Source of the DNA: an uncultured Candidatus Bathyarchaeia archaeon | GTDB taxonomy: Archaea; Thermoproteota; Bathyarchaeia; Bathyarchaeales; Bathyarchaeaceae | Reading direction: 5' to 3' | NCBI GenBank assembly: GCA_964623205.1 | Contig: CAZUQX010000001.1 | Span: 153,954-217,953 of the forward strand | DNA: 64,000 bases | Shown: one piece after another, positions 1 to 64,000 of the stretch | How the letters are laid out: each line of letters opens with the position of its first letter | Position numbering within the stretch: the stretch's first letter is position 1 | The notes under the pieces: model-generated | The model's input: the letters and a program-made list of their open reading frames with translations, nothing else | What the model was told of the DNA's origin: nothing | Databases searched by the model: none | Translations under genes and position numbers: made by a program

Positions 1-487
1 GAACGCCCATCCCGATATCGACAGGGGTTACTTTTGCTCCTAGCAATTTCATTCTTTTTACGTTACTCGCCTGTCTCTTCATGTCCTTCATACCCATGAA
101 AACCTCTGTCTCTAATCCGCAGACATTCCCAGCCATCACAGTTGCGAGTCCATGTTGCCCCGCTGCAGTCTCTGTGATCAAACGTGATTTTCCCATTTCT
201 TTCGTCAAAAGAGCCTGCCCTAAAGCGTTGTTGAGTTTATGCGAACCTCCACACACCAAATCTTCCCTCTTAAGGTAGACTTTGCATCCGACTAGTTTGC
301 TGAAGTTCTTCGCGTAATATAGAGGGGTTGGTCTTCCAGCATAATCTCGCAGTAATCCTCCAAGCTTCTCTTGAAATTCACTGGTCGGATAATGCTTTTC
401 AAAAGCCTCTTCCAGCTCGATGAGAATGGGCATCAATACTTCATTTACAAACTGTCCGCCATACTTTCCGAACTTTCCTTTTTTCAC
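1..487 (-). CDS. trpB: tryptophan synthase beta subunit, N-terminal part (runs off window start); contains a 60-nt out-of-register segment
   Basis: Manual minus-strand translation from GTG at 487 gives [31 protein letters not shown] ... [28 protein letters not shown] ... [10 protein letters not shown]. These are the TrpB FGxYGGxFV, PLP-lysine HKxNN and ETGAGQHG motifs. The start lies 15 nt after the trpF stop. The ORF is absent from the track because it has no stop in the window. Confidence 0.85.
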
Positions 488-501
488 ATTAACACACCTG
501 T

Positions 502-1164
502 TCAATCGTTGGGTATCTTAATCTCCTTTGCATTTTCAACAAAAGCCCGAACCTTCTCAGGCTCCTTAACGCCTGGTCTAAGCTCAACACCGCTAGCAAC
601 GTCGACGGCGTAGGGTTGGACAGTGAGAATGGCTTCTTTGACGTTTTCGGGTTTCAGTCCTCCGGCGAGAATCACCGGTGTAGGTGCAACAGCTTCCTTG
701 ATTTGTCTACTTAACTTCCAGTCATGCACCCTGCCTGTTCCACCAAGTTGACTCTTGGTAAAGGAGTCCAAAAGAACAGCGTCAAAATGTTTCGAATCTT
801 TTATGACTATTTCGCTCAGACTCGCTTTTTTCACGTAAAAGGTCTTTATCAGACGGGTATCCCTTATCCTCTCGCGAATTTCTGAAGCCACTAAGTGTTT
901 TTCTCCGTGGATCTGGATGGCTGTCGGCTTTAATCTCTCACAGATTTCAACTAGCTCCTTGATGTTGTGAGGAGCTGTAACTACTACGCTGTCAACGAAG
1001 ATTGGCACTTGCCTCAGCAATCTCTCAGCCCTTTCCAAGGTTAGATTTCTGGGTGATGAAGGAACACCCATGAGAAAGCCGACGGCATCCGCTCCGGCAG
1101 CCACGGCGATGGCTAAGTCTTCTTCTCTGGTTATCCCGCAGATTTTTACTCTAACGCTTCTCAA
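502..1164 (-). CDS. trpF: phosphoribosylanthranilate isomerase
   Basis: [26 protein letters not shown]-terminus is typical of TrpF. The TTG start overlaps the trpC stop (TTGA). The position inside the trp operon agrees. Confidence 0.9.
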
Positions 1165-1940
1165 TGTGCAGTAACGAACTCCTTAACCGTTTTTTCGATA
1201 TTGCCAGCCATCATGATCGCTGATCCAATTAAAAAAGCTTGAGCGCCACATTTGCGAAGAAAAAGCAGGTCTGCTGGGGTCATTATTCCACTTTCGCTAA
1301 CAACGATCTTTTCATGACTGCCATGTCTTTTCAGGATTCTCTCAGTTATTCCAACATCAACTTCAAGCGTTCTCAGGTCTCGATTGTTAATTCCGATCAA
1401 ATCAGCATCGGTTTCAATGGCAGACTGAAACTCTTTTTCGCTGTGCGTTTCCAGCAGAACTTCAAGATTTTTTTCATGCGCCTGTGAGATCATCTCTTCG
1501 AGACTACTTTCGCAGTATTCTCGTTCGAAAAGGGCTTCTATCAGAAGAACAGCGTTGGCGCCGATTTTTGCTGCGGTTTCAAGCTGTAATGGATTGATGA
1601 TGATGTCTTTCATTAGGATTGGAAGCTCTACCGCTTTTCGAATCTTCGCTAGGTAACTAATCGAGCCGTTGAAATGTTTTGGCTCTGTCAGAACTGATAT
1701 TCCTGTTGCCCCGCCTTTCTCCATGGCTCTTGCAATTTCTGCTGGATCGAAGCTGCTCTTGATTGTTCCTCTGGAGGGTGATGCAGCTTTAACCTCCGTG
1801 ATCACCGCATTTTTCTTACTTTCAGTAATCGCCTTTCTGAGGCTAACGGAAGGAACTGCGAGTTGAGTTGATATTTCGTAGTAACCTTCAGTGATGGTTC
1901 CTTTAGCATCCTGTGCTAGTACGTCAAGAAAGTCAGCCAT
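1161..1940 (-). CDS. trpC: indole-3-glycerol-phosphate synthase
   Basis: ITEVKAASPSRGTI, ILMKDIIINPLQ and GINNRDLRTLEVD motifs. The ORF track extends to ATG 1979, but ATG 1940 (MADFLDVL) gives only an 8-nt overlap with trpD. Confidence 0.9.
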   Translation of the reverse strand: MADFLDVLAQDAKGTITEGYYEISTQLAVPSVSLRKAITESKKNAVITEVKAASPSRGTIKSSFDPAEIARAMEKGGATGISVLTEPKHFNGSISYLAKIRKAVELPILMKDIIINPLQLETAAKIGANAVLLIEALFEREYCESSLEEMISQAHEKNLEVLLETHSEKEFQSAIETDADLIGINNRDLRTLEVDVGITERILKRHGSHEKIVVSESGIMTPADLLFLRKCGAQAFLIGSAIMMAGNIEKTVKEFVTAH

Positions 1941-2994
1941 GTTTTGTCTCCAACTGTTCAAGCTTTGACAGGTCGCCATCTGAGAATTTGACTAATTCCT
2001 TGAGTTTCTTGTAGGCGCCGCCGCTTTCAATTGATTCGCTGGCTAATTCTATTGCATAACCAAAATCTTCAGCCTTGCCCGCCACAATAATAGCCGCAGC
2101 CCCGTTGACTTGGACAATTTCCCTCTTCGGATCACCCACGTCACAGCAGCCATACAAGATTTTGAAGGTAATTTCAGCGCTTTCTTCTGGTGTGGTTCCC
2201 TTGATATCTTCTATCTTAGCCAGCTTGACGCCAAAATCTTTTGGAACCATCTCGCTTGTTGTTACTTTATCATTTCTTAACCATGAGATACGTGTCTTTC
2301 CGATTGTGGATATCTCATCTAATCCGTCTAAGCCATGGACGACCATCGCTTCTTCTGAACCGAGATTCTTTAAAGAATGGGCTAGAGGCTCTGTTAATCC
2401 CCCATCGTAAACTCCTAACAGTTGGGCGTTGGCGTCCGCGGGGTTCGTCAGGGGACCAAGAACGTTGAAAACGGTTCTAATTCCCACTTCTCTTCTTGGG
2501 CCAATAGCATATTTCATAGCTGGATGAAAGGCTGGAGCGAACATGAAGCCTACCCCGACCTTCTCGACGGCTCCCTCAACAGTCTTAGGGTCCATGTTAA
2601 GGTTAAGTCCCAGTCTCTCAAGGACATCGGCGCTGCCGCTCTTGCTGGTGACCGATCTGTTTCCATGCTTTGCCACCGCTATATCCGCTCCGGCAACGAC
2701 AAAAGCTGCGGTGGTGCTGATATTGAATGTTTTAACTTTGTCTCCTCCAGTTCCGCAAGTGTCAACAAGCCGCCCCTTTACACAAGGATGAATTCGGTGG
2801 CAGCATTCTTTCATAACCGTGGTGAAAGCTGTGATCTCATCAGCAGTCTCACCTTTCAATCTCAAGGCTGTTAAAAAAGCGCCTATTTGAGCGTTTGTTG
2901 CTGCGCCCGACATGATTTCTTTCATACTTGCCGTAGACTCTTCGTAAGTCAAGTCGGCTCCATTGACCAGTTTATTTATGCTTTCTTTAATCAC
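1933..2994 (-). CDS. trpD: anthranilate phosphoribosyltransferase
   Basis: DTCGTGGDKVKTFNISTTAAFV and KHGNRSVTSKSGSADVLE signatures. GTG start. Confidence 0.92.
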   Translation of the reverse strand: MIKESINKLVNGADLTYEESTASMKEIMSGAATNAQIGAFLTALRLKGETADEITAFTTVMKECCHRIHPCVKGRLVDTCGTGGDKVKTFNISTTAAFVVAGADIAVAKHGNRSVTSKSGSADVLERLGLNLNMDPKTVEGAVEKVGVGFMFAPAFHPAMKYAIGPRREVGIRTVFNVLGPLTNPADANAQLLGVYDGGLTEPLAHSLKNLGSEEAMVVHGLDGLDEISTIGKTRISWLRNDKVTTSEMVPKDFGVKLAKIEDIKGTTPEESAEITFKILYGCCDVGDPKREIVQVNGAAAIIVAGKAEDFGYAIELASESIESGGAYKKLKELVKFSDGDLSKLEQLETKHG

Positions 2995-3000
2995 TTTTCG

Positions 3001-3582
3001 TCACCTGCCTTCAAGAAAATTTTTGATGATCTTTTTTCCATCCTCACACAATATGGATTCAGGGTGAAACTGTAATCCTGTAATTGGGTAGGTTTTGTGA
3101 TGAACTCCCATGACTTCACCATCGTCCATAGATTCGGCAGTTATCTCAAGACATGAAGGAATAGAGTTTCTGTCTCCAACAAGGGAATGATAACGGGTTG
3201 CCGTGAATGGATTTTTAACCCCCTCAAAAACGCCTTTGCCATCATGTTTTATTCTGCTAGTTTTCCCATGCATCAGCCGCCTTGCCTGCACGATTTTTCC
3301 ACCAAACGCATAAATTATTCCCTGATTTCCAAGGCAAACTCCTAATGTGGGAATCTTACAACTCATCTGTTGCAGAATCGCAGAACAAACTCCGAAATAA
3401 TGTGCTTCCTCGGGTGTACCAGGACCTGGAGAAATAACTATTCGTTTGGGGTTGAGTGCCATAGCTTGTTGGAGAGTTATTTGGTCATTCCTGTAAACAA
3501 CAGGTTCTCCTCCAAGTTCTCCAAGGTATTGGACAAGGTTGTAGACGAAGGAATCATAATTATCGATAACCAAAACTTTCAC
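3001..3582 (-). CDS. trpG: anthranilate synthase component II (glutamine amidotransferase)
   Basis: VLVIDNYDSFVYNLVQYL, the GVCLGNQ catalytic Cys motif and GLQFHPES. The GTG start overlaps the trpE stop (GTGA). Confidence 0.92.
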   Translation of the reverse strand: MKVLVIDNYDSFVYNLVQYLGELGGEPVVYRNDQITLQQAMALNPKRIVISPGPGTPEEAHYFGVCSAILQQMSCKIPTLGVCLGNQGIIYAFGGKIVQARRLMHGKTSRIKHDGKGVFEGVKNPFTATRYHSLVGDRNSIPSCLEITAESMDDGEVMGVHHKTYPITGLQFHPESILCEDGKKIIKNFLEGR

Positions 3583-4958
3583 TCTTTTTCACTTCCTGAA
3601 GATTCTAAAGCTTTAATTAAGGCCCGGGCCTTGTGCTCAGTTTCGAACCATTCTCTCTCCGGATCAGAATCTGCTACTATGCCAGCTCCCACCTGAATGT
3701 GGGCTTTGTCTCCATTGGCAACAAGGGTTCTGATGGTGATGGCGAAATCTGCGTTGCCATTGTAGGAGAAGTAGCCTACAGCTCCGGCATATGGTCCCCT
3801 TCTTGTCGGTTCAAGTTCTTCTATTATCTCCATTGCTCGGACTTTGGGGGCTCCTGAGACTGTGCCGGCGGGAAAAACGGCTCTTAACGCGTCGTAACAG
3901 TCAAATTCGTCTCTAAGATCGCCAACAACTCTTGAAACGATGTGTTGTACGTGGCTGTATTGGTGCACGTTCATGAATTCTGGAAGGTGAACGCTTCCAA
4001 ACTTTGAGACTTTTCCAATGTCGTTTCTGCCCAAGTCCACTAGCATCACATGTTCAGCGCGCTCCTTGGGATCTGCCAACAGCTCCTCGGTCAGTCGCCT
4101 GTTCTCCGTTGGGTTTTTGACGTGGGGTCTTGTGCCTGCTATTGGAAAAGTTTCAACAACCCTGTTTTCAACTCTCACAAGCATCTCAGGGCTCGATCCA
4201 ACTATCTGGCGTTCACCAGATTTGAGGAAGTACATGTAGGGTGATGGATTTATCTTTCTAAGGTTGCGATAGAAGCCAATCAGGTCGCCTCTTATTCTAA
4301 AATCGTAACGTTTGGAAAGAACAACTTGGAAAATGTCGCCAGCGGTTACATATTCTTTAGCTTTCTCTACGGCTTTCTCAAAGTGCTCCTTAGCTATGTT
4401 GACTCTCAGTTGTTTATGTGACAAAGTCTCGTGATCATTTGGTCCTGTTAGTAGTTTATCGATTTCCGCTAGCCGATTTTTGTTTAAGTAATAATAGAAT
4501 GCCTGTTTGTTTCTGTGGTCATAGACGATGCCGTCATCAAAAACCCCCACTTCAACATCAGGGAATTTCTGGTCGTCGAGTGCCCTTTCAGGCAGTCTTT
4601 CCCAGCATCGAACTGCATCATAAGAGATGTATCCCACAGCTCCGCCTACGAATCTTTGTTCCTTAAAACCGGGTCGGTTTTTGATTGTTTTCTCGATTAC
4701 CGCTAATGGTTCAGTGACTTTTTCTCTTTCTTCTTCACCGGTTGTTTCGTTACGGGTTACTGCTTCTCCGTTCTTAATCTTGATTGTTAAAGCTGGGTCA
4801 AATCCTATGAAGGAATACTGTGACAATTTCTTTGGGCCCTCAATTGACTCAAGCATGTATGCATTTTCATAGCGGCTATAGAGTTTCGAGAAGATTTCGA
4901 GAGGCGATTTTTTGAAGGAGAGTTTTTTAATCTTCAATTGACGAGTCAATTTAGGCAT
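3579..4958 (-). CDS. trpE: anthranilate synthase component I
   Basis: Chorismate-binding domain motifs [37 protein letters not shown] and [17 protein letters not shown]. Confidence 0.93.
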
Positions 4959-5149
4959 CGTTGGTGTGGCTGATTTCTGGGAGCCAAAAACTATCCCTCA
5001 TGTTACAACTCTCCTAAGGAGCATAGATAGACTATAACGCTATATTTAAACCTTTTCAGTATAAAAATATACTTCGACTCTTTTCAAGCAGGGACAAGTC
5101 CAATTCTGGAATCAGATGCGTAACTTTAATTAACATCGCATGGAATTGT

Positions 5150-5338
5150 ATGAAAGGAATCGCTATGAGCATGCGGAAGAAGAAAAAGGGAGAAGGAGCG
5201 CGTATGCCCGCTCAAAGCGCTGGGCTTCTGAGATTTTTTGAAGAGGAAACCAGAGGTGTTAAGGTTAAACCTGAGTTGGCTATTATCTTTGCGATAGTTC
5301 TTGTAGTAGCCAGCATTTTAGCACAGGTCTTTTTTTAG
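5150..5338 (+). CDS. secG: preprotein translocase Sec61-beta/SecG subunit
   Basis: MPAQSAGLLRFFEEETRGVKVKPELAIIFAIVLVV, a tail-anchored single-TM pattern typical of archaeal Sec-beta. The true start may be an internal ATG (5165). Confidence 0.75.
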   Translation: MKGIAMSMRKKKKGEGARMPAQSAGLLRFFEEETRGVKVKPELAIIFAIVLVVASILAQVFF

Positions 5339-5340
5339 TT

Positions 5341-5619
5341 TTACTCTTCGTGCAGAACTTCGATACGTTGAACAGAACTTAGGTTGACAAAGACCTCGCT
5401 TCTATCTTCTCTACTTACGATCTGCGGCACAGGCTGGGCTATAGTTGACCGCAACGTCACAACTTCAGCGTCAGAAAGCCAGATGCCCGGAGGATCTCGA
5501 GTTACAGCGGCTAAAGTTCCTTCAAATCCGTAAGAAGGGTCTAAAATGGCAACCATTCTTCGACCAACATGCCGCTCGAGAATCTGGAATACCGACGGAG
5601 GAATACCGGCTTTCGACAT
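5341..5619 (-). CDS. small hypothetical protein, possibly Sm/LSm-like fold
   Basis: 92-aa ORF. The pattern VGRRMVAILDPSYGFEGTLAAV...WLSDAEVV resembles Sm1/Sm2 strands. This is weak, by-eye evidence only. Confidence 0.3.
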   Translation of the reverse strand: MSKAGIPPSVFQILERHVGRRMVAILDPSYGFEGTLAAVTRDPPGIWLSDAEVVTLRSTIAQPVPQIVSREDRSEVFVNLSSVQRIEVLHEE

Positions 5620-5898
5620 AACCTTTTAATTTAACTTAAACTCTCCATAAAAGCTTTTACACTCGAATTCAGTTGGTTTAACCATCATTTTTGTTGCTGC
5701 TCCCGATACCTACACCTACTTTTTCAATACTTTTTCACAAAAATATTAGTAGCATTCTCCAGATATAATCCGTTTTATGTAAAAGTGGTTCTTTGTCTCC
5801 TCTAAATGACATGTGCAGGTGGAAATAAAGTCGGGGGGATGGTATAACATTAATATTTTTGTGCGTTTCCTAGAAGGATATGGACGAGGGACCGCCGG

Positions 5899-7719
5899 TT
5901 GACTAACGATTCAACGGACGAATACATTGACAAGGTTGTGAAGCGCTATTCAAAGCTCTTTGGGCTTCCTTCCCAACGTAAAATCACCCTTTACATTGGA
6001 GTCCTGTCTCTGCACGGCGGAATCTTGTCAATCCTTCCCTTAGGTCTCTCATACGAAAATTTTGCTCTTGGTTTAGGTTTCGGCGGAATCTTTTTCCTCC
6101 TAACCTTACTCTCAGACTTTGTAATCAGTCGTAGTTCCATGAAACATGACCGTGTTTTCAATTTGAGACGTTGTTCAGCTCTCTCTTTCTTCTCCTCTCT
6201 AGTATGGTTTGGAGTGCTTCTTCTCGGCGGCTTAATAAGTGCCCTTTTCGGTGTTCCAGAACTTTGGGTCAGATTCTTCTTCTTGGGTTTTAGTGGAGCC
6301 TTGATACTTCGCCTACTGGTTCTTTCTGTTACCTCCTTCGCGGGCTTTGGAGACACTTTGTTCTCTTCTCTCTTACAGCCAGCTTTAGTTGTGTTGTCAG
6401 TCTTTTTTATGAGTCCAGCAATTGGTTACAACTTGACCCAGTTCCTAATATTTCTGCTAACTTCTGTCTCTGTGGCTCTCTTAACCGTGTTTGCTTTCAA
6501 ATATTTCATGGATCGCGTAGGTAAAGGAAGTCTTGGAATAGCATCTTCCATCCTGTTTAAAGCCTTTCTAGCCAATTGGACAGAGGACCTGATTGCTCCC
6601 TTGGAGACTTTCTTTGAGAAGCTTGGCAACGACCAAAACATCAAAGTCTCTCTGTTGACTTTTAGAGCTGGCAAAAGGATAAAGGCGGTGATTGTTGTTC
6701 CAGCGTTGCACCCGGGTCCCTTCAAAAATCTTGGAAGCAGCCTCCTTCCGTCTTTGATTCAAAAGACGCTAGAGGACAAGTTTGACTGTGTGGTTTCTGT
6801 TCCCCACGGATTAGTGGGACATGAATTGGATCTCGCCTCCCAGTTTCAAAATCAGAGAGTTGTAAAGAGCATAGTTAATTTTGTCGACTTTCCATCCAGC
6901 CATTCTAAAGCCACTCCTCTTGTGCGAACTGGAAAGGAGGATGCAAAGGCTAGTTGCCAGATATTCGGAGACTGCGCTCTACTTACGTTAACCACCGCAC
7001 CGAAAACCATGGAAGACCTCCCCCAAGAATTGAATTCGTTCATTGTGGAGGAAGCTGAAAAACGGGGGATTTCCGCTCTTGCAATCGATGCCCACAACAG
7101 CATGGACGGTCGCTTCGACGTGGATAATGCTGTCTCATCCCTCAGCGAAGCTGCTGTGGACAGTCTAGAAAAGGCACTAGGTCACAACAGTTCATCCTTC
7201 AAGATGGGTGCGGCAACTGTTTTACCTCAAGAGTTCACAGTTCAGGATGGCATGGGTCCTGGCGGTATAAGCGTGATTGTAACCGAAGTCGGCAAGCAGA
7301 AAGTAGCCTATGTGACCATCGATGGAAACAACATGGTATCGGGGTTGAGAGAAAAAATCTTGGCGGAGCTAAAAGAACTGGGTATAGTTGACGGAGAGGT
7401 TCTCACCACTGACACCCATTCGGTATGTGGCATGATACGTAGCCGTAGAGGCTACAATCTGGTGGGCGAAGCGGTCGATCACTCGAAACTCATCAGTTAC
7501 ATTAAGCAGGCGGCTAAGAGGGCTTTAGACAATCTGGAACCTGTGGAAGTGTCGTGGCGCACAGAAACAATCCCTGACGTGAGAGTTGTTGGGGAGCAGC
7601 AGATATCAGAGATAACTATCATGGCTGACAAGACCACGCTACGAGCTCGAAGGCTTGCCGTATCCCTCTTCCCAATGGCTGCTTTCTTCTTGATTCTGCT
7701 TCTCCTGTTTCTCCTTTAG
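5899..7719 (+). CDS. polytopic membrane protein with soluble C-terminal domain (DUF2070-like archaeal family)
   Basis: 606 aa. It has about 6-7 N-terminal hydrophobic helices, a roughly 350-aa soluble domain and a C-terminal TM. Size and architecture match archaeal DUF2070 proteins. Confidence 0.45.
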   Translation: MTNDSTDEYIDKVVKRYSKLFGLPSQRKITLYIGVLSLHGGILSILPLGLSYENFALGLGFGGIFFLLTLLSDFVISRSSMKHDRVFNLRRCSALSFFSSLVWFGVLLLGGLISALFGVPELWVRFFFLGFSGALILRLLVLSVTSFAGFGDTLFSSLLQPALVVLSVFFMSPAIGYNLTQFLIFLLTSVSVALLTVFAFKYFMDRVGKGSLGIASSILFKAFLANWTEDLIAPLETFFEKLGNDQNIKVSLLTFRAGKRIKAVIVVPALHPGPFKNLGSSLLPSLIQKTLEDKFDCVVSVPHGLVGHELDLASQFQNQRVVKSIVNFVDFPSSHSKATPLVRTGKEDAKASCQIFGDCALLTLTTAPKTMEDLPQELNSFIVEEAEKRGISALAIDAHNSMDGRFDVDNAVSSLSEAAVDSLEKALGHNSSSFKMGAATVLPQEFTVQDGMGPGGISVIVTEVGKQKVAYVTIDGNNMVSGLREKILAELKELGIVDGEVLTTDTHSVCGMIRSRRGYNLVGEAVDHSKLISYIKQAAKRALDNLEPVEVSWRTETIPDVRVVGEQQISEITIMADKTTLRARRLAVSLFPMAAFFLILLLLFLL

Positions 7720-7773
7720 AACTTCAGCCATATCGATGATTTTCGAAATTTTCCGAAACCCTTATTCTTTTCT

Positions 7774-8283
7774 TTGACTTTCCTCAGAACAGGAGGCAAT
7801 GCCTTGAGTTCAAAGGACGAGCTTGTGAAGCTTTTTAAGAACCAGATAAAAATTGAAAAAACTATAGTGGATTCGGTGAATGAAGGATTAGTTGAAATTA
7901 AGAATCCGGCTGTCACGGGAGTTTTGAAGGGAATTTCTTTAGATTCCTTGAAGCACGCAGAAATGTATTCCTCCGCGATTAGCCTGTTAACCACCGTTCC
8001 ACGAGCTCTTACAGAAGGAAATCTTGACAAACAGAGAGAACTTGTGGAGAAACACATACGCATAGAAGCAGAGATTATAGAGAAGCTAAGCGAGGTAATT
8101 CCCTCAATCCAGAACGAGAAGATTAAGCTCCTTTTGGAGGCAATATTGTCTGATGAGAAGAGGCATCACGCTCTCTTGAAGAAAGTCTTGGGAATCCTCG
8201 TTAGAGGCGAAACAATAACAGACAAAGAATGGTGGGACGTCCTCTGGGAAAATGTTCCGTTCCACGGAGCCCCAGGAGGATAG
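7774..8283 (+). CDS. hypothetical helical protein (ferritin/rubrerythrin-like helices?)
   Basis: 169-aa ORF with amphipathic helical repeats (LKHAEMYSSAI, SDEKRHHALLKKV). The likely start is TTG 7804, preceded by AGGAGG. Confidence 0.4.
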   Translation: MTFLRTGGNALSSKDELVKLFKNQIKIEKTIVDSVNEGLVEIKNPAVTGVLKGISLDSLKHAEMYSSAISLLTTVPRALTEGNLDKQRELVEKHIRIEAEIIEKLSEVIPSIQNEKIKLLLEAILSDEKRHHALLKKVLGILVRGETITDKEWWDVLWENVPFHGAPGG

Positions 8284-8370
8284 AAGAGACTAAAAAGTGC
8301 TGACTGAAAGAGTCAAGGCGATATTAAACTGTCGCCCTTCTCGATAAGGAAAATTCTGTTCATCCAAAGA

Positions 8371-9339
8371 TTAAGCTATCTCACACAATTTCAGAAGTTT
8401 TTGCCAGCGCCTGTCAACTTCTTTCTGGATATCCTCTAGAAGCTGCTTGTTTTCCGGCTTGAATACGTGTCTGAATCTTCCCTGAGTCCTCAGGTATCCC
8501 TCTACTGGCTTCTTCCTCTCCGGCTTCAACGCTATAACCTTGCTCTGGGGTGAGAGCTTGTATTCGCCGTATTCAGCCTCCCAGTTCGGAAAGACACACG
8601 TTTCAACTGCCAACCGAGAGATTTCAACAGATTTAGCTGTCTCGCTTCTCCAGCCTCGTGGACATGGAGCAAAAACATGGAGGAAAGCCGGCCCGTTTAC
8701 TTCCATTCCTTTCCTAGCCTTTACGACAAGGTCTTTCCAGTGGGCTATGTTGGCTGTGGCGACGTAGGGCATCTCGTGGGCAACCATTATGTCTGCTATG
8801 GGCTTTTTGCGCTCAGGCTTTCCTGGAATAACCTTTCCAGCGGGCGAAGTTGTTGTCCATGCTCCCATCGGGGTGCCGCCGCTCCTCTGTATTCCCGTGT
8901 TCATGTAGGCTTCGTTGTCGTAGAGCACGTAGAGAAAGTCGTGTCCTCTCTCCACGGCGCCGGACAAAGCTTGGATGCCTATATCGAAGGTTCCTCCGTC
9001 TCCGGAGAAAGCTACAACGTCCACATGTTCATTCTTCAAGCGTCCTTTCTTCTTCAGTACCTTTAATGCAGTCTCTATGCCAGATGCGTTGGCGGCTGCA
9101 GTCTCGAAGGCGGTGTGTATCCACGGTACATTCCAGGCGGTGTAAGGGTAGATTGTAGAGACTACCTCCATGCATCCTGTAGAGTTTGTGGCTATGATTG
9201 GGCCTCTTGCAGCCTTCATTACCAATCGGAGAGCTATCGCCGGGCCACATCCGGCACATGCTCTGTGGCCAGAGGCGAAGAGTTCAGGTGTTTGGGCGAA
9301 CTCTTTTGCTGTAAATTTCCATTCTGCCACTGTTTTCAC
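8371..9339 (-). CDS. porB: pyruvate/2-oxoacid:ferredoxin oxidoreductase beta subunit (TPP-binding)
   Basis: ASGHRACAGCG, GDGGTFDIG (TPP motif) and NEAYMNTG. Last gene of the porGDAB order. Confidence 0.9.
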   Translation of the reverse strand: MKTVAEWKFTAKEFAQTPELFASGHRACAGCGPAIALRLVMKAARGPIIATNSTGCMEVVSTIYPYTAWNVPWIHTAFETAAANASGIETALKVLKKKGRLKNEHVDVVAFSGDGGTFDIGIQALSGAVERGHDFLYVLYDNEAYMNTGIQRSGGTPMGAWTTTSPAGKVIPGKPERKKPIADIMVAHEMPYVATANIAHWKDLVVKARKGMEVNGPAFLHVFAPCPRGWRSETAKSVEISRLAVETCVFPNWEAEYGEYKLSPQSKVIALKPERKKPVEGYLRTQGRFRHVFKPENKQLLEDIQKEVDRRWQKLLKLCEIA

Positions 9340-9344
9340 TTCAT

Positions 9345-10574
9345 TTACTCCCTTAGTCCAATGAATTGAATTTGGTCCTTGATTTGACCTGTCTCCGTAA
9401 TCTTCTGTAGATCGCGGTAGATGCTGTCGATCATGTAGGGTGACGTATCCCTTCCTCCCAAACCATAGATGTAATTCACCAGCGGCGGCTTGTTGGGCAA
9501 GTCATAGAGAGCATGGCGTATTTCATGGAACAGTGGGCCTCCGTTCCCACCGAAACTGCACGCTCTATCCATTACTGCAACCGCCTTTTTGCCTGAGAGG
9601 CAACGGATTATGTCTTGGACTGGTAGTGGTCTGAATGCCCTCATTCTCAGCAGTCCAGCTTTGATTCCGTTCTCGCGCAGTTCATCGACAACCGTTTTTA
9701 CGGTGCCTGCGGTTGAGCCTATGCATACTGTGGCTATTTCTGCGTCGTCAAGCCTGTAGGGTTCAACTAGACCGTTTCCGTAGTTGCGACCGCTCTGTTT
9801 TGCATACTCGTCGTGAACCTGTTTGATAACTTCAAGTGCTCTTCTCATGGCTTCTTCTTGCTGTCTCTTATGCTCGAAATAGTAGTCGTAAAGGTCGAGT
9901 GGTCCAATTGTTAAGGGGTTTTCTGGGTCAAGTTTGAAAGGAACCATCTTTCCACGGTGATTCATTACTAGGGGAACGTCTCGGTTTCCAACGAATTTTC
10001 TGACAGTTTCTGTTGGGAGAACCTTCACGTTTTCTAATGTGTGACTTAGGACGAAACCGTCGAGGCCAACCATTGTGGGAAGCAGTATCTCTGGATTTTC
10101 GGCTATCTTGAAGGCTTGAATTATCGAGTCATAGGCTTCTTGGCTGTTTTCTGCGTAGATTTGTAGCCATCCTAAGTCCCTTTGAGCCATGCTGTCCGAG
10201 TGGTCGCAGTGAATGTTGATGGGAGCTGATAATGCCCGGTTTACAACTGACATGACGACAGGCGCTCTGCAGCCTGAAGTTACGGCCAGCATTTCATGCA
10301 TCAAAGCTAACCCTGCTGAGGCTGTGGCTGTGAATGTTCTGGCTCCTGTTGCGGATGCTGTTAGGCAGCATGTCATGGCGCTGTGTTCTGATTCTACGCA
10401 GACGAAGGCTGTTTCTACTTCGCCGTTGGCTACGTATTCGCTGAATTTTTCAACGATTATGGTTTGTGGTGTAATCGGGTAGGCAGCTACCACATCCACG
10501 TCGCACTGTTTTACAGCGTAGGCGACTGCAGTGTCTCCGTTCAGGGGCATAGTTTTCTGTTCAACTTTAGCCAT
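9345..10574 (-). CDS. porA: pyruvate/2-oxoacid:ferredoxin oxidoreductase alpha subunit
   Basis: NGDTAVAYAVKQCDVDVVAAYPITPQT and ESEHSAM motifs. 409 aa. Confidence 0.9.
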   Translation of the reverse strand: MAKVEQKTMPLNGDTAVAYAVKQCDVDVVAAYPITPQTIIVEKFSEYVANGEVETAFVCVESEHSAMTCCLTASATGARTFTATASAGLALMHEMLAVTSGCRAPVVMSVVNRALSAPINIHCDHSDSMAQRDLGWLQIYAENSQEAYDSIIQAFKIAENPEILLPTMVGLDGFVLSHTLENVKVLPTETVRKFVGNRDVPLVMNHRGKMVPFKLDPENPLTIGPLDLYDYYFEHKRQQEEAMRRALEVIKQVHDEYAKQSGRNYGNGLVEPYRLDDAEIATVCIGSTAGTVKTVVDELRENGIKAGLLRMRAFRPLPVQDIIRCLSGKKAVAVMDRACSFGGNGGPLFHEIRHALYDLPNKPPLVNYIYGLGGRDTSPYMIDSIYRDLQKITETGQIKDQIQFIGLRE

Positions 10575-10582
10575 TTTTCAGT

Positions 10583-10870
10583 TCACTCCTTTCCTTCCAT
10601 GACCATTTCTATGGCGTCTGCAGGGCATTCAACAGCACATATTCCACAACCTTTACAGAAGTCATAGTCAATTATCATGTTGTTTGTCTCCGGATCATGT
10701 TTTACGGCGCCCTCTGGGCAGTAGATGTGACAGAACATACAGCGGGTGCACTTTTCTGTGTTCCAAATTGGCTTGTAGGAGCGCCAATCTCCGGTTTTGT
10801 AGTCTGTGCTAGGAACCCAGCATACGCCGGCTAAAGGAAGGTCTTTCCAGCCTTTTTGTTTGGGGCTCAT
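10583..10870 (-). CDS. porD: pyruvate/2-oxoacid:ferredoxin oxidoreductase delta subunit (2x[4Fe-4S])
   Basis: Two ferredoxin motifs, CTRCMFCHIYCP and CKGCGICAVECP. 95 aa. Confidence 0.9.
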   Translation of the reverse strand: MSPKQKGWKDLPLAGVCWVPSTDYKTGDWRSYKPIWNTEKCTRCMFCHIYCPEGAVKHDPETNNMIIDYDFCKGCGICAVECPADAIEMVMEGKE

Positions 10871-11436
10871 TCAGACTTCGCCTCCTTATAAGCTTCTTTT
10901 ATAACGCCAATGTTTTTTTGTGCAAGTGGGCCTGGAAAACGGCCTTTCACGGCTTTTTCTATGCTTTCCATTTTCACTACTTCTGTTGCACGGGCGACTG
11001 CTCCAAGCATGGCTGTATTAGTGATTAATCTTCCGAGAATTCTCATAGCTATGTCAGTAGCGGGAACTGTCCAAAGGGTTCCCTTTGTCATTTTCAGCTC
11101 TTCTTTCATCTCTTTTGGTGTGTTCACTATGAGGATTCCTTTTTCGTCTAATCCTTCTGTGACTGGAACGGTTGCCAAAAGGGTTGGATCCATAACTATA
11201 GAGAGACCTGGGTTGTAGACTGCACAATGTAGCCTTATCGGCTTATCGCTGATACGTGTGTAAGCTTTTACTGGTGCTCCCATCCTTTCGGGACCGAACT
11301 CCGGAAAGGATTGGATGTATTTTCCTTCGTTGATTGCAGCCCGTGCTAGAAGCTCGCTTGCCGTCCATGCTCCTTGACCGCCACGTCCGTGCCATCTGAA
11401 CTCTTTGAGGACCAATAATCTTCCTCCAAACAGCAT
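10867..11436 (-). CDS. porG: pyruvate/2-oxoacid:ferredoxin oxidoreductase gamma subunit
   Basis: FRWHGRGGQGAWTASELLA motif. 4-nt overlap with porD. Confidence 0.88.
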   Translation of the reverse strand: MLFGGRLLVLKEFRWHGRGGQGAWTASELLARAAINEGKYIQSFPEFGPERMGAPVKAYTRISDKPIRLHCAVYNPGLSIVMDPTLLATVPVTEGLDEKGILIVNTPKEMKEELKMTKGTLWTVPATDIAMRILGRLITNTAMLGAVARATEVVKMESIEKAVKGRFPGPLAQKNIGVIKEAYKEAKSE

Positions 11437-11713
11437 CTCACGTAAATATGTGGAGAAAAGGTAAACAGTAATGCCTCTCTTAAGTTTTTAGGAAAAAGCG
11501 CTTCTACACGACTTCTTTTGATGTTCCTTCATTTGTTATGCTATCCAGAGAGGTTCTTGCGGTTTGCTGCTCAAATGGGGCATTTGTGTAAATGGTCCCT
11601 TTTCGGAGACAGAATGTGAGAAGAATGTAATGTGAAAAAATATAAGAAGCTGTAAAACAATCTAAAGTTTAATTCAAGGCAATGGTATTTGTGAAGAAAC
11701 TGGGGTATGTGAT

Positions 11714-12052
11714 TTGGCTAAGAAAGAAGTAAAACCTAACGGGGAGACAACTGCGGCAGAGAGCGCCGTTTTCATAGGCAAAAAACCTATAATGAGCTAT
11801 GTTACTGCTTGTATAACCTTCTTTAACAGGGGCGAAGAGCAGGTGGTTGTTAAGGCAAGGGGAAGGGCAATCAGCAGAGCAGTTGATACTGTCGAATTGT
11901 TGCGCCGCGCCTTCGTCCAAGACTTGGAAATAAAAAGTATCAACATAAGCACCGAAGAACTGGTTAGATCTGATGGTCAAAAATCAAACGTCTCAGCAAT
12001 CGCAATAACTGCCATCAAAGCCGGACCCAAACAACCTCAAGAAAAGGAATAG
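11714..12052 (+). CDS. albA: DNA/RNA-binding protein Alba
   Basis: VFIGKKPIMSYVTACITFFNRGEEQVVVKARGRAISRAVDTVELLRRAF is the Alba core. TTG start. Confidence 0.9.
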   Translation: MAKKEVKPNGETTAAESAVFIGKKPIMSYVTACITFFNRGEEQVVVKARGRAISRAVDTVELLRRAFVQDLEIKSINISTEELVRSDGQKSNVSAIAITAIKAGPKQPQEKE

Positions 12053-12203
12053 ATTCTCCAATATACCTAATCACCAACGTTGTGTGATATTCTTTCTTAC
12101 TTCAGACTATTGAGGGAAGTTGTTTCAGGGGTCTCAGATATCTATAAAAATACTGTGATTCAATGAAGTGTTATTGGTGAGATACTTGCCTGATTATCCT
12201 AAG

Positions 12204-13523
12204 ATGGTTGTTCGTCCTCCCGGTCCGAAGGCTAGAGCTCTTGTCGAAAGAGACTCGGCTACAATTTCTCCCGCGTATACGCGCTATTATCCGCTTGTGG
12301 TAGATTCTGGAAATAACTGCATAGTGAAAGATGTTGACGGAAACGAATACATCGACTTCAACTCCGGACTGGTATGCCTAAACGTGGGGCACAACCACCC
12401 CAAGGTTGTCAAGGCAATAAAAGGTCAATGCGACAAATTTATCCACTACTCCAACACCGACTTTTACTACCAACAAACCGTCAACCTAGCTGAAAAACTG
12501 TTAGAAATAACTCCTGGCAGATTTCAGAAGCGAGTCCACTTTGGAAACAGTGGAACAGAGGCTGTGGAGACCGCCCTCAAGCTCTCCAAGTGGCATACTC
12601 GTAAACACCAATTCATTGCCTTTATCGGTGCCTTTCATGGAAGAACACTCGGCTCTATGTCCCTCACAGCCAGCAAACCCATTCAAAGAAGGCACTACTT
12701 TCCCATGCTTCCCGGAATAACCCATGTGCCCTATCCCTACTGCTACCGCTGCCCCTTCAACCTCTCTTATCCAGAATGCAGTTACAGATGCGTAGACTTC
12801 ATAGACGAACAAGTTCTGCAAAAATACGTGCCCCCCGAAGAAGTTGCCGGCATAGTCTTTGAACCTATCCAAGGCGAAGGCGGATACATAGTTCCCCCTC
12901 CAGAATACTTCCAGCGCCTCAAGAAACTGGCGGACAAATATGGGTTACTCATGATCGCCGATGAAGTTCAATCGGGCATCGGAAGAACAGGAAGATGGTT
13001 CGCCATCGAACATTGGAAAATCGAACCTGACATCATCTGCGTAGCCAAAGCCCTAGCCTCAGGACTGCCCTTAAGCGCAACCGTGACTAGAGCCCGACTG
13101 ATGGACTGGGAATCCGGCTCCCACGCCAGCACTTTCGGCGGAAATCCCGTGGCTTGTGCCGCAGCGTTGGCAGTGATTGACGTAATCAAGGAGGAGAAGC
13201 TTCTTGAAAACGCCGAGAAACAGGGCAATTATATCATAAAACGTCTACAAGACGTGAAGGAAAAACAGGAAATCGTGGGAGACATCCGAGGAAAGGGGTT
13301 GATGATTGGGGTTGAGTTTGTGGAAGATAAAGAGACCAAGAAGGCAGGAGTGGATCAGGCTAGAGAAGTGATGCTGAGGTGCTGGAGGAGAGGCGTAGCA
13401 ACCGTAACCTGCGGGGTTTCCACCCTCAGATTGGTTCCACCATTGACGATAACCAGAGAACTGGTAGACGCCAGCCTAGAAATAATCGAAGATGTTATCA
13501 AGGAAGTTGAAAAAGAGAAATAG
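12204..13523 (+). CDS. class III (acetylornithine/GABA-type) PLP aminotransferase
   Basis: GNSGTEAVETALKL, GAFHGRT, DEVQSGIGRTGRWFA and STFGGNP motifs. The ORF track starts at GTG 12168. The first ATG is at 12204. Confidence 0.85.
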   Translation: MVVRPPGPKARALVERDSATISPAYTRYYPLVVDSGNNCIVKDVDGNEYIDFNSGLVCLNVGHNHPKVVKAIKGQCDKFIHYSNTDFYYQQTVNLAEKLLEITPGRFQKRVHFGNSGTEAVETALKLSKWHTRKHQFIAFIGAFHGRTLGSMSLTASKPIQRRHYFPMLPGITHVPYPYCYRCPFNLSYPECSYRCVDFIDEQVLQKYVPPEEVAGIVFEPIQGEGGYIVPPPEYFQRLKKLADKYGLLMIADEVQSGIGRTGRWFAIEHWKIEPDIICVAKALASGLPLSATVTRARLMDWESGSHASTFGGNPVACAAALAVIDVIKEEKLLENAEKQGNYIIKRLQDVKEKQEIVGDIRGKGLMIGVEFVEDKETKKAGVDQAREVMLRCWRRGVATVTCGVSTLRLVPPLTITRELVDASLEIIEDVIKEVEKEK

Positions 13524-13524
13524 C

Positions 13525-14031
13525 TCATTTTTCTGTTTCACGTAGAACTTCTATGTTTCCTCGGTTTCCAACATGTAATTCCAGATTCCCGCTCCACCCT
13601 TCTCGCACGTATCCGTGAGAAATTCTGATGTTTTGTTCCCGTTGAATCTTCCCGTTTTCCACCAAGTCTACCTTGTCGTCCCACAAAACCACCCTTAACG
13701 TTCCACTCTTATCTGAAACAAGCAGGCTAGCAAGCTTTCCCTCAGTCCAGTCTCGACGAGTAAATGTTTTAGAGGGATAAACGGCAACAACCTGTCCACC
13801 AACAGTAACATCATTCAATCCAGAAACAAGGTCTTGAATCTGAATTTCCAGTCGAAGAGGCTTCTTCCCGCTTTCCACTCCCAACTCCGAAGCGACAATC
13901 CGCGCCGCGGTTTCATCCGCTAAAAAATCTCCTACCCCCATCTTTTTCTTTTCAATCATTTCTAGAACTTCTTTACGGTTAAGGTCAGAACGAGACGACA
14001 GAATTCGCTCAACGATTTCCTCTAAACTCAT
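13525..14031 (-). CDS. OB-fold nucleic-acid-binding protein (RPA/SSB-like)
   Basis: An N-terminal helical module is followed by an OB-like beta pattern (VTVGGQVVAVYPSKTFTRRD...GTLRVVLWDD...). Call made by eye. Confidence 0.5.
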   Translation of the reverse strand: MSLEEIVERILSSRSDLNRKEVLEMIEKKKMGVGDFLADETAARIVASELGVESGKKPLRLEIQIQDLVSGLNDVTVGGQVVAVYPSKTFTRRDWTEGKLASLLVSDKSGTLRVVLWDDKVDLVENGKIQREQNIRISHGYVREGWSGNLELHVGNRGNIEVLRETEK

Positions 14032-14070
14032 TTTCCTTCACTAAATTGGCGAAAACTATGGTTAAAAAAC

Positions 14071-14193
14071 TTAGGTCTCTTCGGTTTTTTCCTCTCTGCC
14101 ATACATCATATACAAAAAGCCCAGAACCAAGGCTATGAAGATCAAACCTACTAGTATATTGAGTATGATGGCATAGTAGGCTTCTGGATTCAT
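14071..14193 (-). CDS. small single-TM protein (40 aa), below the ORF-track cutoff
   Basis: Manual translation gives MNPEAYYAIILNILVGLIFIALVLGFLYMMYGREEKTEET. AAGGAG sits about 8 nt upstream of the ATG. Confidence 0.35.
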   Translation of the reverse strand: MNPEAYYAIILNILVGLIFIALVLGFLYMMYGREEKTEET

Positions 14194-14232
14194 TAAAGTC
14201 ACTCCTTCATCTAATATTTGAAGGTGAGATAT

Positions 14233-14664
14233 TTAAGGTGTAACCTTCTTCCACTCTTCCATGAGGAAGTCGTAGGTCTCGTCATCCTCCTCAATCTTGT
14301 CAAACCATCCCAAAGCATCAGCTATCTTCTGGGCGATGAGGTGATAACAGATATGCACTTCTCTATCCATTACGCGGAAGTAGAAATCGTCGCAAGAACA
14401 GAAACCCGCGGCTGGCATAATTTGGTATTCTCGTTCCCTGCCTACAACTATCCAAACGATTCTGCCGCTGGGGCTAAAAACGTATTTCTTAACTCTCTCT
14501 TCTTTTAGGGTCTCCCATGCTTTAGTGAACCGTGAACCAAGCGCTTCTGAAAGCTGGGTTAGCTGTTTACCTGTAATCTCCCCATTGATCTTTGCTTCTT
14601 CGCAAACGTTTTCGAGTACCTTGATTTCTTTGGGTGTTTTCACGGGTTTCTTCATCCCTTGCAA
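14233..14664 (-). CDS. SWIM zinc-finger protein
   Basis: CSCDDFYFRVMDREVHICYH matches the CxCxnCxH SWIM signature. Confidence 0.7.
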   Translation of the reverse strand: MQGMKKPVKTPKEIKVLENVCEEAKINGEITGKQLTQLSEALGSRFTKAWETLKEERVKKYVFSPSGRIVWIVVGREREYQIMPAAGFCSCDDFYFRVMDREVHICYHLIAQKIADALGWFDKIEEDDETYDFLMEEWKKVTP

Positions 14665-14734
14665 GAGTGTTATGGCATTCTACGGAGAAGCAATTGTTTT
14701 CCAACAGCGGATTTCAAGAGGCATTTTTGTTAGT

Positions 14735-15361
14735 CTATTCGATTTTTATCCGTTCTCCACCGGGCTTCGTTTTTTCTTTGATTTTGGGCACTGTAACCTC
14801 TAGCACTCCATTTTTGTATGATGTTTTAGCTTTCTTATGTTCAATTTTTGTCGGCATTTCAATTTCTTTGAAGTATCTCCGTTCTGAGGTGGCAACTGAT
14901 ATTGTTAATTTGTTCTCTGTTCCCTGCAATTTGATGTCCTCTTTTTCAACCCCGGGCAATTCTACTATGACCTTTATTTCCCCGTTTGCGCTGATGATAT
15001 CCACCAACGGTTCTCGTTCTTCCTTCACGTCGAGGACTGGTCTGGTTAACCCTAAGGCTTCTGGTTTGCTTGAGGGCTTGACGTTGCCGAATTCCCTTAT
15101 TTTCGGCTTTCCATCTGGTCCTATGGTCATGCTGTAGCCGTAGACAAAGGGGCCCCACTCCGGTATAGTTGAGCCGTCAGGGAGCTTTCGTTCACGTTTC
15201 AAATCTTTTGGGATGCGGGTTCCAAATTCTCTGAACTCCTTCTCCATCATCTCCTCCATTTCCTTCATCATCTCTTCGATGTCTCCGAAGAACCAGTTGC
15301 CAAAAAATGGATTGCGCTTCTTTCTTTTTTTGAACCATTCCGGCATGTCATCCTCTGACAT
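14735..15361 (-). CDS. small heat-shock protein (Hsp20/alpha-crystallin)
   Basis: VDIISANGEIKVIVELPGVEKEDIKL...AKTSYKNGVLEVTVPK is an alpha-crystallin domain. It carries an acidic/Met-rich N-terminal extension. Confidence 0.85.
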   Translation of the reverse strand: MSEDDMPEWFKKRKKRNPFFGNWFFGDIEEMMKEMEEMMEKEFREFGTRIPKDLKRERKLPDGSTIPEWGPFVYGYSMTIGPDGKPKIREFGNVKPSSKPEALGLTRPVLDVKEEREPLVDIISANGEIKVIVELPGVEKEDIKLQGTENKLTISVATSERRYFKEIEMPTKIEHKKAKTSYKNGVLEVTVPKIKEKTKPGGERIKIE

Positions 15362-15456
15362 TTTCCTTCACCTTCATAATCAAGTACATCCAGAAATTCA
15401 TTAAAACTTTTCTGAACTAATTTTTTACTCGATGATAACTGGATTTTTTTTCGTGT

Positions 15457-16305
15457 TTAACTCAGCGCTTTCAGCTGGTTTACTGTTCCTAGAAAGGTTC
15501 CGTCCAGAAGATACACTTCTGCATCATCTATGTTTACGCTTCCGGAACGTAATATTGGACCAATAAAAGCCATAGTCTTTTTCTTTCTCTTCTTTTCGTT
15601 GATTGGTCTGCCTCCGAGGAATTGATTGAAGGAAGGCATTATGAAAAGCTGTGAAACGTCAAGCTTCACTTCAAATTGGCTGTTCAGTCTGGAAGAAATA
15701 TTATTGTTGTTTTTTTTGGTGCCTAGATGTTTGAGGAGCGATTTAACTAACTGTTCTCCGTCGCAAGGTGCTTTAACCCAAACTTGTTTTGTCATCCTGA
15801 AACCCATGGGGTCGCGAATGGCTATTGTGGGATGTACGTGACCTGTAACTAGGCTTCTGCATCCTAGGAGTTCTGGTGCTGGCCATGCGTGTCCATGGAA
15901 GAGTCCAATATCGCCGAAAATGACGCCTGTTGGAGGGATGATTTTTATGGTTTCAGGGAGGAGAGGCTCAAGGTTTCCATCGTGGTTTCCTAGAACCACC
16001 TGGATGTCTGCAACTTCTTCATTTATTGTTTCGAAGAATTCTGGAATGTCCCGCCACTCCTCCATCTCTACCTTTGCTATGGCGTCCTTTATGTCTCCCA
16101 AAATTATTAGGCGTGTGGGCTTGCACTCCTTGAGGAGTCGGAGCAGTATGTTTTTGATTTTTGGAGTTTGAGAGGGAACGTGGACTCCCCTCTGGCTTAG
16201 GAGCCTCTCCCATCCTATGTGAAGGTCTGAGACCACTAAGGCTCGGTCAGAATCCTTCTGCAGAAGCAGGGCTGGATATGGCTGCACTGGCTCTATCTGC
16301 GTCAA
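15457..16305 (-). CDS. calcineurin-like metallophosphoesterase
   Basis: Motifs VVSDLHIG, ILGDIKD, LGNHDG, FHGH and GHVHP. Confidence 0.8.
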   Translation of the reverse strand: MTQIEPVQPYPALLLQKDSDRALVVSDLHIGWERLLSQRGVHVPSQTPKIKNILLRLLKECKPTRLIILGDIKDAIAKVEMEEWRDIPEFFETINEEVADIQVVLGNHDGNLEPLLPETIKIIPPTGVIFGDIGLFHGHAWPAPELLGCRSLVTGHVHPTIAIRDPMGFRMTKQVWVKAPCDGEQLVKSLLKHLGTKKNNNNISSRLNSQFEVKLDVSQLFIMPSFNQFLGGRPINEKKRKKKTMAFIGPILRSGSVNIDDAEVYLLDGTFLGTVNQLKALS

Positions 16306-16375
16306 GGCACAACTGTTCTCCTAAATCTAAATACAGCTTCCCCTGTTAAAAACTGGAATGCTCCAAGTTCATGTT

Positions 16376-17197
16376 TTATGTTAGAGCTAGAGCTTCTCTG
16401 ATGGCTTCATAGATTGTTTTGTTGGAGGCTGCGATGAAGGCCAATCTTTGGGTAGGAGCTAAAGGAACGTTAAGTTCTTCTCCTTCGGGTGTGACCATAA
16501 TTCCTCCTGCCTCGCGAAGTATGAGATAGGAGGCGACCATGTCTGTTACCCGCAGTTTTCCGCGGATATCAATGAAAGCGTCTGTGGAGCCGTCTGCGAC
16601 GTAGCAGATCTCTAGGGCGTTGGCTCCAAAATGGCGGAAATGCCTCCCTCTCTTGAAGAGTCCCTCCAGTTTAGCCTGAAGTTCTCCTATTCTGAAGGTG
16701 TTAAGGTCAATTCCGATGACCGCTTCTTCTATGGAAGATGTTTCAGAAGGTTTGATTTTTTCTCCGTTTCTGAAGGCGCCTTGGTTCTTTTGTGCAGTGT
16801 AGGTTATGTTGTGGAAGAGGTCGGATACGATGGCTGTTTCCACATCTTGGAGGTTAGGTCCCTTCGAAACTGCAATGACGTTAGCACTGAAGGGTAGCCC
16901 TCGAACGGCGTTGGTTGTGCCGTCCACAGGGTCTGTTGTAACGTAGTATTCGGAGGGTTGAGACCCGATTTTCGTTGTTCCAGACTCTTCGCTGACAAGC
17001 GTGCAAGAGATTTCATGCTTGTTTAAACAGTTGATTAATGCTTTTTCGGCGGCTAAATCGATTTTTTTCATGGTGTCGCCGCCGGCTCCGACGCCAAAGC
17101 TGGTTGCTGCTTCTGGGGAGCCGTAAAAGGTGAGGGCTTCTTTTCTCATTTTTTGTGAGCATTCTTGTATTATCTTTAGCCAATCCATGATTCTCAC
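16376..17197 (-). CDS. inositol monophosphatase / fructose-1,6-bisphosphatase family protein
   Basis: VSEESG and TTDPVDGTTNA (WxDPxDGT-type) motifs. 273 aa. Confidence 0.8.
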   Translation of the reverse strand: MRIMDWLKIIQECSQKMRKEALTFYGSPEAATSFGVGAGGDTMKKIDLAAEKALINCLNKHEISCTLVSEESGTTKIGSQPSEYYVTTDPVDGTTNAVRGLPFSANVIAVSKGPNLQDVETAIVSDLFHNITYTAQKNQGAFRNGEKIKPSETSSIEEAVIGIDLNTFRIGELQAKLEGLFKRGRHFRHFGANALEICYVADGSTDAFIDIRGKLRVTDMVASYLILREAGGIMVTPEGEELNVPLAPTQRLAFIAASNKTIYEAIREALALT

Positions 17198-17314
17198 GCC
17201 TATGTGCTGGCTTTCGGGTAATCTGGTGTTTTTCCAAGCTTTTAAACCCAGATGTTTATGGAAAATGGTGGCGAAAAGACACTTAAGGAAGAATTATGCC
17301 TTGAAAACAAAGGG

Positions 17315-17399
17315 GCGGGGGTCGCCGAGCCAGGTCAAAGGCGCAGGCTTCAGGAGCCTGTCCCGTAGGGGTTCGTGGGTTCAAATCCCACTCCCCGCA
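17315..17399 (+). tRNA. tRNA-Leu (anticodon CAG), class II with long variable arm
   Basis: Hand fold: acceptor GCGGGGG/TCCCCGC, anticodon stem CAGGC/GCCTG, loop TTCAGGA, variable arm TCCCGTAGGGGTTC, T-arm GTGGG-TTCAAAT-CCCAC, discriminator A. Confidence 0.85.
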
Positions 17400-17476
17400 C
17401 TCTGGATGTTAAGCATTAACTCTGTCGAGTTACAGTAATTATTTATTTTCACACCTGTTAGCTTAATTGATGCTTT

Positions 17477-18184
17477 ATGCAGAGCGTCGTCGAGAAACTC
17501 CAGAAAGTTGGACTCACAGAATACGAGGCTAAGGCATATATGGGTTTGCTAAGTGACCACTTGAACACTGCCGCAAAGCTTTCAGAGAAGTCTGGTGTTC
17601 CAAGGACAAGGATTTACTCGGTTTTGGAGTCGTTGGCGAATAAGGGTTGGATACGAATCTACTCTGGAATGCCCCTCTTGTTCAAGGCAGTTGACCCCCA
17701 CGATGTTTTCGAGAGAATCAAGGAAGACTACGAAGAGTTCATGGAGTCAGTTGAGGCGACGCTAAATATGGAGGTGGATGAAGTGAAAGAGAAATTTATA
17801 ATAAAAAAATCTGATGTTGGACTCAGAAACCTGAAAGACGAAATGAAGAAAGCCAAAACCATATGGATAAACAACGCAACAACAGGCTTCGTCGAAAAGG
17901 TGAATGACACATTCAATGAAGACACAGAAGTTCGGGTTCTCCTCTTCCCCGGCGAAAAGAAAACAGCCGACAAGAACGTGCAATTCAAAGAGGCTGAAGT
18001 GAAGATCGTTTGCATGATCAGAAACAAAGAGGTGCCCTCAATGTCAATCACTCTTGACGAAAGCAGAACATTCACTGTGGTTCAAGACCCATTCAAACAA
18101 CAATTCATCGTAGACGAAATGCTGTACGACGAATGCGCCAAATGCTTCCTAGAATGGAACAATCTGGGTTGGGGCGCAACCTAA
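17477..18184 (+). CDS. TrmB-family transcriptional regulator
   Basis: LQKVGLTEYEAKAYMGLLSDHLNTAAKLSEKSGVPRTRIYSVLESLANKGWI is the TrmB wHTH. Confidence 0.8.
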   Translation: MQSVVEKLQKVGLTEYEAKAYMGLLSDHLNTAAKLSEKSGVPRTRIYSVLESLANKGWIRIYSGMPLLFKAVDPHDVFERIKEDYEEFMESVEATLNMEVDEVKEKFIIKKSDVGLRNLKDEMKKAKTIWINNATTGFVEKVNDTFNEDTEVRVLLFPGEKKTADKNVQFKEAEVKIVCMIRNKEVPSMSITLDESRTFTVVQDPFKQQFIVDEMLYDECAKCFLEWNNLGWGAT

Positions 18185-18203
18185 AGGGTGTGAGGCGAAA
18201 CAG

Positions 18204-18638
18204 ATGCCAATAGTAGACGGAAGATACGAATCTAAACTCTCAACCACTTTCAGCACAGTGGATGAAGGCATAGACGAAATCAAAAAGAAAATCAAGAAAT
18301 CAAGGGGAATAAGAATCAGCAACATCCCCATGAAACTGCTAGAAGAACTAAAACCACTGTTGGTAGGCAAAGACCTGAAAACAATCTTGCCCCTTGGTCA
18401 GAAATTCACAGAGGAACTAAAAAAATTGGGCGATCTTGCCACAACGAAGGCAAGGATATACGTCGATTTCAAGGGCACAGAAGCAAACACAGGCTCAATC
18501 AGCTTTTCAACTGTAATTTTCAACATCACATGGCTAGGCGACGAAATATTTGATATTTCAACGATGGAATACAGCACATGCGTAAAATGCCTAAGAAAAA
18601 CCTTTGATGGCGCCTGGAGATACTCACAGAAATGGTAG
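18204..18638 (+). CDS. hypothetical protein
   Basis: 144-aa ORF starting 20 nt after the TrmB gene. No recognisable motif. Confidence 0.4.
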   Translation: MPIVDGRYESKLSTTFSTVDEGIDEIKKKIKKSRGIRISNIPMKLLEELKPLLVGKDLKTILPLGQKFTEELKKLGDLATTKARIYVDFKGTEANTGSISFSTVIFNITWLGDEIFDISTMEYSTCVKCLRKTFDGAWRYSQKW

Positions 18639-18692
18639 CAATATGTTGAAAACAGCGTTTTTCCGAAAAATCGGCAACACAAAATATAACAA

Positions 18693-19010
18693 TTACAGTA
18701 GGCCTTCAATAAATCGCAGTAATTGATATCCGAACAATATAGCAACAACATATGTGGGCCACAAGATCACCGGCCAATTTCCAGGAACATACTGCCACAG
18801 ATTAGATGTGGTAGCGAAGACCTCCATAAGAAATAATGCGAACAAGCCCGCCACAGCCAAGTAAAGTTGTTCCTTAACCTCTTTTCTTGTTCCACGCTTT
18901 CTTCTGCTAACTAACAGAACCACCCATAACAACAAGAAAGCAAAGAAAAGGATAAACCAGTTTTGATCGAAATTAAAGATTTGTGCCATACCGCAAAAAC
19001 AGAACTGCAA
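18693..19010 (-). CDS. hypothetical membrane protein
   Basis: Three hydrophobic helices. The likely start is the internal ATG (MAQIFNF, 18989). Confidence 0.4.
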   Translation of the reverse strand: MQFCFCGMAQIFNFDQNWFILFFAFLLLWVVLLVSRRKRGTRKEVKEQLYLAVAGLFALFLMEVFATTSNLWQYVPGNWPVILWPTYVVAILFGYQLLRFIEGLL

Positions 19011-19149
19011 TATAAAAACTTTCGGTATCCCCAGAAAATTCCGTCTTCCTGAGACCTAATCGGTACGCACATTCTCTGGTTACAACCTTAAGAACATACG
19101 TTACAAGAATCCTTATGTGAAGCCTCTTCATGAAAGAAAGAATGACTGA

Positions 19150-19227
19150 GGGGCCGTCGGCTAGTTTGGTCTAGGCTCTGAGCCTCGGACGTTCGGGACC
19201 CCGGTTCAAATCCGGGCGGCCCCACCA
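19150..19227 (+). tRNA. tRNA-Pro (anticodon CGG) with genomically encoded CCA
   Basis: Hand fold: acceptor GGGGCCG/CGGCCCC, D stem GGCT/GGCT (2 G-U pairs), anticodon stem TGAGC/GTTCG, loop CTCGGAC, T-arm CCCGG-TTCAAAT-CCGGG, discriminator A at 19224, CCA at 19225-19227. Confidence 0.75.
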
Positions 19228-19288
19228 AAACATCATAGGAAGCATACTAAGGAAGCAGTAGAAAAGACCCTCTAGAGAATGAACTAGC

Positions 19289-20665
19289 TTAATTCTTTGA
19301 TCTCTTCGCAATTTCTTCGGCGGCTATAACTCCGGAGGCAGACGCTTGTATAAGTCCTCGGCTTACTCCCGCCCCATCACCAATTGTGAACATGTTACGG
19401 ATCTTTGTCTCCAGCTGATCATTCAACTCAAGCCTCGAAGAGTAGAATTTCACTTCTATACCGTAGAGTAACGTATCTTTCGAGTATATTCCTGGAGCCA
19501 CCTGATCCAAGGCCTTAAGCATCTCACGAATATCAGCTAGGTACCGATAGGGCAGGACAAAGCTGAGGTCCCCAGGCGTGGCATTCTTAAGAGTTGGAAC
19601 ACAAGTGCTTCTTTTTATCCTCTCCTCTGTCGAGCGACGGCCAGCCTCTAGGTCGCCAAGCCTCTGAATTATCACCCCTCCGCTCAAGAGGTTTCCGAGC
19701 CGCGCGATGTATTTTCCGTAGGCTATGGGTTCTCTGAAGGGCTCTGTGAAGGAGGTGCTCACCAAAATGGCGAAGTTGGTGTTTTTTGTCTTTCTCTCAG
19801 CGTAGCTTTGCCCGTTCACGGTTAAGATGCCATCATAGGATTCGGTGATGACCTCTCCCAGAGGCGCAACACAGAAAGTTCTCACCTGATCGTCAAAGGA
19901 CTTGGAATGGTAAATTAACTTGGGCTCATACAGTGCATTCGTGAGTTCCTCCATTATAGAGGCTTGAACCTCCACCCTGACACCTACATCCACAGGGTTG
20001 TTCAAGGTTTTCAAACCCAGAGTCTCTGCCTCTGTCTTCAGCCACTCGGCTCCGATTCTGCCAGGCGCCACAATCACATATTTCCCGTAGATTTTTTCAC
20101 CTTTGGCAGTCTCAACTCCTTTAGCTTCGCCGTCCTTGACCAATAGGCTCTTCACGCCTGTTCTAGTTCGAATGTCAACCCTGCCATCGAGGTGACTGCG
20201 CATCTTGAGAAGGGTTTCAGCACACTTTTCAGTGCCCATATGCCGAACTTTCTGGGGAATAAGCTTCAACCCAGCGAAGGAAGCCTTCCGCTCGATTTCA
20301 GCGATTTTGTCTGGGCCCGCTCCATAGAGATGTTTAGTGGCCCCAAACTTAAGATATATGTTGTCAACGTAATTCACGAGATCCCAGAGTTTTTTTTCGG
20401 TGCAGTACTCGTTGAGCCATCCACCAACCTCCGTGGATAAGGTAAGTTTTCCGTCGCTGAAGGCGCCCGCGCCTCCCCATCCTGATAAGAGGGTGCAAGG
20501 GTCACAGTTTATGCATCCTAGACCTCTACTGGCTGGGCATCTACGTTTATCGATGGCTGGCCCTTTGTCCAGCAGGAGAATGCTCAGGTCTGTTTTGTCA
20601 GCGAGTTCTAGGGCGGAGAATATTCCAGCCGGACCGGCGCCCACTATTATTACGTCGAAATTCAA
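19289..20665 (-). CDS. FAD-dependent oxidoreductase (uncharacterised dehydrogenase family)
   Basis: The N-terminal FDVIIVGAGPAGIFSALEL Rossmann motif and the C-terminal GDGAGVSRG motif. Confidence 0.7.
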   Translation of the reverse strand: MNFDVIIVGAGPAGIFSALELADKTDLSILLLDKGPAIDKRRCPASRGLGCINCDPCTLLSGWGGAGAFSDGKLTLSTEVGGWLNEYCTEKKLWDLVNYVDNIYLKFGATKHLYGAGPDKIAEIERKASFAGLKLIPQKVRHMGTEKCAETLLKMRSHLDGRVDIRTRTGVKSLLVKDGEAKGVETAKGEKIYGKYVIVAPGRIGAEWLKTEAETLGLKTLNNPVDVGVRVEVQASIMEELTNALYEPKLIYHSKSFDDQVRTFCVAPLGEVITESYDGILTVNGQSYAERKTKNTNFAILVSTSFTEPFREPIAYGKYIARLGNLLSGGVIIQRLGDLEAGRRSTEERIKRSTCVPTLKNATPGDLSFVLPYRYLADIREMLKALDQVAPGIYSKDTLLYGIEVKFYSSRLELNDQLETKIRNMFTIGDGAGVSRGLIQASASGVIAAEEIAKRSKN

Positions 20666-20826
20666 CAGGGTTCCTCCGGGAATCCAAAACTACATGGAAT
20701 AGGTGCAATATATGTTTTGGCTGAAGAGCAACGAAGTGAAGAGAGGCTAGTTTTTAGAAGAAGCAAGCCATAAACTTCATTTTAGAGGATGTTTCTGACC
20801 CGTTTGGCATTCTCAAGAACTGAAGC

Positions 20827-21186
20827 TTATTGTTTATCCTCCTCTTTTCGGAGGGTCTTCTCCATGAGTTTCCGAAGGATAGGGGCAGCTTCCTTTTCTC
20901 CAAAGGTTTTTGTGAAAACTGAGACTAAAGCGATCTTTTGCGTGTTCTTGGCGAGGAGTTCAGCTAGAACGCGGGCAATCATCACATTCCTGTCTCCAAG
21001 CAAGATCGAGGAGAGAGGTGGCCCAACCAGTTTCTGGGGTTGAGGTATAGCCACAGCCAGTGTGCCCAGCTGATCTTCGCCCTCGCTCATGAGTAAGAGG
21101 CTTGAGTTTTTTGTTTCAAGATAAATGGCGAGAAAAGACGTATCTCGTTCAACAATCTCTTCTTTAACAATCTTTGCTCGTGACAA
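20827..21186 (-). CDS. hypothetical protein
   Basis: 119-aa ORF with no motif recognised. The antisense ORF 20789..21043 is judged spurious. Confidence 0.35.
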   Translation of the reverse strand: MSRAKIVKEEIVERDTSFLAIYLETKNSSLLLMSEGEDQLGTLAVAIPQPQKLVGPPLSSILLGDRNVMIARVLAELLAKNTQKIALVSVFTKTFGEKEAAPILRKLMEKTLRKEEDKQ

Positions 21187-21265
21187 CCTCGACTCTCCGT
21201 GTCTATTTATAGCTTTACCACCCTTCTATTTAGTATTTTCAAACTAGACCTAGAGGGAAGCGTCT

Positions 21266-21928
21266 TTGCAGAAGAGAAGAGCCCAAGAAATCTTGGCCAT
21301 ACTTCGAGACAACTTTTCCGTGCCGTCATGGCCATGTTCGAAAAGCGACCCCTTCAGAACCCTGATTTTAACAGTGCTTTCTCAAGCTACAGCCGACAGA
21401 AATTCGGCGCGGGCCTTCAGAAACCTCCAAAGACGATTCTCTATAACACCGGAGACACTGTCCAAGGCAGAGATTACGGATATTGAGAACGCCATAAAGG
21501 TTGGAGGGCTCTACAGAAACAAAGCCAGAGTTATCAAAGCCATCTCCGGCAGGCTATTGGAGCAACATGAAGGCTCATTAGATTTTATTTATTCAATGCC
21601 CTTCGAGGATGCACGTAAAACCCTTCTAACCCTTCCCGGAGTAGGACCCAAAACCGCCGACATTGTTCTCCTCTTCTGCGCCAGAAAACCAGCCATCCCC
21701 GTAGACACCCACGTTAATCGTGTTTCGAAAAGATTGGGACTGGTTCCGGCAAAAGCTGACTATAATGGAGTACGCAGTGCTCTCGAAAGCCACTACTCAC
21801 CCGAAGACTATCTCAACGTTCACTTGTTGTTTATTTTTCATGGCAGAAAATTCTGTAAGGCAAGAAAGCCTCTGTGCAAGATTTGCCCGGTCAACGCTCT
21901 GTGCCCTTCCAGACGAATAGAAGATTAG
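21266..21928 (+). CDS. nth: endonuclease III (HhH-GPD DNA glycosylase with [4Fe-4S])
   Basis: LPGVGPKTADIVLLF hairpin-helix-hairpin, VDTHVNRV, and the C-terminal CKARKPLCKICPVNALC cluster. TTG start. Confidence 0.88.
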   Translation: MQKRRAQEILAILRDNFSVPSWPCSKSDPFRTLILTVLSQATADRNSARAFRNLQRRFSITPETLSKAEITDIENAIKVGGLYRNKARVIKAISGRLLEQHEGSLDFIYSMPFEDARKTLLTLPGVGPKTADIVLLFCARKPAIPVDTHVNRVSKRLGLVPAKADYNGVRSALESHYSPEDYLNVHLLFIFHGRKFCKARKPLCKICPVNALCPSRRIED

Positions 21929-21941
21929 GTGGCTAGAAGTT

Positions 21942-23228
21942 TTACAGGATGTAGTTGGAGTAGACTGTGCTTAAGCCTGTCTCCCTGCAGTTTTTGTCCA
22001 GTTTTATCTGACCGAAATAGATGGTCGATACTTTCTCGCTTACACGGGTATAGACCTTCAGTGCTCTTCGTTTGTAGTCAACTCCATGCAGGATGCCGAT
22101 TCCCAGAAACTTGTCCTCTTCATCTTTCAGCCCCACAAGCAAGCCCTCCTCGTCTCCCTCTCGTATCACTTTTACCTTTTTTCCGAAGCGTTCCTCAGCA
22201 TCCTTAATTTGCTCTTCAGTAGCCGCTTTACTCCTACGTAAGACAGTAAAGATGGCATCACCGTTTTCTTCGGAGTAGATGGGTCTGGTTCCCAGCAGGT
22301 TCGTCAAGGTTTCCAAACGTTTATTATGTAATGGACCTCCGGATCCCAAAAGCGAGTCCTTAACTTTTAGCCAGTTAAGAGAAAGGAACAGCATCTTGCC
22401 TCTTTTCAGGTACTTCTTGTAACTTAGCTCCCGTAGAATCTTTCTTTTTTCTCTACTTCTTGGTTGAATCAGCTGCGGAGATTCTATTACCAGAACCTTG
22501 ACATCGTGTAACGCGTTTATAATTGGGGCTAACTCGTTCCCTCGTTGCATTCCCACGACAGCACTGGGAGAAATTTTATCCACCAACCGAGCCTTATATT
22601 CGGCTGCCTCTTCGCCTTCGACCCAACCGTCGGTATTTATAACGAGAAAATCCACCCCTGCCTCCATAACCCTGCCTTTCAGCTGAATCAACCCTTCAAT
22701 GACTCTGTTTATCGATCCGCTTGGACTGGTAGACCCCACAAAAAACGCGTCTTGAGCATCAATCTCAAATAGGTCTTTCACGGGTTCAGTTAGGAAATTG
22801 AAACCCACAGTTGAGGGCGGTCCCACATCAGACTGCCCCAAATCAGCATCAATAATGCTTGTCCTCAATTTCTTCATCACTGCCTCATTCGCAAGAAAGG
22901 TGCAGAAGCTCGTCTTTCCCGAGTCCACTCCGCCTATGACCATGACAGTTACCGGTTTCTTCAAGGACAAAATTTCTTTTGCGATGCCATCCCATGAGGA
23001 CGGAACAGTTCCCTCATCAACTTCTTTAAAGGAAGCTCCTTCTCCTTGCAGCAATTCAAGGGAAGCCTGTTTTTTCACCCATAAGGGCAAGCGTTTTCCT
23101 TCCCTGATTACGAGTTTCTCGCCGATTTTGAGAGGCGCCCCCAAAATGGTTATCTTTCCGGAGAGAAGGCTTACAGAAGCAGGACCATCAACCAGCAAAG
23201 TCTTCCCTGTCTTGACAACACACTTCAT
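21942..23228 (-). CDS. Clp1/Grc3-family polynucleotide 5'-kinase
   Basis: VMVIGGVDSGKTSFCTFLAN P-loop and a central DADLGQSDVGPP motif. 428 aa, like archaeal Clp1 homologues. Confidence 0.75.
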   Translation of the reverse strand: MKCVVKTGKTLLVDGPASVSLLSGKITILGAPLKIGEKLVIREGKRLPLWVKKQASLELLQGEGASFKEVDEGTVPSSWDGIAKEILSLKKPVTVMVIGGVDSGKTSFCTFLANEAVMKKLRTSIIDADLGQSDVGPPSTVGFNFLTEPVKDLFEIDAQDAFFVGSTSPSGSINRVIEGLIQLKGRVMEAGVDFLVINTDGWVEGEEAAEYKARLVDKISPSAVVGMQRGNELAPIINALHDVKVLVIESPQLIQPRSREKRKILRELSYKKYLKRGKMLFLSLNWLKVKDSLLGSGGPLHNKRLETLTNLLGTRPIYSEENGDAIFTVLRRSKAATEEQIKDAEERFGKKVKVIREGDEEGLLVGLKDEEDKFLGIGILHGVDYKRRALKVYTRVSEKVSTIYFGQIKLDKNCRETGLSTVYSNYIL

Positions 23229-23857
23229 TACATATTCTTCCTTGGAAAAATTCTGCCGTTTCTTCTCGCGATTTCTATTGCGGAAACAGCGTCCCTTAAT
23301 CCTCTTCGGTTTGCAGTTTCAGTTATGAGGTGACTTGTGCCGGCTTCACTCACTATTTCTATCATAATCTCTTCAGGCATCTCTTCATTTAATGAACGGA
23401 TTAATCTTTTTGTGTATTCAGGAGGTCCGTTACCCACCCGTACTACTCTAACCATGGCTGGAAACCTATTCAAGCAGTCTACAACAAGATTAACTGCCTC
23501 TTTTAAGATTGAGGAGGTTAATGTTTCTAAGACTTTGTCATCGCCTAGAATTGCTATGCCGTAGGTTTTGCCGGGGTCCACTCCGACAACAACTCTTTCG
23601 TACCTTCGTTTTCCCTGAACAATCAGAATTGCCTCGTCCACAACAGATTCAGGGTTAGATCCCTGCTCAAAAAGAAGAACCTGGGGGTGCGAAACCTGCT
23701 GGCTCTCCTCTTTAGTGGTTATAACCACTTTAATATCTAAGGGAATGGGGTCCCAGGGCTTCAGGCTTGAGAAGGACAAACGCTTTCTCTTCAGTTCCTT
23801 CACAAGTTCGTAATAGGCTCTTCCAGAAACCGTTGCAACCGCAATTTTTGCTTTCAT
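23228..23857 (-). CDS. predicted RNase-H-fold nuclease
   Basis: VVVGVDPGKTYGIAILGDD resembles the first strand and catalytic Asp of RuvC/YqgF-type folds. Its stop overlaps the Clp1 ATG (TAATG). The ORF track extends to GTG 23881. Confidence 0.45.
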   Translation of the reverse strand: MKAKIAVATVSGRAYYELVKELKRKRLSFSSLKPWDPIPLDIKVVITTKEESQQVSHPQVLLFEQGSNPESVVDEAILIVQGKRRYERVVVGVDPGKTYGIAILGDDKVLETLTSSILKEAVNLVVDCLNRFPAMVRVVRVGNGPPEYTKRLIRSLNEEMPEEIMIEIVSEAGTSHLITETANRRGLRDAVSAIEIARRNGRIFPRKNM

Positions 23858-24062
23858 AGAATTACCCGTTCCACGTTCCACACAGAAGACAACCTATTAG
23901 AAGATGGAGAGGTGATTGTATGCATGACTTTGAACCCAGCGTCTCTCTCCTGTCCTTCTTTTGCTCTTAAATATGTTACGAAAAGATGGTTCAGTTAGCT
24001 CAGGTCAGCAGAGAGAAGGCTTATAATTCTTGAAGTTATAGTTCGCTTCTTGTGTAGGGGTA

Positions 24063-24755
24063 TTGCAGAATTTCGTTCCAACGGGTTGCATTTCGCTTGA
24101 TAGACTGTTAGGAGGCGGATTTCCAGCTGACGGCGTCTCCCTTATCTACGGAGAGGCGGAGACGGGAAAAACCTCTCTTGCTGTTCAGTGCGTAGTCAAT
24201 TGTGCACGAAGAGGCTACATGTCCCTTTTCATTGACACGGATGGAACCTTTTCTTCTGAGCGGCTGTCGCAGATAGCTGAGTACGATTACGAGAAAATCT
24301 CTCCCCTCATAATCATAATGAAACCAACAACATTTCAGGAACAAGTCAAAACAATGGATCAGCTTGAAAAGATGATAACAAAAAAATTTGGGTTAATCGT
24401 CGTCGACACCATCACTTCACTATATCGCGTTGAACTTAACGACCCGAAAGAAACTTTTGCTTCGAATCGTGAGTTGAACAGGCAACTAGCGGTTTTGACT
24501 CAAATCGCCAAAACTCGTGGAGTGGCAGTTATCGTTATTAGCCAAGTAAGAAGCGTTCCTCTTGGAGAAAAGGTTGAGATGCAACCTGTGGCCACGCGGG
24601 TTCTAAACTATTGGTCAGATGTTGTCCTTGATCTGAAACAAACGGGTCAAACACGGGTCATAAAGGTCCTCAGTGAAAAACATCCGAAAATAAAAGGAAC
24701 GGGTTTCTGTTACGTCAAGATAGAAAGCACGGGAATATGTGATTACAGACGCTAG
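24063..24755 (+). CDS. radB: RadB (RecA/RadA paralogue)
   Basis: TGCISLDRLLGGGFPADGVSLIYGEAETGKTSLAVQ (Walker A) and LIVVDTITSLYR (Walker B). About 230 aa with no N-terminal HhH domain. Confidence 0.8.
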   Translation: MQNFVPTGCISLDRLLGGGFPADGVSLIYGEAETGKTSLAVQCVVNCARRGYMSLFIDTDGTFSSERLSQIAEYDYEKISPLIIIMKPTTFQEQVKTMDQLEKMITKKFGLIVVDTITSLYRVELNDPKETFASNRELNRQLAVLTQIAKTRGVAVIVISQVRSVPLGEKVEMQPVATRVLNYWSDVVLDLKQTGQTRVIKVLSEKHPKIKGTGFCYVKIESTGICDYRR

Positions 24756-24793
24756 AGTTATTTTCTTCCAATCAAATTAAGGGATGACAGAAC

Positions 24794-25330
24794 ATGTCGA
24801 TGACAATGATTGACGTTGCCGCGGCTATCTGGTTTATTTTCCCAGCTTACTGTGCTAATGCAGCCCCTGTGATCTTCGGCGGTGGCCAACCCATGGATTT
24901 CGGCAGAATTTTCTTTGACGGTAAACCCTTACTTGGATCCCACAAGACAATTAGAGGTTTCTTGGCGGGTCTTATTGTAGGAATGTTAGTTGGGTTAGTT
25001 CAATCTCTCCTCTTTGAGCAGGTTCTTATTCAATATGACTCTCAGTTTCGATATACTGTGCTCCTTGGATTTACGCTATCTCTAGGAGCTCTAACAGGTG
25101 ACCTGATAGAATCTTTCATTAAGCGGCGCTTAGACCTTTCTCCCGGGAGATCTCTACCAGTAGCGGACCAGATCGATTTTATATTAGGAGCATTCCTCTT
25201 TTCGATTCCGGTTTCGCCCCCTTCCTTGCTATCGGCTGTAATAATCCTTCTAATAACGATCCCGATACACTTGATAACAAACTTGGGAGCGGCTCTTTTG
25301 AACATGAAAAACAAGGGGAAAAACAGGTGA
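24794..25330 (+). CDS. carS: CDP-archaeol synthase
   Basis: FPAYCANAAPVIFGGGQPMDFGRIFFDGKPLLGSHKTIRGFLAG matches the CarS (DUF46) core. 5 TM segments. Confidence 0.8.
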   Translation: MSMTMIDVAAAIWFIFPAYCANAAPVIFGGGQPMDFGRIFFDGKPLLGSHKTIRGFLAGLIVGMLVGLVQSLLFEQVLIQYDSQFRYTVLLGFTLSLGALTGDLIESFIKRRLDLSPGRSLPVADQIDFILGAFLFSIPVSPPSLLSAVIILLITIPIHLITNLGAALLNMKNKGKNR

Positions 25331-25366
25331 CGCTGCGTGGCTTTGGCGTGTAGTGTGTGTAGGAGG

Positions 25367-25840
25367 CTAGCCGAATCTAGCAATTAAATTCTGTTCCACC
25401 AGAATATAGGCTACAAGGAGTAGAGCACAGCCAATCAGAAGGAATCTGTATGCTTGACGGGGGCTATAAGCGTACTTGGTGCTTCTATATGCTATGAGAA
25501 ATCCCGAGACACCTAGAGCATAGAAGACCATGATGGTTACGCTCTCTAAGAGAAACTGTTCAGTTATACCATAAGGATAAGAGGTGATTATTGTCCCACC
25601 CGAAACAACGATTGCAACTATGGGCTGAATCAGGATGTCGTAGACTCCTCCCCCCAACAAGAAGAGGGAGGCAGCGACAACCGCGACGGCGACAATAAAG
25701 GTAGAGGGCTTCGCAGTCACGATTCTCCCGTAGGTTTTTTGCAATGAAAAAGCAAGCGAGGAGATTCGTTTACTAAACCACTTCGACACAGTTATCAATC
25801 CTTGTTCTTCAATATTTGCTCTGCCACTTCTTTTGCCCAT
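25367..25840 (-). CDS. hypothetical 4-TM membrane protein
   Basis: 157 aa with four hydrophobic helices. It overlaps the upstream 69-aa gene by 46 nt. Confidence 0.45.
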   Translation of the reverse strand: MGKRSGRANIEEQGLITVSKWFSKRISSLAFSLQKTYGRIVTAKPSTFIVAVAVVAASLFLLGGGVYDILIQPIVAIVVSGGTIITSYPYGITEQFLLESVTIMVFYALGVSGFLIAYRSTKYAYSPRQAYRFLLIGCALLLVAYILVEQNLIARFG

Positions 25841-26004
25841 GAGCCTGTGTATGCATTCTCAACAACCTCTTTTAAATATTCCTTCCAAGAGATGCCCGTA
25901 GCCCTTTTCCAATCCTCAAATTTCTGAACAACATTTCGATAAGCTTTCTCGTGGAGCTCACAGTATTTCTCCAAGGCTTCTCTGTCGCAAATCCTACACT
26001 TCAT
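25795..26004 (-). CDS. small hypothetical protein coupled to topA
   Basis: 69 aa (MKCRICDREALEKYCELHEKAY...). Its ATG overlaps the topA stop (TAATG). Confidence 0.45.
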   Translation of the reverse strand: MKCRICDREALEKYCELHEKAYRNVVQKFEDWKRATGISWKEYLKEVVENAYTGSWAKEVAEQILKNKD

Positions 26005-28088
26005 TATTTTTTACTCCTCTTTCTTTTGAGAGGGCAACTGGGATTAAAGCAAAGTCTCCAAGGTCTTCTACCTCCAATCCGCACAAGCATCTGGGGCCAT
26101 CCACATGATTTACAGTTGCTACCAGCAAGTTTAACGGTTCCACGTTGAGGAAGAGGAAAGGACGTATCGCAGAGACCCTTGAAGTAGCTGGAGCAGCCTA
26201 TGAAGCGCTTCCCAGTCTTTCGGGAATAGATAATCATCAGGTTGCCTGTGCCACAATTCGGGCATTTCCCCACAACCCGCTCCTGCGTTCGCGCTCTCTT
26301 GACCGCCTCGCTCAAGACCTCACCAATAGCCTCTTCGTTATCCTTGAACTGTTCCAGCTGGGGTTTCAGCTGTTCAACAACTTCAACAAGAACGTTTTCC
26401 CTCTTCTCTCTGTTGCTTTGGATTTGCTCCATTTTACTCTCGAGTTCTTGGGTGAGTTTGGCTGAGATCACCTTAGGAGCATACTTCCTGAGAATCTCAA
26501 CGACGTCAAAACCCAGCTCAGTCACCACAATTCTTTCATCCCTAGCGTAGCCGCGATTGTATAGAGTCTGGATGATGTCTGCTCTGGTCGCCTTGGTTCC
26601 AATCCCAAGCTCTTCCATCTTCTTCAGGAGGCTGCTTGGATTGTAGCGAGACGGTGGACCTGTGAACTTGTCTTCCCGTAAGACCCGCCTTAACCGAACG
26701 GATTCGCCCTTCTCGATGCGGGGCAATAGCACCTCTTCAATCCTGATGTAGGGCTTGTAGAATTCCATCCAGCCCTCCTCCAGAACCCCTCTCCCCCTCA
26801 AAAAGAAACCATGACCATCCACCTCTAGACGAACTTTGAGGCTCTCCTTGATCGCCTCCTCTCCAAAAACGGCCATGAACCGCCTAACAACAAGATCCCA
26901 AACCCTCCTCTCAGCTATTCCCAAAGGCTTTTCCGGCAGGTTTCCAGTGGGATACACAGCTGGATGGGCTGGGTCTTCTTTAGCTCCCTCCCTCGGCTTC
27001 AAAGTTTCCTTTTCCAGAAGTTTGGAAGCTAGTTTTTTGCATGAGGCTTTTCTTTTAAGAGAGTTGAGAATTTTTTTGTAGTCAATTATGGGCGGCAGTT
27101 TCTGGCTGCTTGTTCTGGGGTAGGAGATTAAAGCGTCAAGATATAGACGCTGAGCGATTCCTAAGGTGCGCCTAGGAGTATATCCGAAGAAGCTGTAGGC
27201 TTCCCTTTGTAATGCGCCTACGTCGAAGGGGATGGGAGGCTTCTGACGAATTTTTCTCACGTCAACCTTCTTGACTTCCCCAGTTTTGCCCGCACAGGCT
27301 CGTATAACAGCGTCTGCCTCGGCCTTCCTATCAATCCTTTTATTCTCATATTCCGCCTCATAGATAGCATTTGAGATTTCAACCTCAGCTTTTATCTCCC
27401 AGTATGGAGTAGGCACAAAGCTGCGGATTGCCTTCTCCCTTGCAGCCAGAAACTGGAGGGTGGGTCCCTGCACTCTTCCTGTACTCAAAGTGGAATATTT
27501 GCCACTCCAGCGACGCGCTGCCAAAGTTAACGCTCGAGAAAGATTTATGCCGTAGAGCCAATCCACTTCATGTCTAGTTCTTCCGGCTTCTATGAAGGCA
27601 AAATCGAGGTGCGGAAGAAGCTCTTCGTAAGCTTTTACCAACTCACTTCTCATGAGAGTAGAGAACTTCATCCTTTTTGCTGAATCTTCCTTGTTACTGC
27701 AGGCAAACTTCAATATGCAGTATCCAACGAGACTTCCTTCAAGGTCGTAGTCGCAAGCCGACACAAAATCGTCTGCATCATGGGACAGCTTCGAAATCGT
27801 TTCAACCCACATGTGGATCCCTTTCGCGTCTCGCTCTGCCAAGTGTCGCGGTACCCACTTGAAGTTGAAGACTGGATAGTAGTTTCTTTTTCCTCTTTCA
27901 TGAACGATAGTGTAGAGATGTCCAAGGGCGGGAACAACAACGAGTTTTCGGTTCCTGTGAGCGACAAAATAGGGCACGCCGTTTTCTCTAAGCTTCTCGG
28001 GCTTCCCTTGGCTATCAAGAGCTTCGGCTATTCTTTTGGCGGCACTCGGTTTTTCGGTAATTATGAGGGTGTATCTTTCCATCAGCAT
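26004..28088 (-). CDS. topA: DNA topoisomerase IA
   Basis: Toprim LIITEKPSAAKRIAEAL, active-site region LISYPRTSSQKL, and C-terminal zinc ribbons (CPNCGTGNL...CSS...C, CKSCGWP). The ORF track extends to TTG 28181. Homology begins near ATG 28088/28082. Confidence 0.9.
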   Translation of the reverse strand: MLMERYTLIITEKPSAAKRIAEALDSQGKPEKLRENGVPYFVAHRNRKLVVVPALGHLYTIVHERGKRNYYPVFNFKWVPRHLAERDAKGIHMWVETISKLSHDADDFVSACDYDLEGSLVGYCILKFACSNKEDSAKRMKFSTLMRSELVKAYEELLPHLDFAFIEAGRTRHEVDWLYGINLSRALTLAARRWSGKYSTLSTGRVQGPTLQFLAAREKAIRSFVPTPYWEIKAEVEISNAIYEAEYENKRIDRKAEADAVIRACAGKTGEVKKVDVRKIRQKPPIPFDVGALQREAYSFFGYTPRRTLGIAQRLYLDALISYPRTSSQKLPPIIDYKKILNSLKRKASCKKLASKLLEKETLKPREGAKEDPAHPAVYPTGNLPEKPLGIAERRVWDLVVRRFMAVFGEEAIKESLKVRLEVDGHGFFLRGRGVLEEGWMEFYKPYIRIEEVLLPRIEKGESVRLRRVLREDKFTGPPSRYNPSSLLKKMEELGIGTKATRADIIQTLYNRGYARDERIVVTELGFDVVEILRKYAPKVISAKLTQELESKMEQIQSNREKRENVLVEVVEQLKPQLEQFKDNEEAIGEVLSEAVKRARTQERVVGKCPNCGTGNLMIIYSRKTGKRFIGCSSYFKGLCDTSFPLPQRGTVKLAGSNCKSCGWPQMLVRIGGRRPWRLCFNPSCPLKRKRSKK

Positions 28089-28302
28089 ATCCAGTCCATT
28101 CGCCTTCAGACACTCAGGATGCAATAAATGATTTGCGAATAACTCTATTCTCATTTTACAAAAATCTATCACTATAGGCAATTGTCGTAGCTCTTCAGGT
28201 AATCGAAGAAGCGGAGATACCGCAAAGAAATGATCTGCGATTCGTCGTAATATATAAATAGTTTGGGTCGGTTGTATTTCGTTCTGCTACGGCTGTGAGA
28301 TC

Positions 28303-28485
28303 TTGCCTCAACAGGTAATTTGTGAAAAATGTGGTTTCATCCTCTATGAAGGCTCAGAATTGAAACCCCCAGATGAGATAATTCAGACTCACGATGGTAA
28401 ATGCCCTAAATGCGGCAATAAGATATCCTTCGTACCGAAAAAAGTTGAGGTCCGATCTGCAGGCGAAACGGGTAGCAGAAGATGA
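28303..28485 (+). CDS. small zinc-ribbon protein
   Basis: CEKCG...CPKCG pairs. 60 aa, TTG start. Confidence 0.45.
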   Translation: MPQQVICEKCGFILYEGSELKPPDEIIQTHDGKCPKCGNKISFVPKKVEVRSAGETGSRR

Positions 28486-28590
28486 ATGCTCCAGTCCCAG
28501 AATTTTCTCTAATATAGCAAATGCTCTATTGTTATGGAAAATATTAAGTGCTTCAATGCAGATACCGAGATTTGATGGGAGTGAGGAAGC

Positions 28591-28716
28591 GTGGCAGAAT
28601 GGATATGCCTGAAGTGTGGATATAAATGGGTCGACGAAAGCAAAGTGGAGCCTAGGCAATGCCCTATGTGTGGAGGCTGTAATATCTACGTTCCGAAGAT
28701 TATCAAACGGAAATAA
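28591..28716 (+). CDS. small zinc-ribbon protein (41 aa), below the ORF-track cutoff
   Basis: Manual translation from GTG gives VAEWICLKCGYKWVDESKVEPRQCPMCGGCNIYVPKIIKRK. GTGAGGA lies just upstream. It shows paralogue-like similarity to the preceding ORF (ICxKCG...CPxCG...VPK). Confidence 0.4.
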   Translation: MAEWICLKCGYKWVDESKVEPRQCPMCGGCNIYVPKIIKRK

Positions 28717-28892
28717 GACGTATGGTTAATTGACGGGGGCAAAGGAGCCTTCCAAGGTGGGCTTTCTATATTCCAGTCACTATCCTTTCCGTCTTTTTGG
28801 AGCGCATTCTAAAAAGTTAAAATATCTGTTTCTCAAAGAATGAGGTTAATAACAATGAAACCACAAGAGAAATAAAGGGTTTCATTGTTTCA

Positions 28893-31157
28893 TTGACGAG
28901 AGAAGGGTTTGCGGTGAAGATCAGTAAGTTGTTTGGCAAAGAAAAAGTTGTTAATGCTTTAATGAGCGTTGGGGCTCTTCGCTTCCGCATAACGCATTCT
29001 TCGGCGCTGCACATTTCTTTACTTATCCTCATTCTTGTTATAGCCGCCGTGGTCAGACTGTTGCCTCTCCGTTGGGGTTTCCAACTCTCGGAATTTGACC
29101 CCCATGTTCATTACCGTTTAACCAAAAATATGGTTGATAATGGATTCTTCGCTTGGACCTCATGGACAGACACAATGGCCTGGTATCCTCAAGGTATCAA
29201 CTTTGGAAGCAATTTGTTTCCGGGTCTAGCAGCAACAGCGGCGTTCTTCTATCAGGTAGCCAATGCGTTGAATATTGCTCCGGCGCCGATCCTCAGCTCA
29301 AGCCTCTACCATCCTCTAACCGCTGATCCCGTTTTCAATTTCTGCATATTATTTCCGGTGATTATGGCGGTGTTGACCGTTTTAGTTATCTACTTTGTGG
29401 GAAAAGACATTGGCGGTAAAGAGGTAGGGCTTTTCTCAGCTTTCTTTTTAGCCCTAAATTCACCGTATATTGGCCGTACCTCTCTTGGTTTTTTCGACGA
29501 TGAAACCGTCGGAATCTTCGGTATCCTCCTATTCATTTTCTTCTTCCTAAGGTCCATTGATCCTGAAAGACCTCTTAGAAACAGTGTCGCCTATGGGGTC
29601 GCTGGAGGATTATCCTTGGGCTATCTCTTTTCTTCTTGGGGAGCTGCACGTTATGCTATCGGAATTACCGTGATTTTCGTCCTTGTTCTAATCTTGATAC
29701 GGCGATATTCATCCCGTCTCCTTCTATCCTACAGCGCAACATTTGGCGTGGCACTTTTCATAGCCGCAAATATACCCAAACTCGGCTTCACATTCCTAAC
29801 AGAGCCCACAGTCTTAGCAGTGGCTGGAATGTTCCTTTTATTGTGCATCTATGAAATTTCTCGCCACATCAAAACCACTAGAAATAAAACGCTTTTTGTA
29901 TTTGGCTTCTTAGCCCTTATTGTAACTCTGTTCATTGGGCTTTCAAGTCTCGGGTTAATTGGTTCCTTAGGGAAAAAGTTCATCTCAGTTATATTTCCCT
30001 CTGAGCGGCTAGGTGAAACTATTGTAGATCAACTTGTGCAGTCTGTGCAGGAACACAGACCTGCTACTTGGGGATCCCTATACTATGATGTCGGCATAGG
30101 AGTCCTCTTCATACCCGTCGGTTTGTTCTTCGCTGTGCGGAATCCCACAAACCGCAACATTTTTCTCACGATCTTCGGGCTGACAGCCATCTACTTTGCC
30201 GGTTCCATGGTTCGGTTAACTTTGCTCATGGCTCCAGCCGTTAGCATCTTATGGGCACTAGCTTTAGTTCAATTGGTCAGGCCCTTTGTCACTATTTTGC
30301 GGGAAAGTCCTAAAATTCCCAGACGTAAAATGCGTTTCAGGCCTCGTGTGGGCAAGGAATTCAGTGCGGCCTTTATTATTTTGATGTTTCTCTTGTTGAC
30401 GGTTACGTTTGTCTTGCCAAGCGCGGGATCATCGTATTCAAGAGTCGTGGATCGTGCGTATTCGCCTACAACTATTGCATCTGGGAGTTTGCCCGTTAGG
30501 CCTTCTGAACCAGTTAGAGATTGGTTAGATGCCCTCAACTGGATGCGGGTCAATTTGGAATCAACTGATGTGGTGGCGAGTTGGTGGGATTATGGTTACT
30601 GGATCACGAATATCGCTAACACAACAACTCTTGCTGATAACGGTACAGTGAATAGTACTCAGATAAGCTTGATTGGGCAAATGTTTATGTCAAACGAAAC
30701 CGAAGCTATTGAAATCCTTAAAGACTTTAATGAACGCGGGCCAAATAATGTCACATATGTTGTGGTCTACACAAGCTTTAGAGAAGACGGGTCTGATGCA
30801 GTTTATGGCGATGAAGGGAAGTGGAAATGGATGGCACGGATCGGTGGATTGGACGACGAGAAATACGGAAACTATACGCTGGGAATTGATTGGACAGATA
30901 CAAACGAGGACGGTTCAGCAGGCTCTGATGAGTTAATACCGAATGAGGTCGGAGAAAGCACGGTTTTGTACAAACTGATGCATTATGCAAGAGACATGAT
31001 TCTGAATTATGGTTATTCAGACATCACGTTAGAACATTTCGAGGGTCCGCCCCAAGGATATTTCTCACAGGAATCAGATTCTCTCAGAGCCTATTCGGAT
31101 TCAGCCACTACGTCATTTGCAGCTGTGGTATGCGTTTATAAGGTCAAGTATGATTGA
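28893..31157 (+). CDS. aglB: archaeal oligosaccharyltransferase AglB (STT3 family)
   Basis: Multi-TM N-terminal half and the WWDYGYW catalytic motif (ASWWDYGYWITN). The start is uncertain (TTG 28893, GTG 28914 or ATG 28962). Confidence 0.9.
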   Translation: MTREGFAVKISKLFGKEKVVNALMSVGALRFRITHSSALHISLLILILVIAAVVRLLPLRWGFQLSEFDPHVHYRLTKNMVDNGFFAWTSWTDTMAWYPQGINFGSNLFPGLAATAAFFYQVANALNIAPAPILSSSLYHPLTADPVFNFCILFPVIMAVLTVLVIYFVGKDIGGKEVGLFSAFFLALNSPYIGRTSLGFFDDETVGIFGILLFIFFFLRSIDPERPLRNSVAYGVAGGLSLGYLFSSWGAARYAIGITVIFVLVLILIRRYSSRLLLSYSATFGVALFIAANIPKLGFTFLTEPTVLAVAGMFLLLCIYEISRHIKTTRNKTLFVFGFLALIVTLFIGLSSLGLIGSLGKKFISVIFPSERLGETIVDQLVQSVQEHRPATWGSLYYDVGIGVLFIPVGLFFAVRNPTNRNIFLTIFGLTAIYFAGSMVRLTLLMAPAVSILWALALVQLVRPFVTILRESPKIPRRKMRFRPRVGKEFSAAFIILMFLLLTVTFVLPSAGSSYSRVVDRAYSPTTIASGSLPVRPSEPVRDWLDALNWMRVNLESTDVVASWWDYGYWITNIANTTTLADNGTVNSTQISLIGQMFMSNETEAIEILKDFNERGPNNVTYVVVYTSFREDGSDAVYGDEGKWKWMARIGGLDDEKYGNYTLGIDWTDTNEDGSAGSDELIPNEVGESTVLYKLMHYARDMILNYGYSDITLEHFEGPPQGYFSQESDSLRAYSDSATTSFAAVVCVYKVKYD

Positions 31158-31166
31158 TCTTATGCT

Positions 31167-31940
31167 TCAAGAAATGTAGGTGATTCGTTCCTCTTCTACC
31201 CGGCGCATCTTCTGCATATACTTAACTCGTCTCTTTTCAATATCCCGCATTCTATCCAGTATCTCTTTAGATCTCTCTATCTCCTTATCCAAACCTTTCA
31301 AATCGACCTTGACATTAAGGATTCCCTGCAGAATCTCGATAACGCTCTTCGCCGTCTTCGGATCGGGCAGGTAGCCGCGGGTCTCTCCCAAGAGACAAAT
31401 CGCATCTATTTTTCTGAATTTCGCTAATCCTACGAGCAAACCGGCTGTACCGACAATAGGGTTTCCTGCGTCGCTTGATATTGCCCTAGCTTTCAAAGCC
31501 TTTTTAAAGAGAGCGGGATTTGTGGATACTGCAACTACTTTCGGAGTATCTTCAACTTCGTTTCTGTATCCGCCGATGGTTATGATCGTTTTCACTTTTT
31601 TCTTTTCAGCGAAGTCAAGGATTCTGTTAGCTACCTCAAATTGTCCCTCAATTGTCTGGGCTTGGCTGTCCCCGGTTAAGAAGATGACGTCATTTTCTCC
31701 TGCCTCGTTTTTCCAGAAGTGAAATTCTCCGCGGAGAAGTCTGGCGCCTCCTTTTTTGTCGACGAGAACATGGTAGGGAAAGTGGGGAGAATACAGGATT
31801 GCTAGTTTTTGTGCTTTCATTTGTTTTGTAAGGTATTGGGTGGCTATGCTTCCCACCATACCTAATCCAGGAAATCCTTCTATCAGAATCGGGTTTTTCA
31901 GTTCAATTCTCCTTAGTTCTTTGATGACTGTTTTTTTCAT
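31167..31940 (-). CDS. PAC2-family proteasome assembly chaperone-like protein
   Basis: LIEGFPGLGMVGSIATQYL N-terminal motif. 257 aa with a coiled-coil tail. Confidence 0.65.
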   Translation of the reverse strand: MKKTVIKELRRIELKNPILIEGFPGLGMVGSIATQYLTKQMKAQKLAILYSPHFPYHVLVDKKGGARLLRGEFHFWKNEAGENDVIFLTGDSQAQTIEGQFEVANRILDFAEKKKVKTIITIGGYRNEVEDTPKVVAVSTNPALFKKALKARAISSDAGNPIVGTAGLLVGLAKFRKIDAICLLGETRGYLPDPKTAKSVIEILQGILNVKVDLKGLDKEIERSKEILDRMRDIEKRRVKYMQKMRRVEEERITYIS

Positions 31941-32103
31941 TCTGACCTAAACCTCTCATTGCCCGTCTATATTTTGCATACCTGTCTTCAGGTGAAAATT
32001 TGGCTGGATGTGGTATACGCAAGTTACCTTCACAATAGGGACAGCTTTCATGGTTTAACGTATATTCTTTGCATTTCACACATTTTCTAAGCAGCCAAAC
32101 CAT
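31903..32103 (-). CDS. nop10: H/ACA RNP subunit Nop10
   Basis: LRKCVKCKEYTLNHESCPYCEGNLRIPHPAKFSPEDRYAKYRR is the Nop10 zinc ribbon plus the PxFSPxDxY motif. Confidence 0.88.
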   Translation of the reverse strand: MVWLLRKCVKCKEYTLNHESCPYCEGNLRIPHPAKFSPEDRYAKYRRAMRGLGQNEKNSHQRTKEN

Positions 32104-32445
32104 TACGTTTTCCCCTATTGTTTTAGATGTTCATACCTATTTGTAAGACCACACCTATTTACGTTTCCAATAAGTACCAAACATCTTTTTGGCTGAAACA
32201 GCTCCTAATATCAAACTTCCCCCTAAAAACAAGAAATTGGAGAATACTCCCAAAACCCTCCTTTTTTTGAACTATTTGGAGCCTAATCACAGCAGTATGT
32301 TAAGAAACAGCTTTTTCTGTTTTCACTCGATTAAACGCAAAAAAGAAGTGCCGTTTCAATTTATACTTGTGAAAATTCTCAGACCACAAACGTTTCCGTG
32401 AGGAGACAAGATTATAAAAAATTATTGTTGCTTTATTGTTTGCAT

Positions 32446-32474
32446 AAAAAAATCCCGCCAAAAGTGGCGGCGGG
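32446..32474 (-). terminator. hairpin plus U7 tract downstream of ftsZ
   Basis: CCCGCC/GGCGGG stem (32454-32459 / 32469-32474) followed on the minus strand by seven T (32446-32452). It lies 54 nt after the ftsZ stop in an AT-rich spacer. Confidence 0.5.
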
Positions 32475-32527
32475 TCTAGGAAAATATGTCTACGGTATTT
32501 TTCGCGCGTTTACTTCTTGTAACAGTA

Positions 32528-33583
32528 TTAGAATGGGAGTTTGACCGGACCCAAATGTTTTTGCTGTTTTTGAAGGAATGCGCTTTCTACGCCTGTGAGG
32601 ACTGCCATAACGCTGGCGGTTCCCTCAAGTCCCTTGTTCACTCTTGCTCCCCAGATTATCTTTGCTTTTGGTGGAATCGAACGCTTCATAAACTCGCCGG
32701 CATGATGGACCTCTTCTAGTGTCATGTCTTCTCCGCCTGAAACGTGTATCAGCATTCCCCGAGCTTTGGTTACGTCTTCTATGTCGAGAAGGCGCCCGTT
32801 CAAAGCTCTCTCCGCAGCTTGTTCGACTTTTCCTTCTCCTTTTCCTTCTCCGATTCCTATCGAGGCGATTCCAGCCCCTGCCATGACGCTGCGCATGTCC
32901 GCGTAGTCTAGGTTGATTAGACTCGCGGTGGTGATTGTTTCAGTTATACCTTTAACGAACTTTCCTACGGTTGTGTTGGCGACTCCCAAAGCTTCTGTCA
33001 TGGGCAGGTTTCCATAAAGTTTGATGAGTCTATTGTTGTCTATTACAACAACTGTGTCGCATGCTGATTTGAGTCGTTGAATCCCTTTTTTCGCTATATT
33101 CATTCTTGCTGTTTCGATTTCGAAGGGGAGGGTGACTACACCTATAATCAGGTGTGGCGCTCTCTTTGCAGTGAATTGTGCGCGGAGGTTCTCTGCTAGG
33201 GCCATGATGCCACCGGTTCCAGTGCCTCCACCTAAACCGGCTAAGAGAAATATAATGTTTGCTTCATCGATTTCCTCAAGGATTTCACCCATGCTTTCGT
33301 TCACTGCCTTTTCCCCTAGTTTCGGGTATCCCCCGCATCCGACTCCTTGGCACGCTTTTTCGCCTATCAGAATCATGCTGTCAGCATTGCTGATGGTTAG
33401 ATGGTTAGCATCTGTGTTCATTGAAACGAGTCTTCCTCCGGCTACACCTCTTTCTTTTACCCATGATATGATATTGCAGCCGGCTCCACCGATGCCCACC
33501 GCCACGACTGAGGGTTTAGCGGCCCGTGCGAACGATTCAATTTTTTCTTTGTTACTCGCGAATCTTTGTGGCATTTTTATCAT
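32528..33583 (-). CDS. ftsZ: cell division GTPase FtsZ
   Basis: AVGIGGAGCNII, NTDANHL, GLGGGTGTGG and INLDYADMRSVM (T7 loop). Confidence 0.88.
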   Translation of the reverse strand: MIKMPQRFASNKEKIESFARAAKPSVVAVGIGGAGCNIISWVKERGVAGGRLVSMNTDANHLTISNADSMILIGEKACQGVGCGGYPKLGEKAVNESMGEILEEIDEANIIFLLAGLGGGTGTGGIMALAENLRAQFTAKRAPHLIIGVVTLPFEIETARMNIAKKGIQRLKSACDTVVVIDNNRLIKLYGNLPMTEALGVANTTVGKFVKGITETITTASLINLDYADMRSVMAGAGIASIGIGEGKGEGKVEQAAERALNGRLLDIEDVTKARGMLIHVSGGEDMTLEEVHHAGEFMKRSIPPKAKIIWGARVNKGLEGTASVMAVLTGVESAFLQKQQKHLGPVKLPF

Positions 33584-33741
33584 TCCTGTTTTTTGATATG
33601 TATATATGTAGAACTTAGATATAAGTATTATGTCTTAAGATTCTAGATGCTTATCTAGCATATGTATTATTTCTCACGATTCTGGATATATATCTTCTGT
33701 CAGAATATACCTTATATTCTCAAAAAACGAGTTAACTCATT

Positions 33742-34143
33742 ATGGTCCAGAGGTGTGCCATCTTGAAAGAAAATCTGATGAAAGAATTCATGAACGCCTA
33801 CGTGGGAAACGGCGTACACTTAACAATCCGGGACGGGGGAAGCCATTTTACAGTTCACACGATTCAAATAATAGAAAAAACTGATGAATCATGCCCCGTA
33901 AAACAACTCCAGGTGGGAGATTATTTCCTCCGCCTCTTAGTTAAAGATGAAAACAACAATGAAGCATCTATCTTATGTAACTGGAACGAGCAGCTCTTAC
34001 AAAACTTGCTGGAGAATTACACTCACGCCAAGGAAGCGGGATGCACCGAGATTACGATGGTCAAAGGGAACCCCAATCCAGATGACTGGCTTCTACTGTG
34101 GAGACCAGAGTACCAAGAGAAACCCACACCATACATTGATTAG
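33742..34143 (+). CDS. hypothetical protein
   Basis: 133-aa ORF with no motif recognised. Confidence 0.35.
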   Translation: MVQRCAILKENLMKEFMNAYVGNGVHLTIRDGGSHFTVHTIQIIEKTDESCPVKQLQVGDYFLRLLVKDENNNEASILCNWNEQLLQNLLENYTHAKEAGCTEITMVKGNPNPDDWLLLWRPEYQEKPTPYID

Positions 34144-34403
34144 CGGGCGAGCGCTACGGTCCTCAGCTAAAGGCAGACTCTTCGTAGCGTGGTAGTTAAG
34201 CACTAGAGTTGGCTAGATTAAATTTTATCCCCAAATTGGTTTTCTTCAAATGTGAGATTTCTATTTTTGTTTGCTTGTATCCGCCTCCTACCTAGAAAGG
34301 GAAATACAGAAAAACCGTTTAAATTTAGTTTGAGAAAATTTAGCTCGGTAATAGTTATGTTTATCTTTTGTCGACTCCATTTGTGTTATCATCGAGCTAG
34401 GCG

Positions 34404-35105
34404 TTGAGTTCTGTGCGAGATATTATTTATCCCATAGGCGGACCTCGCCCTCCAAGTTCAGAGGAAAAATGTAGCCTATGCAACCGAACCATACCTTACT
34501 CGAAACTCATGCGTTGTTTCCGCTGTAAACAACTATTCTGCAAAAGCTGCATAACCGAAGACCTTGTTGAAGGTAAATATTTGGTCTGCCTTAATTGCGC
34601 CAGAAGATTCGTCTCACCTAAAGGAACGTTCAAGGGCAAATACACTCCCCTCACCCTGTATCTGTCACGAAAAGCCAACTGGACAAGATGGGTTAAACTC
34701 CAGTTCTCTAGAATTGAAGGGATAATAGGCAAAGACCTTCCAGCATCCGCCCATCAAACTTCAGAATGGTGGAAGAACACTAATTCATCACACAGCAAAG
34801 CTTGGCGCAGCATAGGCTGGGAAGTAAAGGAAGTGAACTTGGAAGAGGGAACCGTGATTTTCACTCGCCCCGAAGTGTTGGCACCGGAAAAGAAACACAG
34901 GCGCAAGAGAGCCTCCGCCCTTGTTGCCCTTCCAGAGTATAAACCAAGAAAAACCAAGAAACCGTCATTGACTCGTATAGCCATCGCTCAAGCTAGACTT
35001 CAAAACATCTCCCGCAGAAAAGCCTCCATCCGGAAATATCGCGGAAAATTTCGTCCAAAATCAGCCTACGAAAAACGCCTCTGGAATTCAGAGGAGAAGC
35101 CCTAA
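34404..35105 (+). CDS. zinc-finger protein with basic C-terminal tail
   Basis: Four CxxC pairs within 45 aa (CSLCN...CFRCK..FCKSC...CLNC). A block LPASAHQTSEWWKNTNSSHSKAWRSIGWEV follows, then a Lys/Arg-rich tail. Confidence 0.5.
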   Translation: MSSVRDIIYPIGGPRPPSSEEKCSLCNRTIPYSKLMRCFRCKQLFCKSCITEDLVEGKYLVCLNCARRFVSPKGTFKGKYTPLTLYLSRKANWTRWVKLQFSRIEGIIGKDLPASAHQTSEWWKNTNSSHSKAWRSIGWEVKEVNLEEGTVIFTRPEVLAPEKKHRRKRASALVALPEYKPRKTKKPSLTRIAIAQARLQNISRRKASIRKYRGKFRPKSAYEKRLWNSEEKP

Positions 35106-35247
35106 GCTAACCAGAAGCTTAGTTTTGCGTTGACTACCCGAGTCACGAAGAGTTTCAACTCCATATACTTGCTCTTTTGGTCCGAAACAAGTAAAGCTAT
35201 AAATCTAACTTTTCAAATTGCTGAGAGTACAAAAAGAATGTGATGTC

Positions 35248-36345
35248 ATGGGGAAAATTAGGGTTGGCGTGGTTGGTGTAGGTAACTGTTTCGCTGGTCT
35301 CGCTCAAGGAATCGAATACTACAGGCGAAACAAAACTCAGAAACTGGGTTTGATGCATGAGAAGATTGGTGGCTACAGCATAGAAGATATAGACTTTGTT
35401 TCTGCCTTCGATGTAGGCGAAAACAAGGTAGGTAAGCCCCTAAGCGAAGCTGTTTTCTCAGATCCAAACTACGTTAAGTGGGTTGACAGCGTCTCCTGCT
35501 GCAACAACACCAAAGTGGGGGAGAGCCCCATCCTTGACGGCATAGGAATCTATGTTGCAAGCATGATTAATCCAATCAAACAGACAAAAAAACCGAAAGA
35601 ACTTGAAAAAGAAGCTGTAGAAGAGATAGAACGCACAAAAACAAAGATATTGATTAATTACCTGCCTGTGGGAAGCCAAAAAGCCACAGAATTTTGGGCT
35701 AAAATCGCCCTTAAAACGGACTGCGCCTTCATCAACTGCATGCCTGTCTTCATTGCATCAGACAAGGTGTGGCTGAGAAAGTTTGAAGAGAAGGGACTTC
35801 CTGTTGTGGGAGATGACATCAAAGGCGTAATCGGAGCAACAATAACTCACAGAACTCTTGCCAAACTCTGCGTAGATCGAGGGGCAGTGATAGATAGAAC
35901 ATATCAGATTAACGTTGGCGGCAACACAGACTTCGCCAACATGCTTGAACGGGAGCGGTTGGAGAGCAAGAAAATATCGAAAACAGAAGCCGTACAAAGT
36001 TTGCTTCCGAAGAAGCGGCGCTTGGCTGATAAGGACATTTACATAGGACCAAGCGATTTCATCCCCTTCTTGGGAAACACCAAACTGGCTTTCATCCGAA
36101 TAGAGGGAAGAATGTTCGCGAATGTGCCCTTCAACATGGAAGTCAGGTTAGATGTGGATGACAAAGCCAATTCTGGAGGAATAGCGGTAGACGCAATAAG
36201 ATGTGCACAACTAGCTCTAGACAAAGGAGTAAGCGGCAACCTAACTTACGCTTCCGCTTATCTAATGAAACATCCCTTTGTACAAATAGGCGACGAAGAA
36301 GCCAGAACAAAACTAGACGAGTGGATTTCTGAACTGGAAAAATAG
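35248..36345 (+). CDS. myo-inositol-1-phosphate synthase
   Basis: KIRVGVVGVGNCFAGLAQGIEYY N-terminus and GDDIKG..GATITHR, as in archaeal MIPS. The ORF track starts at 35218. Confidence 0.8.
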   Translation: MGKIRVGVVGVGNCFAGLAQGIEYYRRNKTQKLGLMHEKIGGYSIEDIDFVSAFDVGENKVGKPLSEAVFSDPNYVKWVDSVSCCNNTKVGESPILDGIGIYVASMINPIKQTKKPKELEKEAVEEIERTKTKILINYLPVGSQKATEFWAKIALKTDCAFINCMPVFIASDKVWLRKFEEKGLPVVGDDIKGVIGATITHRTLAKLCVDRGAVIDRTYQINVGGNTDFANMLERERLESKKISKTEAVQSLLPKKRRLADKDIYIGPSDFIPFLGNTKLAFIRIEGRMFANVPFNMEVRLDVDDKANSGGIAVDAIRCAQLALDKGVSGNLTYASAYLMKHPFVQIGDEEARTKLDEWISELEK

Positions 36346-36349
36346 AAAG

Positions 36350-36973
36350 TTGTGCAACCATAATCGACCTCACCTGATTTCCTGCGGCATCTTAAGGAAA
36401 GAGATCGAAAAACTTGTAGAGGAAAAGTCGCTTTGCGTTCAACCATATTTCTTGGACGCGGGGCTCCATGTAGACTATACCGAGTTGGAGAAAGAACTGA
36501 CATCCGCTATTGAAGAATGCTCAAAACACGGATCGAACGGAATAGTGATTGTTTACGGTGATCTATGCCATCCGAGAATCAAAAAGATAGTTGAAAAATT
36601 TAGCAACTCTGTGAAAGTCGATGCCTTGAACTGTATTGATTGTCTGCTTGGCGGTCATGGAAGACTTTTGCAAATTGATCCGAACAACGATCACTTCTAT
36701 CTCTCTCCAGGATGGATGCCCTCCAACTTGGAAAAGAACGTAAATTTCCGTCAAGTCTTCGATTGGAGTCAAGAAGGAATAAAAAACCTGTTTAGAGACC
36801 TCAAGGGCGTTATTATACTTGATTCTCTCGGAAACTTGGACGAGTTCAAAAGTGACATAGAACAATTCACTTCTAATACCGGACTTCCAGTTAAAAATAA
36901 GCAAGAGGTAGGCATCCACGGACTCAAAGCTGTTATTCTTGAAGCTATAAGAAAACTTGACCTACAGCCTTGA
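36350..36973 (+). CDS. DUF1638-like protein
   Basis: LISCGILRKEIEKL, VIVYGDLCHP and NCIDCLLGG resemble the DUF1638 pattern. It starts 4 nt after the MIPS gene. Confidence 0.4.
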   Translation: MCNHNRPHLISCGILRKEIEKLVEEKSLCVQPYFLDAGLHVDYTELEKELTSAIEECSKHGSNGIVIVYGDLCHPRIKKIVEKFSNSVKVDALNCIDCLLGGHGRLLQIDPNNDHFYLSPGWMPSNLEKNVNFRQVFDWSQEGIKNLFRDLKGVIILDSLGNLDEFKSDIEQFTSNTGLPVKNKQEVGIHGLKAVILEAIRKLDLQP

Positions 36974-37058
36974 AAACCGTTGAAGTTTACAACTAGAACA
37001 TGCTCTGAATTAAGCATCTCTAATCTCTAGTTAAAAAATCATATCTACGTTGATGACT

Positions 37059-37970
37059 TCAAATTGTTAGGGAGTGCCTGCGGTATTTGAAGAGGCCAGG
37101 AAATAAGTAATATGTAGCTCCCTTTATAGCATAACCGAGAGACTTGGCGATATCATAACCGTCACTAACTCTGTTCCGGGTTCTCGTGAAAACTCCAGCC
37201 CCACGTTCATAAGAGATCCTTCCAAACCTCGACATCAACCTAGAAATTTTCTGATCTTCAGCTATTCCCAGCTCTGGGTCATAGGGTCCATGCCCGTTAC
37301 AGGACATCCTGCAGGCAACATCATGTAACAAGGCTATGCTGCATCCGGGAACGCTAGCTCCAATTATCGCAATTCCACCTATTCTAACAGTCGGAAACTT
37401 CAGGGAAAGACGTGTCACAAAGTTTGCTCCCATGATTCCAAATCTTCTTCCTAGCTTAAGGCTGTCTCTTGGTCTCAAAGACGGAACGCTGGCGACGATA
37501 TCCTTCCTTTTGAAGGCGGAATACATCACTTCGAAATAATTCTCATATTTGTCCAATTCAGAAAATAGGTAGGCATCGTCAATCTCGGTTCCCGTAGAAA
37601 AGAGTGAGTCAATATCATGAAAAACAATTATCTTCCCCTTTGCATGCTTAAATCCTAAATTCCTTCCTATGGCGGGAGAATCCCACCACGGATACTTGAT
37701 TATTCCAGATTTCCAGAGTTTCTCCCTATACTCCTCGTATTCTTCCGGAGAAATTATTGTGGAGTCATAAATTTCGGGCAACTCCGCGTTTTCTCCTGCA
37801 TCAACAACTAAAAATTCGATTGCGTTTTTCTTTCCTGTTTTTTCTTCAAAAACCTTCTTCGCTATCTCCCAGTTGTTGAAAGTCTCTTTGAGGGCTTCTG
37901 TATTTTTCTCGCCTCTTCCTGTTGTTATCACCGAGAAGACTGGGTGTGACATAACCTCTCTTAGAAGCAT
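37059..37970 (-). CDS. glycosyltransferase-like (GT-A fold) protein
   Basis: EFLVVDAGENAE ... IGRNLGFKHAKGKIIVFHDIDS (DxD-like). By-eye evidence only. Confidence 0.4.
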   Translation of the reverse strand: MLLREVMSHPVFSVITTGRGEKNTEALKETFNNWEIAKKVFEEKTGKKNAIEFLVVDAGENAELPEIYDSTIISPEEYEEYREKLWKSGIIKYPWWDSPAIGRNLGFKHAKGKIIVFHDIDSLFSTGTEIDDAYLFSELDKYENYFEVMYSAFKRKDIVASVPSLRPRDSLKLGRRFGIMGANFVTRLSLKFPTVRIGGIAIIGASVPGCSIALLHDVACRMSCNGHGPYDPELGIAEDQKISRLMSRFGRISYERGAGVFTRTRNRVSDGYDIAKSLGYAIKGATYYLFPGLFKYRRHSLTI

Positions 37971-38017
37971 AATGGGTTTTTATCACTTTTGCTTAAATCT
38001 CTAAAAACTTTGGTTAA

Positions 38018-38869
38018 CTATTTGCTGATACGATATGTCTTGGAAACATATTTTCCATAGGCTAACGCAGCAATGGCTGAAACCCACGCAGCCGCATTCT
38101 GACAGAAAACATATCTCCACAAGAGGTCCCCCCCGGTAAAGGACTGGGGTCTAGATGTTACAAGACCTTCAAAGGCATTTCTGAAACCTGGAGCTATGGC
38201 ATGCAAGCCGCCGTCTATGGCTGATACTATTGGAGCTAAAGCTTTAGCTATCCCCTGCAATACCTCGATTGTTTTTAACACAAACCCATGTAAAGCCGAG
38301 TTTGCACTGTAAAGTTCAACCGCGAAATCGTTGAACAGATTAGGGTACACTAAAACATAAAGTATGATAATGGACAACAGAAAGATCGTCAAGACAGTTA
38401 CCATGCTTTCAAAGGTTAATCTGCCAAAAGAGAGCCTCCGCTGCACAAATGAAACGCCGCGAGACCGCAGAAAGAAGCTGCCAATTTGACTGAAAAAGTT
38501 CTCAATAGCCCCAAAGATCCTTCGAAGGAAGTTTAATCGTGTTTTTCTCCTTCTTGGGCGCCTTCTACGGATTTGTGAAACCTTGGCTAGAGATTGTTTA
38601 CGTGCCCCCATGGCTAAATATTTCGTAAGATATATCCAGCTTGAGACTAGGACCAGTACGACGCCAAGGGGAAGAAGATGAAAGAGAGGGCTGACAGTTA
38701 CGGTGAAAAACTTGAATGAGAAAGCCTCCGTTAGTCCTGCAACCGTGAAAAATGAGACCATGAAGAACTCGGAAATAAGCGCTAAGGCAAGAAACAAGAC
38801 TATTGTCAAGAGTCCCTTGGGTGCAGTCCACCTGAAAGTTAAGCGGTTCCTTTGTCCTTTAGACGTCAT
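38018..38869 (-). CDS. hypothetical polytopic membrane protein
   Basis: 283 aa with several TM helices and an Arg-rich loop (QIRRRRPRRRKTR). Confidence 0.45.
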   Translation of the reverse strand: MTSKGQRNRLTFRWTAPKGLLTIVLFLALALISEFFMVSFFTVAGLTEAFSFKFFTVTVSPLFHLLPLGVVLVLVSSWIYLTKYLAMGARKQSLAKVSQIRRRRPRRRKTRLNFLRRIFGAIENFFSQIGSFFLRSRGVSFVQRRLSFGRLTFESMVTVLTIFLLSIIILYVLVYPNLFNDFAVELYSANSALHGFVLKTIEVLQGIAKALAPIVSAIDGGLHAIAPGFRNAFEGLVTSRPQSFTGGDLLWRYVFCQNAAAWVSAIAALAYGKYVSKTYRISK

Positions 38870-38904
38870 TATTAGTTCCCTCGGTGATACTATGTCTTCT
38901 CCAC

Positions 38905-38966
38905 TTGACTTGCTTTAGGTATATTATTTAGGATAATAATCTTCTTATTTAATTTTGACTTGCTTT
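38905..38966. repeat. exact 12-nt direct repeat TTGACTTGCTTT, two copies 50 bp apart
   Basis: Copies at 38905-38916 and 38955-38966, in the AT-rich spacer upstream of the 38869 membrane-protein gene. Confidence 0.7.
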
Positions 38967-39173
38967 CGTTCACCCTGCAATATTGCTGCCCATTGGTCTT
39001 GCGTATTCTTATAATAATTGGATTTTGCTCTTCGCTGTGAACTGGTAATGAAAAGATGAATGTTAAGTATAAATTACGCATCCATAAGATTTTAAACGCT
39101 TTGAAGCGTAGGATTCATCCTAGAAGCGGTTGAGAGTGCCTCTTACGCCGCGGGTCAGAAAAGGAGACAACAA

Positions 39174-40154
39174 ATGTCGAAAGTTTCGAAAAAAGAACTG
39201 CATGAGCTGTACAAAGATCATAAAGTGCAGCTTCTTATCAGCAAGTTTGTGAGCGAAGAGCTTGGTAAATTGAATCCGTTTTACGATCCGAAGCGTGGTT
39301 TTAGGTATCCGATTGTGGATGAGATTGTGGGGGGCTCCTCCAGCACAGAGCAATTTTTGCAGAAACTATTTGAGGGCGGCGTTCTGGAGAGGAAACTTCA
39401 AGACAAAATCATCTATTGTCCGTCTTGTAGTTCAGCGAACGTTTCTATTCATTACACCTGTCCTCACTGCAAATCTTTCGATGTCAAGAAGAGTGCCTTG
39501 ATTGAGCACATTAAATGTGGGTATATTGACACTGAAGACCACTTTCAGGAAGAAGGCAAACTAGTTTGTCCTAGATGCCACAAAGAATTAACAAATCCTG
39601 ATTTGGACTATCACAAAGCAGGAGTATGGTGTACCTGTAATCAATGTAGCAAGAGCTTTGACATTCCGGTTCCAGCCCACTTTTGCCGTGAATGCCATGA
39701 AGGATTCAGTTTTGATGAAGCCATTTACAAAGACGTGTACTCCTACAGTTTAACCTCAGATGCTAAACAAGAAGCGACGATTGGTTGGGTTCTGATCGCG
39801 CCTATGATGGAATTTTTGGATGGTCTCGGATTCGAAGTAGAGAGTCCTGGTTTCTTGAATGGAAAATCTGGGACCAGTCACATGTTTGACTTAACCGCCG
39901 TCTCTGCTGGGAAGAAACAAAACACAACCGCAATTGATCTTGCAACTTCCACGGAGGGTGTTGTATCTGAGCAGTCGGTAATCTCGATGTTTGCTAAGAT
40001 TTTTGATGCTACACCAGACAAGGCGTGTCTTGTGGCGATTCCAAAGATGAATGAGAACGGGAAGAAATTGGCGGCACTTTACAAGATAGATCTGATTGAG
40101 GCCAAAGATCAGGATGCGGCACTAGAAGCATTGAAGGCTTGCGTAGCGAAATAA
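39174..40154 (+). CDS. multi-zinc-ribbon protein with C-terminal alpha/beta domain
   Basis: CPSC..CPHC, CPRC..CNQC and CREC pairs in the centre. The C-terminal block is GKSGTSHMFDLTAV. The gene is convergent with the pilus operon, with stops 1 nt apart. Confidence 0.55.
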   Translation: MSKVSKKELHELYKDHKVQLLISKFVSEELGKLNPFYDPKRGFRYPIVDEIVGGSSSTEQFLQKLFEGGVLERKLQDKIIYCPSCSSANVSIHYTCPHCKSFDVKKSALIEHIKCGYIDTEDHFQEEGKLVCPRCHKELTNPDLDYHKAGVWCTCNQCSKSFDIPVPAHFCRECHEGFSFDEAIYKDVYSYSLTSDAKQEATIGWVLIAPMMEFLDGLGFEVESPGFLNGKSGTSHMFDLTAVSAGKKQNTTAIDLATSTEGVVSEQSVISMFAKIFDATPDKACLVAIPKMNENGKKLAALYKIDLIEAKDQDAALEALKACVAK

Positions 40155-40155
40155 A

Positions 40156-43023
40156 TCAACTTCCGGAATATACTGCAGTGTTTCCCCGTTCAGTCACAAC
40201 TTTCACGGTGTAATTACCTGTTGGTAACCCGATGTCTGTGCGAAGGTAATTTTTGGTATCTGCAGAATTCACGAAAACATCTATGCCGTAATGTTGATGG
40301 TCTGTCGAGTTAATTATCCATAATGAGACCAGATGGAGGGTTAGGCCTCCGTCGTTTTTGAAGGTAAATCGAGTTCCGTCCACTTTTACTCTAACTCCCA
40401 GAAAATCTACATCAACAGATGTTTGGTCACTATCGGCACCCAAGTCCACAAATTTGACGTTTATTGTACCGTTGCTATGAACATAGCTTTGCCATACATT
40501 TGTGAGATTCACAGCATAGTAGTCCCACCCTGTTGTCGGCGTGTAGCCTTGGGTATAGTTGAAGCCGTAGTCACTGTAGGTGGAGGCTGTCCAGTTGTAG
40601 GCTTTCAGATACCATTTCTCTGCAGAGTGATCAGCCCTATACCTCAACTGTATCTCAACTGCTTGAATATCTTCCAACAGGTATGTGGACGTGTCTATTG
40701 TGAAAGCTCCGTTTATGTCAAGTTGATAATTTTCGGGGCTTAGTTCTATAAGGTCGGCTTTGAAGTCAAAGCTTGTGTCTGTTGTTTTCACTCCTTTAAG
40801 TTTCATCCTCCAGTGGCTTGTGGCGTTTCTGAAATGGGTAGGATTCTGCGTTATTGTTTGGCTTTGGGCCTCATCTGTATCTGCAGTGGCGCTTGACAGG
40901 TAATTTATGTAGCCGTCTCCGCTTGTTGGATAAGCCCCAAGGGTGAAATTATAAAGTTGCATTGTAACATTCACTGAACCCGTTGTCCATGCGCTGTCGA
41001 TCATCCAAGTTAGCTGACTCCAATCTTCCATGTCGCTTGAACCCGTGAATTCAACCTCTGCAATGTATTCGCTGGACCAGACGTGTAGTAGCGTTGCATC
41101 AATGTCCCAGCTGTCTTGGGTGGCATCGCCTGTTTCTATTCCTCCTTTGAATCTGATCGTAAATGTTGAAGAGGCGAGGTATGAGGAGACTGACGCGTTG
41201 TTCCATCCGCTCGTGAGGTCTGTGAAAATGTTTTGCCATTCTGTGCCGGTCCAAACGTCTACCCGAAGGTTTTCAATAGGTGGGGCGCCAAAGGGAACAT
41301 CGGAGGCGAAGGCGTAGCTTCCGGAACCTGAACCATCGTTGTTATCGGGTCCCACATCATCGAAATTGTTGTTTAGCTTGAAGTAGGACCTTAGGTTAGT
41401 TTCGGAGCCGGTGAGTTCGGTGTTGTAGTCGCTTTGTATCTCAGGTAAGTTTCGATCGGTATCCCAGTATCTCAGATCTTCTCCATGGCCATCTGTTGCA
41501 TCTACGCCTCCTCTAGCGGCCATGAAATTGTTTTGTGTGACACCTAAAGTTGAAACTGTAGATGTCCAGGCGTTGTTGTAGGCGTCCTGTGCTGGAGAAG
41601 TGTCTTGGTCTCCAACGTATAGATACAGGTCGTCAGTGTTTTCGTCCCATACGATTGCAATGAAGTACCATTCTTCGGCTGTGAAGCTTGTGCTGCTTGT
41701 AAGAGAACTTGTACCTCCCCAGTCAAGAACCAGATTTGTGCCAGAAAATCTAGCTTCCATGTCAGTGTGTTGACCCCATGGTCTATCAGCAATTGTGTCC
41801 CATTGAATCCAGAATGATATAGTTCCTGTTGTGGAGCCCCAGTTAGGGGTTCCGTTACCGATTTGCATGTATCCACCTGTGGCATCCAGAGAATGCGAGT
41901 TACTTCCCGTGTTTACATAGATTGCTAGCCCCTCGTTAGTTTCATCGTAGTCAACGTTAGTCCATTGGACTTCTAAATCTAATTCGCAATTGGTTTGGTC
42001 TGTTTCCTTATTCACAGTCACCAAATCAACATAAGCATCATCGTTGGAATAGCTCGTAGTTGTATGCCATCGTATTTTGAAATCTGAGTTGAAATATTGG
42101 CTATCTGTAACTTCTACTTGATAGTAGAGCCATTGAGTGGATGATGTTGCTCCCAGATCATAAATTGTATCCCAAAAAAACCCATCATAATATTGAAGCA
42201 CAAACTCGTTAGGCTCGCATCCTCCATCTCTGTACCAGAAGTCCACGTAAATCGCGTCTGCATCAGAACAATCTATATCGGGAGTAGTCAGGTCTCCAGA
42301 GCGTCCACTAGAGCCATCAAAATATGCTGAATAGGATCCATCGTAGGCCTGGCTGTCATCTTTATTCCAATAGCCAGTTTCAGTCCACCCGGCTGGAGGC
42401 CAAGTGCCTTCAAATGATTCTGCATCAATCAATGTAGTATTTCCCAAACCTCCACTGTTTCCCTCAGTCAACATATCGTAAACCGAGTTTGGGCCAGTCT
42501 GTTGTGCTGTGAAGTTTCTGTGGGTTCCTTTGTCAGCAGAGGAGTCTAAGTCAGACGTGTTGTTGTCTACGAAATCTGGCGTATCTGTTTCTGTGGAATA
42601 GCTTCTGAAACTCATGTAGGTACCGTCATCTAAAGTTAAATCTGAAACACTTCCTGAAACCCAGCTCGTTGAACCACCAAGACTATACACGGAAGGACTG
42701 TGAGGCAGAACTGAAGTTTCACTGAACCTCTCGAAAACCTCGTCAGCGGTTTGCGTATTCACATAAGTTCCATTTACGAGGATGCCTGTGTTCACTGTAT
42801 ATTCGCTTTGGGCTCCAAGCCAGGAAGAACTAGTGACTTGTTCAACATTGGTGATGCTGGCGTTCTCTTTTAGTTTCTCCCAGTCATGCTGGTTCATCTC
42901 ATAACTCCACAAGACAATATTGGAGACTATTGCTAGAATGATCACTAGGCTAAGGGCAATAACTATTACGTTGCTGATGCCCCTTCGGTCCCTTTTAAGA
43001 CGGCGACGTGTAATAGTCCACAA
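40156..43023 (-). CDS. 955-aa secreted pilin-like adhesin (class III signal peptide; LamG-like and anchor-J/MAM-like beta domains)
   Basis: The N-terminus KRDRRG|ISNVIVIALSLVIILAIV is an archaeal prepilin-type signal. The internal GTISFWIQWDT...EEWYFIAIVWDENTDDLYLYVGD matches the LamG pattern. It is W/Y/T/N/D-rich. Confidence 0.7.
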   Translation of the reverse strand: MWTITRRRLKRDRRGISNVIVIALSLVIILAIVSNIVLWSYEMNQHDWEKLKENASITNVEQVTSSSWLGAQSEYTVNTGILVNGTYVNTQTADEVFERFSETSVLPHSPSVYSLGGSTSWVSGSVSDLTLDDGTYMSFRSYSTETDTPDFVDNNTSDLDSSADKGTHRNFTAQQTGPNSVYDMLTEGNSGGLGNTTLIDAESFEGTWPPAGWTETGYWNKDDSQAYDGSYSAYFDGSSGRSGDLTTPDIDCSDADAIYVDFWYRDGGCEPNEFVLQYYDGFFWDTIYDLGATSSTQWLYYQVEVTDSQYFNSDFKIRWHTTTSYSNDDAYVDLVTVNKETDQTNCELDLEVQWTNVDYDETNEGLAIYVNTGSNSHSLDATGGYMQIGNGTPNWGSTTGTISFWIQWDTIADRPWGQHTDMEARFSGTNLVLDWGGTSSLTSSTSFTAEEWYFIAIVWDENTDDLYLYVGDQDTSPAQDAYNNAWTSTVSTLGVTQNNFMAARGGVDATDGHGEDLRYWDTDRNLPEIQSDYNTELTGSETNLRSYFKLNNNFDDVGPDNNDGSGSGSYAFASDVPFGAPPIENLRVDVWTGTEWQNIFTDLTSGWNNASVSSYLASSTFTIRFKGGIETGDATQDSWDIDATLLHVWSSEYIAEVEFTGSSDMEDWSQLTWMIDSAWTTGSVNVTMQLYNFTLGAYPTSGDGYINYLSSATADTDEAQSQTITQNPTHFRNATSHWRMKLKGVKTTDTSFDFKADLIELSPENYQLDINGAFTIDTSTYLLEDIQAVEIQLRYRADHSAEKWYLKAYNWTASTYSDYGFNYTQGYTPTTGWDYYAVNLTNVWQSYVHSNGTINVKFVDLGADSDQTSVDVDFLGVRVKVDGTRFTFKNDGGLTLHLVSLWIINSTDHQHYGIDVFVNSADTKNYLRTDIGLPTGNYTVKVVTERGNTAVYSGS

Positions 43024-43408
43024 CCTTTGTTCCCCTCCGGGTTACAACCTTAATCTCATAAACGGAGTCTGAACTCCAACTACAAGTGACGTTCAACCAA
43101 CCATGCTTATCCTCTTCCAATTCAAGAGACGTAAACGATTGCGATACACGGTCAACATACACGGCAGCTATCTTGATAGAAACCTTGCCCACATTGCGAA
43201 TGTACATTGAAACCTGATCTGTCGTAAACCAAACATCCTCAACAATGAGGCGTTCACCCATATTGTCGTGAAGATTATCTGTGATAACATAAGTAGCTGA
43301 AACAGCAATCGACATAGCAACAACAGCAAGAACCATCAATAAGAGATTGCTCAAGACAGGGGTTATTCCCCTCCTGTTCCGCAGTAGTTTTCTCACATTT
43401 TTCACCAT
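42995..43408 (-). CDS. archaeal type IV pilin
   Basis: RNRRG|ITPVLSNLLLMVLAVVAMSIAV class III signal peptide. ATG 43408 overlaps the upstream stop (TAATG). The ORF track extends to 43441. Confidence 0.75.
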   Translation of the reverse strand: MVKNVRKLLRNRRGITPVLSNLLLMVLAVVAMSIAVSATYVITDNLHDNMGERLIVEDVWFTTDQVSMYIRNVGKVSIKIAAVYVDRVSQSFTSLELEEDKHGWLNVTCSWSSDSVYEIKVVTRRGTKVVDYYTSPS

Positions 43409-44223
43409 TACACTACAAATTTGAAGGTCAGATATCCGCAAATCAAGAGAATAACACTGTGTTTTAGTCCGCCGCCAACTGTTCCCTCGCCCATTTTTCC
43501 AGCGACGAGACCTCCGAAGAAGGCTTGTATGGCACCCATGTGAAAGAAAATCTTTCTTGCTTCCTCAGGAGCCATCAGCTCAAACTGGCTTGTGGGGATA
43601 TCCGCCATGTCAACAAAGAAAGATTTGAAGAGCATAATAATTGTGAAGAGGAAGACGAAGAACGCCACGTAGATAATCGCAAGATAAGGCCTAGTCTGAG
43701 TTTTACGCTCGGCATCAAATGTCAAAATTGTCTGCACAAATTTCTGCAGCGGATCAAAAACTTCTTCAACCTTTCCTCCTGACCTGTGAGCTTCGAGAAT
43801 CAAGGGAATTGTTCGTCCTATAAGAGCGGTGTCAACACGCTGGCCAAAGGATTGAAGCGCCTCTTCGAAGGGCACTCCCCAGCTCATCTGGGCTACCATC
43901 TTCTTCAGTTCCTTGGTCAAAGGTCCATAATTCCTCTTAGATGCTTCCTCCAACGCCTGCGGCAAAGTCATCCCGGTTTTTTGAGCTTGAACTATGCTTC
44001 GAAAGAGGTCGGGAAGATGTTTGTCGATAGATCTCTTCCAACGATAATCTGCATAATCGAGGACAGCTGGAGGAAAAACGGTGATCACCACCGCTAATAG
44101 GAAATATTCATCGAAGAGAGGGCTATCCCTAAGGAAGAGGACAGCCGTTACGCATATTATTACCCCTAGAATACTCGAGACAATCCAAGCGATTTTCTTC
44201 TCAGACTTTCTAACTTTAGGCAT
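43408..44223 (-). CDS. type IV pilus platform protein, single T2SSF domain (TadC/EpdK-like)
   Basis: LPDLFRSIVQAQKTGMTLPQALEEA ... LILEAHRSGGKVEEVF plus C-terminal TM helices. Confidence 0.7.
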   Translation of the reverse strand: MPKVRKSEKKIAWIVSSILGVIICVTAVLFLRDSPLFDEYFLLAVVITVFPPAVLDYADYRWKRSIDKHLPDLFRSIVQAQKTGMTLPQALEEASKRNYGPLTKELKKMVAQMSWGVPFEEALQSFGQRVDTALIGRTIPLILEAHRSGGKVEEVFDPLQKFVQTILTFDAERKTQTRPYLAIIYVAFFVFLFTIIMLFKSFFVDMADIPTSQFELMAPEEARKIFFHMGAIQAFFGGLVAGKMGEGTVGGGLKHSVILLICGYLTFKFVV

Positions 44224-44227
44224 AGTG

Positions 44228-45118
44228 TCATCTCTTCGGCGACATCATATCCAAGATTACCAGAAATATCATTGACCCAATCGGCAAGCCGATGTAGGTC
44301 AAAAGTTGCAATAATAGACGAGAGTCCAAAGGACCAAATCCCCCACTCCCCAGCATAGCCATAACCGCAAGCATTACTATGAAGATGAGGGATCCCGCAA
44401 CCATCAGAGTGACGTAAAACTCCGCCAGAACTCCAAGAGTATCAGAGAAACGCTGCAGTGCAATCTGCTTTAATTTCATGTATTCTTGCGATCGGTCGCT
44501 GAGATATTTTTCCAAGTCTCCTCCTGAGTGGACAACGGCAATGAACCCTTCAAGCATCTCTTTAAACTTTTCAGAAGGCGTTCGCAGAGATGTATTTTCC
44601 AATGCTGAAATGGCGTTATAGCCGAAAAGCTCTATGTCCCGGACTATGGTTCTCGCCACGTTAGAGATTGCCAACGAGGCGTCAATTTGGGCTAAGGAAC
44701 GCCATATAAAGTCCGGAGGCACACCGGCCCCAGCTAAAATCGACATATATCCTACAGTAAAAGGGAGCTCATCATCCAAGGCTCTCTTCAGACTGTCTGC
44801 CCGAGATTTTGGATAAGAATAGAAACCTATCACGGTTAAAGCTCCTGCAAATAAACTTGCTCCGGCTCCAAAGAGAAGCGATTGAAAAAGAGAAAATCCA
44901 AAGATGAAAAATAAAAGCGCTGGAACAACAATTATAAGCGAGACAGATACCAACAGGCTCGCAAGAATGGCCGCGCTGACGTACGCTTTGAAGTTAACTC
45001 TCATCCCTGACTTCTTTAGGCTCACGTCCAAATCTTTGAACAATGGCAAGAATCGGTTTGCTCCTCCTAAGATGCGATAAGCTCTTTTGAGCCCCCCTCC
45101 CTCTTTGTTTGAAGTCAT
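44228..45118 (-). CDS. type IV pilus platform protein, single T2SSF domain (TadB/EpdJ-like)
   Basis: LPFTVGYMSILAGAGVPPDFIWRSLAQ ... FIAVVHSGGDLEKYL with TM helices at both ends. Confidence 0.7.
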   Translation of the reverse strand: MTSNKEGGGLKRAYRILGGANRFLPLFKDLDVSLKKSGMRVNFKAYVSAAILASLLVSVSLIIVVPALLFFIFGFSLFQSLLFGAGASLFAGALTVIGFYSYPKSRADSLKRALDDELPFTVGYMSILAGAGVPPDFIWRSLAQIDASLAISNVARTIVRDIELFGYNAISALENTSLRTPSEKFKEMLEGFIAVVHSGGDLEKYLSDRSQEYMKLKQIALQRFSDTLGVLAEFYVTLMVAGSLIFIVMLAVMAMLGSGGFGPLDSRLLLQLLTYIGLPIGSMIFLVILDMMSPKR

Positions 45119-46632
45119 GATTGTCCCAACCTAGCCTTTCGAAAGACGCGGATGGGATCAGCATAGTATTCTCTGATGACCGAAACGACATCGCTGTACT
45201 TACGAATCTCCTTTTTCACCATCCAGTCTAGTACCGTTTTTCTTCGATTAAGCTCCTCTAGAACCTCTTTTTCATCAAGTCCTTTGCGGTTCATTTTTTC
45301 ATCCAAGATGTGGCTATGGCCAGAATATACGTAAGTATCATGTCTTGCATCCCACCGATACACTTCGTTGGTTAACAGTTCCCTTGTCTTGGGATCTAAA
45401 CCAACGATCTCTGTTACTGTGCGAGTTCTTCGGGCGGGTTTTCCATTAACTTCGGTTCGCAACTGAACAGTTATAGCATCAATCATTGTTAGGAGAGGCC
45501 TCGGAATGTTCATTGGTTCTGATTCCAAACGGTGAATAACTGAACTTGCAGATTCGCCATGGATTGTTCCCATTCCTAGGTGACCTGTTGCCATGGCTTG
45601 GAAGAGGGTGTAAGCTTCTTCTCCCCGAACCTCGCCCACAAGTAGGTAATCTGGTCTCTGACGAACAGCTGCCTTCAAAAGATCAAAGAGCGTAACAGTT
45701 CTAGCACCTCTCTTATCGTGTCCGAACCCCATTCTTGCAACTGATGGAATCCAATTTTCGTGGGGCAAGTTTAACTCAGCAGTATCTTCTACACTGACTA
45801 CCTTTAGTTCAGGTTTGATGAACATCGAAAAGCAGTTGAGTGCAGTTGTTTTTCCAGAGGCTACACCACCGGATACGAGAATTGATGCCCTGTTTTCTAT
45901 TGCATACCAGAAGTATGCAGCCATATCAGATGAGAGAGTTCCGAAGGAGATCAGGTCAGAGATGGTGAGGGGGTCGGTACGGAAGCGCCGTATCGTAAAA
46001 GTTGAGCCTCTGCGGGTAATTTCGTCTCCGTAGGTCATTTGAACTCGGCTGCCGTCGGGTAGAGACGCGTCAACTATTGGCATTGCAAGGGAAATGTTCT
46101 TTTTCGACAAGTAAGCCAGTCTTACTATGAAGGAGTTTAGTTCTTCGCTGTTTTTGAAGAGAACGTTTGTTGGGAGAGATTCGTAGTTGCGGTGCCAAAC
46201 GTAGATTGGTATATTAACTCCGTCTGCTGATATGTCTTCGATCAGAGGGTCTTTCATGAGAGGATCTATTTTCCCGTAGCCTAGGAAGTCCCGTATGATG
46301 AAGTACATTAGTTTGTCCACAGCTTCCTCGGCGATTTTGAGGCGGTAATCCTTGATGATTTCAAGAATCTTAGTTTTTAAATACTCTTCAGCCTTGTCTC
46401 GTGTTCCGATTTCTTTGAGGTTGACATTGATTTCTTCAACCAATATATCTTTGATTTCTTTGAGTTGATCTTCCTCTTCTTTGATGAGGGTGGGTTCGAT
46501 CAGTTCATATTTTATTCGCTGGGTTTTTGGTTCAGTAACCACTGCCGCGTAGACGTAAGGCTCATGGATGGGGTATACCTCTCGGAAAACCGAGGCTTTT
46601 TTTTCAGGCGTAGATTCTGAGTTACCTTTCAT
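45115..46632 (-). CDS. FlaI/TadA/VirB11-family type IV filament assembly ATPase
   Basis: Walker A SGGVASGKTT, Walker B region PDYLLVGEVRGEEA and the His-box TGHLGMGTIH. 505 aa. 4-nt overlap with the next gene. Confidence 0.85.
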   Translation of the reverse strand: MKGNSESTPEKKASVFREVYPIHEPYVYAAVVTEPKTQRIKYELIEPTLIKEEEDQLKEIKDILVEEINVNLKEIGTRDKAEEYLKTKILEIIKDYRLKIAEEAVDKLMYFIIRDFLGYGKIDPLMKDPLIEDISADGVNIPIYVWHRNYESLPTNVLFKNSEELNSFIVRLAYLSKKNISLAMPIVDASLPDGSRVQMTYGDEITRRGSTFTIRRFRTDPLTISDLISFGTLSSDMAAYFWYAIENRASILVSGGVASGKTTALNCFSMFIKPELKVVSVEDTAELNLPHENWIPSVARMGFGHDKRGARTVTLFDLLKAAVRQRPDYLLVGEVRGEEAYTLFQAMATGHLGMGTIHGESASSVIHRLESEPMNIPRPLLTMIDAITVQLRTEVNGKPARRTRTVTEIVGLDPKTRELLTNEVYRWDARHDTYVYSGHSHILDEKMNRKGLDEKEVLEELNRRKTVLDWMVKKEIRKYSDVVSVIREYYADPIRVFRKARLGQS

Positions 46633-46789
46633 TAGCCCTCACGTTTACTCCATTGTTTAGTTCTGCCGATAGGGAATTGGCTGATGGAGCCGTTTTCTGT
46701 CGTTTCCATGGCAAAAATATATTGTATAGTAAGACTTAATAAAATCTATGGAGTGAGAATCACTTATCTCTTGAACATCCCAACAAAAG

Positions 46790-48568
46790 CTAAGCCGCCC
46801 AAAAAGGGGACTCGAGCCTCATAATCTCTATAAACTCATTCAACACTCCAACTTCTTCAGGAGTCAAACGATCTTGAAACTTTGTCAACAAAACCTTTGC
46901 GTGAGCTTCAGGCACCCTAACATAAAAGACATCTCCCTCATGGATGTGGCGACCCACGACGGTTTTGTTCAACGAAACGGCTACCTGCAACCCAACATTA
47001 GCTTCTGATACCGCTTTTCCGCGGTCCTGAATCTGCAGAATCTCTCCAACGTTCCGCCCATCTTCCTTAACAAGAACATATTTTGGTTTGATTCGCCCCG
47101 CCAAAATTTCGACGCCAATAACTGCGGGTTTCGCTTTCCTGAAAACGTAACCTGGGAGAAACTTCACTTTGCCCGGTTTTACTAATCTGTCGAATTCTTC
47201 TCCAAGTCGGGTCTCCTCCTCTTTTTTCACCCACTGAAGGTATTCGTCGATTAGGTGGTAGATGATTTTGTGCTTAAAAATGGGAATATCGCGATTTCTT
47301 GCCTCCTCCTCGGCGTCTGGCAACACCTTAACATTGAAGGCTAAAATAACTCCATTAAGGGGTTCTCGCTCTTTAACCACGACAGCTTCAGTGACGTCAC
47401 GTTTAGAGACATCCCCAACATCCGCCACCTTTATCTGAACATTGTTTCGTTTCAAACTCTCGGCAATCGCCTCAAGCGACCCTAAGGCGTCAGTTTTCAA
47501 AACAACGCCATCCACATCGGTGGCAATCTTGATTTTCTCAACCTCTTCAGAAACCAAATCCACATACTCTTCAAGACGAGTTCCAGAGGGAACAGCATAC
47601 AAAGGCGCACCAGCCAAGGCTTCCTCAAGATTTGGCGCTGCAATCTTTATTCCAGCCGCAGCCGAAACAGAATCAACCGAGGAAAATTTGTCTCGAGGGT
47701 CTCTTATCTCATCCAATGGCTTAGGCAGGAGGATTGCGCGAATGTTGGTTGCAATCGGTTTTTCTTTGGCGCCAACCACTATTAGGTCGCCCTTTTGAAG
47801 TATGCCGTCGTAAATAATCACGTTGATAGTAATACCTAGACCTGGTTCCTCTTTAACTTCCAATACGGTTCCCTTCGCCGGTCCCTCTGTTGTCTTGAGT
47901 CTGGATTGCAGATACTGCTGGGTCAGGCCCACGAGAACAGCTAAGAGTTCGGGTATGCCCTCTCCGGTTTTGGCGCTTGTGGGGACGATGGCGATTGTTT
48001 TGGTGAAATCTGTTACGTTGTCGAACCGGTCGGCTCTGAAGCCCACTCTGGAAAAAGTTCCCATAATCCTGTATAGATGTTCATCTAGCTCTTGACGAAC
48101 GAAGGGATCTTGGTCTCGATAAGCGGCTGAAAAAGTTGTCCCAGAGTTGGATTTCCATCCGGGTACGCGATCAATTTTGTTTGCCGCCACAAGGAAGGGA
48201 GTTTTTCTCTCTTTCAGAATATCAATACACTCATAAGTCTGAGCTTCAAATCCTCTGAGAACGTCAACTACAAGAATCGCAATATCTGCTGCTGCACCCC
48301 CTCTCTTTCTCAAGTTGGCGAAGGCTTCGTGACCTGGTGTATCGATGACAAGCAGTCCTGGAATTTCCACGTTCGTTTTTAATCCTTTCAGCAGGGGTCC
48401 ACAGATTTTGGTGAGGGTCTTTACGGGAAAGAAACTTGCGCCGATGTGTTGGGTGATGCCTCCGACTTCGCGGGCTTGAACCGTGCTTTTTCTGATCTTA
48501 TCGAGAAGCAGAGTCTTTCCAGTGTCTATGTGACCTAGGACAGAGACGATGGGTTGTCTTATGGGCAT
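46790..48568 (-). CDS. infB: translation initiation factor aIF5B (IF-2)
   Basis: PIVSVLGHIDTGKTLLLDKIR, DTPGHEAF and ANKIDR GTPase motifs. 592 aa. Confidence 0.92.
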   Translation of the reverse strand: MPIRQPIVSVLGHIDTGKTLLLDKIRKSTVQAREVGGITQHIGASFFPVKTLTKICGPLLKGLKTNVEIPGLLVIDTPGHEAFANLRKRGGAAADIAILVVDVLRGFEAQTYECIDILKERKTPFLVAANKIDRVPGWKSNSGTTFSAAYRDQDPFVRQELDEHLYRIMGTFSRVGFRADRFDNVTDFTKTIAIVPTSAKTGEGIPELLAVLVGLTQQYLQSRLKTTEGPAKGTVLEVKEEPGLGITINVIIYDGILQKGDLIVVGAKEKPIATNIRAILLPKPLDEIRDPRDKFSSVDSVSAAAGIKIAAPNLEEALAGAPLYAVPSGTRLEEYVDLVSEEVEKIKIATDVDGVVLKTDALGSLEAIAESLKRNNVQIKVADVGDVSKRDVTEAVVVKEREPLNGVILAFNVKVLPDAEEEARNRDIPIFKHKIIYHLIDEYLQWVKKEEETRLGEEFDRLVKPGKVKFLPGYVFRKAKPAVIGVEILAGRIKPKYVLVKEDGRNVGEILQIQDRGKAVSEANVGLQVAVSLNKTVVGRHIHEGDVFYVRVPEAHAKVLLTKFQDRLTPEEVGVLNEFIEIMRLESPFWAA

Positions 48569-48658
48569 GGGTCTTTCTCCTCGGTAATTGGGTAAACGGC
48601 GGCTTTTAGGTTCTACCCTGATTTATGGACAAAGAGAATAAAGGCCTGCTGGCACAGA

Positions 48659-49315
48659 TTAATTTTCTGAAATTAACTGAGCCTCAAGATGTTTTTCGCA
48701 TTGAGAGATTATTTTGTCAATTTCTTCGATGTTGTAATGGGCGTCAACATCGACTAGTAATCCCTTTTTTCGGAGATAGTCAATAACTGGCTTTGTTTTT
48801 TCCCGGTACACCACTAACCTGTTCTTGATGATTTGCGGCTTCTCATCTGAGCGTTGGATAAGTTTTCCCCTGCAACGATCGCATACTCCCTCAACCTTTG
48901 GAGGCACATTCTTTATGTGGTATATGGCTCCGCATTTACTGCAAGTTCTTCGTCCACCAATTCTGGACATTATAACCTCGTCAGGAGCAACAAAATTCAA
49001 TGCAACATCAATTTTCTTGAATTTTCCCATGGCTTCTGCTTGAGCAACCGTTCTAGGATAACCGTCAAGGAGAAAACCCCCTTTACAGTCATCCTCTTGG
49101 AGTCTATTCTTCACTAATTCGATAACTATTTCATCTGGAACAAGGTCACCGCTGGATACGTAATTTTTTATCCTTTTTCCTAGTTCAGTTTCATCTTTTA
49201 TTGCTCTGCGGAACAGGTCTCCCACCGAGATTTTTGGGATATTGTATTTGTGTGAAAGAAATTCAGCGTAGGTTCCCTTGCCTACCCCCGGGGCACCGAG
49301 TATAACGATATTCAT
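48659..49315 (-). CDS. adk: adenylate kinase, long-lid bacterial/eukaryal type with Cys4 zinc lid
   Basis: MNIVILGAPGVGKGT P-loop, GFLLDGYPRT, and the lid CSKCGAIYH...CDRCRGKL. Confidence 0.88.
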   Translation of the reverse strand: MNIVILGAPGVGKGTYAEFLSHKYNIPKISVGDLFRRAIKDETELGKRIKNYVSSGDLVPDEIVIELVKNRLQEDDCKGGFLLDGYPRTVAQAEAMGKFKKIDVALNFVAPDEVIMSRIGGRRTCSKCGAIYHIKNVPPKVEGVCDRCRGKLIQRSDEKPQIIKNRLVVYREKTKPVIDYLRKKGLLVDVDAHYNIEEIDKIISQCEKHLEAQLISEN

Positions 49316-49358
49316 GATTTCACCAACTCTTCATGGATCTGGAGATGTATTTCGTCGG

Positions 49359-49556
49359 TTAGGCTTTTCCTTTCTCTTCCTTTCCGAAATAGTTTGTCCA
49401 CCTAATCTTTCGAGAGTCGCGCTTTAAGTTGAGGGAACTTTTTCTGCACTTGCTGGAGCAGAAATACAGAATGGTCCCGTCGTTCCTGACGTACATCATG
49501 CCGGTGCCTGATGAAAACTCGTCTCCGCAAAAAGAACAGTTTCTGGACTTTGGCAC
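49359..49556 (-). CDS. rpl24e: ribosomal protein eL24
   Basis: CSFCGDEFSSGTGMMYVRNDGTILYFCSSKCRK. Confidence 0.9.
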   Translation of the reverse strand: MPKSRNCSFCGDEFSSGTGMMYVRNDGTILYFCSSKCRKSSLNLKRDSRKIRWTNYFGKEEKGKA

Positions 49557-49568
49557 TGGCTATCCTCC

Positions 49569-49790
49569 TTATCTTCTGAGTTTTTTTGCTTCCCGTTCAG
49601 TCTCCCGTAGAACGAGAATATCGTTGGTCCGCACCGGACCTTTCACGTTCCTTGTTATGATACGCCCTTTGTCTCCTCCTTCGAGGACTCGGACCCTAAC
49701 TTGGGTAATCTCCCCAGTGAGTCCTGTTCGACCAACGACTTGAATAACTTCGGCAGGAACTAGCTCATCTTCTGCCTCTTTCTTGCTCAT
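49569..49790 (-). CDS. rps28e: ribosomal protein eS28
   Basis: [43 protein letters not shown]. Confidence 0.9.
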
Positions 49791-50173
49791 TCACTAGAGC
49801 CCTTCTTTTTCAGTTCCTCAATTCGGCTGGAGATTTCCTTTATCAGAGACACTGCTTCGCCAACCCCACTGATGGCGGCTGAAGCCGAGGGGACATCTAT
49901 CCCTGAGGAAACGCCGAGTTTTTCTTTGCTGGGTACAAATATGTAGGGAATTTTGCGTTCCTCGCAGAGGAGAGGGAGATGAGCCACAACTTCTGGGGGA
50001 TCCACGTCTTCTGCTATAACTACGAGTTTTGCTTGTCCCCTTTCTACAGCTTTTGTTGTTTCGTTTGTGCCTATTCTAACAGACCCGGTTCGATTGGCTA
50101 TTTGCAGGGCTTCATAGGCTGCATCTGCCACCTCGTTGGGAACCTCAAATTTTGCGTAAAATGGTTTTGACAT
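49787..50173 (-). CDS. rpl7ae: ribosomal protein L7Ae (K-turn binding)
   Basis: [51 protein letters not shown] 50173 is preceded by GGGTGAGG. The ORF track extends to GTG 50182. Confidence 0.92.
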
Positions 50174-50180
50174 ACGCCTC

Positions 50181-50218
50181 ACCCTTTTTTTAAGTGCAGA
50201 GTTTATCAGCGAAAGGGT
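50181..50218 (-). promoter_or_regulatory. hairpin in the rpl7ae leader that includes part of the Shine-Dalgarno sequence
   Basis: mRNA sense ACCCUUU-(24 nt containing CUGAU)-AAAGGGU, then GAGG and, 4 nt later, the AUG. 7-bp perfect stem. Confidence 0.4.
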
Positions 50219-50621
50219 TTATGAATGTTTCGACCTGAAAGCCTTCACCATGAACATCTGCACGCAAGTTTTCCCTTTGTAGCACATAATTAGTGCTCTC
50301 ACCATAGCCTGTACCACGCCACCCTGGAAAGATCGAATTTTGGATATCTCATTATGAGATGTGTAGATATGGGATTTACGCGTGCAGAGCAGGCTTCATC
50401 TCGGTGAGAGCAATCACGGATACAGTTCAAATCAGTAATAAATCTTATGAAGCCAAAAACTCAATTAATTGTTCCACAAAACATCCTATTTTTTGTATGT
50501 CCTAACTAAGCTTATGCGAAATGTAACATGAGCATTGACAAAATACAATTTCGAAAATTAGAAGATTTAAATAGAAATGATTAAGTTGTGCGTTTGGTTG
50601 GATAAAAGGGTGGGTAGAAGG

Positions 50622-50798
50622 ATGGATGTGGAAAAGGCTAAGCCTCTTGTTGAAGAATTCATTCGCAGTTACCTTAGGGAGAATGAATGTGTCTATCCTA
50701 GCGATGTTGCTGACGAACTCGGACTTGAATACGACCTAGTTAGGCAAGTATTTGCGGTCCTAGAGAAAGAAGAAAAACTCTGTAAGCAGTGTGAATAA
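50622..50798 (+). CDS. small winged-helix-like protein
   Basis: MDVEKAKPLVEEFIRSYLRENECVYPSDVADELGLEYDLVRQVFAVLEKEEKL is a wHTH-like pattern. The ORF track starts at 50577. Confidence 0.4.
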   Translation: MDVEKAKPLVEEFIRSYLRENECVYPSDVADELGLEYDLVRQVFAVLEKEEKLCKQCE

Positions 50799-50799
50799 C

Positions 50800-50997
50800 A
50801 TGTCAAAAACATTCTTGAAATACTACGACAACGAAAGCGACGCCATTAGAGGTAAAAGAATCGTCATTGAAGCACGCAAGTTTGGGAAACTAAGAGTTTT
50901 TGGAGATAGAACTTCACGCCATAAAGGCCAAAGATTAACGGCAGACAACGCAATCGCATGGATAGAACGAGGCTACGTTGCAGGCAAAAAACTCTAA
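50800..50997 (+). CDS. small basic hypothetical protein
   Basis: 65 aa. The ATG lies 1 nt after the preceding stop. Confidence 0.35.
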   Translation: MSKTFLKYYDNESDAIRGKRIVIEARKFGKLRVFGDRTSRHKGQRLTADNAIAWIERGYVAGKKL

Positions 50998-51115
50998 TGA
51001 TGTATTTTGGAGTTAAACTAACCCTCTTTGAGTGTTTCTTGGGCTAGGCGTTGCTGTAGCTACCTAAATCAATAAATCTATTTCTTGAACTAACTTCTAT
51101 GTGGCGGTGATGTAG

Positions 51116-51361
51116 TTGGACCTATTGAACATTTACCTGCTAAACCTCGTAGTTACCCTTGCCATGTTCATTGTGCTGGTATTCCGAGCATGGGTAGAAC
51201 ACAAAAACTACAGACTAATGTGGAAAGAACTGGAGTGGAGAAGAACCTGCGAAAACGTGGGAAAGATTCTGAAAGCCGAAAAGAATCTCTTCACCAAAGT
51301 TGAGGGCGGTGAAGAACTCTACGAAATGCTTCGTGAACTGTTTCAATGCAAAGAAGAATAA
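51116..51361 (+). CDS. small single-TM protein
   Basis: 81 aa with an N-terminal TM helix (LLNLVVTLAMFIVLVF). Confidence 0.35.
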   Translation: MDLLNIYLLNLVVTLAMFIVLVFRAWVEHKNYRLMWKELEWRRTCENVGKILKAEKNLFTKVEGGEELYEMLRELFQCKEE

Positions 51362-51491
51362 AATCCCCCATCATTCCTCTAAGGACGCACACTCTACCCT
51401 AACTACTCTGCTCTATTAGTCTCCAAATATGACGGCTGGCGTTGTGTGTAGTTTTGTGTAAAAAAAGGAGGAGAGGGGGTGAATTGGGTTG

Positions 51492-51716
51492 TTACTCTCT
51501 TTGAACGGCTGCCCCGAGTACTACGGCGCTAGATAATAGTGCGGCAGAAAATACAGCCCAGTTGGCTTCGAGACCCTCCAAGCCAATCAAAGAAGCGCCG
51601 GTCTTCACTATCAATAGAAATATCATGAAAAACACTAGCCCCAGTAGGATGAAAACTACTGCCGAGAGTACTGCAAACATGGTTGCCCTGGCAATCCCTT
51701 TCACTTGTTGAGCCAT
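51492..51716 (-). CDS. small two-TM protein
   Basis: 74 aa with two hydrophobic helices. The alternative overlapping frame (51529..51750) is less membrane-like. Confidence 0.35.
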   Translation of the reverse strand: MAQQVKGIARATMFAVLSAVVFILLGLVFFMIFLLIVKTGASLIGLEGLEANWAVFSAALLSSAVVLGAAVQRE

Positions 51717-51823
51717 TTCTCTTTCCCTTCCGTTTTGTTATTGGTTTCAATTTTTATATAACAATTGCCATAGGTTAAGCGCACAGAATGTATGTTTTGA
51801 GAAGAATCGCGGGTTCTCGTGTT

Positions 51824-52108
51824 CTAGGGTTCAAGCTTTGGAGCTTTTAGGTAGATGTGAAGTTGTCCCTTTTTGACTTTCAGCTTTATCGTTTTGCCTA
51901 TGCTATCTAACGCAGATATTGCGAGTAAGTTTATTATTCCGCCTTTTCTAGTGCCCAAGGCTAGTTCAGCAGCGTCCTTAGAGAGTTCAACTTCAAGGTG
52001 AGTGATCTTCATTTTGCTTGGGTCTATTATGATTTCTTTCACTTCGCCCACGGTCAGATCTTCGCACATGACTTTCTTGTCGAGAATTTTCCTGCTTTTA
52101 ATCGACAC
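51824..52108 (-). CDS. PRC-barrel-like protein
   Basis: VMCEDLTVGEVKEIIIDPSKMKITHLEV resembles the PRC-barrel pattern. Confidence 0.4.
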   Translation of the reverse strand: MSIKSRKILDKKVMCEDLTVGEVKEIIIDPSKMKITHLEVELSKDAAELALGTRKGGIINLLAISALDSIGKTIKLKVKKGQLHIYLKAPKLEP

Positions 52109-52165
52109 CTAAATCACCAATTATTACGTATTATACTCTGAAATGTATAAAATTTGTGACATACA

Positions 52166-53491
52166 CTACCAACTTAGTGGTTGACAAGTACTGACTTCTC
52201 CTGTGTCAGCCCACAATCCAATTGCAAGTCGGTCAACCCGGTCAGGGTAAACTCTATCAAGATATATAGTAACGTACCAATAAGGTACTAATGCTAATGG
52301 TTCTTCTCTAGAATGTGGATACAACTCTGCTAATACAGGCTCTGAAAGTAACGTGAAATTATTTATTTCTACGCCGTTTACTGTCCACGAGTAATTCGTT
52401 GCGTAATCCATTGCAATGTTTATGGCTTCTTCCCTTGATACATTTACTTCCGTACTACCCACATTGAAAAGAGACCAGTCATCACTGAGTATCTCCAAAA
52501 ACCCATAATCATCAAAGCTTAAGACTACACTTTTTGCTTGAAAGTCAATATTATTGGACGTGCATACCCACTGGATTTTCACTTTTTTTCCTTCAGTGGA
52601 CATTATAAGTTTCACGTTGCCCGATGTTGTTTCAAAGTCATCGATTTCATTAGTCGTCTCCAACATGTTTCTCATCACTTCCAAATGTGAGGCTCCAGAA
52701 TATTCTTGGTACCTCTCAAGAAGAGCCTTAGCTGCATCAAGGATATTGGTAGGCTGTAATTGAGAGTAAAATGGTGCACCTTCAAGCACGTATAGATAGT
52801 ACCGAGACAGAGTACTGTTTCTAAATCTAAGAGTCACATCCACCTTGCTACCCTCACAGTTGAGGGTGTATTTCAAAATCTCCTCAACGATGCCACCCAA
52901 ATCAGAACGATACTCTATGGTGCTACTTGCTAGTGCTGCAGAATATCTTGTCATATCAAGATGAATTACATCTTGCAGAAAGGTCAACACCTTGGCTGGG
53001 GACATACCCCAAGATAATAATCGTTCATTGTCTGCCGATACTTGTTCAAACTCTGTTTCCAGTAGCTCATAATCCGTGGAGATTTGCTGATAATCTGAGG
53101 ATAACTTGTTTAACGCCATATATTGCGCATAAGATACTCCTGCTAAAATGACAACCCCAATCATTAGAACCGCAAAAAAGGATTTCCACTTGATGGATAA
53201 TGATAATAGGTTTTTTGGCTGGGTGTCAGGCGTCTCTTCCACTCCCCTCATCGTTAGCACAGCCGCTTCTCCGAAAGTGGAGAGCTTGTATCTTCCATCA
53301 TCCATTTTCGTTACTAGTTCTCCGAGGTTTTCAAGGTGATAGGTTAAATGGGAGCTGGAGATTCCAAGCGCCTCTAGGATTCCTGAGAAGTTACTTGGTT
53401 TCTTTGAAAGCATTCTAAGAATCTTACGTCGGGCTGGATGCTTCAAAGATGAAAACATAATCGAATATGGTTCTTCCCCTATTTCTGACAT
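52166..53491 (-). CDS. membrane-tethered ArsR-type wHTH regulator with extracytoplasmic PepSY-like domains
   Basis: The N-terminus is HPARRKILRMLSKKPSNFSGILEALGISSSHLTYHLENLGELV. One TM helix follows (FFAVLMIGVVILAGV). The roughly 310-aa C-terminal domain contains VSREEAINIAMDYA. Confidence 0.65.
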   Translation of the reverse strand: MSEIGEEPYSIMFSSLKHPARRKILRMLSKKPSNFSGILEALGISSSHLTYHLENLGELVTKMDDGRYKLSTFGEAAVLTMRGVEETPDTQPKNLLSLSIKWKSFFAVLMIGVVILAGVSYAQYMALNKLSSDYQQISTDYELLETEFEQVSADNERLLSWGMSPAKVLTFLQDVIHLDMTRYSAALASSTIEYRSDLGGIVEEILKYTLNCEGSKVDVTLRFRNSTLSRYYLYVLEGAPFYSQLQPTNILDAAKALLERYQEYSGASHLEVMRNMLETTNEIDDFETTSGNVKLIMSTEGKKVKIQWVCTSNNIDFQAKSVVLSFDDYGFLEILSDDWSLFNVGSTEVNVSREEAINIAMDYATNYSWTVNGVEINNFTLLSEPVLAELYPHSREEPLALVPYWYVTIYLDRVYPDRVDRLAIGLWADTGEVSTCQPLSW

Positions 53492-53542
53492 TAGATTAAC
53501 TCCCCAACCATACTATAGCAAAACGATGTAAGTAAATCTTTT

Positions 53543-53605
53543 TAGTCAAGAAACCTTGACTAAACTGTGTAGAACGTATCAGTCAATAGTCAAGAAACCT
53601 TGACA
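53543..53605. promoter_or_regulatory. two copies of the palindromic 18-mer TAGTCAAGAAACCTTGAC (candidate operators)
   Basis: Copies at 53543-53560 and 53587-53604. Each is GTCAAG-n4-CTTGAC. They lie in the 166-nt divergent spacer between the ArsR-like gene and the small-peptide/rSAM genes. Confidence 0.6.
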
Positions 53606-53657
53606 AAAAATCTTTTATGCCATGTTCAACTTAAAGTGAATCGTTAGGGTCTCCAAC

Positions 53658-53819
53658 ATGAAGAAATTCGTATTTATCCCATCTTTGGTCGTGCTATCGC
53701 CTTTCTTAGGTTTCTTAGGGTCAAGTTTACCGATGGAACATAATTATGCACTGTTTGCTGTAGCAGTAGCTGTAGTTGGAGCAGCCCTTCTGGGCTATTT
53801 CGGAAAAATCAAGGTGTGA
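53658..53819 (+). CDS. 53-aa hydrophobic peptide upstream of the radical SAM gene (below the ORF-track cutoff)
   Basis: Manual translation gives MKKFVFIPSLVVLSPFLGFLGSSLPMEHNYALFAVAVAVVGAALLGYFGKIKV. It ends 9 nt before the rSAM ATG. Confidence 0.4.
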   Translation: MKKFVFIPSLVVLSPFLGFLGSSLPMEHNYALFAVAVAVVGAALLGYFGKIKV

Positions 53820-53828
53820 GGAAGTAAC

Positions 53829-54956
53829 ATGAAAGCGAACGAGCGAACTGTGAGGAACAGACCTCTTTTGTACATGATGACTTGGAGATGTACGAGAGCC
53901 TGTAACTATAACTGCTTGTACTGCAGCTTTGCTTCCAACCCCAACGCCGTGAATGAGATTGACACAGAAGGGGGAAAACGCATAGTTGACGACCTCTACG
54001 AGATGGGAGCAAAATGGTTCGGACTAAGTGGTGGAGAGCCTCTTTTACGGAAAGACATTTTCGAGATTATAGCTCACGCCAAGAGCCTTGGTATGAACGT
54101 GAGCCTCATAACAAATGGCTATTATGTTAAGGGAGACATACTTGACAATTTGATTAGAAACGAAGTCATGACCGCTGTAAGCGTTGATGGAAAGGAAGAA
54201 ACAAACGACCTTACACGCGGCAAAGGCTCCTATGCTACGGCTCTTAAAGCTATTAAGAGGCTGTCGAAGGCTGGAATTTTCGATTGCATTGTAACGACCC
54301 TCAACAAACTCAATTACAGAGAGGTGGGTCATATAGCCCAGCTGGGGGAAGAGTATAATGCCACCCGTGTAGTTTATCACAATTATATTCCAGTTGGTAG
54401 AGCCCAGGAGCATCTGGATTTGGCTCCGTCACCCCAGCAATATGAGTGGGTTTGGAACCAAATCTACGACCTCATGCAGGAATACAAAGGAAAAATCGGC
54501 ATCAACGTGTATTGTCCCTTCTTTGCTCGCATCGCAAAAGAACGAGGAATGCCCGACTTCGACTATTGGTTCAACAACGTTTTCCTTGGTCAATGCTTCA
54601 TGGGCGGCAGATACATGGGTCTCCTCGAAAACGGGGACATCAGACCCTGCGGCTTCAACGAAGGCTACAGACTGGGAAACATCCGGAACAAATCTATGAA
54701 GGAAATCTGGACTGAAATGCAAAACTCAGAGTTGCATCGTAAGCTCAGAGATCGCAGTAACTTGAATGGAAAATGTGGTGTATGCGAGTACCGGGAAATT
54801 TGTGGTGGTTGCAGAACCCGAGCGGAAATCTATACTGGGGATCTTTTCGCTTCTGATCCAGCATGCGCATATATTCCTAAACTGCTGCGTGAAACGCGCG
54901 GACCTGACCTTGAAAAAGTCATTTACAGCAAAAGGGAATTTGGGTTACCCCTTTAA
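53829..54956 (+). CDS. radical SAM enzyme with C-terminal SPASM/twitch-type auxiliary cluster domain
   Basis: CNYNCLYC (CX3CX2C), GGEPLL, and the C-terminal CFMGGRYMGLLENGDIRPC ... CGVCEYREICGGC ... C. Confidence 0.8.
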   Translation: MKANERTVRNRPLLYMMTWRCTRACNYNCLYCSFASNPNAVNEIDTEGGKRIVDDLYEMGAKWFGLSGGEPLLRKDIFEIIAHAKSLGMNVSLITNGYYVKGDILDNLIRNEVMTAVSVDGKEETNDLTRGKGSYATALKAIKRLSKAGIFDCIVTTLNKLNYREVGHIAQLGEEYNATRVVYHNYIPVGRAQEHLDLAPSPQQYEWVWNQIYDLMQEYKGKIGINVYCPFFARIAKERGMPDFDYWFNNVFLGQCFMGGRYMGLLENGDIRPCGFNEGYRLGNIRNKSMKEIWTEMQNSELHRKLRDRSNLNGKCGVCEYREICGGCRTRAEIYTGDLFASDPACAYIPKLLRETRGPDLEKVIYSKREFGLPL

Positions 54957-55113
54957 AGGGGGAGGGTGTAAGCTTGTACCCCGCTGCTTTTCATATTTGT
55001 GACTTTGCCGACTAGAATTGCGAGAATTGTTTCTCATCCCGATGGTGTTGGCAGTAAAATGGCGTCTTACCCTTTCTAAACTGAATTAACTTATTAACCC
55101 TAATTTTTTAAAC

Positions 55114-55127
55114 TATACCCTAGTATA
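55114..55127 (+). promoter_or_regulatory. palindrome TATAC-n4-GTATA between a TATA-like box and the 55150 ATG
   Basis: TTTTTTAAA (55104-55112) is followed by TATACCCTAGTATA. A short motif, weak support. Confidence 0.2.
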
Positions 55128-55149
55128 AGCTGTTGATGGTGAGTTATGT

Positions 55150-57375
55150 ATGCCGAGGCAGCGAAGAAAATCGGGTCTAAGGGTTCTCAAGGCTGCGTCA
55201 TCCTCCTTGCGTATGCAGCTTCTTCTCATTCTTGTAGACAAGGGACCTCAGTCCTACACTGACCTCATGAAGATTCTGAAGCTCAATCCAAGCAGAGACG
55301 CAGGAAGGTTCGCCTATCACCTCAAATACCTCCTCAAAGCCGACCTTATAGAACCTGACGTAGACAACAAGGAATACCGCATAACTGACCTCGGCAAAAC
55401 CATGATCAGTTTCACAGAGGACATCCAGCAACAGTTTTTCCAAAGAAAAAAGATTCTCGTTCGAACCTCCCGCCTAGCCATGGAAGAATTTGACAGAAAC
55501 AAGATTGTTGAATCCTTGGTAAAGGAGGCAAACGTCCCCATATCCCAAGCTCAGAAAATCGCTAGAGAAACCGAAAAACGCCTCTTAGAGTTTAAGACAA
55601 AATACTTGACAGCTCCTCTAATACGGGAAATTGTCAACGCCATCCTCATAGAAAAAGGCCTAGAAGAATACCGCCACAAACTCACACGCCTCGGACTCCC
55701 AGTCTTCGACGTAAATCAACTGATAACGTCAACTGGCACCACATCCCAGAGCGTGGGAGCGATTCACCAAGCGGCTGCTGACGCCGTCATGGAAGAGTAC
55801 ACCCTCCTCAACGTTCTTCCAAGAGATATTGCCGACGCCCACCTTTCTGGAGGTCTCCACCTCAAAAATCTCGGAACCTGGGTTTTGAAACCTGACCAAT
55901 TCATGCATGACCTACGCTTTTTCCTTCAAGGGGGATTGAGCCGTGGAGGACTGAACCTTCAGGAGCCATCTTATTTTCCGCCCAAAAGCCTAGAAAGCGC
56001 GCTACTAACAGCTTCCAACATTCTGAAAATCGCTGCCAGAGAAGTCTCTGGAGAACAGGCTCTGGACTTCTTCAACATCTTTTTAGCCCCCTTCACTCAA
56101 GGTCTTTCAGAAGAAAGAATTAGCGACGGGCTACGCCTCTTTGTCTCAAACTTGAATCAACCCCTCTCAGAGGGAGGTTCAGTGGGAGCTTCCTTGGGTC
56201 TAGAATTTCTCGTCCCTGACTTCCTGAAAGAGGAGGAAGCCATTGGACCTGAAGGAAAAAATGTAGGATGTTACGGAGATTTTGTTGAGGAAAGCCGCCG
56301 CCTAGCCTCCATTCTTCTCAAGGTCATTTCTGAAGATGACATGCATAAACCAGTTTTCAATCCACGTTTGGTAATAAAGATACGCCCTGAAGTCCTCGAA
56401 GACAGGGAATGCACCTCTCTTCTCTTCGAGTCTCATAAACTTGCGGCTGAAACAGGTCTTCCCTACTTCGCTAACCTCTGTCCAAAGGAACAGATGAGGG
56501 CATCTTATACTTCAACTGGTTTCAGGCTAGCGTCTGAATGGAGAGGAGACTGGGAACTGGATACCCTGCAGACAGGTAGCGTGGACAGCGCGATAGTGAA
56601 CTTGCCGAGGGTCATGTATGAAGCAGAGGGCAGAGAAACCAACTTTTTCCGCCTATTAGACGAGCAACTGGAAATGGCTTTACGGGCCTTGGAGATAAAA
56701 TATCGAACCATCAAACAACGGGCAAGGGAACATCTTCTCCCATTCCTGATGCAGAAGACTGACGGAGACCAATACTTCAGAATCAAAAACTCCGTCCGCC
56801 TCGTCAGCTTCGTAGGCTTGAACGAAACCATCCAAGCGTTCTTCGGGAAACCCTTACGGCAAGATGGCGAGACCCTCGATTTTGCCAAGAAAATAGTTAC
56901 TTATCTTTCCAGTGACATTAAGAAGTATTCAAGGAAGCCTGAGACCCGAGCGTCCCTAGCTATGATGCCTGCCGCCGATGCCGCGAAAAGACTGGCAGAA
57001 CTTGATGCGGAAAAATATGGGTGGGCAAAGGTTCGTGCCCAAGGCACAAGAGAAAAACCTTTCTACACTGACTTGGTTGCCCTGCCGTTAGGAGTCGACG
57101 TTTCCTGGAAAGAACGGTTAAGGGTTGAGGAGAAATTCCACAGGTTGACTTCGGGAGGTCACTTAGCCGTTTTGCCGCTCGTTGACTCTGAGCAAGAGCC
57201 GGATGAATTGGTTTCGTTCACCAAAGGTGTCGCTGGAACTTACGGGGTTGGGCTCTACGTTTTCAATCGGAATATTGCCTATTGTGCGAGTTGCCAGAAG
57301 ACTTTCATTGGGAAATTGGCGAGGTGCCCGTCATGTGGATCCGTTAATATGCTCCAGTCCTTCAGTCGTATATAA
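55150..57375 (+). CDS. wHTH + ATP-cone + NrdD-like (class III RNR-like) protein lacking catalytic Cys and the glycyl-radical motif
   Basis: ArsR-like wHTH (residues about 15-95), ATP-cone (KILVRTSRLAMEEFDRNKIVESL...), then colinear similarity to the downstream NrdD (ADAHLSGGLH, FLAPF, GLPYFANL, NLPRV, CASC..CPSCGS). It ends ...SFSRI* without a GY motif. Confidence 0.75.
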   Translation: MPRQRRKSGLRVLKAASSSLRMQLLLILVDKGPQSYTDLMKILKLNPSRDAGRFAYHLKYLLKADLIEPDVDNKEYRITDLGKTMISFTEDIQQQFFQRKKILVRTSRLAMEEFDRNKIVESLVKEANVPISQAQKIARETEKRLLEFKTKYLTAPLIREIVNAILIEKGLEEYRHKLTRLGLPVFDVNQLITSTGTTSQSVGAIHQAAADAVMEEYTLLNVLPRDIADAHLSGGLHLKNLGTWVLKPDQFMHDLRFFLQGGLSRGGLNLQEPSYFPPKSLESALLTASNILKIAAREVSGEQALDFFNIFLAPFTQGLSEERISDGLRLFVSNLNQPLSEGGSVGASLGLEFLVPDFLKEEEAIGPEGKNVGCYGDFVEESRRLASILLKVISEDDMHKPVFNPRLVIKIRPEVLEDRECTSLLFESHKLAAETGLPYFANLCPKEQMRASYTSTGFRLASEWRGDWELDTLQTGSVDSAIVNLPRVMYEAEGRETNFFRLLDEQLEMALRALEIKYRTIKQRAREHLLPFLMQKTDGDQYFRIKNSVRLVSFVGLNETIQAFFGKPLRQDGETLDFAKKIVTYLSSDIKKYSRKPETRASLAMMPAADAAKRLAELDAEKYGWAKVRAQGTREKPFYTDLVALPLGVDVSWKERLRVEEKFHRLTSGGHLAVLPLVDSEQEPDELVSFTKGVAGTYGVGLYVFNRNIAYCASCQKTFIGKLARCPSCGSVNMLQSFSRI

Positions 57376-57555
57376 GCAAAACACTCATTTTAGTCAATAG
57401 AGTTTCCTAGATTCCGCCGTCCTATCTTAACGGTGCGATATCTAGGTGTCAATCAGACTTGCTGCTTATACAGAATTTTATACTGTTTACACTAAAAAAC
57501 TTAATAAACAAAGCTATACCTAAGATGTTATCTCGCCAGTAAAGAGGTAATTCTC

Positions 57556-57861
57556 ATGGGCTTTTCAAACGATTTCGGTGGCACCCCTGCGCATCCTTCA
57601 GCCAACGGCATAGTGGTCTACACAACCACTGGCTGCACCAGATGTGACATGCTGAAAAAATGGTTAAAAAATAAAGATGCAAATTTTGAGGAAAAAAATC
57701 TGGAAGATTCTGAAGTTATGGCTGATCTAGTTATGAGAAACTTCGTGGTATTGGCGGCGCCAGCCGTAGAGCTTGAAGGAACTGTTTATACAGAGAACCA
57801 AATCTTCGAGAGCAACGGCTTGATTAACCCCCATTTCTCAAAACTTTTCGAGGGCATGTAA
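57556..57861 (+). CDS. glutaredoxin/NrdH-like redoxin
   Basis: VVYTTTGCTRCDMLKKWL (CxxC on a thioredoxin fold). The stop TAA directly abuts the nrdD ATG. Confidence 0.7.
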   Translation: MGFSNDFGGTPAHPSANGIVVYTTTGCTRCDMLKKWLKNKDANFEEKNLEDSEVMADLVMRNFVVLAAPAVELEGTVYTENQIFESNGLINPHFSKLFEGM

Positions 57862-60063
57862 ATGACTGAAGTGATTCAAAAACTTCGACCCGCTGTTAGG
57901 AAAACCGACGGCTTCATGGTACCGTGGGATCGAGGGGAAATCGTGGAACAGCTCCTAACAGAGACGAAACTAGCTGAGGAATTCTATGAAACAAGGTCCA
58001 TAAGCAAAGAAGAGGCTGAAGAGATAGCCTTTGAGGTGGAACGGAAGGTCTTTGACCTACAGCTTAAGTTCATCAGCGGACCCCTCATACGAGAACTGGT
58101 GAACAATGTCCTTCTCGCAAAGTCCAGAGAGAAACCCGAATTTGCTCTCTACAGAAACATTTTGACTAGGGTAGGCGCGCCCGTCTATAACGCCTATCTG
58201 ATGGACATGGGAAAGGGTTTCAAGGCAAAGGAAAACGCGAATCTTCAACCTAATCCTGAGACCGCCCATAAGAGGAAGGCTGACTGGGTTTCGGGAGAAG
58301 AATACCTGCTGTTGATGCCTCCGAAGATCGCTGACGCGCATCTGTCCGGAGACCTCCACATCCATGACTTGGAGTATTTCGGAACGAGACCTTTCTGCCA
58401 GGATTGGGACCTCCGCTACTTCTTCTATTACGGGTTGATGCCGGATGGAATCGGCACGAGAACAAGCATTGCTGGGCCGGCTAAGCATGCGGAGGTGGCG
58501 ATTCTGCACACTGCTAAGATTCTGGCTTCTGCTCAGACAAACTTTGCTGGTGGCGAGGGTTTCTATAACTTTCTGGTCTTCCTAGCTCCTTATGTTAGGG
58601 GTGTAAGTTACGAGCGGATTAAGCAACTTATGCAGATGATGTTCTTTGAGTATACTCAGGCTTATGTAGCCAGAGGTGGGCAGCTGGTCTTCAGTAACAT
58701 TCAGGTGCAGCCTGGGGTTCCTGAGCTGTGGAGAAACGTTCCTGTGGTGATGCACGGACATGTTGGACCGGACGTTTACGGCGATTACGAGGATGAAGTT
58801 CGTCTCATGTTTCGCGCTCTTTATGATGTGGCTTATCAGGGTGACTATTGGGGAAAGCCCTTCAACTTTCCGAAACTTGAGAACTCTTTGAGTCCAGAGT
58901 TTTTCAAGCCAGAATATGACGATGTGTGGCTTGACGTTCACAAGGTTGTAGCCAAGTTTGGGCTGCCTTACTTTGATAATCTGATGCCGGCTTACAGGGG
59001 CTACGGTAAAGGGGTTTCCTGTTATCAGTGCTGTGCCTACTGTTTTGTTGAAACTCCGGAAGACAGCGAGGACTTTGAGGATAAGCTCTACTTCAACAAC
59101 GGAAAGCATTTCACCATGGGAAGCTGGCAGGTTACGAGTCTGAATCTTCCAAGGATAGCTTACAGAGCCAATGGAAATGACGAGAAGCTCTTTGAGGAGA
59201 GCCGCAGGCTGATGGACTTAGCTCTTGAAGTGTTCATAGCCAAGAAGAAATGGATGAACCTTGTTCTGAAGCATAATCGGATACCCTTCGCTACCCAACG
59301 TCCCTTGGATCCTCGTACTGGCGAGAAGGGAACTCAGGCTGTGGACTTTGATCAACTGACCTTTACGATAGGTCTTGTGGGAGGAAACGAGATGGCTCAG
59401 CATCACACCGGCTACCAACTGCACGAAAACTCGGAAGCAGTTAAGATTCTGGTTAAGCTGATTCTTGAGATGCAGAAATATAAGAAGGTGCTGGAGGAGC
59501 GAAGCGGCTACAAGATTGCGTTAGCTAGGACGCCGGCTGAGTCCACAGCCCAGAGATTCGCAATTGCTGATCTCCTTACGAACGGTTATCGAGACAATGC
59601 GGAGAAGCTTGTTAAGGGAAATGTGGAGCAAGCCAAGTTTCTCCTTGCTGAAAGAAAGAAGGATGTTCCTGTCTATTACAGCAATGGGACGCATGCTTAT
59701 GTAGGCGCTAAGATGGGGTTGTTTGACCGGATGAACCTTGAGCAGAAGTTCTTCCCCCTCTTGAATGGTGGAAACATGTTACATATCTGGCTGGGAGATG
59801 CTTCTCCGGATCCTGAAGCTCTCTATAAACTGACCAAGAGGATCACCACTAAGAGCAACATAGGTTACTACGCATACACTAAGGACTTAACCGTCTGCAG
59901 CGACTGTGGAAAAGTCACTTCGCCCATACGTGAACAGTGTCCCCACTGCGGCTCCACCCAAGTAGAATGGTGGTCCAGAGTAACAGGCTACTATCAAGCA
60001 GTGAGCGGATGGAACAAAGGCAAAAGACAAGAACTAATAGACAGATACAGAACCGGACTGTAA
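57862..60063 (+). CDS. nrdD: anaerobic (class III) ribonucleoside-triphosphate reductase
   Basis: ATP-cone at the N-terminus, ADAHLSGDLHIHDL, the Cys-rich loop SCYQCCAYCF, the C-terminal CSDCG...CPHCGS zinc site and the SRVTGYY glycyl-radical motif. Confidence 0.88.
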   Translation: MTEVIQKLRPAVRKTDGFMVPWDRGEIVEQLLTETKLAEEFYETRSISKEEAEEIAFEVERKVFDLQLKFISGPLIRELVNNVLLAKSREKPEFALYRNILTRVGAPVYNAYLMDMGKGFKAKENANLQPNPETAHKRKADWVSGEEYLLLMPPKIADAHLSGDLHIHDLEYFGTRPFCQDWDLRYFFYYGLMPDGIGTRTSIAGPAKHAEVAILHTAKILASAQTNFAGGEGFYNFLVFLAPYVRGVSYERIKQLMQMMFFEYTQAYVARGGQLVFSNIQVQPGVPELWRNVPVVMHGHVGPDVYGDYEDEVRLMFRALYDVAYQGDYWGKPFNFPKLENSLSPEFFKPEYDDVWLDVHKVVAKFGLPYFDNLMPAYRGYGKGVSCYQCCAYCFVETPEDSEDFEDKLYFNNGKHFTMGSWQVTSLNLPRIAYRANGNDEKLFEESRRLMDLALEVFIAKKKWMNLVLKHNRIPFATQRPLDPRTGEKGTQAVDFDQLTFTIGLVGGNEMAQHHTGYQLHENSEAVKILVKLILEMQKYKKVLEERSGYKIALARTPAESTAQRFAIADLLTNGYRDNAEKLVKGNVEQAKFLLAERKKDVPVYYSNGTHAYVGAKMGLFDRMNLEQKFFPLLNGGNMLHIWLGDASPDPEALYKLTKRITTKSNIGYYAYTKDLTVCSDCGKVTSPIREQCPHCGSTQVEWWSRVTGYYQAVSGWNKGKRQELIDRYRTGL

Positions 60064-60184
60064 AAGCCTTCGCAAATGTTACGGGAACACAGAACAATCT
60101 CTAAATCTGCCTTTTTTCAGTCCTTGTACAGTAAATTTAAAATAGCGGCTGTGTGAATCATTGCGCAGAATTACATAATCTCAT

Positions 60185-61273
60185 TTGGAGTGTCAAAACA
60201 CAAAAATGGCAAAGGCCAGAAATAACGGAACCTGTAAGGGTTCATCCCCTGGGTTGTCGGATTTACGACCAAACGGCTGGAGTGACAATCGTGAACGCCA
60301 ACTGAAACTTAAACGGCAGTCATGGCAGGTTATGGTTGGCAACACAATATTTCTTGAAGCAAGAAACTTGGTTCCTATTCTGGGTTGTGAACGTGTCTAT
60401 CTGAAGTTTGAGGGCAGCAATCCTACTGGAACGCAGAAAGACCGCATAGCCATGATACTTGCTGATCAGGCAGTCACCTCAGGGCTAGAAGGAATTACAA
60501 CCGCAACCTGCGGCAACTTTGGTGTGGCTGTCGCCTACGCTGCACGCCATTATGATTTGGCTGCCCACATCTATATCCCCAAGAAATATGATGTGCCAAA
60601 GGATAGGCTGAAACGTATGGAAAATTTTGGGGCAAAAGTTCACTTTGTGGACGGTTACTATGAGGATACAGTGGCTTACTCTTCACAGCAGGCAATAGAG
60701 CACCATTGGTTTGACGCCAATCCTGGAGTAAACGAGGTCCCCGAATTGTCATTAGCTGCCTATGGAGAAATTTCGATTGAGATTTACCGCGATTTAAGGC
60801 GGGTTCCCAACTATATTTTCTGTCCTGTTGGAAACGGCACTTCTCTTGCAGGCATCTACGCGGGCTTCAAAAAACTGTACCTGTCAGGTAAGACCATGAC
60901 AGTTCCGAAGATGGTTGCTACCAGCACACGGCGAGGCAATCCCATCATAAAGTCCTTTAAAGAAAATAACCGAACAATAGTTGATTTAAACCCTGAAGAA
61001 ATCAAAGAGAGCAAAGTCAATGAGCCGCTAACTAACTGGCATGCATTCAATGGACAACTTGCCTTAGACGCAATTTATGAATCTGGAGGCTTCGCAGAAT
61101 ATGCTTCAGACACAAAAATGATGGAGTTCTCAAAGCTGGTTCGCTCAGAAGAGGGTCTAAGTGTTCTTCCCGCAGCCGCTAGCACCCTCGCTGTCATGCA
61201 AACTCTCGGCAGAAACGGTTTCATCGTAAAAGGAACATTCGTGGCAATCCTGACTGGAAGAGACTTCGACTAA
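60185..61273 (+). CDS. fold-type II PLP-dependent enzyme (Thr synthase / Cys synthase / TrpB-like superfamily)
   Basis: YLKFEGSNPTGTQKDRIA (PLP-lysine motif) and TATCGNFGVAVAYAA. The true start may be internal (MVGNT, about 60332). Confidence 0.65.
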   Translation: MECQNTKMAKARNNGTCKGSSPGLSDLRPNGWSDNRERQLKLKRQSWQVMVGNTIFLEARNLVPILGCERVYLKFEGSNPTGTQKDRIAMILADQAVTSGLEGITTATCGNFGVAVAYAARHYDLAAHIYIPKKYDVPKDRLKRMENFGAKVHFVDGYYEDTVAYSSQQAIEHHWFDANPGVNEVPELSLAAYGEISIEIYRDLRRVPNYIFCPVGNGTSLAGIYAGFKKLYLSGKTMTVPKMVATSTRRGNPIIKSFKENNRTIVDLNPEEIKESKVNEPLTNWHAFNGQLALDAIYESGGFAEYASDTKMMEFSKLVRSEEGLSVLPAAASTLAVMQTLGRNGFIVKGTFVAILTGRDFD

Positions 61274-61302
61274 ATCCTTCCCAAACAGTCCCGCATTTGG
61301 GA

Positions 61303-61836
61303 CTACAGCATTCTTTTCACGGTTACATCGTTTTCGGAAATGGAGACTGTCTCAAATCCATGTTTTGCATAGAAGTGTTGCAGAGGAATTCCTTTCTCGT
61401 CCTTTAATTCAGTGTCCAAAACTATTGCCTGATACTGTTTTGTTTTTGCCCAGCGAATCAGAAACTCCATGACAACGTCTCCGATGCCTTCGCCTCTGCG
61501 TCTGACAACGAAAGTGTCCAAATAGAATGATTTTGCCTGTTCGTCTGGAATCGAGTAGCCAAGAAGAAAAATTTGGGGCTCACTATCCACTATGATAAAC
61601 CAGAAAACCAGCTCTGGTTTTTCAAGATTCTTCGTTAATTCTTCAAAGGAATACTGTAACTCCCGCCTGAAGCCCGCTTCTTCCATGCTGTGAAACCATG
61701 AGAAGTAATGTCTGTTCCATTCTGTTGGAAAAACTATGTTCATTTCTCCCTTGAATATCTTGGCTAGTTCGCGTAAGAGCTGCTGCCAAAGAGGATTATC
61801 TTTTTCTGGTTGGAGTATCGGTTTTGTTTTGCTCAC
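61303..61836 (-). CDS. GNAT-family N-acetyltransferase
   Basis: VVRRRGEGIGDVVMEFLIRWAK (acetyl-CoA-binding R/Q-x-x-G-x-G motif). 177 aa. Confidence 0.7.
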   Translation of the reverse strand: MSKTKPILQPEKDNPLWQQLLRELAKIFKGEMNIVFPTEWNRHYFSWFHSMEEAGFRRELQYSFEELTKNLEKPELVFWFIIVDSEPQIFLLGYSIPDEQAKSFYLDTFVVRRRGEGIGDVVMEFLIRWAKTKQYQAIVLDTELKDEKGIPLQHFYAKHGFETVSISENDVTVKRML

Positions 61837-61889
61837 AGTTTCTTTTCTCCCCCAATGCTATTCATTGACTAGCTTGATTTATGAATGTT

Positions 61890-62882
61890 TTATAGTTTGA
61901 GACCATAGCGGCTGCATGCAGATTCGAGAAGCCTGCAGACAAGCTCATCGTAGGTGTAGCCAGATTTCATTGTCATATAAGGATAGAATGACAGATCGTT
62001 TTCTTCTGTATCGAAATCCATGCCTGGCAGAGGATTAATTTCCAAGAAAAACAGTTTCCCTTCACTGTCCATACGGAAGTCTATTCTAGCAAAATCTTTA
62101 GTTTCCAACGCATACCAGATGTCCACTGAAAGCCGCTCAAGTGTGTTCTTCAGTTTTTCTGGGATTTGTGCAGGACAAATATAGTGGTCCAACGAGTCTA
62201 GGACAGTTTTTGCTCGTTGCCCAAACACGCCACCTACTTCAGGGAACTTGGAGAAATCGATCTCCAGAATCGAAAGAGCCTCTGGGTCTTCGCCTGCCCG
62301 TCCTAGTAGTCCAGTGCTGAATTCTCTGCCCTCAATGAACTGCTCAACTAGTATCGGCTGTTGATACTCTCTGAGCATCTGCCTTAGTCTTGTGTGTAGC
62401 TGTGCTTTGTTGTGTACCAGGTTTTCTTCGGTGATTCCGATCGAGGACCCTTCTTCGTTGGGCTTCAGGAAGTAAGGGAAGCCCTCGTTGATTTTCTCTG
62501 CCTCTTGGAGGTTTTGGCATACACAAAATTTTGGCGTCGAAATTCCATGATAAAGGAGAATCTTTTTTGTCCATGCTTTGTTGAGGCAAATCGCAGTGGT
62601 CAGCACATTCGAGCCAACATAGGGTATGTTCAGCATTTCAAGTATGGCGGGCACATGCGATTCGCGGCTGTCCCCTCTTAGCCCCTCTGCTCGGTTAAAG
62701 ACAATGTCTGGTTTTGCCTTTTTGATGTTTTCGGCAAAGTTTTCGTCAGCTTCAACAAAGACGTACTCGTGTCCAGTGGCTTCGATGCCATGTTTTATGA
62801 GTTCAATAGTGTGCGGGGGATCGTACTCGACCTCGAATTCGGTTTCTGCGTGGCGCGTATTCAGAACTAATGCTATCCGCAT
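61890..62882 (-). CDS. ATP-grasp ligase of the D-Ala-D-Ala ligase family
   Basis: 330 aa. It has a Ddl-like layout (MRIALVLN..., KAWTKKILLYHGISTPKF, FLKPNEEGSSIGI, EQFIEGREFSTGLLG, FLEINPLPGM). Confidence 0.75.
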   Translation of the reverse strand: MRIALVLNTRHAETEFEVEYDPPHTIELIKHGIEATGHEYVFVEADENFAENIKKAKPDIVFNRAEGLRGDSRESHVPAILEMLNIPYVGSNVLTTAICLNKAWTKKILLYHGISTPKFCVCQNLQEAEKINEGFPYFLKPNEEGSSIGITEENLVHNKAQLHTRLRQMLREYQQPILVEQFIEGREFSTGLLGRAGEDPEALSILEIDFSKFPEVGGVFGQRAKTVLDSLDHYICPAQIPEKLKNTLERLSVDIWYALETKDFARIDFRMDSEGKLFFLEINPLPGMDFDTEENDLSFYPYMTMKSGYTYDELVCRLLESACSRYGLKL

Positions 62883-62949
62883 AAAGGATTATCCCGCCTG
62901 AAAAATGAATCCAATATAATTAAACTCCCAGTTCTTTGAGTTTGTTTTG

Positions 62950-64000
62950 TTAAATCTGGAATGAAGCCAGTTCCTCTTTATAAATTGAATTCACCCGGTT
63001 CCTCAATTCTTTAGGCATAGATATTGAAGTATGTAACGTGCAGAACGTTTTCCACAGCTCCTCTTCCCTGTCTTTTGCTTCCTGAATTAGCGGGCTTGCC
63101 TTAAACTCCTCAATCAATCCTCCCTCTGTCCCCCTCTTGGCTGCAAGATAGAACGCAAAAAGCTGTTCGTCCCTGCCCACCTTAGTGTGAGCGTATGTCA
63201 TCGTGATTGATTTTCCTCCAAACAGCGTAAAAAACCGCTTATACTCTGGCTCCAGCATGTTCTCTCGTAGCCCAATCTTTTCTGGGTCAATTCCGCTTCC
63301 AACACACATCAAATACATCTTAGCACAAATCGAGCAGTTGTGGCACCAGTGATAGTTTCGCCCCGCCTCTGTTTCAGTGAAGCAACTCATCTGATACTTC
63401 GCAATCTCTGGATAACGATGCGCTAAAATATACTGCACCATCATGTCCATAAGCGGCTCTATCAAGCTTCCAGTGTTAACTGAGCGCCCCGAGAACGTCT
63501 GCGTTATCTGGTCAATATGCACAGTCCAACGGTGAGACTGATCATAGCAGGGATAAACTATCCATTTGCCTTCAGCATCCATGTACGTTGCAGCAGCGGT
63601 TTGTTCGTTGCCAAAAAGCAGATACTTCGTTTTGAGAGCATACGCAAACGGTATCAACTCTAACGCATACTCGGTTGTTTGAAGCCCCCACCCCATCTCT
63701 GTGAAGGGCACTCCTAGATAGGGGTAGTCCCGAAACTTTCCGGGTTCATGCTTCAGAATGTTCAGTTCTTTGCCGAATTCATTTTTGAAGCGTCTCGCCA
63801 ACTCGGTTTTGTGTTTCTGTTCGTAGGTCATGCTCTCCTCGATAACATAGACCATTGCAGGTTCAAGCCCGATTTCGTCTGCTACTGCGTAGGTGAGGAG
63901 GCTGTCCTTTCCGAAACTTGTTCCAACAAGGGCGCCAGATGGCGAATCTACAGGTTGCTGTGAAGGGTATACTATGCCTGGGTCTAAAAACTGGTAATCT
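62950..64000 (-). CDS. PP-loop (SGGKDS-like) ATP pyrophosphatase superfamily protein, N-terminus beyond the window
   Basis: The frame stays open upstream of the track's ATG 63855. Manual translation gives ...DYQFLDPGIVYPSQQPVDSPSGALVGTSFGKDSLLTYAVADEIGLEPAMVYVIEES. SFGKDS is a PP-loop variant. A HWCHNCSICAKMY Cys motif lies downstream. Confidence 0.55.
   Translation of the reverse strand, partial: DYQFLDPGIVYPSQQPVDSPSGALVGTSFGKDSLLTYAVADEIGLEPAMVYVIEESMTYEQKHKTELARRFKNEFGKELNILKHEPGKFRDYPYLGVPFTEMGWGLQTTEYALELIPFAYALKTKYLLFGNEQTAAATYMDAEGKWIVYPCYDQSHRWTVHIDQITQTFSGRSVNTGSLIEPLMDMMVQYILAHRYPEIAKYQMSCFTETEAGRNYHWCHNCSICAKMYLMCVGSGIDPEKIGLRENMLEPEYKRFFTLFGGKSITMTYAHTKVGRDEQLFAFYLAAKRGTEGGLIEEFKASPLIQEAKDREEELWKTFCTLHTSISMPKELRNRVNSIYKEELASFQI

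Follow-up and report, generated by a model that had tools for sequence, protein, structure and literature searches.

A conserved TackOD1-linked type IV pilus locus in a Bathyarchaeon, with a probable adhesin derived from a pilin by internal insertion

Outside Bathyarchaeia and Asgard archaea, the nearest relatives of the locus described here are the TackOD1-linked pilus loci of Nitrosopumilales, and arCOG06883 has been linked in the literature to thaumarchaeal type IV pilus (T4P) loci. In Table S2 of Makarova et al., the TackOD1-linked Nitrosopumilus orthologs of the ATPase bear the label 'Clade_archaellum' and fall at the boundary of clades 2 and 3; the sister group of the related thaumarchaeal ATPases in the tree is labelled Clade_2, not Clade 1. 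Archaeoglobus GspE2 is listed under clade 2 in the Makarova supplementary table. According to surveys, platforms split into two genes occur also in clade 2 and clade 4A/4B loci, so they are not diagnostic of Epd. The only cultivated Bathyarchaeum, B. tardum, shows no pili or other appendages in culture and is non-motile, and its envelope consists of an S-layer plus an outer sheath; it is a relative, not an established carrier of the locus.

We analysed a stretch of 64 kb from an uncultured Bathyarchaeon (the window). On its minus strand, from 46632 to 40156, five genes run in one direction. A previous sequence-only reading had described them as a compact type IV pilus (TFF) operon, and its ATPase, two platform genes, class III pilin and giant class III protein are all confirmed, with every ORF at its place and every junction re-read from the sequence. 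The genes for the ATPase and the N-terminal platform half overlap by 4 nt (ATGA, 45115-45118), a 4-nt gap (44224-44227) separates the two platform genes, TAATG at 43410-43406 joins the C-terminal platform half to pilin A (if pilin A starts at ATG), and the 3´ end of pilin A overlaps the start of pilin B by 29 nt (42995-43023). The intergenic region between the aIF5B and ATPase genes (46633..46789, minus strand) probably serves as promoter and 5´ leader of the operon. Read directly, its sequence shows a TATA-like, A/T-rich stretch (ttactatacaatatattttt) ~75-95 nt ahead of the ATPase ATG and a Shine-Dalgarno-like GAGGG 5 nt ahead of the same codon. Flanking genes encode aIF5B (46790-48568), adenylate kinase and L24e/S28e/L7Ae. 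This adjacency to the infB/ribosomal block had been pointed out before; it is real and yet incidental, since the infB neighbour recurs in just 10 of 41 related loci. AglB is encoded within the window as well.

As related loci we counted those of Bathyarchaeia whose ATPase shares 60% identity or more and whose downstream flank extends over at least 4.5 kb (n=41). The order ATPase, N-terminal platform half, C-terminal platform half, pilin is present in all 41, so the cluster is not due to chance. It is an archaeal type IV pilus locus, genuine and conserved, and its host is a Bathyarchaeon. A detectable pilin B is missing in four of these loci.

The ATPase (505 aa, 45115..46632, minus strand; Pfam T2SSE E=5e-37) is of FlaI/GspE2 (VirB11-superfamily) type, with intact Walker A (GGVASGKTT), Asp/Glu boxes and His box and a PilB3_C-like C-terminus; its identity to the TackOD1-linked Nitrosopumilales ATPases is 47-51%. 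The platform is encoded by two single-domain T2SSF genes, as read earlier, both on the minus strand, with ~4 TM segments per product and each found in 41/41 related loci. The 296-aa protein (44228..45118; T2SSF E=6e-15) aligns to residues 6-213 of 555 in ArlJ/FlaJ and 41-210 of 484 in UpsF, and the 271-aa protein (43408..44223; E=3e-19) to 184-452 of 465 in ArlJ and 261-436 of 484 in UpsF. By these alignments, the two are the N- and C-halves of one FlaJ/UpsF-like protein.

Pilin A (42995..43408, minus strand; full ORF up to 43441) carries the class III signal RRG/ITPVLSNLLLMVLAVV (RRG/ITPVLS; the slash marks the predicted cut), which is conserved in ~50 orthologs. Its length was given before as 137 aa. 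The ATG at 43408 gives 137 aa and the GTG at 43396 gives 133 aa (MRKLL..., GGTGA upstream); because close relatives have their sole possible start aligned with that GTG, the longer form and its TAATG coupling are uncertain. Its N-terminal helix is long, with a polar C-terminal end, and leads into a beta-domain of ~80 aa. Compared with solved pilins, the family profile is closest to the "flagellar-like" pilus of Pyrobaculum calidifontis (8FK7, E=2.4e-25), followed by S. acidocaldarius Aap (8Q30, 5e-10) and further archaeal pilus subunits, and it is weakly similar to FlaG (E=1.4e-5). Pfam Pilin_N matches 27 of 82 family members; the window protein alone reaches no curated Pfam or NCBIfam cut-off (TIGR02537 15.1 bits vs 20). 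Pilin A is a full-size Ig-domain pilin with a beta-domain, and it is the probable major filament subunit.

The last gene of the operon (40156..43023, minus strand, TTG start) encodes the giant pilin B of 955 aa. A class III signal of the same kind had been claimed for it, and rightly: RRG/ISNVIVIALSLVIILAIV (RRG/ISNVIV) is conserved in ~39 orthologs. TTG is the sole possible start in 23 of 39 orthologs. In 23 of 37 two-pilin loci the overlap with pilin A is ~26-32 nt, and in loci whose first possible start is more distant on the upstream side it is longer. Residues 1-62 (42838..43023) comprise the signal, the alpha-1 helix (residues 14-51 in the AlphaFold2, AF2, model) and the first beta-strand (SITNVEQV). 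Residues 869-955 (40156..40419; ...FTFKNDGGLTLHLVSLWIINST...KVVTERGNTAVYSGS) form a pilin beta-domain homologous to that of pilin A, modelled at pLDDT 85-90 and kept in essentially all syntenic orthologs. Everything between, residues 63-868 (40420..42837), is a chain of beta-sandwich modules. Natural pilin B orthologs of 132-138 aa (helix plus beta-domain) are colinear with the window protein minus residues 63-865, and hhalign pairs pilin A with short pilin B over 123 colinear columns (probability 96.6%, E=5e-10); the short pilin B profile also matches 8FK7 (E=7.5e-4). Pilin B is thus a paralog of pilin A with ~805 CBM/LamG-like residues inserted after the first beta-strand. Both this paralogy and the internal insertion were overlooked in the earlier reading.

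The insert runs in the order M1 (53-146), conserved linker L1 (147-193), M2 (194-345), M3 (346-530), L2, M4, M5 and M6. In the AF2 model, which is mediocre for the whole protein (pLDDT 67.6, pTM 0.34), M2 is a CBM-like jelly-roll and M3 has a LamG/ConA-like fold. Foldseek matches in PDB include reelin repeats, CBM61 (2xom, TM 0.69), CBM22, CBM16, an Eph ligand-binding domain and a gingipain adhesin domain, the matching query domain being unreported in each case. Taken alone, window pilin B stays below every Pfam threshold, and a comparison of its profile with PDB gave no match at the sequence level. Nine of 38 homologs contain Laminin_G_3 (E=7.5e-11 at best), and inserts of other orthologs hold DUF2341, GH114_assoc, Big_3_5 and Filamin; Makarova et al. 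tied DUF2341 to predicted tip adhesins. The insert is acidic, rich in Ser/Thr/Asn/Trp and carries 15 of the 17 N-x-S/T sequons of the protein, a composition typical of extracellular glycan binders. Ortholog lengths range from 137 to 976 aa, five syntenic orthologs being bare pilins of 137-144 aa, and the inserts nest across species (M0-M7, M0-M1-M6-M7, up to ten modules). Pilin B is probably a tip adhesin with a sugar-binding-like cassette of ~800 residues inside a pilin fold.

Two further genes, just outside the coordinates first considered and overlooked there, adjoin the operon. The TackOD1-domain protein (326 aa, 14 Cys; 39174..40154, plus strand; Pfam TackOD1 E=1e-39) combines a wHTH-like N-terminus with a zinc-ribbon region of several CxxC motifs and a C-terminal alpha/beta domain, the last with weak restriction-endonuclease-like matches (AF2 and Foldseek). 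Its gene is convergent to that of pilin B, the two stop codons being separated by 1 nt; it is linked in 41/41 related Bathyarchaeia loci, and in Nitrosopumilales it adjoins the ATPase gene. The product is a probable cytoplasmic regulator or pilus accessory factor. Divergent from it lies a gene (38018..38869, minus strand) for a conserved membrane protein of 283 aa with an Arg-rich loop and at least 3-4 TM segments, possibly an accessory component. Of the 41 related loci, 28 have this gene next to TackOD1, with conservation of its N-terminal motif, which is similar to a class III signal (RWTAPKG/LLTIVLFLALAL). No Pfam or NCBIfam family matched it. Downstream of this gene, a GT2-family glycosyltransferase (303 aa; 37059..37970, minus strand; Glycos_transf_2 23.8 bits vs a cut-off of 23.3) is syntenic in the three closest relatives only, and its tie to the pilus locus is weak.

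The locus had been labelled 'Epd/Tad-like', and a true ortholog of the Methanococcus Epd or bacterial Tad pilus would have the platform in two genes (EpdJ/K, TadB/C) and might explain why some pilin B orthologs have adhesin modules of DUF2341, which typify clade 1 loci. We dropped this assignment, which is largely refuted and scarcely credible. The ATPase is only distantly related to TadA and CpaF: the TadA model TIGR03819 gives 165.7 bits vs a cut-off of 373, and the top PDB matches are afGspE (GspE2; 2OAP, 423 bits), FlaI (4II7, 315) and CpaF (173). Pilin A with its full beta-domain also differs from Epd/Flp pilins, which are short (~70 aa) and have no globular domain, the window holds neither EppA nor a set of five or more minor pilins, and the clade labels and the occurrence of split platforms noted above argue against Epd/Tad as well. 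An archaellum-derived or 'flagellar-like' filament for swimming or surface motility, carrying no adhesin, is very improbable. Although the NCBIfam FlaI model is the best curated match of the ATPase and the Nitrosopumilus orthologs bear their archaellum label, the score of 434.6 bits falls 115 bits short of the cut-off of 550, like that of pilus-type, non-archaellar afGspE (430.6), whereas genuine S. acidocaldarius FlaI reaches 669.7. A rough NJ tree agrees, placing the whole ATPase family closer to afGspE than to S. acidocaldarius FlaI. When every window ORF of 60 aa or more was scanned for TM segments and motifs, and 29 window ORFs with Pfam, no A24 prepilin peptidase, archaellin, FlaF/G/H (including the FlaF/G stator), FlaX/CDE, KaiC or Che gene was detected; for peptidase, archaellin, FlaF/G/H and Che this had been claimed before. 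B. tardum is non-motile, and a tip subunit with an 805-residue insert speaks for adhesion. The earlier preference for an adhesion pilus over an archaellum is upheld by the FlaI score and the lack of archaellum genes in the window.

Two other alternatives concern what the pilins do. Pilin A might form a short pseudopilus or stalk that anchors the CBM-like protein at or through S-layer and sheath, in the manner of the Sulfolobus bindosome, capturing polymers for a detritus-degrading cell. The envelope of B. tardum and its lack of visible pili would suit this, as would the resemblance of insert modules to carbohydrate-binding modules of glycoside hydrolases and the proposal of Sivabalasarma and Albers (2026) that class III binding proteins equip TFF machines to scavenge nutrients. 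We nevertheless regard it as unlikely, because neither the window nor the relatives have an ABC transporter, substrate-binding protein or glycoside hydrolase gene next to the locus, the ATPase gives just 229 bits with the BasE model, the five bare pilin B orthologs have no binding module, and the nearest solved relatives of pilin A (8FK7, Aap) belong to genuine long filaments. These relatives are major subunits, which also makes it rather improbable that both operon pilins are minor (priming or tip) and the shaft is built of a stand-alone major pilin elsewhere in the genome. Such an arrangement is common in archaea, where the major pilin is often encoded by itself, away from the T4P operon (Makarova 2016); the weak FlaG likeness of pilin A and the 3-4 class III proteins in each related Nitrosopumilales and Asgard locus would fit it. 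On the other hand, pilin A directly follows the platform genes in all 41 loci, and the 64 kb window contains no other class III pilin candidate.

The reading we favour, with fair though not high confidence, is an archaeal type IV pilus that does not rotate and belongs to the TACK-type, TackOD1-linked family, with pilin B as adhesin. In a possible model, both prepilins enter the membrane by their hydrophobic N-terminal helices and are cut after RRG by an A24 prepilin peptidase encoded elsewhere; this processing is assumed, because the window holds no such peptidase. The hexameric ATPase would dock on the two half-size platform proteins, together equivalent to one FlaJ/TadC, and spend ATP on pulling pilins out of the membrane and stacking them up as a filament with a shaft of pilin A (133-137 aa). 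Translation of pilin B would start at a weak TTG that is coupled to where pilin A ends, and the bulk of the protein would confine it to the filament tip or to very few copies, where it may act as an adhesin displaying its glycan- or surface-binding modules. The TackOD1 zinc-ribbon/wHTH protein might regulate or assist from the cytoplasm. Taken together, this is a pilus cluster of an already catalogued kind, and its unusual part is pilin B with its swappable insert: a species-variable cassette that may set what the cell sticks to.

The five open reading frames of the locus run on the minus strand from 46632 to 40156, with the same coordinates and junctions as the sequence-only reading had given. 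The ATPase gene (45115-46632) overlaps the gene of the first platform half, PlatN (44228-45118), by ATGA at 45115-45118. PlatN is separated by a 4-nt gap (44224-44227) from the second half, PlatC (43408-44223), which joins pilin A (42995-43408) through a TAATG at 43410-43406, and pilin A in turn overlaps the gene of the giant protein, pilin B (40156-43023, 955 aa), by 29 nt (42995-43023). The core machinery named in that reading is recovered by Pfam and NCBIfam as well. T2SSE matches the ATPase (E=5e-37), in whose sequence Walker A (GGVASGKTT) and the His box can be read, and each platform gene carries one T2SSF domain (E=6e-15 and 3e-19), the first gene corresponding to the N-half of ArlJ/UpsF and the second to its C-half. 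Both downstream proteins do have the class III signals ascribed to them, consisting of a basic leader, Arg-Gly and then at least 20 hydrophobic residues; the sites, marked here by a slash, are RRG/ITPVLS in pilin A and RRG/ISNVIV in pilin B. These are the only two class III pilins in the window.

To judge conservation, one genome per species was scanned, which gave 80 loci whose open reading frames were called and compared with the proteins of the window. Counts refer to 41 of these loci, in which the ATPase is at least 60% identical and the downstream flank is at least 4.5 kb long. PlatN, PlatC, the pilin and a convergent TackOD1 gene are each present in 41/41 loci, a homolog of the giant protein in 37/41, and a homolog of a 283-aa membrane protein in 28/41. 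Because of these counts, the operon is real and under selection. Homologs of the giant protein come almost all from Bathyarchaeia. The complete genome CP070820.1 (Candidatus Bathyarchaeum sp.) contains a syntenic locus with 77-93% identity, where a block of L7Ae, S28e, L24e, adenylate kinase and aIF5B is followed by all five genes and further. In the window, the operon lies between aIF5B and TackOD1. Adjacency to the conserved infB/ribosomal block, pointed out previously, thus holds for the window and for CP070820.1, yet it is not conserved: aIF5B lies upstream of the operon in 10/41 loci, all of them close relatives. The adjacency is incidental and confined to the closest relatives. Elsewhere in the window, two paralogous genes of anaerobic ribonucleotide reductase (NrdD) lie side by side at 55150-57375 (+) and 57862-60063 (+), one with an ATP-cone domain and the other with a C-terminal zinc ribbon; a radical-SAM/SPASM gene (53829-54956) is located upstream of the pair, and an archaeal D-Ala-D-Ala-ligase-like ATP-grasp protein is encoded at 61890-62882 (-) (Dala_Dala_lig_C, E=6e-35).

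What class of machine does this operon encode? The earlier statement that it is not an archaellum stands up to comparison of the ATPase with FlaI. The top curated match in NCBIfam is the FlaI equivalog model NF058587, with 434.6 bits against a cut-off of 550. On this model, FlaI of S. acidocaldarius reaches 669.7 bits and the non-archaellar GspE2 of Archaeoglobus (afGspE) 430.6, and related ATPases of Nitrosopumilus, Heimdall, Thermoplasmatales and distant Bathyarchaeia score 404-448 bits. Because these calibrated scores put the ATPase level with afGspE and not with genuine FlaI, it behaves as a pilus-type enzyme. Among PDB sequences, afGspE (2OAP) is matched with 423 bits, FlaI with 315 and CpaF with 173. 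In a rough NJ tree, the ATPase family of Bathyarchaeia, Nitrosopumilales, Asgard and Thermoplasmata falls nearer to afGspE than to S. acidocaldarius FlaI, with CpaF as outgroup; the tree is built on three PDB references. The placement as a whole combines the FlaI-model calibration, the PDB bit scores with this tree, and the tree and table of Makarova 2016. Further, no archaellin, FlaF, FlaG, FlaH, FlaX or FlaC/D/E was found among the scanned open reading frames of the window, and the platform is split into two genes, whereas the archaellum has a single FlaJ. According to published surveys, split platforms occur also in clade 2 and 4A/4B loci.

The label 'Epd/Tad-like', in contrast, has to be given up in its strict sense, because the ATPase scores low with the TadA model (TIGR03819, 165.7 bits against a cut-off of 373), the pilin is full-size and EppA is absent. 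There are real similarities to Epd of Methanococcus maripaludis and to bacterial Tad/Flp systems: two platform genes with one T2SSF each form a compact operon with the ATPase, and large adhesins with DUF2341 are predicted in clade 1 loci too. Nevertheless, the ATPase is not TadA/CpaF-like; membership in clade 1 (the EpdL lineage, nearest to bacterial TadA/CpaF) is made less likely, indirectly, by its matches to CpaF (173 bits) and TadA (165.7 bits) against 423 bits for afGspE of clade 2, and by the position of the orthologous Nitrosopumilus ATPases at the boundary of clade 2 and the archaellum clade. Epd has a major pilin of ~70 aa without a globular domain, the peptidase EppA and at least five minor pilins, none of which is seen here. 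Our pilin has a globular domain and belongs, at family level, to the archaeal Pilin_N type and not to Flp, and no 9-TM peptidase of EppA type was found in the window.

The closest likeness is to the loci linked to TackOD1 (arCOG06883) in Thaumarchaeota and other TACK archaea (Makarova, Koonin and Albers 2016; Galperin et al. 2018). As in our locus, two half-size TadC genes come there after an ATPase of the FlaI family (arCOG01817-type), together with a neighboring Cys-rich Zn-ribbon TackOD1, a small pilin and a large class III protein. Outside Bathyarchaeia and Asgard, the closest ATPases belong to Nitrosopumilales (47-51% identity), whose loci have the arrangement TackOD1, ATPase, TadC, TadC and encode in addition a number of class III proteins, among which one measures 596-641 aa. 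The same arrangement in Nitrosopumilus AR2/AR1 has been listed with arCOG06883 (Makarova, Koonin and Albers 2016, Table S4). In that study the AR2/AR1 ATPases are labelled 'Clade_archaellum' and are sister to a methanomicrobial group of clade 2 with support of 0.88, that is, at the boundary between clade 2 and the archaellum clade. The differences are of three kinds. TackOD1 is here a separate convergent gene, whereas in Nitrosopumilales it is the first gene of a divergent pilin operon that contains 3-4 class III genes; the version of Bathyarchaeia has the additional conserved 283-aa membrane protein; and its large class III protein, set against those of the TackOD1-linked TACK loci, is demonstrably a pilin with an internal insert.

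Another comparable system is the 'minimal subsystem 4A', described as two platform proteins, ATPase, pilin and adhesin, with pilins of arCOG11238/arCOG06117; the same preprint reports simple or minimal Aap-like systems in Bathyarchaeota (Sivabalasarma and Albers, bioRxiv 2026). Compared by description, the gene content is the same as here, and the pilin A family matches the Aap pilus of S. acidocaldarius (8Q30, E=5e-10). On the other hand, in its sequence the ATPase resembles afGspE of clade 2 and the FlaI model more than the BasE model of clade 4I (229 bits), the sole clade 4 model compared, and TackOD1 does not figure in the available part of the 4A description. In Asgard archaea (Borrarchaeum and Heimdall/Hodarchaeota, loci L058 and L061-L063) we observed ATPases 51-55% identical to ours, each with a split platform followed by 3-4 class III signal proteins; no TackOD1 gene is detectable in these four loci, which represent a related simple TFF system. 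Taken together, these results show a genuine archaeal type IV pilus gene cluster that is well conserved and belongs to a type already catalogued in published surveys of archaeal type IV filaments. Most likely it encodes an adhesive pilus of the TackOD1-linked TACK type rather than of the Epd/Tad type.

Prepilin processing is presumably provided from another place of the genome. Scans for transmembrane segments and motifs and for domains found no A24 prepilin peptidase in the 64 kb window. Peptidases for class III signals (A24) are commonly encoded far from the pilus locus. Three candidates were rejected: a DUF2070 protein (5899-7719 (+), 606 aa, 7 TM, with a GFGD motif) belongs to the DUF2070 family, a 4-TM open reading frame of 157 aa (25367-25840) is too short and its motifs are absent, and the 283-aa membrane protein has neither the GxGD motif nor an A24 match.

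Single-sequence searches say little about the two pilins. Pilin A of the window alone scores 15.1 bits with TIGR02537 against the cut-off of 20 and has no Pfam match, and both pilin A and the giant protein stay below every curated cut-off, therefore family-level profiles were needed. Relatives of pilin A number 274 among 1.84 billion representative proteins, mostly 135-150 aa long, and 27/82 of the relatives match Pfam Pilin_N. The signal motif [KR][GA]/[ILV][TS]PVLS is invariant across ~50 orthologs. Mature pilin A has ~120 aa and includes a beta-domain. The family profile aligns over the full length with the subunit of 8FK7, the flagellar-like pilus of P. calidifontis (E=2.6e-11 for the narrow and 2.4e-25 for the broad profile), and both share ER..(I/V)E at the end of the helix and VVT.RG at the C-terminus. 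As in P. calidifontis, FlaF and FlaG are absent from the locus. The two differ in that the P. calidifontis locus has a KaiC/FlaH-like ATPase, whereas no KaiC-like gene was found in the window or in the syntenic loci; further, P. calidifontis is a hyperthermophilic Thermoproteale for whose locus neither a modular pilin nor TackOD1 has been reported. The P. calidifontis filament has 10-strand packing. The 137-aa ATG start of pilin A is uncertain, because close relatives can begin only at the codon aligned with GTG 43396, which gives 133 aa and is preceded by an SD-like GGTGA. Translation of pilin A may thus not be coupled to that of the platform gene through TAATG (43396-43408).

The giant protein is modular, and BLAST mapping shows its modules to be shuffled among homologs. 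We divide it into segments from M0, the N-terminal signal and helix, to M7, the C-terminal pilin domain. The lengths of its syntenic orthologs lie between 137 and 976 aa; M0 is retained throughout, and M7 (~85 residues) forms the C-terminus in nearly all. They make a nested series that begins with M0-M7, M0-M1-M6-M7 and M0-M1-M2-M6-M7 and reaches ten segments in the window protein. The natural forms of 132-138 aa are colinear with the window protein minus residues 63-865, the closest with 81% identity. A short form of this kind is a paralog of pilin A, because the two match in hhalign with 96.6% probability (E=5e-10, 123 columns); its profile also matches 8FK7 (E=7.5e-4). In the alignment, the insertion separates the first post-helix beta-strand (SITNVEQV) from the remaining pilin beta-domain (RFTFKNDGG...), so that the modules sit between beta-1 (residue ~62) and the remainder of that domain (residue ~869). 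Among the orthologs that retain a pilin domain, it is C-terminal in 38/39, the exception (locus L020) having a C-terminal extension. With a class III signal, a pilin module and modules not specific to type IV pili, the giant protein is a modular pilin in the sense of Raynaud et al. 2021.

As for the nature of the insert, the window protein has no Pfam match and its family profile found nothing among PDB sequences. The AlphaFold model (overall pLDDT 67.6, several domains at 85-93) predicts a 38-residue N-terminal helix followed by beta-sandwiches in succession, for which the Foldseek matches are binding modules of the jelly-roll type, namely reelin repeats, CBM61, CBM22, CBM16, Eph ligand-binding domains and a gingipain adhesin domain. 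Laminin_G_3 is found in 9/38 homologs of the giant protein. In syntenic orthologs, the insert position is occupied by domains of the types DUF2341 (up to 96 bits), GH114-associated, Big_3_5 and Filamin; DUF2341 has been tied to predicted tip adhesins (Makarova et al.). The insert is acidic, with plentiful Ser, Thr, Asn and Trp, and contains 1.8 sequons per 100 residues against 0-0.6 in cytoplasmic neighbors. The sequons of the giant protein are not enriched beyond its own composition (17 observed, 13.4 expected, p=0.16). An AglB/STT3 oligosaccharyltransferase (754 aa, 11 TM), encoded ~9 kb away at 28893-31157 (+), is likely to N-glycosylate the pilins.

The overlap of the two pilin genes measures ~26-32 nt in 23/37 loci and is greater in loci whose first possible start is situated more upstream. 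TTG is the sole possible start of pilin B in 23/39 orthologs. Both features would fit coupled, low-level synthesis of pilin B. Two side observations concern linkers and size. Linker L1 between modules (residues 147-193, 42443-42583, DFVDNNxSDxDSSADKGTHxNFxAQQxGP...) is nearly invariant among homologs and recurs at module junctions of other surface proteins of Bathyarchaeia; despite this conservation, it is predicted to be disordered (pLDDT ~30). In a distant Bathyarchaeia locus (L070, 1868-7156), a class III signal protein of 1762 aa, containing Big_3_5 seven times and one Filamin repeat, adjoins a 194-aa pilin, both upstream of an ATPase-PlatN-PlatC-TackOD1 operon. It is a still larger pilin-like adhesin of the same system family.

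A single nucleotide separates the stop of the TackOD1 gene (39174-40154 (+); domain score 136 bits, cut-off 32) from that of pilin B. The two stops lie at most 15 nt apart, from an 11-nt overlap to a 15-nt gap, in 29/37 loci that have both genes; in some distant Bathyarchaeia, TackOD1 is co-directional and follows PlatC directly. Over the best 120 database matches the protein is 72-91% identical. Its model, of low confidence (pLDDT 62.7), suggests a winged-helix-like N-terminus, Cys-rich ribbons and a C-terminal alpha/beta domain (~195-326). In Foldseek, the sole fold matches of the last domain are PD-(D/E)xK/restriction-endonuclease-like proteins (EndoMS/NucS, Can2, VC1899, AF1548). Residues E223, D239, D255 and K275 are invariant and the canonical (D/E)xK motif is absent; we take the predicted nuclease-like fold as a lead only. 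Because TackOD1 has been described as an output domain of archaeal response regulators (Galperin et al. 2018), we tentatively favor a regulatory role. The 283-aa membrane protein (38018-38869 (-)) is multi-pass, has an Arg-rich loop and is transcribed divergently, with no family match in Pfam or NCBIfam. Its N-terminus (RWTAPKG/LLTIVLFL...) resembles a class III signal, and RW.TLKG with the hydrophobic stretch is kept in 28 orthologs beside TackOD1.

The set of parts in the locus is complete, comprising ATPase, platform and two class III pilins; homologies tie it to known filaments, and pilin B has the insertion architecture. By homology with studied type IV filaments, we propose how these parts might work. 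A peptidase encoded elsewhere would cleave the prepilins, and pilin A would be stacked in an ATP-driven manner into a shaft on the heterodimeric platform. Pilin B would enter as the first, hence distal, subunit, because its 805-residue insert could not fit into the filament body. The same bulk argument has already been made for PilB of S. sanguinis and for GspK (Raynaud et al. 2021). The modular pilins of S. sanguinis, PilB with vWA and PilC with a ConA-like lectin (Raynaud et al. 2021), resemble pilin B in that a class III pilin module carries bulky ligand-binding modules, including ConA-like lectins (PF13385), and that tip location and an adhesin role are predicted. In PilB and PilC, however, the module is grafted on the C-terminal end of the pilin, whereas here several modules, up to ~840 residues, are inserted after beta-1. 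In this respect T2SS GspK, with its extra domain inserted within the pilin beta-sheet, is similar. Unlike the bacterial modular pilins, ours is an archaeal pilin of Pilin_N type, and the same locus shows, across species of Bathyarchaeia, every intermediate from no insert upward.

The main alternative is that the machine builds a short bindosome-like structure that merely displays a binding protein, as the Sulfolobus bindosome (BasEF), also a TFF machine, is presumed to present large class III sugar-binding proteins on the surface. No pili are visible on cultivated B. tardum, which agrees with such a structure. At the locus itself there is, nevertheless, no link to an ABC transporter or to a hydrolase, and the scores for BasE (229 bits) and BasF (60 bits) are far from the 'exception' cut-offs of 1000 and 1300. 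Bare short forms of pilin B in some species also speak against it, and the binding protein here keeps a complete pilin domain. The adhesive pilus is the reading we prefer, and it can be extended. Across species, the insert varies from 0 to ~840 residues and its modules are CBM-like, LamG, DUF2341, GH114-associated or Ig. The pilin B gene might be a hot spot of cassette exchange, where modules are repeatedly inserted, swapped and deleted after beta-1 in an otherwise rigid operon. Its product would then be a modular pilin of the insertion type, which has not been described in archaea, and would work like a phage receptor-binding protein and tune attachment to particles, polymers or partner cells in each lineage, the machine being governed by TackOD1 as a DNA-binding or nuclease-like protein. 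We put this extended picture forward tentatively, since in its entirety it is somewhat more doubtful than probable.

None of this overturns current views. The TackOD1-linked pilus family, published for Thaumarchaeota, is extended to Bathyarchaeia, where relatives of the Pyrobaculum 'flagellar-like' pilin are found as well, and the bacterial idea of modular pilins reaches archaea in another topology, by insertion instead of C-terminal graft. Most worth attention are the insertion-type, species-variable modular pilin and the kinship of the pilin to the Pyrobaculum flagellar-like pilus. In anoxic sediments, Bathyarchaeia count among the most abundant archaea, and they are barely cultivated. On their sole cultivated strain (B. 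tardum), a mesophile, no appendages have been seen. The locus represents a conserved candidate attachment machine; its binding subunit is clearly identifiable and varies between species, and the modules of this subunit are amenable to expression and to tests on glycan arrays. If the cassette-exchange reading is true, it would give a concrete handle on the attachment of abundant uncultured sediment archaea to their substrates or syntrophic partners.

Follow-up and report, generated by a model that had tools for sequence, protein, structure and literature searches.

A predicted Bathyarchaeia type IV pilin interrupted by nested beta-sandwich modules, a candidate pilus-borne adhesin

Bacterial flagellins carry hypervariable central domains between conserved ends, and Iho670 of Ignicoccus has a large outer domain. 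Modular pilins are known from Streptococcus sanguinis, namely PilC (Ig and ConA-like lectin) and PilB (vWA), both of which were modelled at the pilus tip (PMC8179133, PMC9934059). The bulk of GspK, the minor pseudopilin K of type II secretion, confines this protein to the filament tip (summarised in PMC8179133). In archaea, the variable region of UpsA from the Sulfolobales Ups pili was proposed to bind species-specific (S-layer) N-glycans (PMC7064770). In their sections on the archaeal type IV pilus 'subsystem 4A', two surveys call the large protein of the locus an 'adhesin' remotely similar to PilY, or a possible S-layer protein (PMC4858521; Sivabalasarma & Albers 2026 preprint).

The subject of this study is a 955-aa protein encoded at positions 40156..43023 (minus strand) of a 64,000-nucleotide stretch of DNA from an uncultured Candidatus Bathyarchaeia archaeon, the whole of which is referred to as the window. 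A sequence-only reading had proposed a pilus-borne lectin adhesin. The candidate adhesin is still the best reading, and the prepilin signal and LamG domain were retained, but the assignment of a MAM/choice-of-anchor J block was not. Judged from sequence and profile comparisons, the protein is a type IV pilin whose small globular beta-sandwich breaks off after strand A (residue ~63) and resumes with strand B (residue ~884), the ~820 residues in between forming nested all-beta modules.

The pilus operon and the translation start

The gene is the last of a type IV pilus operon, with a FlaI-like ATPase, two TadC halves, and a 137-aa pilin preceding it on the same strand. The FlaI/PilB-type secretion ATPase (505 aa; 45115..46632, minus strand) matched PF00437 (E 5e-37) and PilB3_C; its 434 bits against the NCBIfam archaellum ATPase model fall short of the cut-off (550). 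The TadC/FlaJ-type platform is divided into an N-terminal half of 296 aa (44228..45118, minus strand; PF00482, E 6.4e-15; ArlJ, BasF, and UpsF models) and a C-terminal half of 271 aa (43408..44223, minus strand; PF00482, E 3.4e-19; ArlJ and UpsF models). The small pilin (RNRRG/ITPVLSNLLL, slash at the cleavage site; 42995..43408, minus strand) starts with an ATG that overlaps the TadC stop codon (TAATG), and its gene in turn overlaps the 955-aa gene by 29 nt. On the opposite strand, a TackOD1 multi-zinc-ribbon protein (39174..40154, plus strand; PF18551, E 1.1e-39) abuts the 955-aa gene tail to tail. This family, as arCOG06883, has been reported from thaumarchaeal type IV pilus loci (PMC4858521, PMC5847659).

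This context is conserved. The same gene order was found in a complete Ca. Bathyarchaeum genome. Among species-representative genomes, the operon lies upstream of the split-pilin gene in 37 of the 48 loci with enough flank, and TackOD1 is linked to the locus in 44/60. That the gene follows a small pilin was confirmed by adjacency in 41 of 57 orthologous loci with enough flank.

The reading frame opens with a TTG at 43023 (43023-43021), the first start codon past the in-frame stop at 43044-43042. An SD-like ribosome-binding site, GGAGGGGA, was read directly from the sequence 5' of it (43031..43038, minus strand), and such a motif precedes the TTG in ~30 orthologous loci. A TTG located 14-16 codons 5' of the cleavage glycine is the sole possible start in at least 16 orthologous loci. 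Over 37 codons upstream of Met43 in 64 orthologues, differences by codon position numbered 777/364/1300, mainly at the third, and 801 of the 1608 differing codons in this region were synonymous. The N-terminal sequence quoted beforehand for the protein was matched exactly by the translated frame, and the other quoted blocks map to residues 201-305 (AESFEG...QWLYYQVEV) and 400-472 (GTISFW...LYLYVGD). The protein is composed of 11.6% T, 10.1% S, 9.5% D, 6.6% N, 5.7% Y, and 3.8% W, with 3 Cys and 17 N-glycosylation sequons.

If translation began at Met43 instead, the product would be no pilin; it would be a surface protein of several domains that is soluble or exported in some other way, and the apparent signal would not be translated. 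Public gene calls of several orthologues do open at MNQxDWEK (P0003, P0005, P0007, P0042, P0060, and P0069). However, the bias of the divergence to third positions, the invariant residues 5' of Met43, and the SD motif before the TTG speak against this start, and its product would lack an export signal yet carry the 17 sequons and extracellular-type domains. We regard it as extremely improbable. An internal methionine start without the signal, which the sequence-only reading had named as a result that would count against it, was rejected because of the sole TTG start in at least 16 loci, the third-position-biased divergence, and the invariant upstream residues. The prepilin-type signal and a genuine start 5' of it thus stood, supported by the TTG and SD motif, the invariant residues, and the coding signature across orthologues.

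Prepilin signal and split pilin fold

Residues 1-15 (MWTITRRRLKRDRRG; 42979..43023, minus strand) form the class III (prepilin) leader, recognized by its conservation and coding signature. Cleavage is predicted after Gly15, within the class III motif RRG/ISNVIVIALSLVIILAIV (RRG/ISNVIV). An alignment of 29 homologues shows no variation at G15, S17, I20, L24, and L26 and almost none at R14; the 62 orthologues all have G or A at position -1 and mostly K or R at position -2. In the window, only this frame and its upstream neighbour possess a class-III-like N-terminus. The leader is followed by the predicted pilin alpha-1 helix (residues 16-52; 42868..42978, minus strand), a hydrophobic core helix and then invariant WSYEMNQxDWEK, which aligns to the small-pilin helix and to 8FK7, the pilus subunit of Pyrobaculum calidifontis. 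AF2 placed helices at residues 17-42 and 45-52 of the 955-aa protein, and at residues 13-51 of a minimal, 290-aa orthologue. Pfam Pilin_N (PF07790), TIGR02537, and the NCBIfam archaellin/pilin N-terminal models did not match the 955-aa protein; PF07790 is present in the distant relatives P0093 and P0095. A search of the 64-kb window for Peptidase_A24 (prepilin peptidase) was negative; a related Bathyarchaeia contig does carry such a gene.

Ahead of the insertion, the pilin part ends with beta-strand A (residues 55-65, ASITNVEQVTS; 42829..42861, minus strand; DSSP strand 55-69), which aligns to the small-pilin strand ERLIVEDVWF without a gap across the junction to residue 883. Residues 884-955 (TRFTFKNDGG...YTVKVVTERGNTAVYSGS; 40159..40374, minus strand) were assigned to strands B-G, the C-terminal half of the pilin beta-sandwich, by hhalign and by matches to 8FK7 and UpsA. 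Invariant residues of this half are G883, N890, W902, H909, T944, R946, G947, and N948. When residues 1-65 and 883-955 were joined and compared with the small-pilin profile, hhalign returned 97-98% with E values of 1e-10 and 1.4e-13 over 126-129 columns and a gapless junction. Each half alone was also recovered (N part, E 8.6e-6; C part, E 1.4e-5), and a control comparison of the small-pilin profile with the inserted domain D8 gave E 0.19. The top PDB match of the joined halves was 8FK7 (E 3.1e-4, positions 14-132 against 6-136). They also aligned to the NCBIfam UpsA model (equivalog NF046073; 13-136 against 1-129 of 136, E 6.4e-4), with a score of 19.9 bits that is below the cut-off of 130 and indicates a resemblance at family level only.

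As both ends together align end to end with the small pilin and match 8FK7, the pilin fold appears to be split after its first beta-strand. These profile comparisons establish the homology of both halves to pilins. The modules are evidently not appended to a pilin head; rather, the C-terminal 72 residues appear to complete the pilin fold, with the other domains as nested insertions. A Foldseek search with the 290-aa orthologue model did not place 8FK7 or other pilins among its top 50 matches; the 155-aa insert of this model breaks the sequential alignment.

The small pilin is a paralogue of the split pilin and presumably the major filament subunit. Its family profile matched 8FK7 over nearly the full length (E 3.6e-14), and TIGR02537 below the cut-off (E 0.014). 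The same profile gave weak matches to the soluble domains of FlaG/ArlG (6PBK and 5TUG, E 0.18-0.28; ArlG, E 0.69), which could point to a structural role outside the filament. In that case, the split pilin would be a membrane protein resembling a pilin, and would anchor or gate the machinery in the manner of the archaellum stators (ArlF, ArlG) or of components associated with the S-layer, with its beta-modules contacting the envelope; reviews of archaeal type IV pili propose S-layer priming by Ig-rich proteins of such loci. However, the FlaG/ArlG matches fall short of significance, unlike the match to a true filament pilin, and one would not expect close relatives to exchange exposed binding modules in a stator and so to differ in its length between 290 and 966 aa. 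Such a role seems very unlikely to us.

Nested modules and their variation

In the models of both the 955-aa protein and the minimal orthologue, a long N-terminal helix is followed by all-beta domains. The outermost inserted segments are S1 (residues 64-104; 42712..42834, minus strand), with the conserved pattern SSW..QSEY..G.Y.DTQ, and D8 (residues 765-883; 40375..40731, minus strand), a GH114_assoc-type jelly-roll that matched PF14741 (24.5 bits, cut-off 22, E 3.3e-5). S1 and D8 co-occur strictly: 24 homologues have both, 52 have neither, and none is discordant, with the same pattern in the loci. S1 is partly disordered in the models (pLDDT <50 at residues 70-104). As it is of low confidence in both the 955-aa and the 290-aa model, the idea that S1 completes D8 is weak.

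Inside this pair lie D1 (residues 105-149, YSLGGSTSWVSGSVSDL..DGTYMSFRSY; 42577..42711, minus strand; pLDDT 93-95), with invariant P110, T119, S123, G124, L129, M137, and S141, and D4 (residues 652-764, EYIAEVEFTGSS...FDFKADLIELSPE; 40732..41070, minus strand; pLDDT 92-97), a conserved sandwich with many invariant columns. Their co-occurrence (both in 64 of 76 homologues, neither in 8, discordant in 4) suggests that D1 is the first part of a discontinuous beta-sandwich partnered by D4. D1 is followed by a connector motif (residues 150-190, DFVDNNTSDLDSSADKGTHRNFTAQQTGPNSVYDMLTE; 42454..42576, minus strand), recognized by its recurrence in one to several copies per family member; a domain-family search with it gave no match.

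The next module, D2 (residues 193-342; 41998..42447, minus strand), is a variable jelly-roll, all-beta with pLDDT ~90, and present in some orthologues only. Its designation as MAM/choice-of-anchor J was not upheld, as none of 16 aligned members matched either family (MAM, PF00629) in Pfam, NCBIfam, or PDB sequences. The sole match of D2 from the 955-aa protein was a weak one to PF14741 (GH114_assoc, 19.3 bits), and the alignment gave weak hits to PF14741 for 3/16 members (best E 1.9e-4) and to choice-of-anchor F for 3/16 (best E 0.012). Foldseek matches to MAM ectodomains were also obtained for an orthologue without D2 and therefore reflect a generic jelly-roll.

D3 is a sandwich of ~95 aa that is contiguous in P0057, P0059, P0080, and 13 LamG-less homologues. 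In the 955-aa protein, its first two strands (D3a, residues 345-372, NCELDLEVQWTNVDYDETNEGLAIYV; 41908..41991, minus strand) are separated from the remainder (D3b, residues 584-650, ENLRVDVWTG..FTIRFKGG..WDIDATLLHVW; 41074..41274, minus strand) by a LamG/concanavalin A-like domain inserted into a D3 loop (residues 375-579; 41287..41901, minus strand). When this segment was excised, it matched PF13385 (Laminin_G_3) along the full profile (2-151 of 151, E 4.3e-8, 33.9 bits against a cut-off of 27.6), in agreement with the LamG/concanavalin-like call of the sequence-only reading; a scan of the whole protein does not report the domain. PF13385 is precomputed for many homologues, and LamG was always accompanied by D3 (50/50). 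The Foldseek neighbours of LamG were pentraxins and carbohydrate-binding modules. For the 955-aa query as a whole, Foldseek gave binding-type jelly-roll and pentraxin folds only, and a catalytic domain specific to the query was not found. LamG domains in general have protein and lipid ligands too.

If co-occurring segments fold as single discontinuous domains, the modules would be nested, with jelly-roll A (S1 and D8) enclosing sandwich B (D1 and D4), which encloses the connector, D2, and D3, the last being host to LamG. All 62 Bathyarchaeia orthologues, of 290-966 aa, keep both the N and the C end. Sequence alignments attribute the length range to gain and loss of modules between these invariant ends. 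The minimal 290-aa orthologues consist of N, S1, D8, and C, so that S1/D8 is the sole insertion. A paralogous Bathyarchaeia class (P0028 and P0108) appears to use a C-terminal graft design.

The same ectodomain modules were found on ordinary membrane proteins with a C-terminal TM segment and DUF835, and for this reason indicate the cell surface rather than the pilus specifically. They would also suit a bindosome-like or pseudopilus display, in which a class III signal and type IV pilus machinery produce a short, cell-proximal assembly, or one in the membrane/S-layer zone, whose modules capture polymeric substrates. Both substrate-binding proteins with class III signals and systems that assemble bindosomes are established for Sulfolobales, and a wide distribution in archaea has been proposed (preprint 10.64898/2026.04.22.720090). 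The operon ATPase and TadC match the BasE and BasF models secondarily, and the modules have carbohydrate-binding-like folds. On the other hand, bindosome substrate-binding proteins have the signal and helix only, whereas the split pilin appears to retain a complete pilin head homologous to a proven filament subunit. A dedicated small pilin is moreover co-encoded (adjacent in 41/57 loci), and no transporter genes are linked to the locus. We consider a bindosome-like display unlikely.

Display on the filament and comparison with known systems

With a pilin fold that carries nested beta-sandwich modules, one of them of LamG/concanavalin type, this protein would most likely serve for adhesion as part of a pilus. 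On balance, we think that the 955-aa protein is probably a modular adhesin that is incorporated into the filament, in sub-stoichiometric amounts or at the tip, and that may bind glycans. The precursor would be inserted into the membrane through its class III signal and cleaved after Gly15 by a prepilin peptidase of the A24 family whose gene would lie at another genomic site. The hydrophobic alpha-1 helix would then be extracted by the operon's own FlaI-like ATPase and split TadC platform and packed with small-pilin helices in the filament core, while the N and C halves would reunite into a normal pilin head. The inserted modules would point away from the filament and engage ligands, among which glycans, polysaccharide-rich particles, or cell surfaces are the most plausible. 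The split pilin could occupy the tip, having been assembled first, or be scattered thinly over the shaft. A minor subunit is suggested by the TTG start, the translational coupling behind the small-pilin gene, and the bulk of the insert. Speaking against display on a filament, an insert of ~90 kDa may be difficult to bring through an S-layer or to accommodate in a filament lattice.

The split pilin could also polymerise over the entire length of the filament, by itself or in alternation with the small pilin, with its variable middle as an outer sheath. Its invariant ends and hypervariable, insertion-prone middle resemble flagellin architecture, the orthologues of 290 aa do not exceed Iho670 in size (303 aa, PDB 5KYH), and the genes of the small and large pilins are translationally coupled. 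UpsA and UpsB, which share this gene order, are both considered major subunits of mixed pili (PMC7064770). Yet an 820-aa insert per subunit would be sterically demanding for an 8FK7-like lattice, the weak TTG start is conserved in many loci, and the small pilin is closer to the solved filament subunit than the split pilin (E 3.6e-14 vs 3.1e-4). A co-major, flagellin-like subunit therefore appears rather improbable, and the minor or tip adhesin is preferred.

A broader and tentative idea is that the Bathyarchaeia pilin head might be a general, insertion-tolerant display scaffold, in which one loop accepts up to four levels of nesting (290 to 966 aa) and the protein still polymerises, so that the filament or its tip is re-armed with lectin-like cassettes that differ between species. 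Were this so, it would be an archaeal counterpart of flagellin hypervariable regions, possibly attaching uncultivated sediment archaea to plant-derived polymers or partner cells.

By profile, the split pilin falls into one family with the P. calidifontis pilin (8FK7; cryo-EM, 2023, PMC10334743) and the small pilin, in which a class III signal is followed by a long alpha-1 helix and by a sandwich of seven strands that ends in Y-x-V-K-V-V-T-x-R-G; all are encoded beside a FlaI-like ATPase and TadC. Those two are contiguous (137-144 aa), whereas the turn between strands A and B of the split version appears to hold an insertion of ~820 residues. The locus resembles subsystem 4A (two platform genes, ATPase, pilin, and adhesin) in its minimal gene set and reported Bathyarchaeota occurrence, as far as the survey sections on this subsystem describe it, and also in the association of arCOG06883 (TackOD1) with type IV pilus loci (Makarova et al. 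2016, PMC4858521; Sivabalasarma & Albers 2026 preprint). Those sections give no account of the large protein as a pilin that is split by nested inserts. The order of ATPase, platform, and two pilins is also that of the Sulfolobales Ups pili (UpsE-UpsF-UpsA-UpsB), and the rejoined halves align weakly, over the full length, to the UpsA model. The variable region of UpsA comprises ~15 residues, compared with hundreds here, and the Bathyarchaeia locus differs further in its split platform and its companion gene, TackOD1.

By its described architecture, GspK likewise has an inserted domain that interrupts the pilin beta-sheet. The GspK insert is one alpha-helical domain whose function is unclear, in contrast to the species-variable chain of beta-sandwich, jelly-roll, and LamG modules found here. 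With bacterial PilB and PilC, the split pilin shares a class III signal pilin moiety with bulky binding modules, including PF13385/ConA-like lectin, and the prediction of a filament-borne, probably tip-located adhesin. In PilB and PilC, however, the modules are grafted C-terminally via a short linker, whereas those of the split pilin appear to sit within the pilin fold and are nested, which leaves both chain ends to the pilin head. The split pilin also comes from another domain of life, belongs to an unrelated pilin sequence family, and lacks both Glu5 and an N-methylation motif. With its nested inserts, it is a further variation on kinds already known, the bacterial modular pilins, GspK, and the archaeal Ups pilins.

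Start codon and operon of the large pilin gene

The 955-codon ORF lies on the minus strand at 40156..43023. It starts with TTG at 43023, the first start codon past an in-frame stop at 43044-43042, and GGAGGGGA is found ahead of it at 43038-43031. The N-terminus and two blocks (residues 201-305 and 400-472) quoted in the sequence-only reading were as stated there, and the composition it described, rich in T/S/D/N/Y/W and poor in Cys, also holds. In a motif scan of all possible ORF starts in the window, a class-III-signal-like N-terminus was found only for this gene and its upstream neighbour.

The signal would be lost if translation began at an internal Met. Met43 (MNQxDWEK) is indeed the start in public gene calls of the orthologues P0003, P0005, P0007, P0042, P0060, and P0069. 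However, three observations establish that translation includes the upstream part. A TTG codon 14-16 codons ahead of the cleavage glycine is the sole possible start in at least 16 orthologous loci, and at 44 of 66 loci the chosen start has a Shine-Dalgarno-like motif ahead of it. When the window is compared with 64 orthologues, differences in the 37-codon stretch ahead of Met43 number 777, 364, and 1300 at codon positions 1, 2, and 3, respectively, and half of the differing codons are synonymous. Residues G15, S17, I20, L24, L26, N44, Q45, D47, W48, and E49 are invariant across 29 aligned homologues. An internal start is the sole alternative contradicted by the data and is considered next to impossible. 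As the TTG start was overlooked in several public gene calls, the signal peptide and the pilin helix are missing from the annotation of these orthologues, a systematic error.

The genes upstream on the same strand encode a FlaI/PilB-type ATPase (45115..46632; T2SSE, E 5e-37, and PilB3_C), two half-size TadC/FlaJ platform proteins (44228..45118 and 43408..44223; both T2SSF), and a 137-aa pilin with the N-terminal sequence RNRRG/ITPVLS (42995..43408). The ATPase and first TadC genes overlap by 4 nt (45115..45118), the two TadC genes are 4 nt apart, and the small pilin ATG overlaps the second TadC stop in TAATG (43406..43410). The two pilin genes share 29 nt in different frames (42995..43023). 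The overlaps fit translational coupling across the operon. The TackOD1 zinc-ribbon gene (39174..40154, plus strand) is convergent with the large pilin gene, and a distance of 1 nt separates its end from the large pilin stop. The family, arCOG06883, is reported from thaumarchaeal type IV pilus (T4P) loci (PMC4858521, PMC5847659).

Scans for sigma-70 promoters, a model inapplicable to archaea, and for intrinsic terminators gave counts in the operon no higher than in shuffled controls. No prepilin peptidase (Peptidase_A24) gene was found in the window, where tblastn matches were due to chance; the best candidate ORF was a PAC2 protein and was discarded. On another Bathyarchaeia contig, a Peptidase_A24 gene is situated close to a paralogous locus.

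A large protein database contained 445 significant relatives of the 955-aa protein, and all named ones were from Bathyarchaeia/Bathyarchaeota. Many carry a precomputed PF13385 (Laminin_G_3) match, and a few carry PF07790 (Pilin_N), CARDB, PKD, or DUF835. With the 29-sequence alignment as query, 147 relatives were obtained from genomes representing each GTDB species once, and 79 loci were retained. Nearly all belong to Bathyarchaeia; one is assigned merely to Thermoproteota, one to an 'uncultured archaeon', and one to a bacterial bin. The last (L068, DATKLC010000054.1) is a complete archaeal pilus locus filed under a Krumholzibacteriaceae MAG, probably a binning error. The nearest relative (77% identity) comes from a complete Ca. 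Bathyarchaeum genome of 1.56 Mb, in which the synteny is identical.

Synteny was counted for the 62 orthologues retaining both protein ends, limited to loci with sufficient flank. The small pilin gene directly precedes the large one in 41/57 loci (overlap typically 26-59 nt), ATPase-TadC-TadC is upstream in 37/48, and TackOD1 is convergent downstream in 44/60. The operon of assembly ATPase, platform, and canonical small pilin from a filament-forming family is conserved. The remaining loci represent a second, paralogous T4P locus, the ATPase of which is ~43% identical; in this locus type TackOD1 is co-directional and follows TadC.

Past TackOD1 lie genes for a multi-pass membrane protein of 283 aa that contains the stretch RRRRPRRRK (38018..38869, minus strand) and a GT2 glycosyltransferase (37059..37970, minus strand). 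Both recur in the same position in many related loci (tblastn); they may extend the system or take part in glycosylation of the cell surface. An AglB/STT3 oligosaccharyltransferase gene (28893..31157, plus strand) is located ~9 kb from the pilus locus. This gene, together with 17 N-X-S/T sequons in the 955-aa protein, suggests that the protein itself is N-glycosylated. Elsewhere in the window, two tandem anaerobic ribonucleotide reductase (NrdD) paralogues were noted on the plus strand, one with an additional N-terminal winged-helix/DUF7347 region (55150..57375) and one with a zinc-ribbon insert (57862..60063).

A pilin head complete but split, by profile alignment

The C-terminus of the large pilin (YTVKVVTERGNTAV) is similar to that of the small pilin (YEIKVVTRRGTKVV). 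BLASTP between the two proteins gave merely a 14-residue match (E 0.05), and profiles were required. The small pilins of the fetched loci (45 sequences) were made into a profile and compared by hhalign with one of residues 1-65 and 883-955, joined, of 43 orthologues. The two aligned with a probability of 97% (E 1.1e-10) over 126 columns, gap-free at the join. Taken apart, the N- and C-terminal halves matched with E 8.6e-6 and 1.4e-5, respectively, and the adjoining domain 765-883, used as control, gave E 0.19. A repeat on independent alignments (A3 and A4) reached 98% and E 1.4e-13 over 129 columns.

The small-pilin profile matched 8FK7, the cryo-EM filament pilin of Pyrobaculum calidifontis, over nearly its full length (E 3.6e-14). 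The same entry was the best match of the joined-halves profile among 177,635 PDB sequences (E 3.1e-4, 14-132 vs. 6-136), and the joined window sequence aligned with NCBIfam UpsA over almost the whole length (E 6.4e-4, with a score far under the cut-off). The 955-aa protein is therefore a paralogue of the neighbouring small pilin. Judged from the profile alignments, it is a prepilin-type precursor with a pilin head that is complete though split, and the ~820 extra residues are carried in the turn that links pilin strand A to strand B.

The model of a natural 290-aa orthologue (pLDDT 80.3, pTM 0.66) showed a helix (13-51), a strand (55-65), a jelly-roll, and a six-strand C-terminal sheet; strand A would bring the count to seven. 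No pilin was listed among its top 50 Foldseek matches.

Modules of the insert

By size, the 62 orthologues form groups around 295, 450, 580-630, 750-830, and 955 aa. Residues 1-63 and 884-955 are retained in all of them, and the modules between these invariant ends turn over rapidly. The minimal 290-aa form consists of the N-terminal part, segment S1 (64-104), domain D8 (765-883), and the C-terminal part. Among 76 database homologues, S1 and D8 are both present in 24 and both absent in 52, with no discordant case; for D1 (105-149) and D4 (652-764) the counts are 64 and 8, with 4 discordant. LamG is accompanied by D3 in 50/50 of these homologues, and another 13 have D3 but lack LamG. In P0080, P0057, and P0059 the D3 sandwich is unbroken; in the 955-aa protein LamG splits it. 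The simplest reading is a series of nested insertions: S1...D8 in the pilin head, D1...D4 within it, the connector, D2, and D3 within that, and LamG inside D3.

Artificial joins of S1+D8 and D1+D4 gave no Pfam match, and with the natural S1+D8 of a minimal orthologue the match to PF14741 began only at profile position 18. The case for single domains thus rests on co-occurrence, from which we infer that S1/D8 and D1/D4 would each fold as one discontinuous domain. S1 was of low confidence in the models of both the 955-aa protein and the 290-aa orthologue.

Searches with the whole protein in Pfam, NCBIfam, and PDB sequences yielded nothing beyond a chance DUF3112 match and an antibody chain; the domain matches were obtained from excised segments. 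The proposed LamG domain was borne out, as residues 375-579 match the full profile of PF13385 Laminin_G_3 (33.9 bits, cut-off 27.6, E 4.3e-8). D8 matches PF14741 GH114_assoc (24.5 bits, cut-off 22), and D2 (193-342) scored 19.3 bits against the same family, under the cut-off. For D2, a MAM/choice-of-anchor-J domain had been suggested; the segment and 15 homologous segments gave no support for it in Pfam, NCBIfam, or PDB sequences.

In the AF2 model (mean pLDDT 78.5), helices (17-42 and 45-52), a strand (55-69), and a disordered stretch (70-104) are followed by beta domains only. Foldseek matches of the full model in the PDB were solely ectodomains of multiple jelly-roll or ConA-like binding domains, with poor global TM-scores: reelin repeats, RPTP-mu and meprin MAM ectodomains, Eph ligand-binding domains, pentraxins, CBM22, and a Bacteroides carbohydrate-binding protein. 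The MAM matches are generic, as they were also seen for an orthologue without residues 193-342. The cargo of the protein is of outward type and consists of binding folds, including the bona fide LamG domain. An enzymatic, GH16-like ConA fold was considered for the latter and dropped, given the Laminin_G_3 match and structural neighbours that were pentraxins and carbohydrate-binding modules, with no hydrolases specific to this domain.

The connector (150-190; 42454..42576, minus strand) contains a ~38-aa motif, DFVDNNTSDxDSSADKGTHSNFxAQQxGPDSxYDxLTE, which matched no known family. Family members such as P0059, P0093, and P0099 carry one to several copies of it between their modules. The ectodomain modules D1...D4, D2, and D3+LamG also occur in P0012, P0016, P0017, P0032, and P0044, type I membrane proteins that have an ordinary signal peptide, a transmembrane helix at the C-terminus, and DUF835 on the cytoplasmic side. 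The module cassette is common to pilins and putative surface receptors. The modules alone therefore denote 'cell surface', not specifically the pilus.

Working model and known systems

An A24 peptidase with its gene elsewhere in the genome would cleave the precursor after Gly15, and the helix of the large pilin would be extracted and then packed with small-pilin helices, with the insert displayed outward. The TTG start, the translational coupling behind the small pilin, and the steric bulk of the insert suggest that the large pilin would be sub-stoichiometric or placed at the tip. That it could instead serve as a flagellin-like co-major subunit appears distinctly unlikely, and its use in bindosome-like short assemblies seems unlikely. 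A stator or envelope role is regarded as very improbable. A tip or minor position would parallel GspK and PilB/PilC of S. sanguinis. By analogy with the lectin module of PilC and the N-glycan-binding region proposed for UpsA, the ligands may be glycans or polysaccharides.

Bathyarchaeia rank with the most abundant archaea of sediments, and they have very few cultured representatives. For their attachment to particles, polymers, or partners, the locus is a concrete, conserved candidate: a type IV pilus with two pilins, the second of which bears exchangeable binding modules. The 290-966 aa series could reveal the outward-facing loop of an archaeal pilin and the cargo tolerated by a filament subunit.

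A second class of large Bathyarchaeia pilins was observed (P0028, P0108; loci L015, L033, L063, and L066), with a contiguous N-terminal pilin module (hhalign vs. the small-pilin profile, E 2.4e-4) and modules appended C-terminally. The genes run in the order small pilin, large pilin, ATPase, TadC (two genes), and TackOD1. In their C-terminal appending these proteins resemble the 'modular pilin' style of bacteria.

Lectin modules on bacterial modular pilins are established, as is a pilin with an inserted domain (GspK). Archaeal T4P surveys mention large signal-peptide proteins, possibly minor pilins or adhesins (PMC4858521; preprint 10.64898/2026.04.22.720090). Relative to the published accounts, as far as their accessible text goes, three points seem new: the large protein itself as a pilin with its fold split by nested insertions, the natural size series with invariant ends, and the tight link to TackOD1 across Bathyarchaeia. 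Nesting modules within the pilin fold, not appending them, is a design in pilus biology of which no description was found in that text.
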